Assembly: GCA_030618975.1 (NCBI GenBank) | Contig: JAUXCH010000001.1 | Coordinates: 1 to 40,374 of the forward strand | Length of the DNA: 40,374 bases | From: Planctomycetia bacterium | Lineage (GTDB): Bacteria; Planctomycetota; PLA2; JAEUHO01 | Direction: 5' to 3' | Shown here: in pieces, positions 1-40,374 of the stretch | Position numbering within the stretch: the stretch's first letter is position 1 | Layout: every line of letters starts with the position of its first letter | Notes under the pieces: generated by a model | The model's database searches: none | Seen by the model: only the letters and a program-made list of their open reading frames with translations | Told to the model about the DNA's origin: nothing | Position numbers and translations under genes: made by a program

Positions 1-9
1 CCCCGCACA

Positions 10-1977
10 ATGCCTCGATCGGAGGACAGGCCCATGCACCGAGCCCTGGTCGTCGCCCTGCTCCTGCTCGCCGTGCCGAGCGCTCTCGGCGACCCGCCGG
101 GCGTGCACACCGACCGGCAGGGGGCGCGCGTCCTGCCCCTCCCCTGCGGGGAGGACGTCTTCCACTTCGTGATCTTCGGCGACCGGACGACCGGCCCCCC
201 GTCGGGCCTGGAGGTGCTCCGGCAGGCCGTTTCGGACACCAACCTCCTGGGCCCCGATCTCGTGATGACGGTGGGCGACCTCGTGGGCGGCTACAACCGG
301 CGCCCGGAGTGGCTGGCCCAGATGCGCGAGTTCCGCGCGATCATGCAGGGGCTCGACGTGCCCTGGTATCCGGTGCCGGGCAACCACGACGTCACCTGGG
401 GAGGCGGGACGCCCCCGCCGGGCCACCACGAGAGCGACTTCGAGACCCACTTCGGTCCGCTGTACTACTGGTTCGAGCACAAGGGGGCGGCCTTCGTCAC
501 GCTCTACTCCGACGAGGGCGATCGGGAGAGGAACCGCAAGGGTTGGGGCAACGCACGCGTCAACCGGATGAGCGAGACCCAGCTCGCGTGGCTCGCGAAG
601 ACCCTCGAGCAAACGAAACAGCACGACCACGTGTTCGTCTTCCTCCACCACCCGCGCTGGGTCGAGGCGTACTACCCGGGCTCCAACTGGGACGCCGTCC
701 ACACCCTCCTTCAGAAGGCCGGAAACGTCACGGCGGTCTTCGCGGGCCACCTGCACCGGCGCCGCTACGACGGCGTCCGCGACGGCATCGAGTACTTCAC
801 GCTCGCCACCACGGGCGGAGCCCTGCCGTTCGAAGCGCCCGGCACCGGGTACCTCCACCACATGAACGTCGTGACGGTCCGCGACTCCGGGATGACGGTC
901 GCCACGATCCCCGTCGGGGCGGTCCTCGATCCTCGCGAGATGACCCAGGAGCGTCGGACCGACGTGGACCGACTCCGCTGGCTCGAGCCCGTCGTCCAGG
1001 GCGACGGGCTGGTGGTCGCGGCCGGCGGGCGTGCGAACGGCACCTACCCGCTCGAGGTGGAGAACCCGGCGAGCCGCCCGATCCAGGTGACGCTCTCGCT
1101 CGACACGCCCGACCGGGGGTGGTTCTTCGCTCCGAGCCATCACCACGTCGAAGTGCCCGCGGGCGGGAAGGTGGAGGTCTCGTTTCGCTACGGCCGCGAC
1201 CACGAGGACGGACTCGCAGGGCTGAGCCTCCCCTCGCTGGCGCTCCAGGCGGACTATCTCGGCGAGACGACCCGCATCTCCCTCCCGGAGCGGAACCTCC
1301 CCGCCGTCTGGCGCCTGCGGAGCCTGCCGCCGGACACGTGGGACGGCACCGAACCCCGGGCACTGAGCGTCGAGAAGAACGCCTGCCTGACGGTCCCGGC
1401 GCAGCGGCTCGACATCCCGGACGGGGCGTTCACGATCGAGGGGTGGATCCGCGGCGACGACTTCGGGGGTCGCCGCGCGTTCCTGGCCAAGACGGAGAAG
1501 TCGGAATACGGCCTCTTCGTCTCGGACGGGCGTCCCGTCTTCTCGGTGTTCCTCGGCCGAGGCTACGTCACGGCCTCGGAGCAGGAGCCCGTCCTCGAGC
1601 CGGGGCGTTGGCACCACGTCGCCGGCGTGTTCGACGGCTCCGAGGTGCGGCTCTACGTCGACGGGAAACTGCTCGCCGCGCAGCCCGGGGAGGGCCGACG
1701 CCGCCGGAACGAGTGGCCGCTCTTCGTCGGCGCCGACCCGGACCGGCGCGGTCACCCGACCAGCGGCTTCGACGGCCTGATCGACGAGGTCCGTGTGTCG
1801 CGGGGCGCGCGCTACGGCCAGGCCCCTTTCGAGCCGGCGCGGCGCTTCGAGCCGGACGACGACACCCTGCTGCTGCTCCACCTCGACCGGGGGCTGGGTC
1901 CGATCGCACCGGATCACGCAGCGGGCGGCCGACACGCACTGAGTCGCGGCAAGGTGGAGTACGCCCCCCTCGACTAG
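10..1977 (+). CDS. secreted calcineurin-like metallophosphoesterase with C-terminal LamG/concanavalin-like domain
   Basis: 655-aa ORF. Signal-like N-terminus (ALVVALLLLAVPSALG). Metallophosphoesterase blocks GDRT, GDLVGGY, GNHD, LHHP, GHLH. The C-terminal ~200 aa has a LamG-type pattern (FTIEGWIRG..WHHVAGVFDGSEVRLYVDGKL..IDEVRVS). Alternative ATG at 34. Confidence 0.85.
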   Translation: MPRSEDRPMHRALVVALLLLAVPSALGDPPGVHTDRQGARVLPLPCGEDVFHFVIFGDRTTGPPSGLEVLRQAVSDTNLLGPDLVMTVGDLVGGYNRRPEWLAQMREFRAIMQGLDVPWYPVPGNHDVTWGGGTPPPGHHESDFETHFGPLYYWFEHKGAAFVTLYSDEGDRERNRKGWGNARVNRMSETQLAWLAKTLEQTKQHDHVFVFLHHPRWVEAYYPGSNWDAVHTLLQKAGNVTAVFAGHLHRRRYDGVRDGIEYFTLATTGGALPFEAPGTGYLHHMNVVTVRDSGMTVATIPVGAVLDPREMTQERRTDVDRLRWLEPVVQGDGLVVAAGGRANGTYPLEVENPASRPIQVTLSLDTPDRGWFFAPSHHHVEVPAGGKVEVSFRYGRDHEDGLAGLSLPSLALQADYLGETTRISLPERNLPAVWRLRSLPPDTWDGTEPRALSVEKNACLTVPAQRLDIPDGAFTIEGWIRGDDFGGRRAFLAKTEKSEYGLFVSDGRPVFSVFLGRGYVTASEQEPVLEPGRWHHVAGVFDGSEVRLYVDGKLLAAQPGEGRRRRNEWPLFVGADPDRRGHPTSGFDGLIDEVRVSRGARYGQAPFEPARRFEPDDDTLLLLHLDRGLGPIAPDHAAGGRHALSRGKVEYAPLD

Positions 1978-2330
1978 AGATCGGTGTACTTGCGGGCGGT
2001 GCCCTTCGCCTTGTGCACCGGATACTTCTCGGCGTTCGTCACGAGCTTCTTGCGCACCGCGTCGGGCAGCGAGATGCCCGAGGCCTCGGCGAGGTAGAGC
2101 AGGAACATCTGGACGTCGGCCATCTCCTCGGCCAGCCGACGCAGGAAGCCCTCGTCCTCGAGGTCCGCACGCACCTCGTCGCGCGTCTTCCACAGGAAGA
2201 GCTCGCCCAGCTCCCCCGCCTCGATGCCCAGACCCAGCGCGAGGTCCTTCGGATGGTGGAACTGCGCCCAGTCCCGTTCGTCGCGGAAGTGGACGGCTTC
2301 GCGCCGGAGCGCGTCGAAGGTGTCGCTCAC
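1974..2330 (-). CDS. MazG-like all-alpha nucleotide pyrophosphohydrolase
   Basis: Only the last 118 codons of the 420-aa track ORF read as protein (VSDTFDALRREAVHFRDERDWAQFHHPKDLALGLGIEAGELGELFLWK..EEMADVQMFLLYLAE..KYP). GTG start at 2330-2328 overlaps the TGA stop of the upstream TPR gene (GTGA). The rest of the track ORF is an Arg/Gly-rich shadow frame. Confidence 0.8.
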   Translation of the reverse strand: MSDTFDALRREAVHFRDERDWAQFHHPKDLALGLGIEAGELGELFLWKTRDEVRADLEDEGFLRRLAEEMADVQMFLLYLAEASGISLPDAVRKKLVTNAEKYPVHKAKGTARKYTDL

Positions 2331-3397
2331 GAGTCCTTCGCCTCCGCATCGACCACGGCCTTCACGGCCGCGCGCTCGAGGAGCGGCTGCGCGTCGGGGT
2401 TTGCGAGCACGCCCGGCTTGACGAACTCGGGGAGGGTCGGCCACGCCTCGATCAACAGCTGCTCCGCCTCGTCCCACTGCTCCCGGCGCGACAGGAACAG
2501 CGCGAGGCTGATCGACGAGAACGCGTAGCCGGGGTTCGCGACGACGAGATCGCGGAAGACCTCCTCCGCCAGGTCGAGCCTGCCCTGCTGCTCGTAGAGC
2601 TTGCCGAGCTCGATGCGCGCGCCGGCGAAGCTCGGCTTCGCCCCGATGGCCCGGTTGAACCACAGGATCGCACGCTCCTCGTCGCCCGTCTCCCGGAAGG
2701 CCCGGGCCCTGAACTGCATCACGCTCTCCTCGTCGGGGAACCGCTCGAGCGCCTCCTTCGTCGTCTCGAGGATGCCGTTCCAGTCCATCTCCGCGCCGAG
2801 CATCATGAGCTTCAGCGACCAGGCGCCGACCTCGTCGGGCCGCTTCGCGATCCGCGCGTCGATCACGGGGATCCCCTCCTCGCAAAGATCCAGCCCCTCG
2901 ATCGCGTTCGAGTGCCGCGCGCGGATGAGCATCCACAGCAGGGTGTCCTGGGGATCGTCCTCGTCGGGGTGCTCCGTGACCAGCGTCTTCAGGCCCTCGA
3001 GCGCCTCCTCCTTTTCGCCCGCCCAGAACCGGTCGGACAGCTGGCCGGCCCGTGCGCCCACGTCCGTCGTGCCCTTCAGCTCCTCGCGCATCCGGTCGGC
3101 CTCCTCGCCCTCGGAGAAGTTCGCGAGCGTCATCTTCAGGCCGTCGGAACCGCTCGCTTCGACGCCGCGCCTCAACACGTCGCGGCCCTGCTCGTCGTCG
3201 AACGAACGGAAGTACGCGTAGCTGAGGTGGGCCCACGCGTCCGCATCGTCGGGCACGAGCTCGACCGCTCGGCCGAGCACGCGCTGCGCGTGGTCGAGTC
3301 GGTTGCGGTCGTGGATCTCGCGGCCGAGACGCGCCAGACGAGGGCCGTCGTCCCAGTGCGAGTAGGCCTCGTGGAGGAGCTGCTCGATCGTGGCCAT
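2327..3397 (-). CDS. tetratricopeptide-repeat protein
   Basis: 356-aa ORF with recurring TPR-like helices (DADAWAHLSYAYF.., ILWFNRAIGAKPSFAGARIELGKLYEQQGRLDLAEEVFRDLVVANP). Coding-like composition. Translationally coupled to the downstream MazG-like gene. Confidence 0.8.
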   Translation of the reverse strand: MATIEQLLHEAYSHWDDGPRLARLGREIHDRNRLDHAQRVLGRAVELVPDDADAWAHLSYAYFRSFDDEQGRDVLRRGVEASGSDGLKMTLANFSEGEEADRMREELKGTTDVGARAGQLSDRFWAGEKEEALEGLKTLVTEHPDEDDPQDTLLWMLIRARHSNAIEGLDLCEEGIPVIDARIAKRPDEVGAWSLKLMMLGAEMDWNGILETTKEALERFPDEESVMQFRARAFRETGDEERAILWFNRAIGAKPSFAGARIELGKLYEQQGRLDLAEEVFRDLVVANPGYAFSSISLALFLSRREQWDEAEQLLIEAWPTLPEFVKPGVLANPDAQPLLERAAVKAVVDAEAKDS

Positions 3398-3478
3398 CGT
3401 GAATCTCCTGGCTGCGGAGCGGGACCCGGGATCCTACCTCCCGGCGGTCCGTGAGAGGATGCCAGGGCGGGATCCGGC

Positions 3479-4099
3479 ATGCGCATCGTCTGCCTCAGTG
3501 ACACGCACGGCTTTCACGAGGGCTACCCGGTCCCCGAGGGGGACCTCCTCGTCCACGCCGGCGACCTCACGAAGCACGGCCACCTGGAGGAGGTGGCCGC
3601 GTTCGACCGCTTCCTGGGCACCCTCCCCCACCCGCACAAGGTGGTCATCGCCGGCAACCACGACTTCGCCTTCGAGCGGGAGGCCGCTCGCGCGCGCAAC
3701 CTGCTCACGAACGCCACCTACCTCGAGGACGCCGAGACGGTCGTCAACGGCGTCCGGATCTGGGGCTCCCCCTGGCAGCCCTGGTTCTACGACTGGGCGT
3801 TCAACCTGCAGCGCGGCCCCGAGATCCGCGCGAAGTGGGACCGGATCCCCGCAGGCATCGACGTCCTCGTCACGCACGGCCCGCCCCTCGGCCACGGCGA
3901 CCGGACGGTGAGCGGCGAGGACGCCGGCTGCGTGGACCTGCTGGACGCCGTCCGCCGCGTGCGTCCCCGCCTCCACGTGTTCGGACACATCCACGAGGGC
4001 TACGGGCAGACGCGGGAAGGGTCCACCCGCTGCGTGAACGCGAGCACGTGCACCCTCGCCTACCGGCCGACGAACGCCGCGGTGGTCGTCGACCTGTAG
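3479..4099 (+). CDS. small metallophosphoesterase (MPPED/239FB-like)
   Basis: 206 aa with the complete motif set: MRIVCLSDTHG, HAGDL, AGNHD, VTHGPP, GHIHEGYG. Confidence 0.9.
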   Translation: MRIVCLSDTHGFHEGYPVPEGDLLVHAGDLTKHGHLEEVAAFDRFLGTLPHPHKVVIAGNHDFAFEREAARARNLLTNATYLEDAETVVNGVRIWGSPWQPWFYDWAFNLQRGPEIRAKWDRIPAGIDVLVTHGPPLGHGDRTVSGEDAGCVDLLDAVRRVRPRLHVFGHIHEGYGQTREGSTRCVNASTCTLAYRPTNAAVVVDL

Positions 4100-4139
4100 C
4101 GGTGGACGAGGCCGGAAGGCCTGCGTAGACTCCGCTTTC
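4097..4139 (+). terminator. possible stem-loop terminator after the phosphoesterase gene
   Basis: Outer stem AGCGG (4097-4101) / CCGCT (4132-4136). Inner hairpin AGGCC-GGAA-GGCCT (4109-4122). Followed by TTCC; the T-tract is weak. Confidence 0.3.
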
Positions 4140-4140
4140 C

Positions 4141-4161
4141 GTACAGGTACAGGTACAGGTA
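4141..4161. repeat. tandem hexamer (GTACAG) x3.5
   Basis: Reads gtacaggtacaggtacaggta directly. Followed by hairpin AGACCC-GGGG-GGGTCT (4163-4178) and SD GGAGGG (4179-4184) ahead of ATG 4191. Confidence 0.9.
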
Positions 4162-4190
4162 GAGACCCGGGGGGGTCTGGAGGGATCGAC

Positions 4191-4439
4191 ATGGAAATCC
4201 TCATCGCCATCGTCATCGGCGGCATCATCGGCTGGCTCGCCAGCCTCGTCATGAAGACCGACGCCCAGATGGGCATCATCGCGAACGTGATCGTCGGCAT
4301 CATCGGCGCGGGCCTCGGCCACTGGCTCGCCCCGATGCTGGGCCTCGGCGCGGCCGGAAGCGTCGTCCAGTGGCTCATCTCGATCGGCGGCGCCATCCTG
4401 CTGATCCTCCTCCTGAAGGTGCTCGGCATCTTCAAGTAG
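4191..4439 (+). CDS. GlsB/YeaQ/YmgE-family small stress-response membrane protein
   Basis: 82 aa, three Gly-rich hydrophobic helices (ILIAIVIGGIIGWLASLVM..MGIIANVIVGIIGAGLG..). GGAGGG SD 7 nt upstream. Confidence 0.9.
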   Translation: MEILIAIVIGGIIGWLASLVMKTDAQMGIIANVIVGIIGAGLGHWLAPMLGLGAAGSVVQWLISIGGAILLILLLKVLGIFK

Positions 4440-4468
4440 ACCGGCGACCGGTGAGCCTCGAGGGTCGA

Positions 4469-5827
4469 ATGACGCTCGACCGCTCCACCCTGCCGCTCCT
4501 GGACGAAGCCCTCGCCCTGCTGGAGGAGGGCTTCGCCCGCCTGCCGCCCGTCGCCGCGGACGTCGACCGGCCGGCCCTGCGCCGCGTGCTCCTCGACGCC
4601 GCGCGCCGCATGCAGGACAACTTCCCCTACCAGCACCCGCTCTACGTGGGGCAGATGCTGAAGCCGCCGCACCCGGTCGCCCGACTGGCGTACGCCCTCT
4701 CGCTGTGGATCAACCCCAACAACCACGCGCTCGACGGAGGGCGCGCGAGCTCCGCCATGGAGCAGGAGGCGGTCGCCGCGATCGCGGGAGTGCCCGGTTG
4801 GGAGGAGCACCTCGGCCACCTCTGCGGCGGCGGGACGGTGGCGAACCTGGAGGCGCTCTGGGTGGCGCGCGAGCTCGCACCCGGCCGAGCCGTCCTCGCC
4901 TCCGAACAGGCGCACTACACCCACGCCAGGCTCTGCGGCGTCCTGTCCGTTCCGTTTCGCACGGTGGCCACGGACGACCGCGGACGCATGGATCCCGAGG
5001 CCCTCGAACGGGAGCTCGAGCGCGGCGACGTGGGCACCGTCGTCGCGACGCTGGGCACGACGGCGCTGGGCGCCGTCGACCCCCTGGACGCGGTGCTCCC
5101 CGCGTGCCGTGCGCGTGGCGTCCGCGTGCACGTGGACGCCGCCTACGGGGGCTTCTTCGCGCTCGCGTCGAACCTGGACGAGGACGCGCGCCGCGCCTTC
5201 GATCACGCCGGCGAGGCCGACTCCTACGTCGTGGACCCGCACAAGCACGGACTCCAGCCCTACGGATGCGGCTGCGTCCTGTTTCGCGATCCCGCCGTCG
5301 GCGCCGTCTACCGGCACGACTCGCCCTACACCTACTTCACGTCCGACGAGCTGCACCTGGGCGAGATCTCGCTGGAGTGCTCGCGGCCCGGCGCCGCCGC
5401 CGTCGCCCTGTGGACGACGATCCAACTCCTCCCCTACGAGCGCGGAGGACGATTCGCGCGCTCCCTCGAAGCGTGCAGGCAAGGCGCGTTGGACCTCCAC
5501 GCGAGGCTCGCAGAGGACGCGCGCTTCGCCCCCGTTCCGCTCCCCCAGCTCGACATCGTGGTGTGGGCGGTGAAGGCCTCCAGTGCCCAGGAGGCGTCGC
5601 AGCGCGCGCGGCGGGTGTTCGCCGCGGCGGCCGAGCGAGACCTGCACCTGGCCCTGGCCGCCCTGCCCGCCGCGCTGGTTGCCCGGGCGGTGCCGGAGCT
5701 GGCCGGTGCCTCGGAACCGGTGACGTGCCTCCGCGCCTGCGTGATGAAGCCCGAGCACCGCGACTGGCTCGACCCCATCCTCGAGCGCCTCGGAGAGGCC
5801 ACCGCAGCGGCCGGCATCGGCCGCTGA
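4469..5827 (+). CDS. PLP-dependent group II amino-acid decarboxylase
   Basis: Starts MTLDRSTLPLLDEA at ATG 4469 (in-frame GTG 4451 also possible). Has the PLP-lysine block SYVVDPHKHGLQPYGCGCVLFRD and GGGTVANLEALWVAR. The track ORF start at 4370 overlaps the upstream gene and is rejected. Confidence 0.85.
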   Translation: MTLDRSTLPLLDEALALLEEGFARLPPVAADVDRPALRRVLLDAARRMQDNFPYQHPLYVGQMLKPPHPVARLAYALSLWINPNNHALDGGRASSAMEQEAVAAIAGVPGWEEHLGHLCGGGTVANLEALWVARELAPGRAVLASEQAHYTHARLCGVLSVPFRTVATDDRGRMDPEALERELERGDVGTVVATLGTTALGAVDPLDAVLPACRARGVRVHVDAAYGGFFALASNLDEDARRAFDHAGEADSYVVDPHKHGLQPYGCGCVLFRDPAVGAVYRHDSPYTYFTSDELHLGEISLECSRPGAAAVALWTTIQLLPYERGGRFARSLEACRQGALDLHARLAEDARFAPVPLPQLDIVVWAVKASSAQEASQRARRVFAAAAERDLHLALAALPAALVARAVPELAGASEPVTCLRACVMKPEHRDWLDPILERLGEATAAAGIGR

Positions 5828-5834
5828 GGCGGCC

Positions 5835-5856
5835 CAGGCCCCGGATCGCGGGCCTG
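5835..5856 (+). terminator. possible hairpin terminator after the decarboxylase gene
   Basis: CAGGCCC (5835-5841) / GGGCCTG (5850-5856), 8-nt loop, 8 nt after the stop. No clean T-tract. Confidence 0.3.
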
Positions 5857-6156
5857 AGATGGATTCTCACTTGCATCCCTGCGCCCGCAGGCCTACACCG
5901 GGGGAGCAGTAAGGATGCGGGAAGAAGAAACCACAGGACGCCACACAACGTCGGTTCGAGACTGCCGGGCCTCGGTCGCGGGAGTCGAGGAGAGCGGACA
6001 AGCCAGGTCGTAGAGAACGGCAAGAGCAGTGGCGATCCCGGCGCTGAAGCCGCATCGCAAAGTCTGGACCGGCTGGAGCCACGGCAAAGGCCGAACCGGC
6101 GGGGAGGGCCGGGAACTCCCTCTGCCCCTTTTCCCTCGGCGGGGTGTTGACGAAGC

Positions 6157-6495
6157 ATGCAGCCCATCCTGGTTTCCCGACGAGTCTTCCTGGCCGCGGC
6201 AGGCGCCGCCGGGCTCACGTCGCTCGTGGGCTGCGGGGGCGGCGGAGGCGACCTCCCGGGTGACGGCGACGGCACGCAGTACGTGGCCTACCGGCTGTCC
6301 ACGAAAGGCAAGCGAGCGAGCAACGCAGCGAAGAAGAACGCGGCGAACAAGCTCTTCGCGACGCCCACGGCGGCCGACCTGGGTCGTGCCCACCCCGGCG
6401 ACGGCTCCGACATCGTCCGGATCGATCTCTCCGAGGCGCGGTGGACGGCGCTGTTCGGCGGCGGCGCCGACACCGCCGACCTCCGGCACGTCTAG
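6157..6495 (+). CDS. small Tat-signal/lipobox protein of unknown function
   Basis: 112 aa. SRRVFLAAAGAAGLTSLVGC combines a twin-arginine-like motif with an L-V-G-C lipobox, followed by a Gly linker. Its stop overlaps the stop of the convergent gene (CTAG at 6492-6495). Confidence 0.6.
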   Translation: MQPILVSRRVFLAAAGAAGLTSLVGCGGGGGDLPGDGDGTQYVAYRLSTKGKRASNAAKKNAANKLFATPTAADLGRAHPGDGSDIVRIDLSEARWTALFGGGADTADLRHV

Positions 6496-7544
6496 CGTCG
6501 ACGCTTCGCACTCGACGTGCGGACCCTGACCTGCCGCCCGATGTGCGTCTGCCCCGCTCGTAGCGCGATGCGGATCCGAAACGGTTTCGAGGGGTCGAAG
6601 GCGGGACCCGCGAGGAACACCGCGCGGCCGGACTCGACGGGCGGCGCGGAGTCCTGCAGCAGGGCGAACGACGGCGCCGGGCCCTCGAAGTCGTAGCCGG
6701 ATCCGTCGTTCTTGCGTGGCGGCGTCCAGTGGAAGGGCAGCACGACGAACGCCGGTCGGCCCCGGCCCTCGACCTTCGGAGGCGGGACGACCTCGAGTTC
6801 GACCGTCGCCGGCTCCCGCAGGACGAAGAACGCGGAGTCGTCCGACATCTGGAACGAGTCGGCGCCGGGAATCCCCCCCTCGAGTCCCGACCAGGTGACG
6901 TCGTGAGGCCGACCACGCGCCAGGACCGAGAGATCCGCCGGACGAGCACCGGCGAGGTCGGCGAGGAACTCGACGATGGACAGCAGAGAGGCGTGCAGCG
7001 GGCTCGAGGTGTCGGCCTGCATGCAGCGGTACCGGCTGCCGGGCAGCACGAGGACCCGGTAGCCGGCGGCCTCCAGGGCCTTCCGCTCCTTCGTCGACCC
7101 CTCCTTCACGGGCACGCGCGCGCCACCGAGCGCCGCCGGTTGGATCCGGAAGCCGACCTTCGCCTGCGGGTCCAGCCCGTCGAGGCGCACGCCCGCAGCC
7201 GCGAGGTCCGGCTGCAGATCGAAGCCGTGGATCGCGAACAGGGCGGTCGCGAGCTCGACGGTCCGCTCGACGTCGAGGCCGGAGAACACTCCCATCCCGC
7301 AGCCGGGCGGGAGCTGCAACGTATGGATCGGACACCCCGCCTCGGGCACGGTCTCTCGCACGAGGGTCGTCAGCAGGACGTTGCGGGAGTTGAAGTGCGG
7401 AGTCTGGGGCGCGTGGACGGCCTCCTGAACGCGGCGAAAGACCCGGGTCGCCCGGTCCTCGTCGGGCCCCGCGTGCGTGGGGTCGACCGGCGTCAGGACG
7501 AGGACCGGCAGCAGCAGGACGGGCACGAGGCGGCCAAGGAGCAT
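6492..7544 (-). CDS. secreted hypothetical protein
   Basis: ATG at 7544-7542 gives 350 aa starting MLLGRLVPVLLLPVLVLTPVDPTHAG (signal peptide). The remainder has ordinary composition. The upstream part of the 541-aa track ORF overlaps the aldo/keto reductase gene and is Arg/Pro-rich. Confidence 0.65.
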   Translation of the reverse strand: MLLGRLVPVLLLPVLVLTPVDPTHAGPDEDRATRVFRRVQEAVHAPQTPHFNSRNVLLTTLVRETVPEAGCPIHTLQLPPGCGMGVFSGLDVERTVELATALFAIHGFDLQPDLAAAGVRLDGLDPQAKVGFRIQPAALGGARVPVKEGSTKERKALEAAGYRVLVLPGSRYRCMQADTSSPLHASLLSIVEFLADLAGARPADLSVLARGRPHDVTWSGLEGGIPGADSFQMSDDSAFFVLREPATVELEVVPPPKVEGRGRPAFVVLPFHWTPPRKNDGSGYDFEGPAPSFALLQDSAPPVESGRAVFLAGPAFDPSKPFRIRIALRAGQTHIGRQVRVRTSSAKRRR

Positions 7545-7609
7545 GCAGAACCTCCGGCGACTCTCGATGAGAACGCCGTCGAGACGCTTCGAGAACCGCC
7601 TCGGCCTCG

Positions 7610-8599
7610 CTACGCGCAGCCGAGCTGGATCGCCTCCCTGAGGTGCAGCACCTGCGTGATGCCGATGACGTCGGTGTGGACGCCTTCCTGGTTCAGGGCG
7701 TAGCGGTAGAGCCTCTGGTGCCTCGAGAGGGAGCTCTCGCCGGGGAAGGCCTTCGCGAGCAGGGCGTCCGTGCCGCTGCTCAGGTACCCGCCCTTGGCTG
7801 CCTTCATGACCATGACGCCGATGTTCTTCGCGCTCGCCTTCTTCAGCAGCGCCGTGGTGTCCTCCGTCGGGCGGCCCGGACGACGGCCTCCGGACTTCGG
7901 CTGGCCGGCGTCGGCGACGTTCTGGGTGCAGATGTTGATGACGGTGAGGAAGACGTCGTAGAACCCGTCGTCGACCACGGCCTCGCAGACCGCCTTGTAG
8001 TTCTCGTGGCTCGACATCCCGAAGAACCGGACGAGGCCCTTCTCCCTGAGCTTCCGCATGGCGTCGCGGGCCGCCTCGTGCTTCAGGAACTCGACGCGCT
8101 GCGCTCCGTGCGGCCACATGACGAGGTCGACGTAGTCCGTCTTCATGCGCGCGAGGCTCTGACGGACCTTGGCCTCGAACTGGTCGTAGACCTGCTTCGC
8201 CGAACCCTGCGGCTTGAGGCCGGAGAGCTTCGTGTTGATGAAGAGCCTGTCCCGGTGCGGGTACCCCGGGAGAAAGGCGCCGACCGCTTCCTCGGCCTTG
8301 CCCCCTCCATAGCTGTTCGCGACGTCGATGAAGTTGATGCCCTTCTCCACCGCGACCTGCAGCAGGCGGACGCCGTCCGGCCTGAGGCCGCCTCCTCCGT
8401 AGGCGACGACGGAGACCGGGACCTTCGTACGTCCCAGCACGCGCGTCTTCATCGTGCCGCCGGAGGGCACCTCCTCCTCGGCCAGCAGATCCCGCGGCAG
8501 GGCACCCGAAAGTCCCAGGCCCACGGCGCCCGCCGCGACGCCCTTCAGGAACGTGCGGCGACCCAGATCGTCTCTCTCGCTCGACGGCGACGTGCTCAT
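7610..8599 (-). CDS. aldo/keto reductase with twin-arginine (Tat) signal
   Basis: ATG 8599-8597 preceded by AAGGAGAG. N-terminus MSTSPSSERDDLGRRTFLKGVAAGAVGLGLSGA. AKR core (LGRTKVPVSVVAYGGGG.., INFIDVANSYGGGKAEEAVG, FINTKL, YVDLVMWPH). Confidence 0.85.
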   Translation of the reverse strand: MSTSPSSERDDLGRRTFLKGVAAGAVGLGLSGALPRDLLAEEEVPSGGTMKTRVLGRTKVPVSVVAYGGGGLRPDGVRLLQVAVEKGINFIDVANSYGGGKAEEAVGAFLPGYPHRDRLFINTKLSGLKPQGSAKQVYDQFEAKVRQSLARMKTDYVDLVMWPHGAQRVEFLKHEAARDAMRKLREKGLVRFFGMSSHENYKAVCEAVVDDGFYDVFLTVINICTQNVADAGQPKSGGRRPGRPTEDTTALLKKASAKNIGVMVMKAAKGGYLSSGTDALLAKAFPGESSLSRHQRLYRYALNQEGVHTDVIGITQVLHLREAIQLGCA

Positions 8600-8694
8600 G
8601 ATCTCTCCTTCACGACCTGCGCGGCGAGGCACTGTACCGTGGACCGCCCTTCGGTATGATCCTCCCGTTCACGAACCATGAGCCGTGGAGTCCC

Positions 8695-9600
8695 ATGGCG
8701 AAGAAACCCCTCTTCCCCCGGCGCCAGGCACGCACACCCTCGGGGCAGGAGAGGACTTTGGGCTGGATCCTGGTCGTCCTGCTCGCTCTCGTCGTCGGGA
8801 TCTTCGCGTGGACGGGCACGCTGGCCGGTCCGCCCGGCCTGCCCGAGTCGGTCGCCGCCTCGACCGCCACGCTGCCCGTCGTCTCGCCTGCGGGCTGGCC
8901 TCGCGGCGCCATTGAGTCGTACGACGAGACGACGCTCTACGAGAAGATCAACGGCAAGGCCGACGCCTACGTCGTCTACCGTTTCGACGTCCTCGAGTTC
9001 GCGGGATACACGGACCCCACGCGTGACGACGTGTTCGTCGACGTCTACCTCTACGGCTTCGAGACGTCGCTCGACGCGTTCGGCGTGTATCGATCGCAAC
9101 GCCCCGGCGCCGAGCCTCCTCCGGCCGAGGGCGGCGAGCTCGACACGTCCGGCACCGCCCTCTTCGGCTGGAAGGGGCCGCGCTACCTCGAGGTGGTCGC
9201 GTCGGGACCCGAGGCGGCGGCGGAGGCCCGTGCGCTCGCCGACCGGATCCGCGGGGCCCTCGCGGACACGGACGCCGTCGCGGTTCCGGCCGGCCTGCTC
9301 CGAGCCGACACGACGCAGGTCGGATTCGAGCGGTCCGGCGCCCTCGGCGTGGACGGTCTCTCCGACGCGTACGTCGCGACCTACGCCGACGGCGCGAAGG
9401 CGGTCATCGCGGCGACTCCGTCGGCCGCAGCCGCCACGAAGATCGTCGAGAGGGCACGGGAGGCCTTCCTCTTCCTCGGCGCCCCGGCCGTGTTCGAGAC
9501 CTCGGGCCCCGGTGTGCTCGGCGTCGTCGACGCGCCGTCGCCCGCCCGGGCCCGGGAGCTGCTGGAGGCGCTCCGCGCTGACCTGGAGGACGGTCGATGA
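8695..9600 (+). CDS. membrane-anchored hypothetical protein (first gene of the DUF362 operon)
   Basis: ATG 8695 (GGAG upstream). Basic N-terminus plus one TM (LGWILVVLLALVVGIFAW), then a ~250-aa soluble domain (YDETTLYEKINGKADAYVVYRF..). ATGA overlap with the next gene. I cannot assign a family from memory with confidence. Confidence 0.7.
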   Translation: MAKKPLFPRRQARTPSGQERTLGWILVVLLALVVGIFAWTGTLAGPPGLPESVAASTATLPVVSPAGWPRGAIESYDETTLYEKINGKADAYVVYRFDVLEFAGYTDPTRDDVFVDVYLYGFETSLDAFGVYRSQRPGAEPPPAEGGELDTSGTALFGWKGPRYLEVVASGPEAAAEARALADRIRGALADTDAVAVPAGLLRADTTQVGFERSGALGVDGLSDAYVATYADGAKAVIAATPSAAAATKIVERAREAFLFLGAPAVFETSGPGVLGVVDAPSPARARELLEALRADLEDGR

Positions 9601-10568
9601 GCGCACCCACCCGGATCTCCAGGCGCGAGATGCTCGAGCGCACGGCCGCGGCGGGCCTCGTGTCCGCGTGGGTCGTCGGGGCGGCGGCGTGGTTCGGGAG
9701 CCGCCCGAACTGGCCCTACCCGGTGGAGAAGGTCGCGCTGCCCTCCTTCGCGGCCGGCGGCGAGGGGCCGGCGCTGGTCATCGCCAAGGGCGCGGACCCC
9801 GGCGCGCTCACGCGGGCCGCGCTCGAGGAGCTCGGCGGCATGTCGCGCTTCGTGACCGCGGGCGACGTCGTGCTCGTCAAGCCCAACGTGGCCTTCGACC
9901 GTCCCGCCTGGCAGGGCGCGACGGCCAACCCCGAGGTCGTAGGCGCAGTCGTCGCGGCGTGCATCGACGCCGGCGCCGCCGAGGTCCTCGTCACCGACAA
10001 CCCGATCCACGCGCCGGAGGGGTGCTTTCGCAAGAGCGGCATCGGTCGTGCCGCTGAGAACGCGGGCGGCGCCGTGCTCCTGCCCCGCAAGGACGCCTTC
10101 GCCCCGGTCCTCCTCGCCGACACCCTCCTCGACGGCTGGCCCGTGTACGTGGCGCCGCTGCTGAGGGCCACGAAGGTGATCGGCATCGCCCCGGTCAAGG
10201 ACCACAACCTCGCGCTCGCCTCGCTGACCCTGAAGAACTGGTACGGGATGCTCGGCGGGCCGCGGAACCGATTGCACCAGAAGATGGACGAGACGATCGC
10301 GACGCTGGCCTCGCTCATCCGGCCGACGCTCTCGGTGCTCGACGGCTCGCGCATCATGTTCCGCAACGGCCCGACCGGCGGGTCCGTCGATGACCTGATC
10401 CGCGGCGACGTGCTCGCCATCGGCACCGACCCGGTCGCGCTCGACGCCTACGGAGCGACCCTGCTCGGCCTCGGCGTCGAGGACCTCCCCTACCTGGGCA
10501 TGGCCCAGGAGGCCGGCGCGGGAACGCACGACTTCGAGTCCCTCCGGCCGCGGAGGATCACCGGATGA
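9597..10568 (+). CDS. Tat-signal DUF362-domain protein
   Basis: 323 aa. SRREMLERTAAAGLVSAWVVGAAA Tat-like leader. DUF362-like core (VVLVKPNVAFDRP..ATANPEVVGAVV..VTDNP..IGIAPVKDHNLA..TLKNWYG..LSVLDGSRIM..GPTGG..GTDPVALDA). Confidence 0.85.
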   Translation: MSAPTRISRREMLERTAAAGLVSAWVVGAAAWFGSRPNWPYPVEKVALPSFAAGGEGPALVIAKGADPGALTRAALEELGGMSRFVTAGDVVLVKPNVAFDRPAWQGATANPEVVGAVVAACIDAGAAEVLVTDNPIHAPEGCFRKSGIGRAAENAGGAVLLPRKDAFAPVLLADTLLDGWPVYVAPLLRATKVIGIAPVKDHNLALASLTLKNWYGMLGGPRNRLHQKMDETIATLASLIRPTLSVLDGSRIMFRNGPTGGSVDDLIRGDVLAIGTDPVALDAYGATLLGLGVEDLPYLGMAQEAGAGTHDFESLRPRRITG

Positions 10569-10578
10569 GGCTCATGGA

Positions 10579-12096
10579 ATGAGGATCGCCAACGTCCGGA
10601 TCCTGGTCCAGGTCGTCTTCGTCCTGCTCTTCGTGGCGTGCCTCTACCTCATGGCCGCGCCGCGGATCCAGGGCTACGTCGTCTCCGTCTTCCTCGAGGC
10701 CGATCCGCTCGTCAGCCTCACCACGATGCTCTCGACGGGGCACCTCTACCACGTCGGACCGTCCGGTCTCTGGCTGGGCATCGGGATCCTGGTGGGGACC
10801 GTCCTCCTGGGACGCGCCTTCTGCGGCTGGGTGTGCCCGTTCGGCACGCTGCACCACCTCATGCACTGGCTCGGCTTCCCCCGGCCGGCGAAGAACCGCC
10901 TCGCGGGCAACCGGTACCGGAAGGTCTACGCGCTCAAGTACTGGATCCTCGGGCTGATGGTCGGCATGGCCGTCCTGGGCACGCTCCAGATCGGCCTCCT
11001 CGACCCGATCGCATTGCTCACCCGGTCCGTGACCGACGTCGTCTTCCCCGTCGTCGACGTGGGCCTCAGGGCGGCCGGCCTGGAGGGCATCCACCCCTCG
11101 GCCACCCCCGCGTTCTCGGGCGCCGTCCTGATCGGCGTGCTGTTCGCTGCGCTGCTGGCCCTGAACCTGGTGATCCCGCGCTTCTTCTGCCGCGTCCTCT
11201 GTCCGCTCGGCGCGCTGCTCGGCCTCTTCTCGCGCTTCGCCCTCTTCCGCATCCACCGCGACCCCGACTCCTGCACCGGCTGCAACCTCTGTTCGAAGGG
11301 TTGCGAGGGCGCCGCCGAACCCGAGGCCACCGTGCGCCTCAGCGAGTGCATGGTGTGCATGAACTGCGTCGAGGACTGCCCGCACGGCTCCATCACCTAC
11401 CGCTTCCTCCCGCCGCGCGAACGCGCGATCGCGGGCACGACGGTCGGCGGACGCCGGGCCATGGTGGCCGGTGTCTCGGGCCTCGCGCTCGCGGTGCTGC
11501 TCCGCCGCTCCGGCGGCAACCTGCAGGAGAGCAAGGAGCGCGGCTTCATCCGACCGCCCGGCTCCGTTCCCGAGGAGGACTTCCTCGCGCGCTGCATCAA
11601 GTGCGACGCGTGCTTGAACGTCTGCCCCACGAACGTCCTCCAGCCGGCGGGCCTGGAGGCGGGATTCGAGGGCCTGTGGACGCCCGTCCTCGACATGAAG
11701 AACGGGTACTGCGACGTCACGTGCACGCTCTGCGGCCGCGTATGTCCCACCGGCGCCATCCAGCGCCTCACCCCGGCGCAGCGCCAGGGCCTCGAACCGC
11801 GGCCCGACGGCGAGAGCGGCCCGATCATGATCGGGACCGCGAACCACGACCGCGGACGCTGCCTGCCCTGGGGCATGGACATCCAGTGCGTCGTCTGCGA
11901 GGAGGTCTGCCCCGTCAGCCCGAAGGCGATCTACTCGCGCACGGTGGAGGTCGTGACCCGCGACGGGCAGACGAAGCGCCTGAAGCAGCCCTACGTCGAC
12001 GCCACCAAGTGCGTCGGCTGCGGCATCTGCGAGCACGAGTGCCCGCTGCGCGGCCCGGCGGCCGTCCGCGTCGGCTCGCTCATCCCGACGATCTAG
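10579..12096 (+). CDS. NapH/MauN-like integral-membrane polyferredoxin (multiple 4Fe-4S motifs)
   Basis: 505 aa. N-terminal TM helices with the CGWVCPFG (CxxCP) motif. Later cluster motifs: CTGCNLCSKGC, CMVCMNCVEDCP, CIKCDACLNVCP, CTLCGRVCP, CVVCEEVCP, CVGCGICEHECP. Confidence 0.85.
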   Translation: MRIANVRILVQVVFVLLFVACLYLMAAPRIQGYVVSVFLEADPLVSLTTMLSTGHLYHVGPSGLWLGIGILVGTVLLGRAFCGWVCPFGTLHHLMHWLGFPRPAKNRLAGNRYRKVYALKYWILGLMVGMAVLGTLQIGLLDPIALLTRSVTDVVFPVVDVGLRAAGLEGIHPSATPAFSGAVLIGVLFAALLALNLVIPRFFCRVLCPLGALLGLFSRFALFRIHRDPDSCTGCNLCSKGCEGAAEPEATVRLSECMVCMNCVEDCPHGSITYRFLPPRERAIAGTTVGGRRAMVAGVSGLALAVLLRRSGGNLQESKERGFIRPPGSVPEEDFLARCIKCDACLNVCPTNVLQPAGLEAGFEGLWTPVLDMKNGYCDVTCTLCGRVCPTGAIQRLTPAQRQGLEPRPDGESGPIMIGTANHDRGRCLPWGMDIQCVVCEEVCPVSPKAIYSRTVEVVTRDGQTKRLKQPYVDATKCVGCGICEHECPLRGPAAVRVGSLIPTI

Positions 12097-12099
12097 CCG

Positions 12100-12528
12100 C
12101 TACGGGCCCGCCGCGACGTCGAACCCCTCTCGCCGCGCAGCGTCGGCCAGTTGCCGATCGAGGCAGACGAAGCCCTGTCCCCGCGGGTGGTCGTCGCAGG
12201 CGATGAGGGCGGCGGCCAGCTGCAGCGCGTCCCCCGTCGACAGCGAGTGGACGTAGAGCAGACGGCGAGCGCGGGCACGGACGTCCTCGACGGGCTGGAT
12301 CTCGTCCCAGTGGCGTGCAAGCACGTCCAGCCGCTCGAGGGCCACCGTCGCGTGGGACGCGTCGATGACGCCTTCGCGCTCCCGCCGGCGCACGGCCAGG
12401 ACACACTCGAGCGTCGTTCCCCACCACACCAGGAGGTGCGGGTCCTCCTCGTAGGCCGCCCCGACCGAGGTCGATGCCGCCTCGCGCAGCACGAGGGGCA
12501 CGACGGCGGAGGCGTCCCAGAACCTCAC
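12100..12528 (-). CDS. vapC: PIN-domain toxin (VapC-type)
   Basis: 142 aa. Conserved acidic PIN positions (FWDASAVV, TLECV, TGDALQLAAAL, VCLDRQL). 4-nt overlap with the upstream antitoxin gene. Confidence 0.85.
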   Translation of the reverse strand: MRFWDASAVVPLVLREAASTSVGAAYEEDPHLLVWWGTTLECVLAVRRREREGVIDASHATVALERLDVLARHWDEIQPVEDVRARARRLLYVHSLSTGDALQLAAALIACDDHPRGQGFVCLDRQLADAARREGFDVAAGP

Positions 12529-12827
12529 ACCCGCTCCCCGTCGCGCTCGTCGAGGAGCGCGCGGAGCAGGCTCGGATCACGCTTCGGCCGCGGAGGAGGG
12601 AGCGGCAGGACGGCGGCCCGCGACGCCTCGCGACCGCGCCGCACCACGCCGGACCGGACGAGGTGGTCGAGCGAGGCGGTCTCCGGGGTTTCGGCGAAGT
12701 CCCGCACGGGTTCGAGCCGCGCCACCGGTCGGCCCCGATGGGTGATGAGTATCGTCTCGCCCTGCCGGACGACGGCGATCAGCCGGCTCAGGTGGGCCTT
12801 GGCCTCGGTGACCGTACGGATCTTCAT
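12525..12827 (-). CDS. Phd/YefM-type antitoxin
   Basis: MKIRTVTEAKAHLSRLIAVVRQGETILITHRGRPVARLEP is a typical Phd/YefM N-terminal fold. ATG 12827-12825 preferred (in-frame GTG at 12833). Overlaps the PIN gene start. Confidence 0.8.
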   Translation of the reverse strand: MKIRTVTEAKAHLSRLIAVVRQGETILITHRGRPVARLEPVRDFAETPETASLDHLVRSGVVRRGREASRAAVLPLPPPRPKRDPSLLRALLDERDGERV

Positions 12828-13161
12828 TCGCACAGTCTAGTCCGACACAATAGACCATAGTAGTCCATACTGGAGATCTCCTCTTCGCGTCCGACGATCT
12901 CACGGAGGGGCCATCCACTGCCCCCCCCGATCCCCTGGACCTGGATTCGTACCCGACTTGCGGAGCGGGGAGCCCGCAGGTCGGCGACCGGGTCCGACGA
13001 ACGACGGAGCGACCGCGCCGGAGTCGTGGCCCCCGCGGCGCTGTCGAAGCGGACGGAGCTACGGAATCCCGCCGTCGACGTAGGGGGCAGCGGTTGCGGG
13101 ACCTCCAGGGCATGGGCCCGTGGAAGCGCAACCCAGCGACCGATCCGCCGTGGTGATTTCG

Positions 13162-13186
13162 ATCCAGAACACTGTAAGATCTGGAT
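13162..13186. promoter_or_regulatory. candidate operator: inverted repeat ATCCAGA-N11-TCTGGAT abutting the antitoxin start codon
   Basis: ATCCAGA 13162-13168 and TCTGGAT 13180-13186, directly before ATG 13187, in locally AT-richer DNA. Type II TA operons are typically autoregulated at such palindromes. Confidence 0.3.
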
Positions 13187-13459
13187 ATGTCGGAAATACA
13201 TGTTTCCAGCACTGAACTCGTTCGATCCATCGGGGACATCCTCGGCCGACTGCGCTATCGCGGCGACTCGTTCATCGTGGAGAAGAACGGCAAGCCCATC
13301 GCAATCCTCTCACCCTACGCCGGCCCCGCACACAGGACCCTGAAGGACGTTCTCGGCGCCTGGTTGGATGCCGGCGAGCGCGACGAGGATTTCGCCGACC
13401 TCCTCGACGAGATCGGTCTCAGTGATGCGCCCCTGGGGGATCCATGGGGATTGCAGTAG
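13187..13459 (+). CDS. Phd/YefM-like antitoxin
   Basis: 90 aa (VSSTELVRSIGDILGRLRYRGDSFIVEKNGKPIAILSP) with an acidic C-terminal tail. Overlaps the downstream PIN gene by 16 nt. Confidence 0.75.
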   Translation: MSEIHVSSTELVRSIGDILGRLRYRGDSFIVEKNGKPIAILSPYAGPAHRTLKDVLGAWLDAGERDEDFADLLDEIGLSDAPLGDPWGLQ

Positions 13460-13857
13460 ACACAAGCGCCCTGGTGGCAGTCGAACGGCGCGGGGTCTCG
13501 CTCCTCGCCACGCTTTCCGTAGAGACGGACGACGTGTGGATCCCGGCTCTGGTGCTGGCCGAGTTGTGGATCGGAGTCGAACTTGCCGACTCGGCTTCCC
13601 GGCGGGTCGCCCGGATTCGCAAGATTCACGCGCTTCTCGATGGGGCCGTCGTGCTGTCGTTCGACGAACGGGTCGCTCCGACGTACGCGAGGCTCTACGC
13701 TGCTCTGCGGAGGGCGGGCACTCCCATTCCGTCGAATGATCTGGCCATCGGGTCGCTTGCGGTTCACTTCGGTCACGAGCTTCTCGTCGGGCCGCAGGAC
13801 GAAGTTCACTTCCGGAGGATTCCGGGCCTCGAGGTTCGCGTGCTCCCGGAGAGGTAG
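13444..13857 (+). CDS. vapC: PIN-domain toxin (VapC-type)
   Basis: 137 aa. IAVDTSALVAVE, LAELWIG and PSNDLAIGSLA acidic PIN positions. Confidence 0.85.
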   Translation: MGIAVDTSALVAVERRGVSLLATLSVETDDVWIPALVLAELWIGVELADSASRRVARIRKIHALLDGAVVLSFDERVAPTYARLYAALRRAGTPIPSNDLAIGSLAVHFGHELLVGPQDEVHFRRIPGLEVRVLPER

Positions 13858-13899
13858 TCCTCGGGAGTCGGCACGCATTCTGCCCCCGGCCCCCGGACT

Positions 13900-14560
13900 C
13901 GGGCCCTGCCTGCGCACGTGCCCCTTGCACGGACGACCACAGAGCCTCCCAGGCCTTCCTCTCCAGGACCGGGAGCTTCGCGAGCTCGGCGTCGCTTGGC
14001 ACGCCCACCATGTCCGGCTCGTTCACCCAGCCCTTCGGCATCTGTGCGAGCCGCGGCGCGGATTATGTCTCGAGCTTCCACGCGAGGTCTGCCCGCAGCC
14101 CGTCGAGCGCCTGCCGGCGCCACGCGGCGCGATCGACGGTGTCAAGGTCTGCAACGTCCTCGGCGCGTCCCGTGCCAACGAGCGCCGCGCAGCACGTTCC
14201 CCCGGTTGTGGTGGGCTCCGAAGTCCTTCGGATCGAGCCGTACGGCGTCCAGGCGGGCCAGAATCGCATCCTCGTACCTCGTACCTCCCAGCGCGTTGAG
14301 CGAGACGCCGCACGCTGTGCGTGTTCGCGTGCGCGGGCTCCAGCTGGATCGCACGCCAGGACCCGCGACGACGGCCTCCTCGAACCGCTCGAGGGCGTAC
14401 AGCGTCCTCGCCAGGTACCGGTGCGCGACCGCCTGCTTCGCGTCGCATCGGGTGGATTCGCGAAACGACTCGACGGCTTCGGCCAGGTGCCCAGCCTTCG
14501 CGAGGTCCGGCGAGGTTGAAGCGGCCCGTGCGGGTCTTCCTACGCACAGTCCAGCTTGAC
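13900..14560 (-). pseudogene. frameshifted 3' remnant of a TPR-repeat protein gene
   Basis: TPR-like peptides are spread over three minus-strand frames. They include AKAGHLAEAVESFRES..AVAHRYLARTLYALERFEEAV; AIQLEPAHANTH; LNALGGTRYEDAILARLDAVRLDPKDFGAHHNRGNVL; CCAALVGTGRAEDVADLDTVDRAAWRRQALDGLRADLAW; and DMVGVPSDAELAKLPVLERKAWEALW. No single frame is open across them. Boundaries are approximate. Confidence 0.55.
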
Positions 14561-14964
14561 CTGACAGACCAGACTCGTCTGTTTGTTCCCCCGCCTCCGG
14601 ACGACGCGATCGCGGTGGGGGCCACGTGCCTCTCCTCGGTGCCCAAAGCAGCCGCCAGCCGGATGCTGGATACCAGGGTTCCATGAGAACGCAGGATCCG
14701 AGCAAAAACGGCGACCGGTCGCCGCCCGGCAAAAGGCTTGAAATCGGGGGGGAAGGTGCTCGATACGGGTTCGCCGGGGGTTCGCCGCTGGTTACTTCGT
14801 TTCGATTCCAGCTCCGTTCGGATGGAGACCCCCGGTCAATCGACCTGCGCGAGGTGGCGATCGAGACCCGCGACGGGCAGGCGGGGCGCCCGAACCAGCC
14901 CTGCGTCGACGCCGCGAAGTGGCCTCGGCTTGATCGTCATGGGGATCCAGCGGAGGATCCGGTC

Positions 14965-15996
14965 ATGGCGCGATTCCCGGTCCTGGTGTTCGGTCTGCTC
15001 CTCCTGCCGTGCGCTCCGGCCGCGGCCGAACCGGCGCCCCTCCCCGCGCCGATCGTCGACGCGCAAGACCTCTCCGTCCACGTCGTCGAGACGACCTGCA
15101 ACTCGTACCTCATCACCTGCAAGCGGACCGGGAACTACGTCCTCGTGGATCCCGGTCCCGGCCTGGACGCCGCGCTGGCCGCGCAGAAGGCGAGGGGGCG
15201 CGTCCTCCAGGCCATCTGGATCACGCACGAGCACTCGGACCACCTGAGCGGGCTCGGCGCCCTCGTTCCGCGCCTCGGCGTCCCCGTCTTCGCGCACGGC
15301 CTCGCGCGCGACGCCATCGCGAAGAGGCTCGACCGGTGGAAGGCACGCCGACGAACCCGGCCCGCCCCCCCACCGCCGGCGCTCCCGGTCCGCGCAGTCG
15401 CAGACGGCTCCGTCCTCCAAGTGGGCAAGACGCGTTGGAAGGTGCTCCATCTCCCCGGCCACGCGCCCGGCTCCGTCGGCTTCCTCCTGGAGGGCCGCGT
15501 CCTCGTCGCGGGCGACGTCCTCTTCAAGGGCTCCGTCGGACGGACGGACTTCGCGAGCGGGGATCCCAAAGCCTTCGCGACGGCGCTCGGCACGAAGCTC
15601 TGGCCCCTGCCGGACGCCGTCGTCGTGCTCCCCGGGCACGGCCCACACACCACGATCGGCGCCGAGAAGAGGACGAACCGGCTCTTCCAGGACTTCGCGA
15701 GGAGGGGCCGCGGCGAGGCCACGATCGCGCGTCCGTGGATGGGCGTCCGGCTCGATCCCACCACCACGGGGCGGGGCCTCCGGCTCCTCGAGGTCGTGGC
15801 GAACTCGCCCGCGGCCGCCGCCGGACTCGCGGCGGGCGACGTGATCACGACCTTCGACGGCGTGCGCATGCAGACGCCCCAGGATCTCCTCGGCGTCCTC
15901 CAGAAGCACGCGGTCTCGGACACGGTCGCGCTGACCTTCGCGCGAGGCACGACGACGAAGAAGACCACCCTCACCTTCCGCGCCAGGACTCCCTAG
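14965..15996 (+). CDS. secreted MBL-fold metallo-hydrolase with C-terminal PDZ domain
   Basis: ATG 14965 gives MARFPVLVFGLLLLPCAPAAAEP (signal). Has HEHSDH (HxHxDH), LPGHAPGS and LPGHGP blocks. C-terminal PDZ-like GVRLD..GLRLLEVVANSPAAAAGLAAGDVITTFDG. The upstream part of the track ORF is rejected. Confidence 0.85.
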   Translation: MARFPVLVFGLLLLPCAPAAAEPAPLPAPIVDAQDLSVHVVETTCNSYLITCKRTGNYVLVDPGPGLDAALAAQKARGRVLQAIWITHEHSDHLSGLGALVPRLGVPVFAHGLARDAIAKRLDRWKARRRTRPAPPPPALPVRAVADGSVLQVGKTRWKVLHLPGHAPGSVGFLLEGRVLVAGDVLFKGSVGRTDFASGDPKAFATALGTKLWPLPDAVVVLPGHGPHTTIGAEKRTNRLFQDFARRGRGEATIARPWMGVRLDPTTTGRGLRLLEVVANSPAAAAGLAAGDVITTFDGVRMQTPQDLLGVLQKHAVSDTVALTFARGTTTKKTTLTFRARTP

Positions 15997-16072
15997 CAGG
16001 AGCGCGACCTGGGACACAGGGAGAGGGACCGTGCCGCTCCCGCCCACGGGACGCCTCTGCTGTCGTGAGCCC

Positions 16073-16267
16073 ATGGCGAGGATCGGGCGGTACGTGATCC
16101 GTGCAGTCGCGCACATCTGCGTCTGGGCGTACTACAGGCTGTTCGAGGTGCGGAATGCGGTGCGCATTCCGAAGCGCGGCCCGATCCTGATCGTCGCCAA
16201 CCACCCCAACGCGCTCGTGGATGCCGGCGTGGTCCTCTGTGCCGTCCCGCGTCCCGTCGCCTTCGTC
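16073..16267 (+). pseudogene. 5' fragment (about 65 codons) of a PlsC/LPLAT-family acyltransferase gene
   Basis: MARIGRYVIRAVAHICVWAYYRLFEVRNAVRIPKRGPILIVANHPNALVDAGVVLCAVPRPVAF carries block I (NHx4D). Family-like sequence ends at ~16267. The ORF then runs on to 16591 through unrelated, out-of-frame duplicated DNA. Confidence 0.7.
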
Positions 16268-16375
16268 GATCGTCGCCTCGGGACTGTTCGCGAGGATCTA
16301 CGCGGAGCGCGTGCGGTTCTGGTAGGTACGGCTCGCGGGTCTCGGACCGATCCGGAAGCCGCGCAGACGCTGGCG
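16268..16375 (+). repeat. decayed duplicate of 20455-20565 (internal segment of the downstream acyltransferase/YiiX ORF)
   Basis: 16268-16342 versus 20455-20529: 75 nt with 2 mismatches (16320 t/c, 16324 a/g; the second turns TGG into TAG in the homologous frame). 16343-16361 versus 20530-20548: 14 of 19 identical. Further on there is only patchy similarity with indels. Confidence 0.85.
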
Positions 16376-16447
16376 CGTGACGTCGATCCCGAAGAACGAG
16401 GCGCCGAACGTGGTGCGACCCTCGAACGAGTCGTGCATCCAGGAGAA

Positions 16448-16508
16448 GCGCCCGAAAGCGTGTTGCTTTCGGGCGCTCCCACCCACCCCGCCCGAAGTCC
16501 CGGGCGGG
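16448..16508 (-). terminator. two tandem GC-rich hairpins downstream of the lipoprotein gene
   Basis: Perfect 12-bp stem GCGCCCGAAAGC (16448-16459) / GCTTTCGGGCGC (16465-16476) with a 5-nt loop. Second 8-bp stem CCCGCCCG (16487-16494) / CGGGCGGG (16501-16508). Confidence 0.55.
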
Positions 16509-16792
16509 TCATTTCACGTCACCGGCTCAGACCCAGCGACGGCCGCTGCCCCGGTGGGAGCGGACTCGGACGACGACGATCCGGGCGATGAAGAGCCCGT
16601 CGACGGGTGTGCTCCGGGGCCGCCCCCGACGTCGCAGCCGCCCTTCGCGCCCCTTTCACCGTTGCAGACGTAGACCGGAATTTCGCCGGGGGTGTCGACG
16701 CGGATGTCGCCGGCCGGGCAGTTCGCGCCCGGAGGCTCGTCCGTGATGGCGGGCCCACGCCCGAGTCCGGGGTGCCGCCGACGGTTCCCGCG

Positions 16793-19282
16793 TCAATCGT
16801 CGACTGCGGCCTTCGTAGCGGGAACGGGAATCTCCCGGGTGATGTCGATCTCGGTGAGCTGCGGCCACCGCGTTCCGAATCCAGTATCCCGCGTCGTGCG
16901 GACGAGCACCGTCACCGCCGGCGTGGCCACCTTGGGGTCGAGGCTGTAGATGAGGCCGCGCGTCTCGGAGTCCTTGACGACCAGGTAGTTGGCGCCGACG
17001 ATGCGGCCGTCGGCGAGCTGGGTCAGCACACCCTCCGGCTCTTCCCCGGTCAGGTCGATGCCGTCGAAGTGGTGCAGCACCTGATAGCGAGAGCCCGTGG
17101 CCGCCGCCGGGTCGTATACGAAGAGCGTTCCCTTGTCGTTGCTGCCGCCCAACCTGGTGAGCCCGTAGAGCTTGCCGTCGGTTCCGTGCAGGAGGGCGCT
17201 CGAGGGCCCTGCACCGCCGGCCCCTCCGGTGAACTCGTGAATCACCGAGTAGCCCGTCCCGATCGCCGCAGCGAGGTCGATCTGGTAGAGCACGCCGTGG
17301 TCCGCGGCGCCCCCCGCGATGGTGGCCCCATAGAGCATCGTGCCCACCTTCGTCACGCCCACGGATGCATGGAGGCCCAGAGCCGGTGCGGCGGATGCGG
17401 TGAAGGTGTGCAACATCGTATAGGGTAGGGTGGGCTCGGCGGGCTCGTAGGAAAAGACCGTCGCGTCCGTCACTCCGTAGAGCGTCCCGGCGTCGTTGAC
17501 GAGGGTGTAGAAGGGCGGTACGTGCTCAGAACCCAGCTTTTCGAGGGAGGTCATCTTGAGGGTGGTGGGGTCGATCCGCAAGAGAGTAGGAAAGGGGATA
17601 TCAAGCGTAAACGCGAAACCAATGGCGTAGAGCATGCCGTCGGCACCCTCCGTCGGAGGCATGTAACCAGCATAGATGTAAGTATCGTTGGGGGATTCCC
17701 CCTCGCGCGTGCGCACGTAGCGCGTCGCGCCCGACACAGGGTCGAGTTCCATGACCCCTCCGCCTAAGTTGAACGCGAAGGGCGTCGTAGTGCCTACTCC
17801 CCCGGCGCCCAAGAAGCTGTAGAGCTTGCCGTTGGAGTGCAAGACCATGCCACTACGCGGCATGGCACCGTCCGGATAACCCAAGGACTGCTCGTGCAGG
17901 AACCCGTTGAATCGGTCGTACTCGAAGAGCGAGCCTTGGTTGAGGCTACCGCCGTTGCCGCCCATTCCGAGCACCCCTAGCGCCGTCGGCGTGAGCACCC
18001 CGCCGGTCTCCGTGCCCACGGACAGGGGCAAGGCGAGCATGGTCGATATCCTGTCGACGCGCACATCGAACGAGACGATTTTCGCCCGCTCTTCGCCCAC
18101 GACCGCGGGAGGGCCGGCTGTGCTATCACGCAAGGCCATGAGAACGCCCCCGCCGACGTCGTAGAGGGGCCTCTGCGCCATGTCCGCGTCCGCGAAAGCG
18201 TCCATCTCGAGAGTCGAGCCAGCCACGGAGATGTTGCCCAGTTCGACGACCGAACCGTGCCGGGCGGCGCCGTAGGTTTGGCAGGCCGAGTAGCGCTTCT
18301 GGTTCGCGGAAGAAACGGCCAGCCCCTGGACATGCCCGCCTGGCGCCCACCCAGTCTCGCCGGTTACGAAGATCCCGTTACCCTCAAAGTAGTACTCATC
18401 GCTCGTACGGAGTTGCCAGTGGTTCCCGACGCGCCTACCAATACTAAAATTGAGGGCGCCGAGGATCTGCCCCCCAAGCTCGGCCATGGTCGCGCCCCAG
18501 AGGACGCTCTCACCTACCTCTATATTGCGACTCACGATGACCCGGACTTCATCGCCCACCTGCGTGGGGTCGTGGACCCACAGTGTCCCCCCACTGTTCA
18601 CGCCCCCATGGGTACACGTGCCGTAGATGCGCCCGTTGCTGGCCAGAATCATCTGGCTCTGAGGTAGCCAGCCCGTCGTGTCACGATCGAATACGTGTAC
18701 AGTCTCGAGGATATCCGTTGAAATCGTGTAGCGGAAAAGCGAGCCCGTCGGTAGTCGAGGCTGATCGGTCGCCACGCCGTACAACACGTCGTCCGAGACG
18801 AAGACCGGCGCAAAGTTGGGCGCGTATACGGTGTCGCCCCCACCCATGGAGTAGACCGTGGTCAGGGCGCGCGTGGCGGGGTCGAAGCGAACGATGCCGC
18901 CCCCCACCCACGTACCACCGTGGGGAATGAACCCATAGTACGTGCCGTCGCTTGGGTGAGCGGTGAACCCGGACGGTGGTGTAACCAGCTTCATCCCGTA
19001 TCCGGGACTTCCGGTGAAGGTGTGCAACGCCTGGGTGCCGCCGGCGAGCAGATCGTGCTCGAAGATCGCGCCCGCTTCCCCCGCGCCGCCGTGCTCGCCC
19101 GCACCGACGAGAGCGTGCACATGGACCGGCGGAAGCGGCGGAATCGGCGGAATAATCGGCGGATCCGTCGGGTCCGTCGGATCCTCGCCGCCGTTTCCTC
19201 CTGACGAGGCGCCGCACCCAACCGTGACCACGAGGGCCGTTACAAGCAATGCACGCCAGAGGCGCTGAAGGTGAAGTGACAT
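16793..19282 (-). CDS. lipoprotein with tandem GloVer (Gloeo_Verruco-type) repeats, predicted beta-propeller-like
   Basis: 829 aa. Lipobox LVVTVGC, then a Pro-rich linker. Many repeats of the type ..LH.F.G..G..P...L....DG.LYG.T..GG....G.LF.. (for example VIHEFTGGAGGAGPSSALLHGTDGKLYGLTRLGGSNDKGTLFVYDP). Sampled 60-nt lines are about 50-60% GC, below the neighbours. Confidence 0.85.
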   Translation of the reverse strand: MSLHLQRLWRALLVTALVVTVGCGASSGGNGGEDPTDPTDPPIIPPIPPLPPVHVHALVGAGEHGGAGEAGAIFEHDLLAGGTQALHTFTGSPGYGMKLVTPPSGFTAHPSDGTYYGFIPHGGTWVGGGIVRFDPATRALTTVYSMGGGDTVYAPNFAPVFVSDDVLYGVATDQPRLPTGSLFRYTISTDILETVHVFDRDTTGWLPQSQMILASNGRIYGTCTHGGVNSGGTLWVHDPTQVGDEVRVIVSRNIEVGESVLWGATMAELGGQILGALNFSIGRRVGNHWQLRTSDEYYFEGNGIFVTGETGWAPGGHVQGLAVSSANQKRYSACQTYGAARHGSVVELGNISVAGSTLEMDAFADADMAQRPLYDVGGGVLMALRDSTAGPPAVVGEERAKIVSFDVRVDRISTMLALPLSVGTETGGVLTPTALGVLGMGGNGGSLNQGSLFEYDRFNGFLHEQSLGYPDGAMPRSGMVLHSNGKLYSFLGAGGVGTTTPFAFNLGGGVMELDPVSGATRYVRTREGESPNDTYIYAGYMPPTEGADGMLYAIGFAFTLDIPFPTLLRIDPTTLKMTSLEKLGSEHVPPFYTLVNDAGTLYGVTDATVFSYEPAEPTLPYTMLHTFTASAAPALGLHASVGVTKVGTMLYGATIAGGAADHGVLYQIDLAAAIGTGYSVIHEFTGGAGGAGPSSALLHGTDGKLYGLTRLGGSNDKGTLFVYDPAAATGSRYQVLHHFDGIDLTGEEPEGVLTQLADGRIVGANYLVVKDSETRGLIYSLDPKVATPAVTVLVRTTRDTGFGTRWPQLTEIDITREIPVPATKAAVDD

Positions 19283-19374
19283 GATCTGCTCCGGATCCTC
19301 GTTTTCGGTCCCGGGATGCTAACCCCGGGTTCATCGGTCCATCAGGGAGAACCCCGTCGACAGACCAGTCAGGT

Positions 19375-19384
19375 CCCCCCCCCC
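19375..19384. repeat. homopolymer C10 (G10 on the lipoprotein coding strand)
   Basis: Read directly. Lies 93-102 nt upstream of the lipoprotein ATG (19282). Confidence 0.95.
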
Positions 19385-19400
19385 AGGAGAGGGCGGCGGG

Positions 19401-19436
19401 GGCAGGGCGGCAGGGCGGCAGGGCGGCAGGGCGGCA
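19401..19436. repeat. tandem octamer (GGCAGGGC) x4.5, G-tract rich
   Basis: Reads ggcagggc x4 plus ggca, preceded by gggcggcggg (19391-19400). Gives at least 6 runs of G3 or longer on the + strand with loops of at most 5 nt. Confidence 0.95.
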
Positions 19437-19645
19437 TGAGGAAGGCCCATCAAAGGGGCCTCAATGCATGGGGTTCAACCTACATTCCGCAGGTCGCGTG
19501 ACTCGAACCGCGGAATATCCGAACGCGCTAACCCCGTGCACGGCAGTTGGTTCCGTCACTTGCAGGTAAGTTGCCTTGCCCTCCTCAGCACTACGAGGAT
19601 CTTCGATTCCTCCTGTTCGATGGTCTGTAGCTCGCGCTGGCCCTC

Positions 19646-22279
19646 GTGTTCCCGGAGGGCCACAGCCACCTGGACGCGGAGCTGAAGGCCATTCGGCGCG
19701 GCGCGGCCAGCATCACCCTCGGCGGCGAGGTCGGCGCCGGGTTCGAGCTCGGTCTCCGGGTCGTGCCGCTCGGGCTCCACTACGAACCCAAGCAGCAGTT
19801 CGACGGCGAGGTCCACGTCCGGGTCGGAGAGAGCTTCGGCATCCGGGACCTGGCGGACGTACCCCGCGAGGAGGCGCTGCGCACGATCCAGGATCGGATC
19901 GCCGCGTCGCTGCGCCCCCTGGTCCTGCACCTGGACCGGGTCGACCTCGAGCCCCTGGTGCGGGGCGTCGCCGAGGTCTACGACGAGCACCAGAGGGCAT
20001 CGGCGGGGCGGCTCGAGCCGCGATCGAAGGTGGACGTCGTCCGCATGTCGGCCGCGTGCCTCAACCACTTCCTCGCCGCCGATCCGTCGGCCGTGGACCG
20101 CACGCGACGCTACCTCCGCCAGGTCCAGCGGCTCGAACGCCGCGCCGGCATCCACGGCGAGGCGGTCGAGGTGCGCTCCCGGCCGATCCGAAGCCTCCTC
20201 GCGTTCGGCGGCACGCTGCTGCTCGTCGTGCTCGGCTTCCCCGCGTACCTCCTGGGAATCCTGACCGGCTACCTGCCCTACCGCCTGACCGACACGGTGG
20301 CCCGCGCCGTGGCGAAGCGCCGGAAGAAGACGACGCTGCCCCGACTGCGCATCGTCACGGGTGCCGTCGTGTTCCCCGTGACGTGGGGCGTCATGACGCT
20401 CTGCGTCTGGCTCTGGTCCCGGTCTCCCGGTTTCACGCTCTTCAGCCTGGTCGCGATCGTCGCCTCGGGACTGTTCGCGAGGATCTACGCGGAGCGCGTG
20501 CGGTTCCGGTGGGTACGGCTCGCGGGTCTTCTACCGATTCGCAAGCCGGGCATGCGCCGGGTGGCGCACGCCCGCCGACGCCTGCTCGAGCTGGTGGACG
20601 AGCTCGTCCAGCGGTACCGGACCGAGACGGGGATCCGACTGCTCCCCCCGCGGCGCACTTCCTGGACCTCCCGCGTGCCGTGGCGAAGGACCGCTGCGAT
20701 CATCCTGACCGGCCTGATCGTGTGGTTCGCGTTCGGGTTTCGCGACGCAAGACTCCGCGAGCTCCCGGATCGGCCGTCGCCCTGGGCCACCCTCGACACC
20801 GCGCGCGCCACGACGACGCTCGAACGCGACGCGCAGGAGCTGGTCTCGCTGCTCGACACGCTGGATCGACTCGAGACCGGGATGTACGAGCTGAAGAAGG
20901 GGTTCGACGCGGGGGAGCGCGACTTCACGGACGTGGCGGACGACCGCGCCATCCGCCGAGCGCTGCTCACCTACCTGTCGTGCCGCAGCGCGCTGTTCCG
21001 CCTCGCCTGGTTCTACCGGGCGCCCGACCGCCCAGACGAGTCCGAGCTCAGCGTGAGGGCCTTCGTGCTGGGGTACACGGCCGGCCTCGAGCTGTGTCGG
21101 CGCGGCCTGCAGCTGGTCTCGGTCTTCGACGGATGCCCCAACGCCATCCGCAAGCTCAACGAAGGCGATGCGGCGTGGTCCCTGCCCGCGAAGACGTACG
21201 ACCGGGTGCGGCAAAACCTCGCCAGCACCGACGTCTACGACGAGCTGGCCGTGGCCACGGCGCGCTACGAGCGCCTGGGGACCGAGCAGCCCCGGCCGAC
21301 GAGGGAACCCTGGGTCCGCATCTGGAACGAGGCGGACGAAGGCCGGGCCGTCGTGAAGAAGCTGTCTGACGAGCGGTGGACGCTCAAGTGGGACGCCGCC
21401 GTCGCGCGCGCGGAGGGCACCGCCGAGGAGGCCCGCTACGCGGCCAATAAACTCGTCGCGGGCCTCATCGGCGGGGTACGGATCCGCGAGGGGGAGCTGT
21501 CGGAAGGCCTCATCAGCGACGCGCAGGTCGAGTGGCTGCGCGAGGAGCACCTCGAGCCCGGCGACATCCTGCTCGAGCGCCGCAACTGGGCCCTGTCCAA
21601 CGTCTTCCTCCCGGGGTTCTGGACGCATGCCGCGGTCTACGTGGGAGGGCTCGACGGCGTACGCGCGTTGGGCATCCAGGACGACGAGCGCGTACAACCC
21701 GTCCTCGAGGCGCTCGCTCGACCGGACGAGCACGGCGCCACCCCCCGGATCGTCGAGGCGCTCGCTCCGGGCGTCATCCTGAGTTCCCTGGAGGAGTCCG
21801 TGGGCAGCGCGGATGCCGTGTGCGTGCTGCGGCCGAAGCTCGAGCCGGACGTGCTCGCCGACGCCGTGGCGCACGCCCTGAAGCACCACGGGAAACCGTA
21901 CGACTTCGACTTCGACTTCTTCTCGTCCGACCGCCTCGTCTGCACCGAGCTCGTGTACCGGGCCTTCCAGGGGCCGATCGATTTCGAGCTCCAGCACATC
22001 CTGGGGCGCCGGACGCTGCCGGCCCTCGGGATCCTGAGGAAGTGGGCCGCGGAACGGACCCACCCCGAGGCGCAGCTCGAGCTCGTCTGCTTCCTGGACT
22101 CGGACGAGGCCGCCGGCGTGGCGCGTCCGGGCACGGAGACGGAGTTGCTGGGCACCCTCGACCGACCCGCCCTCACCGTGCTCCAGGCGCACGGAGGTAG
22201 CTCCCGGATGCCACTCGCCGCCCTCGTCACCCTCGCCGTCCTCTTCCTCGCCGCGCTCCTCTTCCTCCGCCGGCGCTGA
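19646..22279 (+). CDS. N-terminally truncated PlsC-family acyltransferase fused to a TM region and a C-terminal YiiX/YaeF permuted papain-like (C92) domain
   Basis: The ORF opens (GTG 19646) exactly at acyltransferase block III (FPEGHSH), with an in-frame TAG at 19628. Followed by LGLHYEP, then TM helices (LLAFGGTLLLVVLGFPAYLLGILTG; VVFPVTWGVMTLCVWLW). C-terminus: PGDILLERRNWALSNVF..WTHAAVYVG..IVEALAPGV..VCVLRP..GKPYDFDFDFFSSDRLVCTELVYRAF. The 877-codon frame is intact. Confidence 0.7.
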   Translation: MFPEGHSHLDAELKAIRRGAASITLGGEVGAGFELGLRVVPLGLHYEPKQQFDGEVHVRVGESFGIRDLADVPREEALRTIQDRIAASLRPLVLHLDRVDLEPLVRGVAEVYDEHQRASAGRLEPRSKVDVVRMSAACLNHFLAADPSAVDRTRRYLRQVQRLERRAGIHGEAVEVRSRPIRSLLAFGGTLLLVVLGFPAYLLGILTGYLPYRLTDTVARAVAKRRKKTTLPRLRIVTGAVVFPVTWGVMTLCVWLWSRSPGFTLFSLVAIVASGLFARIYAERVRFRWVRLAGLLPIRKPGMRRVAHARRRLLELVDELVQRYRTETGIRLLPPRRTSWTSRVPWRRTAAIILTGLIVWFAFGFRDARLRELPDRPSPWATLDTARATTTLERDAQELVSLLDTLDRLETGMYELKKGFDAGERDFTDVADDRAIRRALLTYLSCRSALFRLAWFYRAPDRPDESELSVRAFVLGYTAGLELCRRGLQLVSVFDGCPNAIRKLNEGDAAWSLPAKTYDRVRQNLASTDVYDELAVATARYERLGTEQPRPTREPWVRIWNEADEGRAVVKKLSDERWTLKWDAAVARAEGTAEEARYAANKLVAGLIGGVRIREGELSEGLISDAQVEWLREEHLEPGDILLERRNWALSNVFLPGFWTHAAVYVGGLDGVRALGIQDDERVQPVLEALARPDEHGATPRIVEALAPGVILSSLEESVGSADAVCVLRPKLEPDVLADAVAHALKHHGKPYDFDFDFFSSDRLVCTELVYRAFQGPIDFELQHILGRRTLPALGILRKWAAERTHPEAQLELVCFLDSDEAAGVARPGTETELLGTLDRPALTVLQAHGGSSRMPLAALVTLAVLFLAALLFLRRR

Positions 22280-22314
22280 GGTGCCGTTCGGGATTCGGGT
22301 TCGTGGCCGAGAGG

Positions 22315-24312
22315 TCAGCGCGTGACGACGGCCAGGGGCACGGTGGCGCGCTTGAGGAACAGGATCGCGAACGCGGTCTCCACCACTTCCGCGTAGTTGC
22401 CCCGCCAGAGCCCGTCCCGACCCTGATCGTCCACGAGCCGCCGGGCGCCCGGGACATACCAGGGCTTGCCCCCGATGACCTTGCGCTGCCCGAGCACGCC
22501 GGATCGCTCGATGGCGTAGAGCGCGTAGAGCGTGTCCTTGTCGAGCTTCATGACGGCGCCGAGCGCCTGGAACGCCTCCTCGACGACCTCGCGGATCGCG
22601 CTCGCGTCCTCCTCGCCGAACTTGCCGTTCTCGAGGCAGATCAGGAGGCACGAGACACCGGCGGCCGTCATGCTGGAAGAGCCGCGGGCGGCGGGCTGGA
22701 CGGCGTAGGAGAAGCCGCCGTCCGCACACCTGTGCTCCAGGAAGTACTCCCCGATCTTCTTCCACGTCGAACGGCGGATCCGGACACCGGCCCGCGCGGC
22801 GGCGCGGAGACCCAGCACGGCGTACTGGGTGTTGGAGTTGTCGCCGTTGCCCGTGGGGTAGCCCCACAGTCCGGCGTCGAGCTGGGTCTCGAGCAGGCGG
22901 CGCGCGCAGGCCGTGATGTGACGGCGGTAGCGCTTCGCGCCCAGCGCCTCCAGCGCCATGGCGACGAGGCCCGCGTCGTACGTCGTCTCGGGGACGGGCG
23001 CCTTCTGCAGGTAGTCGAGGGCGGCCTGCATGCGCTTGTCGCGGCGGTCGAAGCCCGCTGCGTGCAGCGCGAGGACGACCAGCGCCGTCGTGCCGACCGG
23101 GTGCGACGCGTACTTCCAGGGCGGCGTCTTGCCCTGGAGCGCGAACAGGGCGGCCGCGCCGCGCTCGATCGCCAGGTCCACGAGCGCCTGATCGACGCCG
23201 TTCGCGTCGGGCGCTTTCACGGTGGCGAGGTCGAAGGCCTCTCCGTAGTTCGCCCACCAGCGCTCCCACAGGTCGATCCGCTCTCCGTACTGCTGGCCCG
23301 TGATCCGCTCCAGGGAGACCCGCGCCTCGGCGGCCAGGACACGGCGCTGCTCGCCGAGGAGGGCGATCAGCAGCGGGATCGACGCCTTCGCAGGCGCCCG
23401 CCGCGCCGCCCTCACGCCGGCCACCGCGACGTCCTCCCGCTCGTCGCGAAGCGCGCGCGAGATCGCTTCGCGTCCGCCCTCCGTGGCGGCGCCCACGGCG
23501 CCGATCGCCTCGACGAGGATCGCCGTGAGCTCGGTGTCCGCTCGTTCGAGCAGGGCGACCATGGCGGGCTCGGCCTCCGCGACCACGGCTCGCGAGGCGA
23601 TCGTGACGGCACGCACCACCTGGTCGCGACCGGCTGCCGCGATCACCTCGCCGAGAACGGCCCGGATCGGCGCGTCGCCCGCGGCGAACACCGGCAGGAT
23701 CTGGTCGCGGTCGTAGCGCCGCGCGTCGTCGTACAACCGCACGAGGATCCGGGCGGCCTGCGGCGTCTTCGCCGCGACGAGCACCGAGACGAGCGATGTC
23801 GCCCCCGTGGGAAACTGCTCGAGAAAGCGCTCGGCCTCGGGCAGGAACCGTGGGTCGCCTCGTCGGCCCAGATAGCGGACGACGTTGGCGCGCGCCCCCT
23901 GGTCTCCGCCCGCGAGCACCCGCTCGACGATCGCCTCGGGCAGCGCCTCATGACGACCGTTCGTCAGCGCGTGGAAGACCGTGGAGCGCAGACCCGAGTC
24001 GCCGTCCCGGTAGATGGCGAGCAGCCTTTCGAACACGAGAGGGAGGGGGATGCGCGCCACCTGGTGGATCGTGTTGAGCTGGATCGAGCGGTCCTCGTCC
24101 TCCTCGACCACCTGCAGGAGGAACCGCGCCGCCCGCTCCGTGTTCAGCGCCGCCAGCGCCTTCACGGTCTCGATCCGGGCGGCGTACGCTTCCTTCTTCT
24201 CGCGGGCGAAGCGCTTCTCGAGCACGTCGAAGGTGTCGGCTCCGGCGGCGTCCCCCGCCGACAGGAGCAGGAGCAGGAGGGTCGCAAGGACAGGGACGAA
24301 TCGGCGGATCAT
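22315..24312 (-). CDS. secreted HEAT-repeat / prenyltransferase-squalene-oxidase-repeat protein
   Basis: 665 aa. Signal MIRRFVPVLATLLLLLLSAGDAAGA. N-terminal Armadillo/HEAT-like helices. C-terminal alpha/alpha-toroid-type repeats (GTTALVVLALHAAG, TYDAGLVAMALEALG, NSNTQYAVLGLRAAARAG, DGGFSY, SSSMTAAGVSCLLIC, DGLWRG..ETAFAILFL). Confidence 0.8.
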   Translation of the reverse strand: MIRRFVPVLATLLLLLLSAGDAAGADTFDVLEKRFAREKKEAYAARIETVKALAALNTERAARFLLQVVEEDEDRSIQLNTIHQVARIPLPLVFERLLAIYRDGDSGLRSTVFHALTNGRHEALPEAIVERVLAGGDQGARANVVRYLGRRGDPRFLPEAERFLEQFPTGATSLVSVLVAAKTPQAARILVRLYDDARRYDRDQILPVFAAGDAPIRAVLGEVIAAAGRDQVVRAVTIASRAVVAEAEPAMVALLERADTELTAILVEAIGAVGAATEGGREAISRALRDEREDVAVAGVRAARRAPAKASIPLLIALLGEQRRVLAAEARVSLERITGQQYGERIDLWERWWANYGEAFDLATVKAPDANGVDQALVDLAIERGAAALFALQGKTPPWKYASHPVGTTALVVLALHAAGFDRRDKRMQAALDYLQKAPVPETTYDAGLVAMALEALGAKRYRRHITACARRLLETQLDAGLWGYPTGNGDNSNTQYAVLGLRAAARAGVRIRRSTWKKIGEYFLEHRCADGGFSYAVQPAARGSSSMTAAGVSCLLICLENGKFGEEDASAIREVVEEAFQALGAVMKLDKDTLYALYAIERSGVLGQRKVIGGKPWYVPGARRLVDDQGRDGLWRGNYAEVVETAFAILFLKRATVPLAVVTR

Positions 24313-24482
24313 GGGAGCAGAGGATACGCCCGCCGCCTCGCGGAAGCCCGAACGTGCGAATGTGAAGGGAGCCGCGCCGGAGATCGCCGGCTCCCGGTGG
24401 AGTCTCCCCGGGAGACCTCAGGTCGTCGTGCGAACCACGTGCGCGCGGGTCGAACCCGAACTGCCGTTCCGGACCGATTCAG

Positions 24483-25022
24483 CTGGCGAAGAGTCCGGGG
24501 CTCGCGGCATGCCTCTCGTTGCTCTCCAGTGGGCTTGGACAGCTGTACTGCGGATTCGTCGGCCGCGGCCCCGCCATCATGGTCGGACCCGTCGTGTTCG
24601 CCGGTCTCGTGTTCTTCAGCTCTGCCGGCGGTCTGAGGGTAGGTGTGTTCCTCCTCGTCTACCTGTGCGCCCTGGTCTTCTACGTCTGGCAGATCTTCGA
24701 TGCCCACCAGTGCGCCGAACGAATGAATCGGAGCACGTCGAGACGGCCGCACACGCGTGGCCGGACTTCCCACGTCCGGCGACGCGGAAGCGCCAGGCGC
24801 AGGCTCGTCCGCCGAGGGCCCGGCGCCTACACGCGGCGGCCGTGGATCCAGGGGAAGGCCACGGGCCGCACGCGTTGCCGGTCCAGGATCTCGGCCTGCT
24901 GGCGGTACCGGACGGGTAGTGCGCAGATTTCATCCCGGTGCCGGGCGGCGTCTCCCTCGGGTAGTCCCTCGAGTCCGTCGAGGCGGAGCTCCTCCACGAA
25001 GCCCTCGACGTTGTCCGCGTAG
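24483..25022 (+). CDS. small membrane protein (KSPGLAA..LGQLY-type N-terminus), possibly decaying
   Basis: The frame reads (L)AKSPGLAACLSLLSSGLGQLYCGFVGRGPAIMVGPVVFAGLVFF..LLVYLCALVFYVWQIFDAHQCAERMN. No in-frame ATG or GTG lies upstream (CTG 24483, TTG 24519 only). After the membrane part, the frame continues about 95 Arg-rich codons antisense into the desaturase gene. Confidence 0.4.
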   Translation: MAKSPGLAACLSLLSSGLGQLYCGFVGRGPAIMVGPVVFAGLVFFSSAGGLRVGVFLLVYLCALVFYVWQIFDAHQCAERMNRSTSRRPHTRGRTSHVRRRGSARRRLVRRGPGAYTRRPWIQGKATGRTRCRSRISACWRYRTGSAQISSRCRAASPSGSPSSPSRRSSSTKPSTLSA

Positions 25023-25831
25023 TCGCGCAGGCCGTACACCCCGATCCGCTGCCCGACGTGGGCGAAGTGCTGGAACAGGTGTCGGCTCTTTCCGTCCGCC
25101 ATCGTCTTCGCGGGCATCGCCACGCGCCCGAGAGTGTCGCGCAGAGCCTCGAGCGCGCCTTCCGGATCGCGCTCGAGGATGCCCTTCATCATCGCGCGGT
25201 ACACGCGCTCGTGTCGGGCTTCGTCGGCCGCGATGAGTCCGCACATCTTGTGAAGTTGCGGGGCGCCGGCCTTGCCTGCGATGCTGCCGAGTTGTCGCCA
25301 CGACGTCTTCGTCGCATGCTCCTGGATCGACGCGTAGGTCAGCCCACGGAACGGATCGCCACCGGCTCCCGTGTCGAACCCGTTGCGAATCAGGTGCTGG
25401 ATCGTCTGCTCCACGGAGTTCATGTCGACGCGACCGGCGAGGTAGAGGTACCCGAGCGTGACGGCACCGTGGCGCTTCTCCTCCGCCGTCCAGCCCCTGC
25501 TCCACCGGGCCCAGGCGTGGGTCTCGACGCCCGTGCGATCCGTCAGGCCGCCGAAACGGTTGAGTGCCGTCTGATAGGAGGGAAGCGCCTCTTCGGTCAC
25601 CACGTTTCCGACGAGTACGACGAGCATCTCGTCGCTCAGATTGAGGGCCTCCGCCCGCAGGGAGGCAAGATCCTCGCTCCACGTCTCGCCGCCGAAATCG
25701 GGGAGCAGGTCGGAGGGCTGCCAACTCTCCTCGACGGATTTCAGGTTGGGCAGCAGGCCATCCACGTGCGGGAGCAAGTCGATCATGACCTGCAGGCGGT
25801 CGGGGTCCATGGTGAGTTGCTGATGCTTCAT
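24827..25831 (-). CDS. soluble di-iron acyl-ACP desaturase family protein
   Basis: ATG 25831-25829, 334 aa. Motifs VTEEALPSYQ, WTAEEKRHG, IQEHATK and IAADEARHE match the EExxH carboxylate-bridged di-iron pattern of stearoyl-ACP-desaturase-like enzymes. Confidence 0.9.
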   Translation of the reverse strand: MKHQQLTMDPDRLQVMIDLLPHVDGLLPNLKSVEESWQPSDLLPDFGGETWSEDLASLRAEALNLSDEMLVVLVGNVVTEEALPSYQTALNRFGGLTDRTGVETHAWARWSRGWTAEEKRHGAVTLGYLYLAGRVDMNSVEQTIQHLIRNGFDTGAGGDPFRGLTYASIQEHATKTSWRQLGSIAGKAGAPQLHKMCGLIAADEARHERVYRAMMKGILERDPEGALEALRDTLGRVAMPAKTMADGKSRHLFQHFAHVGQRIGVYGLRDYADNVEGFVEELRLDGLEGLPEGDAARHRDEICALPVRYRQQAEILDRQRVRPVAFPWIHGRRV

Positions 25832-25996
25832 CCGGTCTCCGGTCTCCGAGCAAAGCCTAGGCGAAGGCGGACCCCTCCGACCCGGAGAAGGCGTCTTCCG
25901 GAGTTTCGCACCGTGCTGGGCGTCGAGCCGGATGCGACGTCCCCTCTGCGTCCGTTGTAGGCTCGCCCGACTGCCCGACCGGCTGGAGGAAACACC

Positions 25997-26719
25997 ATGG
26001 GACGCATCTTCGAGAAGCGCAAGACCACGATGTTCGCGCGCTGGGACCGCATCTCGAAGCAGTTCTCGCGGATCTCCAAGGACATCATGATCGCGGTCAA
26101 GAACGGCGGTCCCAGCCTGGACGCCAACCCGGCGCTCAGGCGCCTCATCCAGAACGCGCGCGCGGCCAACATGCCGAAGGACAAGGTGGAGTACGCGATC
26201 CGCCGCGCGTCCGGCCAGGAGGCCGTGGACTACGAGGAGGTCCTCTACGAGGGGTACGCGCCGCACGGCATCGCGGTCCTCGTCGAGACGGCGACCGACA
26301 ACCCGACGCGCACCGTCGCGAACGTCCGGTCGCTCTTCAAGTCGGCCGGCGGAAAACTGGGCAACGTCGGGAGCGTCTCGTTCCAGTTCCAGCGAATGGG
26401 CGTCTTCCGGCTCGCAGCCGAGGGAATCGACGCCGACGAGCTCGAGCTCGATCTCATCGACCACGGCCTGGAAGAGATGCTCGCAGGCGAGGGCGACGAG
26501 GGCGAAGCGCAGCTCGTCGTGCGCTGCGGCTTCGTGGAGCTCGGCAACCTGCAACGCGCGCTCGAGGAGCGAGGCATCAAGCCGGTGTCCGCCGGGACCG
26601 AGTACGTCTGCCTAAACCCCGTCGAGCTGCCCGAGGAGCAGGAGCGCAGCGTCCTCGAGCTGATCGACGCGATCGAGCAGGACGAGGACGTCCAGCGCGT
26701 CTTTCACTCGCTCGCCTGA
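25997..26719 (+). CDS. yebC: YebC/PmpR-family DNA-binding transcriptional regulator
   Basis: 240 aa. [89 protein letters not shown] 5 nt upstream. Confidence 0.95.
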
Positions 26720-26754
26720 CGTCCCCCGCCCGCGCGGGTTCGGCGCTCGCGGTC

Positions 26755-29388
26755 CTAGTCCGGGAGCCCCCAGAGGACCCAGGCAGCCCAGTAGTGCGGA
26801 TGGGACCACTTCTCCGTCTTGCGGAGATGGTCCTGCGCCGCTCGGAGCGCTTCCGCCGCGCCCACCGCGTCGGCGGGCTCCTCGGGATTGAACGCTTCGT
26901 AGAACTTCTTCATGAACGCCTGCGTGGCCTCGTCGTCGACCTTCCACAGGCTGGCGACCACGCGCGGGGCGCCGGCGTAGAGGAACGCGCTGGCAAGCCC
27001 CGTCAGCCCCTCGCCCGCCAACGTCTTCCCGAGCCCCGTGTCGCACGCCGACAGCACCGCGAGGTCCGTCGGGATCCGCATGCCCAGGATCTCGATGACG
27101 GACAGGAACCCGTCGTCGCGCTCGCCCGGCGTGAGGGCGAGGGACGACCAGGCCGGCTGCTTCTCGTCGAGGAGGCCGTGGCACGCGAAGTGGACGGAGC
27201 GCCAGCGCTCCCGGCTGGGGAGCGCGCGGCCGAAGGCCCCCTCCGTGGCGTCGGGTCCCAGGAGACGCACGTCCGTCTTCCGCGTGATCGCAAGGGCCTC
27301 TTCGCGCGTGTACTCGAGCGGAGACAGCGAGGTGCCGCGCGCGCCCGGAACCAGTCCGCCGACGACGCCCGCATAGACGGGATCGGCCACGGCGAGGACG
27401 CCTTCGCCCCGGGCCTGCCCCACCTCCTGCAGCAGGCCGTAGGCGGTTGCCGAGGGAACGAACACGACCTCGCGCTCGCCGGCGATCCAGGAGAACGGCA
27501 CGGCCGCCAGGACGTCCACGGGGCTGACGAGCAGGCGCGTCACGGAGTCGGGCAGCTCGAGCCGGCCGATCAGCGCCGTGGACAGGGGATCGGCGGCGGG
27601 CAGGTCGCCGGCCTTCCCCATCGCGTCGCGCACCTCCTGGATCAGGGACCCGATCTCCTCGATGCCGCCCAACGTGGGCTTCCGGGTCGTCGTCTTCTCG
27701 ATGACGAAGGCGCGGAGGTCGTCACCGACGACGGAGTAGAGGACCAACGCATCCTCCGGACCCAGCAACTCCTTCTGGACGATGGCCAGGGGAAACGCGT
27801 CCGCGCCCCCCCGCCCCCCCCGCAGCATCGCGCCCGGCGATGCCCGCTGTCGTCGGCCGAGCTGGTCCAGGTACGCGACCCGAGCTTCCCGGTACTCCTT
27901 CTCCGCGGGAACGACGAGGGTGAACGCACCGTCCTCACTGGCGGCCTGCCTGCGGCAGAGTGCCGCGGCAACCCGCTCCCGGGCGCTCTCCAGCTCGGGA
28001 TCGGCAGGTGTCGGCGCGGCGACGGTCCGGCCGATCCCGGCCGTGAGCGTCGCCGCGCGCGTGCGGTCGAGGAGGTCGAGGCACGGGGCGGGATCGACCA
28101 GGTCGAACGCGATCCGTCCCGCCAGCGCCAGCGGATAGGCGTGGTGCGCACGCGTCGAAGCCCGGCTCAGCGGCGAGAGCCCCGTGGTCATCTGCGCCAG
28201 GGCATCGAGGGACTCCCGCATCAGCTGCCAGGCCTTCTCCGTCCGGCCCCGGCGCTGGTGCTCCACGGCCAGGAGCGCCGCGGCATGCGCGACCTCCCCC
28301 AGGTCGCCACGCGCGTCCGCCTCCCGATGACACGCCTGGAGCCGCTCCAGTCCCGCGTCGTAGCGCTCCAATCGAAGCAGCGAGCGGCCGATCGCGCGCT
28401 CGATGCTCAGGTACAGGGAAGCGTGGATGCCGGCCAGGCCCCGGGCCTCCTCGAACTGTGCGAGAGCCTGCTCGTGCTCTCCGTCCCGGCTACGTTCCAT
28501 GGCGTCCAGGTAGATCACGTTCGCCGTCGCCAGCTTCTCCCCCGCCTTCTCGAACAGGGTGCACGCCGCGTCGAAGGCCTCCCGCGCCTGGGCTCCCTCC
28601 CCTTCGCGAGACGCGAGGGATCCCAGACTCGTGAGGAGGTCCGCGCGGAGCACGGCGTCCTCCTCCCCCACGAGTCGCAGCCCCTTCTCGATGCACTCGC
28701 GCCCCCGCTCGTACTCGCCCAGGCGCACGTAGGTTTCACCGAGGATCTGGAGGGCCGATGCCAGGTTCCCGAGATCTCCGGACTCGCGGAAGTACCGCCG
28801 CGCCAGCTCCCCCGCCTCCAGCGCCGCGGCATACTGCCCGCGTGCGCGTTGTGTCAACGCGACGCGCAGGTGGACGTCCGCTGCGAGCTCGGGCTTGTCG
28901 CCCACCATCGAGCGGGCCTCTTCCAGGTAGATCAGCGCCTGGTGGGTGTCGCCCAGCTGCATCTCGAAGTAGCCGAGGTCGAGCAGCGTGTCGAAGACGT
29001 CCTCGGCCAGGTCCGTAGCGCGCGCGACCTCGAGCATGTGGAGGCTCGTGTTGCGCAGGCCGAGGTAGTCGTAGCAGGCGTGCAGGCACTCGATCCGTCC
29101 CGCGATGGAGGCCTTCACGTAGTTCGGGTCGAGCCGCTTCTCGACGGCGAAGCTCTCGGCCTCGCCGTAGGCCGCCATGGCGTCGTCGTACTTCCGGGCC
29201 TCCTGGAGGGTCGTGGCCTGCTCGAAGAGTCGCCACCAGCCGTCCTCGGGGCCGGCATCGTCGCCCTGTGCCGGGTTCACGGCCAGGCACAGGGCACAGG
29301 CAAGCAGGACGACGGTCCATGCGTGCCGCACGGGACGGCTCCGGGCCCCGCGACGGCGCGGGGTGGAGCGATGAACGACGTCGGTCAC
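26755..29388 (-). CDS. signal-anchored TPR-repeat CHAT-domain (caspase-like) protease
   Basis: 877 aa. GTG 29388-29386 with GAGGGG SD. Leader RHAWTVVLLACALCLAVNPAQG. About 400 aa of TPR-like repeats. C-terminal CHAT with the His/Cys dyad context (SVHFACHGLLD .. LAVLSACDTGLGK .. APRVVASLWKVDD .. HPHYWAAWVLWG). Confidence 0.9.
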   Translation of the reverse strand: MTDVVHRSTPRRRGARSRPVRHAWTVVLLACALCLAVNPAQGDDAGPEDGWWRLFEQATTLQEARKYDDAMAAYGEAESFAVEKRLDPNYVKASIAGRIECLHACYDYLGLRNTSLHMLEVARATDLAEDVFDTLLDLGYFEMQLGDTHQALIYLEEARSMVGDKPELAADVHLRVALTQRARGQYAAALEAGELARRYFRESGDLGNLASALQILGETYVRLGEYERGRECIEKGLRLVGEEDAVLRADLLTSLGSLASREGEGAQAREAFDAACTLFEKAGEKLATANVIYLDAMERSRDGEHEQALAQFEEARGLAGIHASLYLSIERAIGRSLLRLERYDAGLERLQACHREADARGDLGEVAHAAALLAVEHQRRGRTEKAWQLMRESLDALAQMTTGLSPLSRASTRAHHAYPLALAGRIAFDLVDPAPCLDLLDRTRAATLTAGIGRTVAAPTPADPELESARERVAAALCRRQAASEDGAFTLVVPAEKEYREARVAYLDQLGRRQRASPGAMLRGGRGGADAFPLAIVQKELLGPEDALVLYSVVGDDLRAFVIEKTTTRKPTLGGIEEIGSLIQEVRDAMGKAGDLPAADPLSTALIGRLELPDSVTRLLVSPVDVLAAVPFSWIAGEREVVFVPSATAYGLLQEVGQARGEGVLAVADPVYAGVVGGLVPGARGTSLSPLEYTREEALAITRKTDVRLLGPDATEGAFGRALPSRERWRSVHFACHGLLDEKQPAWSSLALTPGERDDGFLSVIEILGMRIPTDLAVLSACDTGLGKTLAGEGLTGLASAFLYAGAPRVVASLWKVDDEATQAFMKKFYEAFNPEEPADAVGAAEALRAAQDHLRKTEKWSHPHYWAAWVLWGLPD

Positions 29389-29415
29389 GACGTTCCCCTC
29401 TCGGATCGCCGGGTC

Positions 29416-30006
29416 TCAGGGCTGGAACTCGAGGACGACCTCGTACGCGGAACCGTCCTCCTTCGGCTGTACGGTCACGATCATCAGGTCGATCGGGGTC
29501 ATGGGGTCCGTCCGCACCACGGCCTCGTGCACGAACTCGACAGGGTCTTGGAGACTCGCGTCCTCGCACAACTCCGCCGTGACCCGGATCGCGTACAAGG
29601 GGAGGGGGTAGGGGACGGGCGGCACGAGGATGCAGAACCCCTCGGGAGGAAGCCCCAGCCCGTACACCTGTGGGTCCCCGAAGTTCGTGCCCGGGTCCGC
29701 CTGCGTGTCGATCGTCAGGCGCTTCAAGAACTTCTTCGTCTTGTTCTTCACCTCCGTGTGACCGATCTGGTTGTCGCGGACCGGCTCGGGTTCGCTCTTG
29801 AAAGCGAGGATCGACTTCACCTTCAGGGCCACGCAGAGCAACGCCGCGAGCACGTAGCCGACGGCCAGTTCGATACAGCACCTGCCGTGGGCCATCCAGC
29901 AGATGATCACCACGCCCAGCCCGGCGATCACGAGGATCACCACGTCCATCCACTCGAAGGAGCGTCGCGCGTCGCGCGGCACCTGCTGCTTCCGTCCGTT
30001 CCCCAT
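29416..30006 (-). CDS. uncharacterised two-TM protein with ~125-aa C-terminal soluble domain
   Basis: ATG 30006-30004 preceded by AGGAGG. MGNGRKQQVPRDARRSFEWMD, TM1 VVILVIAGLGVVIICWMA, TM2 IELAVGYVLAALLCVALKV, then a Lys-rich linker and a Pro-rich beta-like domain. 27 nt upstream of the CHAT gene on the same strand. Lower GC than the flanks. No family recognised. Confidence 0.7.
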   Translation of the reverse strand: MGNGRKQQVPRDARRSFEWMDVVILVIAGLGVVIICWMAHGRCCIELAVGYVLAALLCVALKVKSILAFKSEPEPVRDNQIGHTEVKNKTKKFLKRLTIDTQADPGTNFGDPQVYGLGLPPEGFCILVPPVPYPLPLYAIRVTAELCEDASLQDPVEFVHEAVVRTDPMTPIDLMIVTVQPKEDGSAYEVVLEFQP

Positions 30007-30166
30007 CGCACCCTCCTGATCCGTCGGGCTCCGAGGCGGTTGGAACCCGGATCGACCTTGTCGGAATGGTAAGCGGGCGCGGCCTGCGCCTGTTACACCC
30101 AATTGTGAAGGAGTGCGCACCCGGACTCTCGATGCGGCACCGGTGCACTCGCCACCTACGCGATGC

Positions 30167-31633
30167 CTACCTCGTCGCGTTCGTGGTCAGCCGCCAGTCG
30201 TCGGTGCGAAGCGGCGACGCGGGGAGGCCGTCCGCGTTCACGAGGTTGCAGACGGGGTTGTCCGCCCACGCGTAGCGAGCAGCGAGGGGCGTCGGCACCC
30301 GCGGAGAGAACACGACCACGGGGTCGCCCCCGCCGCGCGCCATCGCAGGCACGAAGACGTGGTCCTCGCCGGCAATCGTGAATCCACGAAGCGGGTCGCC
30401 GCCCCGCGCCTCGAGCCCCGCGCCCACGTGGTCGAACCGGAGGATCACCTTCGGACCGGCGATCTCGTGCTCGCGGTAGAGCGGACCCGAGGGGAGGAGC
30501 TTTCGCCCGTAGTCGGCGTGCAGCGCCCAGCGGGCCAGGCGGCGGCCCACGTCCTGCTTGTTCTTCGGGTGGATGTTCGCCGCCTCGCCGATGTCGATCG
30601 TCACCGCCATCCCGGTGTGCTCGACGGTCCGGAGCGTGTGCAGCTGCGCGTCCCTCAACTCCGCCCACGCGCTGTCGCCGGGCACGTCACGCACCTTCCG
30701 GAAGTTGGCGAGCTGGACGAAGTGGAACGGGAGGTCCTCGCGACCCCACGCCGCGCGCCAGGCGCGAATCATCACGGGAAAGAGCGTCCGGTACTGCCAG
30801 GCGCGTCCGGCGTTCGACTCGCCCTGGTACCAGATCGCCCCGCGAATCGTCAGCGGCACGAGCGGGGCGATCATCCCGCGGTAGAGGTTGCCGGGGCGAT
30901 GGGCGTGGAGGTCGAGGCCCTTCGCGCCCTTCGCGTGGCTGTCGATGTTGCGCCGTTCCCACTGGTCCAGGAGCGGCGCCAGGGACGCCTCCTCCTGCAG
31001 GGCAGCGACCGGCGTCCACGCCTCCGCCGGCGTCCCGCCCCACGACGTGTGGACGAGACCGACGGGGACTTTCAGCGCGTCCTGGATCTCGCGCCCGAAG
31101 AAGTAGGCCACGGCCGAGAACCGGCCGACGGTCGCGGGCCCGCACACCGCCCACCGCGCGTTCACGTCCTCCCGGGGCTCGAGCGCTGCGCGGTGAGGCA
31201 CGGTGAAGAGGCGGATCTCCGGATGGTCGGCCGCGGCGGTCTCCGCCTGCGCGTCGTTCGACGCGCTCACGGGCCACTGCATGTTCGACTGCCCGGAGCA
31301 GATCCAGACCTCGCCGACGAGCACGTCGCGAACGCGGAGCGTCTTGCGCCCGGCCACGGAGAGCACGTGCGGACCGCCCGCCTTCAGCGCGGGCAGGTCG
31401 ACACGCCACCGGCCGTCGTCACCGGTCGAGGTGGAGGCGCTACGAGCGGCGAGGCGCACGGTGATCCGCTCGCCGGGCTCCGCGCGCCCCCAGACGGCGA
31501 TCCGTTGCTCGCGCTGCAGCACGCAGTGGTCCCCGAAGACGGCCGGGAGGGTCGGGTCGGCACGCGCCTCGCGAGCGAGGACCAGGCCGAGCAGGGCGGC
31601 GATCAGCACCGTGGCGTGGCGCGAACCTCGCAT
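30167..31633 (-). CDS. sialate O-acetylesterase (SASA/SGNH-type carbohydrate esterase)
   Basis: 488 aa. Signal peptide. VGEVWICSGQSNMQWPV, HTSWGGTPAEAW, AIWYQGESN and DIHPKNKQDVGRRLA blocks. Confidence 0.9.
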   Translation of the reverse strand: MRGSRHATVLIAALLGLVLAREARADPTLPAVFGDHCVLQREQRIAVWGRAEPGERITVRLAARSASTSTGDDGRWRVDLPALKAGGPHVLSVAGRKTLRVRDVLVGEVWICSGQSNMQWPVSASNDAQAETAAADHPEIRLFTVPHRAALEPREDVNARWAVCGPATVGRFSAVAYFFGREIQDALKVPVGLVHTSWGGTPAEAWTPVAALQEEASLAPLLDQWERRNIDSHAKGAKGLDLHAHRPGNLYRGMIAPLVPLTIRGAIWYQGESNAGRAWQYRTLFPVMIRAWRAAWGREDLPFHFVQLANFRKVRDVPGDSAWAELRDAQLHTLRTVEHTGMAVTIDIGEAANIHPKNKQDVGRRLARWALHADYGRKLLPSGPLYREHEIAGPKVILRFDHVGAGLEARGGDPLRGFTIAGEDHVFVPAMARGGGDPVVVFSPRVPTPLAARYAWADNPVCNLVNADGLPASPLRTDDWRLTTNATR

Positions 31634-31666
31634 GGCGGTCTCCCGACCTCTCGGCGACCCGAGCGT

Positions 31667-32695
31667 CTACTGGAGCGTGAAGTGGATCTCGACCTTCTCG
31701 ATGCCGTTCTCCTCGTCGCCTGCGACGACGAGCACGCCCTTCTCGCGGGCACCGAGGAGCTTCTCGAAGGGCACGTAGAGAACGCCGACGGGATCCGCCA
31801 GGACGACGTCCTTGTCGACGACCGTGACGAGCAGACCGTCGCCGATCCCCGCGCGACCGTTCACCTGCAGGCCCACGTCCTTCCAGTTCAGCTCGAAGGC
31901 GTCGACCTGCCCCTCCTTCGCCTTCGTTCCGCCGCCGAGCCAGTCGAGAGTGACCTCCAGGTCGGGTCGGACCACCTCGAGTCCCTCCAGCTCCTTGGGG
32001 AACGGGATCTTCGGGAAGCGGCGCTTGAGCGGGTTGCCGCCGGCGTCCCAGTCGCCGCCGGCCGGGCGTTGCTCGCGCGCCACGAGCTTCAGCTCCCGGA
32101 TGCGCAGACCGAGCTTCGGCCCGGCGCCCTCCGCGCCGGGATTACGGACCACGACGGTGAGGTCGTGGAGCCCCCCCGAACCCTCCAGCACGTGCGGACC
32201 GGGGTGCGAGACGAGGGCCTTGGCGTCGCCCAACGCCTTGCCGATCTCGTCGTCGTCCTTCAGGTCGTCGTCGACGACCCGGAAGGTCAGCACGTTCGGG
32301 AGCTGGTCGTTCGGCGGCAGGGGGACCTCGAGCGCCCACGCGGGGAGGAACGTCCCCTGGACGGCTCCCGACCGGCCGAGCTCCACCTCCCCCGCGAGCA
32401 CGACCACGTAGGGATCCGGGCGGTTCCGGTAGGGCACCATGGAGAGGATCGAGAGCGGCGGGAAGCCCGTGACGCCACCGACGGCCTGGTAGACGAGCAG
32501 CGGGATCTTCCGGTGATCCGCGTCCCACGTCTTGCCCTTCGGCTTCAGGGGGTGGACGCGCGCGCCGAGCACGTGGAGACTCGCGCCCTGGCCCTCGCGA
32601 GCGAAGGACACCGGCGGGGCGACGGTGACGGTGACGAGCGCGAGGAGGGTCGCGGCGGCGAGCGGCCACGCGAGGCGACGGACGGAGCGGGTCAT
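31667..32695 (-). CDS. secreted protein with two C2-like (Asp-rich beta-sandwich) modules
   Basis: ATG 32695-32693, 342 aa. Signal MTRSVRRLAWPLAAATLLALVTVTVAPP. TFRVVDDDLKDDDEIGKA and LLVTVVDKDVVLADPVGVLYVPF resemble C2-domain Ca/lipid-binding loops. The domain call is tentative. Confidence 0.7.
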   Translation of the reverse strand: MTRSVRRLAWPLAAATLLALVTVTVAPPVSFAREGQGASLHVLGARVHPLKPKGKTWDADHRKIPLLVYQAVGGVTGFPPLSILSMVPYRNRPDPYVVVLAGEVELGRSGAVQGTFLPAWALEVPLPPNDQLPNVLTFRVVDDDLKDDDEIGKALGDAKALVSHPGPHVLEGSGGLHDLTVVVRNPGAEGAGPKLGLRIRELKLVAREQRPAGGDWDAGGNPLKRRFPKIPFPKELEGLEVVRPDLEVTLDWLGGGTKAKEGQVDAFELNWKDVGLQVNGRAGIGDGLLVTVVDKDVVLADPVGVLYVPFEKLLGAREKGVLVVAGDEENGIEKVEIHFTLQ

Positions 32696-32803
32696 GGCGT
32701 TCCTCTCGACGAGCGGTGGGAGTGCGCATGGTACGGCGCAGCCTGCCGACGCGTCGAGGGCATGGCTTGCGCTCGCCTTGGACCGGCGCGAGCATGACAG
32801 GCA

Positions 32804-34471
32804 ATGCGTCGGCAATCCCTCCTCGTGCTGCTGGTCGTCTGTCTCGTGACGATCGGCGGGTGGTTGCTCCTCCGAGGGGACGGCGGGCACGGGGGGCCGG
32901 ATCCTCTGCCGCGCGACGGAGACGAAGGGACCGCGGCCGAGCTCCCCCAGGCGTCGGGCGACGTCCCCCCGGCGTCCCTCGCGGGCACCTCGGGTGCCGA
33001 GGCGCCGGCCGCCGATCCGGGCACGGTCGGCGACGTCCGTGTGCGCGTGGTGGGCCGGGGCGGGGTGCCCGTCCCCGACGCCCCGGTCCACGTGGTCGGT
33101 CCGCAGGGCGCTGTGCCACACGTCCTGTTCGCGAACGCACACGGCGAGACGACGGTCCCGGACCTACCGCTCGACGGCAGCTTCTCCGTCGTGACATTCC
33201 GCTTCGTCGACGCCGGCCTGCACCTGGCCGACCGTGTGCCGGTGAGGAGCCCGGAGACGATCCTGCGCACGAACTTCGGGCTGCCGTGCGAGGTCGTCGT
33301 GACCGATGCGGAGACCGGCCGCCCGCTCGCCAACGCGGCCTGGTCGCTGTACCCGAAGAAGCTGCTCGTCGACGGCGAACCCCTTCCGCTGCGCAGAGGA
33401 GCGCGACCGATCATCGCGCAGCCGGGGCGGGACCTCACCTACCGACTCGCGGTGGACGTGCCCGCGGGCTACGTCGCGTGGGCGAACCGCGCTCCCTACG
33501 CGGAAATCTCCCGCTACGCGACGGCGCTTGGCTACGTCTACCCGCTCCACCGCGAGGCCGACGTCACGATCGACGTGCTCGAGCACGACGGCTCGCCGGC
33601 CCGCGAGCCCTGGGTCACGCATTGGTCGGTGGCCGGCAAGGAAGGGGCGACGCGGTTCGGCGGCGGCGATACGGAGCCGCTGGCGCTGAACCGCCTGCGC
33701 CTCCGCGGCGTGCCCTACGTGGCCGGCGCCGTGCTCGGCGTGACGATCGCGCTGGAGGACCCGGCCGACGACCGGAACGTCGAGGCCACCGTGCGGCTCG
33801 CCCGGCCCACCCGCCTCGTGGTCCATCTCCCCCACCCCGATGAGTACAAACTGTCCGACGTACCTTTCCCGATGCAGGGCGAGAGCGTGATCGGCGTCGA
33901 AGGGGGCACGGAGGACCTGCCGCCGACGCCTCCCGCGGGCATGCTGGACCTCCAAGCCACACTCCGAGACGGACACCCGGCCGCCGAGGCGACGGTGAGC
34001 TTCCGCTACCTGGAGGAAGGGTACGCCCTGCGAGGCTTTCGCGAGTCGCTCGACGACGAGGGCCGGCGGATGCAGGATCTACCCGCAGGCACGTGGCGCG
34101 TGCTCTTCCACGAGCCGGGGCTCGTCCAGACCGGGGTGACCTTCGAGGTCCAGGCCGGCGAGTCGACGCGCGTCCGGCTCCAGGAGGGCCGAGGCGGCAC
34201 GGTCCGCCTGCGGGTGGTCGATCCGGCCGGACGGCCGCTTTCGTTCGCCAGGTTCCGGGTCAGCGACCGGATGTGGCGCGACCTGGAGGACGGGGTCCAG
34301 CGGCTCGACCCCCACGTGGACGAGAGCGGGAGCCGCACGCTACGCCACGTTTCGTCGGGCTTGGATCTCGAGGTGACCGCCTGGTACGCGGGAGGTCTTG
34401 CGACCGAGGACGTCACGGTGGGCGAAGGCGAGGCGGTCGACGTGACGGTGGAGGTGGCACCCGCGAAGTAG
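32804..34471 (+). CDS. membrane-anchored protein with carboxypeptidase-regulatory-like (Ig-like) beta domains
   Basis: 555 aa. N-terminal TM (SLLVLLVVCLVTIGGWLLL). Repeated patterns such as VRVRVVGRGGVPVPDAPVHVV and VRLRVVDPAGRPLSFARFRV. No catalytic motif seen. Confidence 0.7.
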   Translation: MRRQSLLVLLVVCLVTIGGWLLLRGDGGHGGPDPLPRDGDEGTAAELPQASGDVPPASLAGTSGAEAPAADPGTVGDVRVRVVGRGGVPVPDAPVHVVGPQGAVPHVLFANAHGETTVPDLPLDGSFSVVTFRFVDAGLHLADRVPVRSPETILRTNFGLPCEVVVTDAETGRPLANAAWSLYPKKLLVDGEPLPLRRGARPIIAQPGRDLTYRLAVDVPAGYVAWANRAPYAEISRYATALGYVYPLHREADVTIDVLEHDGSPAREPWVTHWSVAGKEGATRFGGGDTEPLALNRLRLRGVPYVAGAVLGVTIALEDPADDRNVEATVRLARPTRLVVHLPHPDEYKLSDVPFPMQGESVIGVEGGTEDLPPTPPAGMLDLQATLRDGHPAAEATVSFRYLEEGYALRGFRESLDDEGRRMQDLPAGTWRVLFHEPGLVQTGVTFEVQAGESTRVRLQEGRGGTVRLRVVDPAGRPLSFARFRVSDRMWRDLEDGVQRLDPHVDESGSRTLRHVSSGLDLEVTAWYAGGLATEDVTVGEGEAVDVTVEVAPAK

Positions 34472-34500
34472 ATGGGGTGACCCCCGCCTACACTGCCCCG

Positions 34501-35295
34501 ATGGCGCGTTGGCGGAAGCGGCTCCACGAGATCATCTTCGAGGCCGACACGGCCGCGGGGAAGGCGTTTGACGTCGCCCTCCTGCTGGCGATCCTGCTCA
34601 GCGTCCTCACCGTCGTGCTCGAGAGCGTGCCGTCGATCCGTGCCCGCCACGGCGACGAGCTGCTGGCGATCGAGTGGTTCTTCACGATCCTCTTCACGAT
34701 CGAGTACGTGCTACGGCTGATTTGCGTCCGCAAGCCTCTGGGCTACGCGCTCTCGCTGTGGGGCATCATCGACCTGCTCGCGTTCCTGCCGACCTATCTG
34801 ACGCCGGTCGGTAGCTACGTCGGAACCGGCGTGGTCTTCCGGAGCCTGCGCCTGCTGCGCGTGTTCCGCATCTTCAAGCTGTCGCACCTGGTGCAGGACG
34901 CGTCCGCCCTGGCGCACGCGGTCAAGGCGAGCGCGGGCAAGATCGTCGTCTTCCTGACCTTCATCCTCACCGTGATCGTGATTCTCGGTGCGGCCATGCA
35001 CCTGATCGAAGGCGCGGAGGCGGGCTTCACCTCCATCCCCACCGGCATGTACTGGGCGGTCGTGACCCTGACCACCGTGGGGTACGGCGACATCGCCCCG
35101 CAGACCGTCGCCGGACAGATCGTCGCGTCGATCGTGATGATCCTGGGCTACAGCCTGATCGTGGTGCCGGCCGGCATCGTCACCGTGGAGGTGGCACGCG
35201 GGAAGCCGCTGACGACGCAGGTCTGCCCTGCGTGCTCCCGGGAGGGCCACGACCTCGACGCGAAGCACTGCAAGTACTGCGGCGAGCAGCTCTGA
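34501..35295 (+). CDS. voltage-gated K+ channel (6TM, TVGYGD filter) with C-terminal zinc-ribbon
   Basis: ATG 34501 (in-frame GTG 34477 possible). S4 RSLRLLRVFRIFKL. Selectivity filter TLTTVGYGD. C-terminal CPACSREGHDLDAKHCKYCG. The upstream part of the 400-aa track ORF overlaps the previous gene and is rejected. Confidence 0.9.
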   Translation: MARWRKRLHEIIFEADTAAGKAFDVALLLAILLSVLTVVLESVPSIRARHGDELLAIEWFFTILFTIEYVLRLICVRKPLGYALSLWGIIDLLAFLPTYLTPVGSYVGTGVVFRSLRLLRVFRIFKLSHLVQDASALAHAVKASAGKIVVFLTFILTVIVILGAAMHLIEGAEAGFTSIPTGMYWAVVTLTTVGYGDIAPQTVAGQIVASIVMILGYSLIVVPAGIVTVEVARGKPLTTQVCPACSREGHDLDAKHCKYCGEQL

Positions 35296-35350
35296 CCCCA
35301 ACACGCGCTCCGGTGCCGGCGACTCCCCGAAGTCCCCCTGCAGGAGTGGC

Positions 35351-37786
35351 TCAGTTCCCGAGACGGACGTCTTCGAAGCGCGCGACCGCCGACTTGGCCA
35401 TCACGCCCACGCGCCCGGCGAGCTCCTCTTGCGGATAGGCGCGTGTCTCGACCCGTCTTCCGTCCACGAAGAACCGCACGGTTCCGCGATCGACCTCCAC
35501 CGCGAGGCGGACGCCGTCCTCTTCGTGGTCCTGGTAGCGACCCCGATAGCGGTTCATGGGCCAGTCCTCGATGATGCGGTTGACCTCGACCCGGCCCCGG
35601 TCGGTCAGGACGAACACGTCCCAGACCCCGTCGCCGGCGTGGCCGAACAGGATGCCAGCGTACGTGTTCGAGCTCGGCTCCGTGAGGTGCACGGTGGCCT
35701 CGAAGCGGTAGCGCGGACCCGGCTCCTCGCGCATCACGTTCTCCAGCATCTCCTCGGTGGTGATCGTGAGCGCGCCCTCCTCTGCGCCCCACGGACCCAG
35801 GGGATGCCACGCGCGGAATCGGGTCGTGATCGGCACGCGGCGCCAGCGCCAGGTCTCGACCTGCTTCTCGTCGGCGATCCGCGCGCGCTCCTTCGCAAGC
35901 GTCCCGTCCCCTCCGAGAATCAAGATGGCCGTGTCCAACGACCACAGCGCGTTGCGGGGATACCCCGCCGCGACGTAGGCCTGTGCGGCCTCCGTGATCT
36001 GGGTCACGAAGTCCTGGTGGATCGCGGTCTCGGCGGGCAGCAACGTCTTCTCGAGCTTGTCGATTCCCGCCCGGCACTTCTCGGCCACCTCGTCCGGCCG
36101 CATGTCCAGACCGCGTACGTTCTCGTCCCTCTCATTCGTTTCTGCCATCTGCGCGAGCAGTCGGCGCAGGCGGTAGAGCGCCGCGTCCTTCTCCTTGCGC
36201 TTCACGTGCAGCGCGGCCAGGTCGAAGAGCGCCGCGGGATCTCCGCGGCGCTTGTCGAGCGCCCACCGGTAGCTCTCGAGCGCCGCCTCCGTCCTCCCGG
36301 CCTTGCGCTGCCGGCGCGCCCTCTCCAGCAGGTCGTCCGCCTTCTCCGAGCCACCCTGGACGAGGAGGTGGAGTTCGTCGATCCACGTCTTGAAGCGGCG
36401 GACCAGGGAGTCGAACGAGTCGAGCCCCTCCTCCTTCGGGCGTTCGACGAAGTACTCCACGAAGCGGGCGAACGAATCGTGCTTCCCCGTCGACTTGTAC
36501 GACTTCAGGTACGCATCGAAGTGGGGGGCGTAGACGCGTTCCGACTTCTCGTTCTCGTAGTTCTTGAAGAAGTACGTGAGGCCCCAGCCGACGCAGTAGT
36601 ACTCGGCCGGATAGGAGCCGGGCTCGGAGTAGGAGACGACGTCTCGCACCGTCGGGTCGCCGTCGTTCAGGGTCTGCTGGAGGTTCGTGAGACGTCCCTT
36701 GTTGGGCAGGTTGGGCACCACCCTCCCGCCGGCCAGGATGCGTGCGGACTCGAAGTACGTGGCCAGGCCCTCGTTCAGCCAACTGGGAATCGTGCTTCGA
36801 CACACCAGGTGGGTGAACTGGTGCGAGGTCTCGTGGAACAGCGTCTCGTAGAGCTCGCGCAGCGTCCCGCCGTCCGCCCGCGGGTCGAAGGCCGCCACGC
36901 GGTTCTGGCCCGGGAAGTAGAGGCCGAGGGCCGAGGAGTTCCCCGTGTGCTCGATGAACTCCGTGCGCGAGCGGTAGACGTCGATCGTGCATCGCGACGT
37001 CTTGCCGGAGCCGCGCTTCCCCAGGTAGGTCTCCCGGTAGAAGCGGTTCATCTGTTCCATGGCGCGGGAGATGCCCGTTCCGACGCTCCACCCCACGTTC
37101 GTGTGCACGGTGTAGCTCGTGCTCTTGACGCGCCATGCGTCCCGCCAGTTCTCGTGGCCGGCGTCCTGCCGCACGCGACGCCTGTCTGCGCGGCTCGTTC
37201 GGTGGTGGATGGGAACGTCGAGGCCGGTGTCGAGAAGCGCGGCGACGCTTTTCTTGTTCGCATAGAGCTTCGCGAGCTGCTCGGCCGCCTCGGGCTCTGC
37301 CGGTGTGCCGTGGCAGCGTTCGAAGTACTCGACGGCGTTCGCGTAGAGCTTCCGCTTGGCGCACTCCACGCCGAGTTCGAAGAGCCGCCGGCTGCGTTCG
37401 GCAAGGCGGGGGCGTGCGTCGACGGGGAGGGGGTCGAGCGCTGCGACGCGCGCCACCAGATCCTCGATCTCCTCCTCGGACCGGCCTTCGGCCCGGGCCT
37501 CGTGGAGGGCGAGCCGGGCGTACCAGAGCGCTTCGTCCGCCGCACCGGCCTCCTCGGCGGCGCGGGAGGCCCGTGCGAGGAGCGTGGGGTCCGTGGGGTC
37601 CTGCAGGAGTCCGTCCTCGGCGGCCTCGAGCCGGCTTCGTGCGTCGGCGGCGGAATCGTCGTCCGGCTTCGTCTCGGCGGTCGGCGTGCCGAGGCCGAAC
37701 ACGGTCACGACGAGCAGGACGAGGAAGGCGGCGAACAGGGGGCGCGGAAGCGCGGAAGCGGGCATGGCGTAGCCTTCGTCGGACAT
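35351..37786 (-). CDS. DUF1570-type (MA-clan peptidase-like) protein with TPR-like helices and a C-terminal DUF1080/LamG-like jelly-roll
   Basis: Start ATG 37786 (MSDEGYA) or 37765 (MPASALPRPLFAAFLVLLVVTVFG, signal/anchor). FHETSHQF..SWLNEGLATYFE block. The C-terminal ~170 aa (YAGILFGHAGDG..VRFFVDGRRV..ARFEDVRLGN) is lectin/hydrolase-like. The N-terminal 120+ codons of the track ORF are rejected. Confidence 0.8.
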   Translation of the reverse strand: MSDEGYAMPASALPRPLFAAFLVLLVVTVFGLGTPTAETKPDDDSAADARSRLEAAEDGLLQDPTDPTLLARASRAAEEAGAADEALWYARLALHEARAEGRSEEEIEDLVARVAALDPLPVDARPRLAERSRRLFELGVECAKRKLYANAVEYFERCHGTPAEPEAAEQLAKLYANKKSVAALLDTGLDVPIHHRTSRADRRRVRQDAGHENWRDAWRVKSTSYTVHTNVGWSVGTGISRAMEQMNRFYRETYLGKRGSGKTSRCTIDVYRSRTEFIEHTGNSSALGLYFPGQNRVAAFDPRADGGTLRELYETLFHETSHQFTHLVCRSTIPSWLNEGLATYFESARILAGGRVVPNLPNKGRLTNLQQTLNDGDPTVRDVVSYSEPGSYPAEYYCVGWGLTYFFKNYENEKSERVYAPHFDAYLKSYKSTGKHDSFARFVEYFVERPKEEGLDSFDSLVRRFKTWIDELHLLVQGGSEKADDLLERARRQRKAGRTEAALESYRWALDKRRGDPAALFDLAALHVKRKEKDAALYRLRRLLAQMAETNERDENVRGLDMRPDEVAEKCRAGIDKLEKTLLPAETAIHQDFVTQITEAAQAYVAAGYPRNALWSLDTAILILGGDGTLAKERARIADEKQVETWRWRRVPITTRFRAWHPLGPWGAEEGALTITTEEMLENVMREEPGPRYRFEATVHLTEPSSNTYAGILFGHAGDGVWDVFVLTDRGRVEVNRIIEDWPMNRYRGRYQDHEEDGVRLAVEVDRGTVRFFVDGRRVETRAYPQEELAGRVGVMAKSAVARFEDVRLGN

Positions 37787-38206
37787 CTCGCCGAGGATAC
37801 ACGACACGCTGTGCGTGCGCGCACCCTCGGGTACGAGGGCAGGTCCGTCGAGTTCTACGTCGAGGAGCACGACACCCGTCTCCTCCACTCCGCGTTTCGC
37901 GGACAGACTCCGGACGAGATGGACCCCAGCGCCGCTGCCGGCGAACGGACCTACCGCAGGACGATGCGGACGGTGTCGGCCGGCTGCCTGAACGACACGC
38001 CCCGACGCGCCGCTCGCCCGTCGCCCGCAGTGGCCTCGAGCGTCAGGTCCAGGGGGTCGTGGAGCAGGACGCGCACGCGACCCCCGTCGTCGGTGCGAGC
38101 CGCTCTGACCCCAGTACCCTTGCCCCCTCACCCCTCTCGGCCCTTTCGGCAGCGGGGGGGTTGACACGTCGGCGCCACGCGTACCCTGGTTCGTGGAGGT
38201 ACGCCC

Positions 38207-39142
38207 TTGGGGAAGTCACTCGCAAGCGTCGCGTCGGTCCTGCTGCTCTGGGCGAGCCTGGGCTCGCTCTCCGGACCGGCCGCGGCCGATATCACCTTTC
38301 CTCTCCCCTTCTTCACGCACGAGCAAGTCCACAGGGCGACCGTCGACCTCGGTCCCTGGAAGGGCTACACCGTCCGGTTCCGAACGGTCCGGCCGGGCGA
38401 GACACTCGGCCGAATCGCTCGCGAGCACCTGGGCTCGTTCAAGCGGTGGAAGGAGATCGGCGCGCTCAACTCCCTGGATCCGAACGCGATTCCCTCGGGC
38501 ACGGAGATCCTCCTCCCGCCTGTGAACGCGCCCCTGTCCCCCGGGACGGGGCCCGACCCGAAGCGTCCCGACGCCCGCGAGTGGTGGGACTTCTTCGTCC
38601 TCCGGGGGCCCACTGACGGGCTCGTCCGCCACCGACCCGGGAAGCCGCTGCCCACCGGGGCCGCCGACGTGCGGCTCGTCGCCGTCCGGCACGACAAGAC
38701 GGCCGAGGTCCTGAAGCGGGTCGCGGACGATCCCGCGGGGGCGATCGTTGCCCTCGACGCGCTCGCACCCACGGCGGCGGCGTGGCTGGCACGGTCCGAG
38801 GTCCTGGCGCGACACGTCACCGTGAAGAACGAGGATCCGGTCCACACGGTGGAGAGGCACTGGCGCGTGACGGCCCTCGCAGGCGGCAGGATCGAGCTCG
38901 AGAAGACCTTCGAGCGGCGACTCGGCCGCGACGGACGGGAGGCCACGGCACCGGCACCGCCGCAGCCGCCGCCGCAGCCCATCGGCTCCGACCCGGTGCC
39001 CGAACACGCCGGTCCGCCGGCCCGCTGGGACCTGGTCCTCGTCTTCCTCGCCCTCCTCGCCGCGATCGGCATCGCCGTGGTCCACGCGCAGCGATCGCGC
39101 CGGCGCCCCTCCGACCCGACTTCCTCCACCGCGTCCGCGTGA
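38207..39142 (+). CDS. secreted LysM-like protein with C-terminal TM anchor
   Basis: TTG 38207 with GGAGG 7 nt upstream. Signal SVASVLLLWASLGSLSGPAAA. LysM-like YTVRFRTVRPGETLGRIAREHLGSFKRWKEIGALNSLDPNAIPSGTEILLPP. Pro-rich linker, then TM WDLVLVFLALLAAIGIAVV. Confidence 0.7.
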   Translation: MGKSLASVASVLLLWASLGSLSGPAAADITFPLPFFTHEQVHRATVDLGPWKGYTVRFRTVRPGETLGRIAREHLGSFKRWKEIGALNSLDPNAIPSGTEILLPPVNAPLSPGTGPDPKRPDAREWWDFFVLRGPTDGLVRHRPGKPLPTGAADVRLVAVRHDKTAEVLKRVADDPAGAIVALDALAPTAAAWLARSEVLARHVTVKNEDPVHTVERHWRVTALAGGRIELEKTFERRLGRDGREATAPAPPQPPPQPIGSDPVPEHAGPPARWDLVLVFLALLAAIGIAVVHAQRSRRRPSDPTSSTASA

Positions 39143-40146
39143 GCTCCCGGGACCTGCCGTCGCCCGTCCCGGTCGCAGCGACGGGGTTCACATTCGTGTT
39201 CGTGTTCGTGTTCGTCGTCGCCGCGGCGCTCGCGGCCGTCCTGTTCCCCCTCGCGACCTACGCACTCACGCTCGCGGTGTTCGGCCTGGTCCACGTCGTG
39301 GTCGAGCTTCGCTACGTGGACCGCCGCTTCTCCTCGCGGGTGCCGTGGCGACTCGGGACGACGCTGCTCCTCGTCCTCGGCGCGATCGTGCTCGTGCGCC
39401 TGCTCGGACTCGCCGCCATGCTGGGGCGCGAGCCGCAGGCCGCACTCGAGCTGGGTCTCGTCGGCGCGCTCGTCCTCCTCGTGCTGCCCGTGCTGCGACG
39501 CGTGGGAGGGCTGCGCGCGCTCGTCGGTCTCGCGCTCCTGGGCCTGCTCGTGTTCGGGGCTCTTCGAGCGCCGCTGCCGACGCTGGTCCTGTTCGCCGTC
39601 CTGCACAACCTCACGCCCGTCGGGTTCCTGGCCGACGCGCTCGAGGGACGGGCGCGACGGCGAGCCCTGCTCCTCTGTGCGCTCGTGTTCGGCCTCGTGC
39701 CGCTCGGCATCGCGAGCGGTCTCCCCGCCCGGGCGCTCGCCGGATGGAGCGTCGCCGGCTTCAGCCTCCCGGACGCGGGCCGGCTCGACGCGAACCTCGG
39801 CGTGTTCGTGCCCTCTTTCTGGCAGGGCGGCGTCCGGGCCGTCGACCTGTTCTCGGCCGCCGTCTACCTCCAGTGCCTCCACTACGCGGTGGTGATCCAC
39901 GTGCTGCCGCGGCTGGCCCCCGGCCCTGAAACGAAGGACGCCGGGACGACGAACGCGGAACGTATCCCGTGGCCCGCTCCCCGCGCCTTCGCCGTGGGGC
40001 TGGCCGGGGTCGCCGCCGTTTCCTTCGCCGCGTTCTTCCTGGCCTTCTCCGACGCGCGAGCGGTGTACGGACTCTTCGCCCTCGCGCACGCGTGGATCGA
40101 GATCCCGGTTCTCCTGCTCGCGCTGGCCGTGAGACCGGGAGGCTGA
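39139..40146 (+). CDS. polytopic membrane protein with four intramembrane His motifs, unknown family
   Basis: GTG 39139 overlaps the upstream stop (GTGA). About 8 hydrophobic helices. GLVHVVVELRY, AVLHNLTPVGF, CLHYAVVIHVLP, ALAHAWIEIP. The earlier part of the 454-aa track ORF is shadow sequence. Confidence 0.7.
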   Translation: MSSRDLPSPVPVAATGFTFVFVFVFVVAAALAAVLFPLATYALTLAVFGLVHVVVELRYVDRRFSSRVPWRLGTTLLLVLGAIVLVRLLGLAAMLGREPQAALELGLVGALVLLVLPVLRRVGGLRALVGLALLGLLVFGALRAPLPTLVLFAVLHNLTPVGFLADALEGRARRRALLLCALVFGLVPLGIASGLPARALAGWSVAGFSLPDAGRLDANLGVFVPSFWQGGVRAVDLFSAAVYLQCLHYAVVIHVLPRLAPGPETKDAGTTNAERIPWPAPRAFAVGLAGVAAVSFAAFFLAFSDARAVYGLFALAHAWIEIPVLLLALAVRPGG

Positions 40147-40374
40147 TGCCGCCCGCCCTGACCTACGCCGCCGCCCTCGGCGGCACGATCCTGATCGAGA
40201 CCGCCCTGGCGCGCCTGCTGGCCCCGCGGGCCTGGAAGCGCCTGAGGGTGGACGTGCCGCTCTTGAACCTCCTCTCCCACCCCCTCCTCACGCTGGTCGT
40301 GTGGCACGGCGTGCTGCCCGTGACGGGGGCCGAGCTCGGCGTGATCGCTCTCGAGGCCGTGGGCTACCGGGTGC
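40146..40374 (+). CDS. membrane protein, 5' partial (runs off the window)
   Basis: ATG 40146 overlaps the upstream TGA (TGATG). An open GC3-rich frame MPPALTYAAALGGTILIETALARLLAPRAWKRL..LLSHPLLTLVVWHGVL.. runs to the window end. Not in the ORF track because no stop is reached. Confidence 0.5.
   Translation, partial: MPPALTYAAALGGTILIETALARLLAPRAWKRLRVDVPLLNLLSHPLLTLVVWHGVLPVTGAELGVIALEAVGYRV

Follow-up and report, generated by a model that had tools for sequence, protein, structure and literature searches.

Do two slippage-prone tracts in front of a surface-lipoprotein gene in an uncultured planctomycete form a phase-variation switch, or are they left over from another kind of sequence? The locus that raises this question lies in a window (the whole stretch of DNA that was analysed, 40,374 nucleotides) from a MAG of 1,019 contigs (5.67 Mb, 70.2% GC). 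The reading favored here, at a probability of roughly 0.55, is that the tracts arose as by-products of mutation in a GC-rich hairpin module, one that expanded and decayed, was brought in with foreign DNA and possibly still acts as a terminator or insulator. On that reading, a single GC hairpin that decayed and expanded can explain why paired slippage-prone tracts stand before a surface-protein gene.

The tracts, the gene and the foreign block

The features concerned are as follows, with coordinates in the window.

16073-16261, plus strand: N-terminal 63 codons of a split PlsC-type acyltransferase / YiiX (C92) gene, by homology
16262-19645, no strand: lower-GC block of 3.4 kb in place of PlsC-YiiX codons 64-120, from GC, tblastn and relatives
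16267-16342, plus strand: left-junction filler, a copy of 20454-20529 whose first 53 nt are exact, carrying a TAG, by repeat comparison
16793-19282, minus strand: GloVer (TIGR03803) lipoprotein gene, 829 aa, single-copy and without a close homologue
19289-19292, minus strand: Shine-Dalgarno GGAG, 6 nt before the ATG
19310-19329, minus strand: 8-bp hairpin CCCGGGGU-UAGC-AUCCCGGG, 28-47 nt upstream of the ATG (-14.1 kcal/mol, z -1.8)
19375-19384, minus strand: G10 homopolymer (C10 on the plus strand), an arm of an interrupted GC hairpin
19401-19436, plus strand: octamer array (GGCAGGGC)x4.5, from the sequence, extended by TRF to 19390-19436
19429-19465, minus strand: core common to contig C396 (86% over 37 nt, by similarity), including TTCCTC
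19442-19462, minus strand: hairpin GAGGCCC-N7-GGGCCUU (-11.5 kcal/mol, z -2.4)
19482-19518, minus strand: strong hairpin AUAUUCCGCGG...CUGCGGAAUGU of the outer spacer (-18.9 kcal/mol, z -3.9)
19646-22279, plus strand: rest of the split gene (877 codons, beginning with FPEG), in divergent orientation to the lipoprotein gene, by homology

The initial annotation had placed a homopolymer and an octamer repeat, the latter preceded by GGGCGGCGGG, at these positions, and it is exact to the base for both. At 19375-19384 the plus strand is CCCCCCCCCC and the gene-sense minus strand reads G10, 93-102 nt upstream of the lipoprotein ATG (19282-19280, minus strand). Further out, 119-154 nt upstream of the ATG, four copies of GGCAGGGC and a terminal GGCA make up the 4.5 copies of the array; GGGCGGCGGG (19391-19400) comes immediately before it, with AGGAGA between C10 and GGGCGGCGGG. 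Over its longer interval TRF finds a period of 8, 6.1 copies and a score of 80, the top score in the window, and on the gene strand the unit is of the GCCGCCCT type and the array is C-rich. Both tracts are outside the lipoprotein ORF, upstream of whose ATG 12 codons are open. A perfect 36-nt array of period 8 is beyond chance, and the array is a true tandem duplication. With a hypermutable simple repeat taken to be either a homopolymer at least about 8 long or a short unit repeated several times, G10 and the 8-mer at 4.5 copies both fall within the definition, and the spacer looks slippage-born and potentially hypermutable.

Genome-wide, TRF returns 19 rows, at about 17 loci, of non-triplet arrays with periods of 7, 8, 10 or 11 and at least 4 copies; 16 of the 19 rows are non-coding and by score the window's octamer array ranks fifth. 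Other non-coding arrays, with units of 6-8 nt, have a CGTGG or TTCGTG core (CGTGGTT, CGTGGGG, CGTGGTG, CCACGAA, CCACGCAC and TTCGTG, at C132:14754-14801, C691:961-1005, C769:2524-2562, C452:11173-11203, C732:1312-1369 and window 39193-39215), possibly one family, whether of binding-site arrays or of slippage arrays. Elsewhere in the window there is a heptamer repeat, TCCGGTC, at 25831-25848, and a cluster of three SNPs (25841-25852) in and just beyond it is common to three of four Logan contigs.

The homopolymer by itself calls for caution, as at 70% GC both G/C runs of 10 and G-quadruplex (G4) motifs are background. The C10 run is not exceptional, since the genome contains 31 G/C runs of at least 10 (and 114 of at least 9), fewer than the ~130, or ~0.9 per 40-kb window, that composition predicts (i.i.d., 35% C and 35% G, 5.67 Mb). 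Two of the runs of 10, at C13:4629-4638 and C573:1572-1581, are in coding-like frames. There is also a palindromic repeat, GGTGCCWGGCACC, with about 115 sites in the genome (C760:14880-14955, C137:11549-11722 and C222:1-42 for example), flanked as ...cctcGTAC-core-ccgcaagggacaacgcc or -gataccgcacggcGTCAGG and followed by tails of C7-C15. Contig ends hold many of the copies. The repeat resembles a REP/MITE-like family with poly-C tails, and many of the genome's long G/C runs come from it. Membership of the tracts in that family was considered and set aside, as no core occurs near them within 2 mismatches and the sole feature in common, GTCAGG(T) plus a C-run, is expected to match once or twice by chance.

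The lipoprotein gene call is sound and agrees with what had been annotated: the leader and lipobox are MSLHLQRLWRALLVTALVVTVGC and there are four TIGR03803 'GloVer' repeat matches (E 9.5e-36). Its own genome has no second copy, the gene was not found in the 40 relatives searched, no homologue above 32% identity was found among 5.8 billion proteins, and a search with the N-terminal 300 aa gave no match.

The gene is carried by DNA that differs in composition from its surroundings, as had been proposed: GC is 0.657 in the block and 0.705 in the flanks, and GC3 is 0.80 in the GloVer gene and 0.92 in neighbouring genes. In Planctomycetota relatives the PlsC-YiiX gene is intact (997-1019 aa). tblastn with the intact protein of one of them (G008) places residues 1-63 at 16073-16261 and residues 121 onward from 19649, with 64-120 replaced; the 877-codon ORF corresponds to the C-terminal part of the PlsC-type acyltransferase fused to a YiiX/C92 domain. 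The lipoprotein gene, to judge from sequence comparison, is horizontally acquired within this foreign block, whose right-hand end is the 363-nt spacer (19283-19645) that holds both tracts, and the locus documents a recent complex insertion splitting a conserved lipid-enzyme gene. The exact 53-nt repeat is at 16267-16319 and 20454-20506. All four right-side Logan contigs (L105-L108, from four SRA runs) end at window 20477, and Logan contig L016 starts at 16290; each of these positions precedes the end of the 53-nt repeat by 30 nt, which fits the k=31 assembly graph that we take Logan to use. As contigs end at the repeat in four samples it is present twice in all four, and we infer that the insertion allele of the split gene is too.

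A hairpin module and its relative on contig C396

On the gene strand, going inward towards the gene, the spacer begins with an ORF tail, followed by the hairpins 19518-19482 and 19462-19442, TTCCTC and the array; after the array come GCCCCCGCCGCCC-TCTCCT-G10, ACCTGACT, the 8-bp hairpin (19329-19310), the Shine-Dalgarno sequence and the ATG. The ORF tail is 25 codons long (19556-19630, minus strand, ...TIEQEESKILVVLRRARQLTCK*, with its TGA at 19558-19556) and stops about 40 nt short of the strong hairpin. The tail may represent the 3′ terminus of a donor gene that lay upstream, whose terminator would have come in with the block. Several other identities for parts of the spacer were considered. 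ARAGORN and Rfam (E up to 1) gave no match to a tRNA or known RNA in the spacer, and that empty result lends no support to a 'tRNA relic' at 19484-19533, strong as the hairpin there is. A small ORF running across the tracts (19316-19501, 61 aa) has no coding-like composition and is uncalled in the Logan contig, and inspection by eye showed no core sites of an integron cassette or attC. No U-tract follows the hairpins, and the sole site given by a terminator scan, at 19283-19297, is unrelated to the tracts.

One other place in the genome resembles the spacer. It is C396:12041-12077, with 86% identity over 37 nt and E values of 4e-5 and 1.3e-5, the next best match in 41 genomes being at E 0.012; the similarity is short and with nhmmer and blastn-short it is borderline (E 0.07-0.1). 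A larger repeat family was sought by blastn-short, nhmmer and the 41-genome search, and these returned the C396 copy alone. The C396 sequence reads ATTGCGGCCCCTATGAGGGGCCTTCCTCGAGCCGCCCCCTCTGGGGGCGGCACCTGACTT, and it forms two perfect hairpins (-14.2 and -21.8 kcal/mol, z -2.4 and -3.9) in the order ATTG-hairpin1-TTCCTC-GCCGCC...CCCTCT...GGGGG-ACCTGACT. The window reads ATTGAGGCCCCTTTGATGGGCCTTCCTCATGCCGCCCT(GCCGCCCT)3GCCCCCGCCGCCCTCTCCTGGGGGGGGGGACCTGACTGG, so that outside the array the elements are in the same order, including the 8-mer ACCTGACT directly after the G-run, and collapsing the array makes the two sequences collinear again. The difference lies in hairpin 2: in the window its left arm (GCCGCCC) is multiplied, and where C396 has the right arm GGGGGCGGC the window has an uninterrupted run of G. 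This comparison of two sequences over a short similarity indicates that the array probably arose by tandem multiplication of a hairpin arm.

The C396 copy starts some 40 nt beyond the stop codon of an ORF on the minus strand, 1611-2045(-) of the locus L002 (G000:C396:10541-13157), and its neighbours, at a contig end of lower GC, are a PcfJ-like gene and an IS5-type transposase (DDE_Tnp_1_5, E 1.5e-33). L002 is probably mobile or accessory DNA. It also holds two ORFs of unknown function and a triple GC-hairpin cluster, and the contig end cuts the transposase. The window and C396 copies are therefore both in accessory DNA.

The favored account of the tracts is then as follows. The spacer would have arrived with the foreign 3.4-kb block as a stack of stem-loops, GC hairpins without U-tails of the type found after genes in high-GC bacteria. 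Among them may have been one ancestral hairpin of the form GCCGCCCCC-loop-GGGGGCGGC, like the C396 relative. Replication slippage on this self-pairing, G/C-only sequence could have turned its left arm (GCCGCCC plus T) into about five tandem octamers, and its right arm would be what is now the pure G10; we infer this order of events from the comparison. Such DNA would be intrinsically slippage-prone. It is upstream of the lipoprotein core promoter and most likely no part of it, so that changes in tract length should be nearly neutral. At most the spacer might separate the divergent lipoprotein and truncated PlsC-YiiX genes, as a terminator or an insulator. Points against this account are the shortness of the C396 similarity and a tract layout that some real contingency loci share. 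The hairpins at 19442-19462 and 19482-19518 and both of those in C396 exceed the stability that composition predicts, but the window's G10 hairpin (19373-19403, -20.1 kcal/mol) has a z of -0.1, no more stable than shuffles, and the hairpins in the window, in addition to having no U-tails, are preceded by the 25-codon ORF tail alone, with no intact gene ending beside them.

Alternative readings of the tracts

The initial annotation saw in the tracts a possible phase-variation switch. On this reading slipped-strand change in G10, in octamer number or in both would alter promoter geometry or leader structure, giving on/off or graded lipoprotein expression, with a benefit such as escape from phage or grazers. 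The case for it is that a G10 run and a 4.5-copy non-triplet repeat, both of hypermutable types, stand 93-154 nt before a lipoprotein ATG, that the array itself records past slippage at the site, and that non-triplet arrays are rare in the genome (~17 loci). There is precedent in the 7-mer and 8-mer SSRs 69-213 bp upstream of Haemophilus influenzae hmw1A/hmw2A (PMC2651432), and two slippage-prone tracts 100-150 nt before a surface-lipoprotein gene is the layout of some real contingency loci.

Against this, no promoter candidate straddles a tract. A consensus scan of 16300-19800 found no sigma-70-like promoter; Planctomycete promoters are poorly known, so that this sigma-70 result is weak evidence and a promoter of another type, ECF for one, may involve the tracts. 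Relaxing the scan gave matches of 7 of 12 positions at most. The best such lipoprotein candidate, CTGATG-18-TAGCAT, ends at 19316, downstream of both tracts, and no candidate from the relaxed scan has a tract in its spacer.

The length variation that would mark a switch was also sought. An exact look-up of the region returned one Logan contig, a single consensus contig from SRR29278634 that equals window 16290-19508 with two SNPs (16750 and 16753) and no gaps, and being gap-free it has an identical C10 run and the same 4.5 octamer copies; a lone consensus of this kind is little guide to lengths carried by a minority. A difference in length between strains or assemblies was thus not borne out in the one independent assembly available. 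The two SNPs are in a 92-codon open stretch past the lipoprotein TGA. Three further runs hold the species at 99.7-99.8% identity (SRR19605679, SRR28925091 and SRR19605675), and no contigs over the tracts were found from these three. Length variants searched for in JGI metagenome contigs and GTDB genome contigs, by a flank pattern with variable gaps, gave no match, nor did the 5′ end of the lipoprotein gene in JGI metagenome contigs.

As to conservation at orthologous loci, the gene is absent from the 40 relatives searched and has no close homologue, which leaves no orthologous upstream regions for comparison; with a single-copy gene, 40 relatives and 5.8 billion proteins, the tract layout does not recur at any orthologous or paralogous surface-protein gene. 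Further points against a switch are that the array has 4.5 copies and the hmw repeats 12-38, that G/C runs of this length are ordinary in the genome and many come from a repeat family, and that, among the papers searched, those mentioning phase variation together with Planctomycetes do so in passing, none of them reporting phase variation in the phylum. What stands of the initial proposal is that the tracts are of slippage-prone type and, from the C396 comparison, that the array probably grew by multiplication; a link of the tracts to a promoter, variation in their length and recurrence at orthologous loci found no support in the scans, the one other assembly and the searches.

A contingency locus is on this evidence unlikely. 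A working switch to which G10 and the octamer array both contribute, the repeat having begun as a terminator-like hairpin and been co-opted later, is a shade less likely again. Were it real, Planctomycetota would gain its first reported case of SSR phase variation; the switch would extend SSR contingency loci from host-associated pathogens to free-living high-GC planctomycetes and it would show a repeat born from a hairpin arm.

A G4 element is a much weaker candidate. The plus strand has six tracts of at least three Gs between 19391 and 19431, and a canonical motif (G3+N1-7 x4) matches from 19391, so the strand may be G4-competent, as had been annotated; since the array is C-rich on the sense strand, the G-rich strand is the template strand of the lipoprotein gene, and its folding might impede RNA polymerase there or act in the leader of the PlsC-YiiX remnant. 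Such motifs are, however, ordinary in this genome, which has 1,107 of them (12 in the window), 81 with six or more G3 tracts, and with that background and no relatives to compare, the motif neither stands out nor is conserved in a way that would point to selection. Structure prediction pairs this region with the neighbouring C10 in ordinary GC hairpins, and a G4 role is very improbable.

That assembly error produced the tract lengths or the entire spacer is scarcely credible: the MAG is fragmented, GC-rich repeats are hard to sequence and many long G/C runs are at contig ends, but the independent Logan assembly reproduces 16290-19508 without gaps, the 36-nt array is well inside one read, and the ends of the Logan contigs are accounted for by the 53-nt exact repeat.

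Known systems

According to PMC2651432, citing Dawid et al. 1999, the SSRs of H. influenzae hmw1A/hmw2A are (TGAAAGA)13-38 at 69-106 bp and (GCATCATC)12-15 at 200-213 bp upstream; the copy number of the heptanucleotide modulates expression, and an 8-mer SSR is also present between divergent genes. The planctomycete locus shares with hmw non-triplet repeats of 7-8 nt some 100-200 nt before a surface-protein gene and outside its ORF. It differs in having 4.5 copies of a unit that is all G/C plus one A, with the same length in the one other assembly, in a lipoprotein gene without paralogues or orthologues of matching layout, and in promoter candidates that come here from scans alone.

In porA and opc, poly-G/C tracts are in the promoter spacer. 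The Neisseria and Campylobacter poly-G/poly-C tracts, whether in promoters or intragenic, have a high mutation rate (PMC5320596, PMC8355987). The present locus resembles these in a G/C homopolymer of about 10 nt adjoining a surface-protein gene. In those genera the tract sits inside the ORF or separates -35 from -10. The present one is 93-102 nt upstream and without flanking promoter hexamers, in a genome whose 70% GC makes such runs expected. In Mycobacterium tuberculosis, homopolymer and tandem-repeat phase variants are reported to have been shown by population sequencing (PMC11898584, PMC12817950). The likeness is that of SSRs in a GC-rich genome not traditionally viewed as phase-variable, and the difference is that population sequencing was the basis there and assembled contigs alone are the basis here.

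In high-GC bacteria, clusters of GC stem-loops after genes are known as 'I-shaped' terminators, which have no U-tail, and as REP-like palindromes. With two related copies in the genome the present module is not a REP family, and its window copy is degenerate. With the GC stem-loop clusters it nevertheless shares tandem, very stable and U-tail-less hairpins in intergenic DNA, and the C396 copy, like them, is just past a stop codon.

What the first reader, a model, noticed from the sequence alone, without database searches (positions are those of the whole stretch)
26755..30006. Two-gene operon: uncharacterised 2-TM protein followed by a signal-anchored TPR-CHAT caspase-like protease (candidate undescribed proteolytic signalling/conflict module)
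The two genes are on the same strand, 27 nt apart, each with its own strong SD (AGGAGG; GAGGGG). The upstream 196-aa protein has a basic N-terminus and two TM helices joined by a short Cys-containing loop (HGRCC). It ends in a ~125-aa Lys/Pro-rich domain with no motif I recognise, and it has lower GC than the flanks. The downstream 877-aa protein has a hydrophobic leader ending AQG, ~400 aa of TPRs and a CHAT domain with an intact His/Cys context. TPR-CHAT proteases are known as regulated effectors. Examples are Csx29 in type III-E CRISPR, proteases activating bacterial gasdermins, and the conflict systems of multicellular bacteria described by Aravind and colleagues. They usually cleave a neighbouring-gene product. 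Here there is no CRISPR, gasdermin or NTPase partner, only this membrane protein. It could be the substrate or effector (for example a pore or membrane-disrupting protein released by cleavage) or a membrane receptor. Predicted topology puts its soluble domain in the cytoplasm and the CHAT protease outside. That is odd and worth testing.
Basis: inference. Interest (0 to 1): 0.7.

Follow-up and report, generated by a model that had tools for sequence, protein, structure and literature searches.

The report
Exported caspase-like protease with orphan membrane partner
A probable planctomycete carries a conserved two-gene unit: a very rare small membrane protein followed by an exported caspase-like (TPR-CHAT) protease, which most likely passes a signal across the inner membrane, but nothing here points to phage defence.

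Summary
On the minus strand, a 196-aa gene (29416-30006) lies 27 nt upstream of an 877-aa gene (26755-29388).

- **Small gene:** it is really coding (GC3 0.92). It encodes a two-helix membrane hairpin plus a cytoplasmic, acidic, beta-rich domain. It matches no Pfam, NCBIfam or PADLOC model. Only 6 sequences in 4 clusters exist among about 15 billion proteins.
- **Large gene:** signal peptide, TPR array and CHAT domain, with the His737/Cys782 dyad invariant in a 21-sequence alignment.
- **Pairing:** in every relative whose contig reaches the next gene (three contigs, two further lineages), that gene is the orthologous CHAT protein. The upstream gene differs. The conserved unit is the pair.
- **Export is normal:** 34 of the 40 nearest TPR-CHAT homologues have a signal-peptide-like N-terminus.
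- **Homologue contexts:** five of six sampled loci sit beside ECF sigma/anti-sigma pairs or Ser/Thr kinases.

My best reading, inferred not shown, is a split DdvA-like trans-envelope proteolytic signalling module with a non-canonical membrane partner. The defence or conflict reading has no support. Verdict: new variant of a known kind, moderate interest.

The parts
29416..30006 (-). Gene for the 196-aa orphan membrane protein (two-helix hairpin plus cytoplasmic beta-rich domain)
   Evidence: ORF. GC3 0.92 against 0.53 in the upstream extension. No Pfam, NCBIfam or PADLOC hit. Family of 6 sequences in 4 clusters among about 15 bn proteins.
30012..30017 (-). Shine-Dalgarno-like AGGAGG, 5 nt before the ATG of the small gene
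   Evidence: Sequence read.
29893..29952 (-). TM1 (residues 19-38, WMDVVILVIAGLGVVIICWM), with invariant W19 and C36
   Evidence: Hydrophobic segment present in all four family members. 16/20 identical to P0105. Invariant columns. AF2 helix 12-38.
29878..29892 (-). Predicted periplasmic loop (residues 39-43, AHGRC), bracketed by invariant C36 and C44 (C-x7-C). H/R/R/K occupies one aligned loop position in the four sequences.
   Evidence: Alignment A1. Topology follows from the positive-inside rule: N-tail +5, juxtamembrane motif +6, loop +1. This is inference.
29818..29877 (-). TM2 (residues 44-63), with invariant C44, L47 and G50
   Evidence: AF2 helix 44-70.
29713..29763 (-). Conserved basic juxtamembrane motif GHTEVKNKTKKFLKRLT (residues 82-98). 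Family core: K87 N88 .. L94 . R96 L97.
   Evidence: 15/17 identical to P0105, the best-conserved segment of the protein. Invariant K87, N88, L94, R96, L97.
29419..29712 (-). C-terminal acidic, Pro-rich domain (residues 99-196), predicted all-beta and cytoplasmic. It diverges fast: 36%, 21% and 14% identity to the three relatives.
   Evidence: pLDDT about 55-68. Foldseek against PDB found nothing (best E 0.06, all TM-scores at most 0.40).
29389..29415 (-). 27-nt intergenic spacer, with GAGGGG (29395-29400) 6 nt before the GTG of the CHAT gene
   Evidence: Equivalent spacers of 16, 16 and 31 nt in L003, L092 and L004.
26755..29388 (-). Gene for the 877-aa exported TPR-CHAT caspase-like protease
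   Evidence: Pfam CHAT 9e-55 and TPR_12 8e-13. AF2 pLDDT 78.5, pTM 0.71. Foldseek top matches: Csx29 1.6e-15, separase 3e-14, DdvA 1.3e-13 with TMq 0.46.
29263..29388 (-). Signal peptide (residues 1-42): Arg-rich n-region, h-region AWTVVLLACALCLAV, c-region NPAQG, then DD
   Evidence: Hydrophobicity 3.18. The A-x-G/A site is conserved in L003 and L004, and R18-P19 upstream are conserved, which supports the long start.
27766..29241 (-). Helical/TPR region (residues 50-541). It begins with a clade-specific, well-conserved N-terminal segment (GWWRLF ... VKASIAGRIECLHACYDYLGLR).
   Evidence: AF2 helices. TPR hits. About 71% identity to L092 over the mature N-terminus (my count) and 49% to L004.
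26767..27585 (-). CHAT domain (residues 602-874), with catalytic His737 (27178-27180) and Cys782 (27043-27045)
   Evidence: CHAT-only profile against PDB: DdvA 8rot 7.4e-10, Csx29 about 5e-9, separase 4e-4.

Best explanation
The two genes form a trans-envelope signalling pair built like a split version of DdvA.

1. The 877-aa protein is exported by a Sec signal peptide. It sits in the periplasm as a TPR-CHAT sensor and caspase-like protease.
2. The 196-aa protein is its dedicated inner-membrane partner. It is a helical hairpin with both ends in the cytoplasm. Only a short Cys-bracketed loop (C-x7-C with a basic residue) faces the periplasm.
3. A periplasmic cue sensed by the TPR-CHAT protein changes the state of the hairpin, either by cleaving or by binding that loop and its membrane-proximal face.
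4. This frees or switches the conserved basic juxtamembrane motif and the acidic cytoplasmic beta domain, which carry the output to a cytoplasmic target encoded elsewhere.

Shown: the gene structure, that the small ORF is coding, the domain identities, the intact dyad, the conserved adjacency, and the signalling contexts of homologues. Inferred: export, topology, physical interaction, cleavage and the nature of the output.
For: - **Adjacency:** the small gene and the CHAT gene stay adjacent, 16-31 nt apart, in all three contigs of relatives where the next gene is visible. Small-protein identity there falls to 26-28%. The upstream gene is not conserved: a SASA esterase here, the C-terminal end of a different, unidentified ORF in L004.
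- **Where conservation lies:** in the small protein it is concentrated in the hairpin, the two loop-flanking Cys and the juxtamembrane motif. These are the parts that could contact a periplasmic or membrane partner. The cytoplasmic domain drifts.
- **Export:** the CHAT protein has a signal peptide with a conserved A-x-G/A site. 34 of 40 homologues look exported.
- **Fold and catalysis:** the dyad is intact. The separase/craspase/DdvA-type fold is predicted with pTM 0.71.
- **Closest solved relative of the CHAT domain:** DdvA. Its periplasmic TPR-CHAT is proposed to act as sensor and site-1-like protease for a transmembrane regulator (PMC11506125).
- **Homologue contexts:** in L093 the order is ECF sigma, then ZAS anti-sigma with one TM, then exported TPR-CHAT, with 82- and 7-nt gaps. 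The P0006 locus repeats this pattern. L094 has sigma and ZAS anti-sigma two genes away. In L086 a TM Ser/Thr kinase lies immediately upstream. The syntax 'membrane-spanning regulator with a cytoplasmic domain, then exported TPR-CHAT' therefore recurs.
Against: - The periplasmic exposure of the small protein is only about 5-7 residues. That is a poor protease substrate compared with the >100-residue periplasmic parts of anti-sigma factors.
- The small protein has no anti-sigma (HxxxCxxC) domain and no recognisable output domain. No sigma factor, kinase or transcription factor gene is adjacent among 32 window ORFs scanned.
- The AF2 model of the small protein is weak (pLDDT 59), and no fold match was found.
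- Pair conservation rests on only three lineages. All of the relatives' contigs are short.
- Topology and export are rule-based inferences. No dedicated predictor was available.
- The nearest full-length CHAT homologue (P0003) has no such partner.
Confidence: 0.4

Rival explanations
1. The small protein is only a membrane tether, assembly factor or inhibitor. It holds or silences the exported protease at the outer face of the inner membrane. The real substrates are other envelope proteins, and no signal goes to the cytoplasm.
For: The pair is conserved. Conservation is strongest in the membrane hairpin. The cytoplasmic domain evolves fast and matches nothing, as expected if it matters little. 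The h-region of the CHAT leader keeps L28, A30, L33 and C34 in three lineages. This could mean it stays in the membrane and packs against the hairpin.
Against: The best-conserved stretch of the small protein is the basic motif on the predicted cytoplasmic side (15/17). All four members keep a cytoplasmic domain of 100 or more residues. The conserved A-x-G/A site argues that the leader is cleaved.
Confidence: 0.22
2. This is a defence or cell-suicide module. The CHAT protease activates the small membrane protein as a holin-like or pore-forming effector.
For: Two-TM, N-in/C-in small membrane proteins resemble class II holins (my own knowledge, not tested). Other CHAT proteases activate neighbouring effectors, for example Csx29 acting on Csx30 (PMC10028731). 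DdvA controls a defence island (PMC11506125).
Against: No PADLOC hit for the small-protein family, and only a chance-level BovA match (E 0.022, 11 bits) for the CHAT protein. No relative on viral contigs. No defence, mobile-element or toxin genes among 32 neighbouring ORFs. GC3 is identical to the host genes. The protease and almost all of the putative substrate are predicted to lie in different compartments.
Confidence: 0.1
3. The hairpin is a periplasm-facing redox or metal sensor that uses its invariant Cys pair (with E46). It regulates the protease, so information flows from the small protein to CHAT, not the other way.
For: C36 and C44 are invariant and bracket the loop. C-[ILV]-E-L is kept in 3 of 4 sequences, and H/R/R/K occupies one aligned loop position.
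Against: This rests on motif reading only, from four sequences. It offers no role for the cytoplasmic domain.
Confidence: 0.1
4. The adjacency is incidental. The small gene is a lineage-specific membrane protein that merely shares a transcript with an exported protease of independent function.
For: The family is tiny and confined to one narrow clade, so shared ancestry could preserve gene order without function. Nearest YebC relatives are Planctomycetota MAGs.
Against: Order and tight spacing survive to 26-28% protein identity while the upstream neighbour changes. No member of the small family was seen without the CHAT gene where this could be tested.
Confidence: 0.1

Closest known systems
[quoted passage not shown]
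   Same: Both have a periplasmic separase/craspase-type TPR-CHAT with a His-Cys dyad, coupled to a membrane-spanning element that has a cytoplasmic part. DdvA is the best sequence-profile match of the CHAT domain in the PDB (7.4e-10). Among the top structural matches it has the highest query-normalised TM-score (0.46).
   Different: DdvA is one polypeptide: a cytoplasmic zinc anti-sigma domain, one TM, a linker and TPR-CHAT, encoded next to its ECF sigma. Here the protease is a separate protein with a probably cleaved signal peptide. The membrane partner is a two-TM hairpin with a C-terminal beta domain, no HxxxCxxC motif and no adjacent sigma gene. Overall identity is about 15%.
Three-gene operons (ECF sigma, ZAS anti-sigma, exported TPR-CHAT) seen in homologue loci L093, the P0006 locus and, rearranged, L094. 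My literature searches found no description of them.
   Same: The gene order matches: a membrane-spanning regulator immediately upstream of, and tightly spaced with, a signal-peptide TPR-CHAT of the same subfamily (24-29% identity over 77-92% of the query).
   Different: Their upstream protein is a recognisable single-TM zinc anti-sigma factor with a periplasmic domain of about 130 residues and a cognate sigma. The window's partner is unrelated (no BLAST similarity), has almost no periplasmic part, and has no sigma.
Csx29 (TPR-CHAT of type III-E CRISPR craspase)
   Same: Same TPR-CHAT fold. It is the top Foldseek hit (8eey_B, 1.6e-15), and the profile match is about 5e-9. It cleaves a neighbour-encoded protein, Csx30.
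   Different: Csx29 is cytoplasmic, bound to Cas7-11 and activated by RNA. The NCBIfam Csx29 model scores 23 bits against a cut-off of 300. There are no cas genes in the window.
HetF of Anabaena (CHAT protease acting on PatU3; PMC9457339)
   Same: A membrane-associated CHAT protease with TPRs and a specific, genetically linked substrate.
   Different: According to that paper the orientation is the opposite: CHAT in the cytoplasm, TPRs in the periplasm, one polypeptide with its own TM.

Membership tests
CHAT / clan CD caspase-like peptidases (Pfam PF12770) | Significant match to the CHAT model above the curated cut-off | tested here: met
   186.5 bits against a cut-off of 24, E 9e-55, residues 602-874 covering 7-288 of 289 profile positions.
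CHAT / clan CD caspase-like peptidases (Pfam PF12770) | Catalytic His-Cys dyad in the conserved HG ... SAC context | tested here: met
   FACH737G and LSAC782DTG. Both columns are invariant in 21 sequences (A4) and 12 sequences (A5).
CHAT / clan CD caspase-like peptidases (Pfam PF12770) | Separase/craspase-type TPR-CHAT three-dimensional architecture | tested here: met
   AF2 pLDDT 78.5, pTM 0.71. Foldseek probability 1.00 to Csx29, separase and DdvA at E 1e-13 to 1e-15. This is a predicted model, not an experimental structure.
CHAT / clan CD caspase-like peptidases (Pfam PF12770) | Peptidase activity | not testable with these tools
   Requires biochemistry.
DdvA-type TPR-CHAT transmembrane anti-sigma factor | Periplasmic location of the TPR-CHAT module | tested here: inconclusive
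   There is an N-terminal Arg-rich n-region, a 15-residue h-region and a conserved A-x-G/A site. This is a rule-based inference; no SignalP or experiment was available.
DdvA-type TPR-CHAT transmembrane anti-sigma factor | Cytoplasmic zinc-binding anti-sigma domain (HxxxCxxC) on the same polypeptide | tested here: not met
   The CHAT protein has only 22 residues before its h-region. Neither protein has the motif or any anti-sigma Pfam/NCBIfam hit. The motif is plainly visible in the L093 and L094 anti-sigma proteins.
DdvA-type TPR-CHAT transmembrane anti-sigma factor | Cognate ECF sigma gene adjacent | tested here: not met
   No Sigma70_r2/r4 hit in 32 window ORFs scanned. This includes every gene within about 6 kb on each side.
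Type III-E CRISPR Csx29 (craspase protease) | Match to the Csx29 family model, and association with Cas7-11 or a CRISPR array | tested here: not met
   NF041237 scores 23.3 bits against a cut-off of 300. No cas genes were found among the scanned ORFs.
Bacterial gasdermin-protease or other catalogued defence systems | Partner protein or protease matching a known defence-system model, and a defence-island context | tested here: not met
   PADLOC gives no hit for the small-protein family. For the CHAT protein it gives only a chance-level 11-bit hit. The neighbourhood is metabolic and secreted-protein genes.
Any described family for the 196-aa protein | Sequence or fold similarity to a curated family or solved structure | tested here: not met
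   Pfam (also at E up to 10), NCBIfam and PADLOC: nothing for the window protein; its relatives P0106 and P0107 gave only sub-threshold, chance-level Pfam matches. Foldseek against PDB: best E 0.06, all TM-scores at most 0.40, on a low-confidence model. Exhaustive phmmer over 1.84 bn representatives found only 3 other clusters.

The most novel reading that the evidence does not exclude
An exported caspase-like protease signals across the inner membrane without any sigma/anti-sigma pair. It does so by cutting or gripping the tiny Cys-bracketed periplasmic loop of a dedicated two-helix hairpin protein. This releases a previously unseen cytoplasmic beta domain as the output. That would be a new class of regulated-proteolysis transducer. 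It would also be a minimal model for how the very numerous, uncharacterised exported TPR-CHAT proteins work.
Probability: 0.2. Interest if true: 0.65.

Novelty: new variant of a known kind. Interest (0 to 1): 0.45.

Why it matters
TPR-CHAT proteins are widespread, and the DdvA authors note that little is known about them (PMC11506125). In this sample most close homologues are exported. Yet DdvA was the only periplasmic TPR-CHAT my literature searches found described.

This locus and the homologue loci found alongside it suggest a general rule: an exported TPR-CHAT is encoded right after the membrane-spanning regulator it works with. That regulator is an anti-sigma factor, a Ser/Thr kinase, or here an orphan hairpin protein.

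If that rule is right, the pair is a compact two-gene system. It could be used to test whether periplasmic CHAT domains are site-1-type signalling proteases, and what they sense.

Its weight is limited. The partner family is extremely rare: 6 sequences, apparently confined to one narrow clade. Nothing functional is shown.

Tried and rejected
**Searches for more members of the pair**
- The word-index protein search with the small protein found only itself. It missed P0105, which the exhaustive search found later.
- The same tool with the CHAT N-terminal alignment A3 returned nothing, not even P0002, which contains the query. I take this as lossy indexing, not absence.
- Scans for more loci of the pair all came back empty:
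  - the GTDB genomes scan with A3;
  - two hand-made degenerate DNA patterns for YDYLGLR..SL.MLEV and SIAG.I.CL.A.YDYLGLR in JGI metagenomes;
  - the IMG/VR viral contigs scan with A6.
- The four-sequence alignment A1 was too divergent for the locus finder.

**Structure and family searches**
- Fold search with the small-protein model gave only noise.
- The full-length CHAT profile against the PDB was swamped by TPR proteins, so I repeated it with the CHAT domain alone.

**Local sequence features**
- The promoter/terminator scan and Rfam found nothing in 26.0-31.0 kb. This is uninformative at this GC content.
- I considered a lipoprotein signal in the CHAT leader (LLAC, ALCL) and rejected it. 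The only conserved Cys (C34) is preceded by Leu, and C31 is not conserved.
- I considered a Tat signal and rejected it. The Arg pair lies about 10 residues before the h-region.

**Context checks**
- tblastn with ECF sigma factors from the homologue loci against the window gave no hit. The control showed these sigmas do not detect each other either, so that test is void.
- Synteny around yebC in the nearest Planctomycetota MAGs shows no CHAT or small gene. Those genomes are distant, though (70-78% YebC identity).
- dN/dS among near-identical strains had too few differences to be useful.


Full report
**1. The observation**

The two genes lie on the minus strand. The small gene runs from 30006 down to 29416: ATG start, 196 codons, AGGAGG 5 nt upstream. 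The large gene runs from 29388 down to 26755: GTG start, 877 codons, GAGGGG 6 nt upstream. The spacer between them is 27 nt. A YebC-family gene converges on the 3' end (25997-26719). A SASA-type esterase gene ends 160 nt upstream of the small gene.

The window is about 70% GC, so long spurious ORFs are everywhere. I therefore checked that the small ORF is really coding.
- Its GC content at codon positions 1, 2 and 3 is 0.64, 0.39 and 0.92. This is the same pattern as the CHAT, esterase and yebC genes.
- The in-frame GTG extension upstream drops to GC3 0.53. The ATG at 30006 is therefore the start.
It is not a sign of foreign DNA.

**2. The large protein**

- Pfam gives CHAT at 9e-55 (residues 602-874) plus TPR_12.
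- In an alignment with 20 homologues, His737 (FACHG) and Cys782 (LSACDTG) are invariant.
- An AlphaFold2 model built on that alignment is usable (pLDDT 78.5, pTM 0.71).
- Its best PDB matches are Csx29 of craspase (1.6e-15), human separase (3e-14) and the M. xanthus anti-sigma factor DdvA (1.3e-13). DdvA has the highest query-normalised TM-score among them, 0.46.
- A profile of the CHAT domain alone finds DdvA first (8ROT/8RW5, 7.4e-10), then Csx29 proteins (about 5e-9), then separases. One search confirms that these PDB codes are DdvA.

The N-terminus has an Arg-rich stretch and a 15-residue hydrophobic core, followed by NPAQG and then DD. In the two other lineages the equivalent sites are SPALG|DE and AAAVA|DD. 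Ala at -3 and a small residue at -1 are therefore conserved. This fits a cleaved Sec signal peptide (inference). I rejected a lipobox and a Tat motif on the same alignment.

Conservation of R18-P19 upstream of the alternative start used for P0002 supports the 877-aa reading.

**3. Export is the rule in this subfamily**

By a simple hydrophobicity test, 34 of the 40 closest homologues have a signal-peptide-like N-terminal segment. The "odd" topology is therefore a general, unexplained property of a large group of proteins. It is not peculiar to this locus.

**4. The small protein**

It matches nothing in Pfam (also tried at E up to 10), NCBIfam or PADLOC.

An exhaustive phmmer run over 1.84 billion representatives found only three other clusters:
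- P0105: 49% identity, 202 aa.
- P0106: 28% identity, 222 aa.
- P0107: 32% identity, 236 aa.

The exact-sequence look-up shows six sequences in all among about 15 billion.

All four cluster representatives have two hydrophobic segments. The invariant residues are W19, C36, C44, L47, G50, V63, K87, N88, L94, R96, L97, P136 and a few more.

Against P0105, identity by region is as follows:

| Region | Identical residues |
|---|---|
| TM1 | 16/20 |
| TM2 | 14/20 |
| Basic motif GHTEVKNKTKKFLKRLT | 15/17 |
| C-terminal 98 residues | 35/98 |

Charges are +5 in the N-tail, +1 in the loop and +6 in the juxtamembrane motif. The positive-inside rule therefore puts both ends in the cytoplasm. Only about 5-7 residues, bracketed by the invariant Cys pair (C-x7-C), would face outward (inference).

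AlphaFold2 on the four-sequence alignment gives the hairpin plus an eight-strand beta domain at low confidence (pLDDT 59). Foldseek finds nothing (best E 0.06).

**5. Is the pair conserved?**

Yes, wherever it can be tested.
- **L003 and L092** (the P0105/P0109 lineage): the next gene starts 16 nt after the small gene. It encodes MRVGRL...HEWVTRILIACLLCLGTSPALGDEG..GWWRLF..LDPNYVKASIAGR. By my count this is about 71% identical to the mature N-terminus of the window's CHAT protein.
- **L004** (the P0106 lineage, 26-28% small-protein identity): the next gene starts 31 nt downstream. It carries the same signature, VKVSIAGQITCLRARYDYLGLRDVSLRMLEV.
- **L005** ends 31 nt after the small gene, so it is untestable.
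- **The upstream gene differs.** It is the SASA esterase in the window. In L004 it is the C-terminal end of a different ORF that I did not identify.
- **Same-organism contigs.** Four Logan contigs, 99.5-99.95% identical to the window, repeat the window's arrangement.

The conserved unit is exactly the two genes. The nearest full-length CHAT homologue outside this clade is P0003, which is 46% identical over the C-terminal 353 residues. It has no such partner.

**6. Context**

I scanned 32 window ORFs against Pfam. They encode metabolic enzymes, secreted proteins and families of unknown function. Examples are acyl-ACP desaturase, PLP decarboxylase, aldo-keto reductase, a ferredoxin-like protein, an ion channel, a C92 peptidase, DUF1570 and LysM.
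- None is a sigma factor, kinase, cas gene, NTPase, gasdermin-like gene or mobile-element gene.
- PADLOC gives no meaningful hit.
- No relative lies on viral contigs.
- YebC is closest to Planctomycetia/Planctomycetota MAGs at 70-78% identity. Together with the DUF1570 hit, which I recall as a planctomycete family (my own knowledge), this suggests a planctomycete.

The defence or conflict framing therefore has no support from context.

**7. What the homologues' contexts say**

I could inspect six loci of related exported TPR-CHAT genes.
- **L093:** ECF sigma, then a single-TM zinc anti-sigma factor (HRHLVECGFC), then TPR-CHAT. The gaps are 82 and 7 nt.
- **The P0006 locus:** sigma, then a 275-aa protein with no Pfam hit, then TPR-CHAT.
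- **L094:** a Ser/Thr kinase-TPR protein, then TPR-CHAT, a 151-aa protein, an ECF sigma and a ZAS anti-sigma (HFVTCADC).
- **L087:** an ECF sigma two genes away.
- **L086:** a membrane Ser/Thr kinase immediately upstream and a second TPR-CHAT downstream.
- **L002:** nothing of the kind.

Five of the six loci therefore sit in envelope-signalling clusters. In three of them (L093, the P0006 locus, L086) the gene directly upstream is a confirmed or probable membrane-spanning regulator with a cytoplasmic domain. In L094 the upstream gene is a Ser/Thr kinase-TPR protein whose membrane topology I did not check.

These look like split versions of DdvA. In DdvA the anti-sigma domain, the TM helix and the periplasmic TPR-CHAT are one chain. 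Its CHAT is proposed to act as sensor and site-1-like protease ahead of RseP (PMC11506125). My literature searches found only the fused DdvA described.

**8. Best explanation**

The window's pair follows the same syntax, with a different and previously unseen membrane partner. I therefore read it as a trans-envelope proteolytic signalling pair. The exported TPR-CHAT senses a periplasmic cue and acts on the hairpin protein. The conserved juxtamembrane motif and cytoplasmic domain of the hairpin carry the output.

My confidence is 0.4, for these reasons:
- The exposed loop is very short for a protease substrate.
- No output domain or target is recognisable.
- The pairing rests on three lineages.
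- Export, topology, interaction and cleavage are all inferred.

The rivals are a pure tether or inhibitor role (0.22), a holin-like effector (0.1), a Cys-loop redox or metal sensor controlling the protease (0.1), and incidental adjacency (0.1).

**9. Comparison with known systems**

The large protein is a member of the CHAT family: model score, dyad and predicted fold are all met. It is not a DdvA-type anti-sigma factor, because it has no ZAS domain and no adjacent sigma. It is not Csx29, which scores 23 bits against a cut-off of 300 and has no cas genes nearby. It is not part of a catalogued defence system. It may still work like DdvA.

The small protein belongs to no described family.

**10. 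Verdict**

The signalling reading stands, the conflict reading does not, and the topology is normal for the subfamily. I class it as a new variant of a known kind. Interest is moderate (0.45). It is a clean, conserved, minimal pair that could make the function of exported TPR-CHAT proteins testable. But it is very rare and has no functional evidence.

Noticed in passing
L093:2409-6949; L094:1071-9192; P0006 locus (no DNA held); L087:140-5144; L086:3070-12385: Related exported TPR-CHAT genes sit in envelope-signalling clusters. L093 and the P0006 locus have ECF sigma, then a single-TM anti-sigma, then TPR-CHAT as tight operons (the HxxxCxxC zinc motif was read only in L093; the P0006 locus protein is a 275-aa no-Pfam ORF with no DNA held). 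L094 has sigma and ZAS anti-sigma two genes downstream and a Ser/Thr kinase-TPR upstream. L086 has a membrane Ser/Thr kinase upstream and a second TPR-CHAT downstream. These look like 'split DdvA' systems. My literature searches found only the fused DdvA described.
   Followed up: partly
window 29263-29388 and L003/L004 equivalents: The hydrophobic core of the CHAT signal peptide keeps L28, A30, L33 and C34 across three lineages. The small protein also has invariant Cys at both membrane-periplasm boundaries. This may hint at an intramembrane contact before or without leader cleavage. Three sequences are too few to judge.
   Followed up: no
window 19646-22279 (+) and 22315-24312 (-): There is an 877-aa protein with a C-terminal permuted-papain Peptidase_C92 (YaeF/YiiX) domain. 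Converging on it is a 665-aa signal-peptide protein with HEAT repeats. Both are otherwise unannotated.
   Followed up: no
window 31667-32695 (-) and 32804-34471 (+): Two divergently oriented secreted proteins. One has a weak C2-domain hit (3e-5), which is unusual in bacteria. The other has a CarboxypepD_reg-like domain.
   Followed up: no
window 16793-19282 (-), about 17-19 kb: An 829-aa ORF with no Pfam hit lies in the lowest-GC stretch of the window (0.637-0.647, against about 0.70). Several ORFs between 12.1 and 17.4 kb also have no family hit.
   Followed up: no
window 35351-38167 (-): A large protein with a DUF1570 hit. I recall DUF1570 as a planctomycete-associated family (my own knowledge). 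With YebC being closest to Planctomycetia/Planctomycetota MAGs (70-78%), this suggests the window comes from an unsampled planctomycete. None of the GTDB representative genomes scanned carries the pair.
   Followed up: partly
tool behaviour: The word-index protein search missed a 49%-identical full-length homologue (P0105) that shares several 5-mers with the query. With alignment A3 it returned nothing, although P0002 contains the query. Negative results from that tool should not be read as absence.
   Followed up: yes
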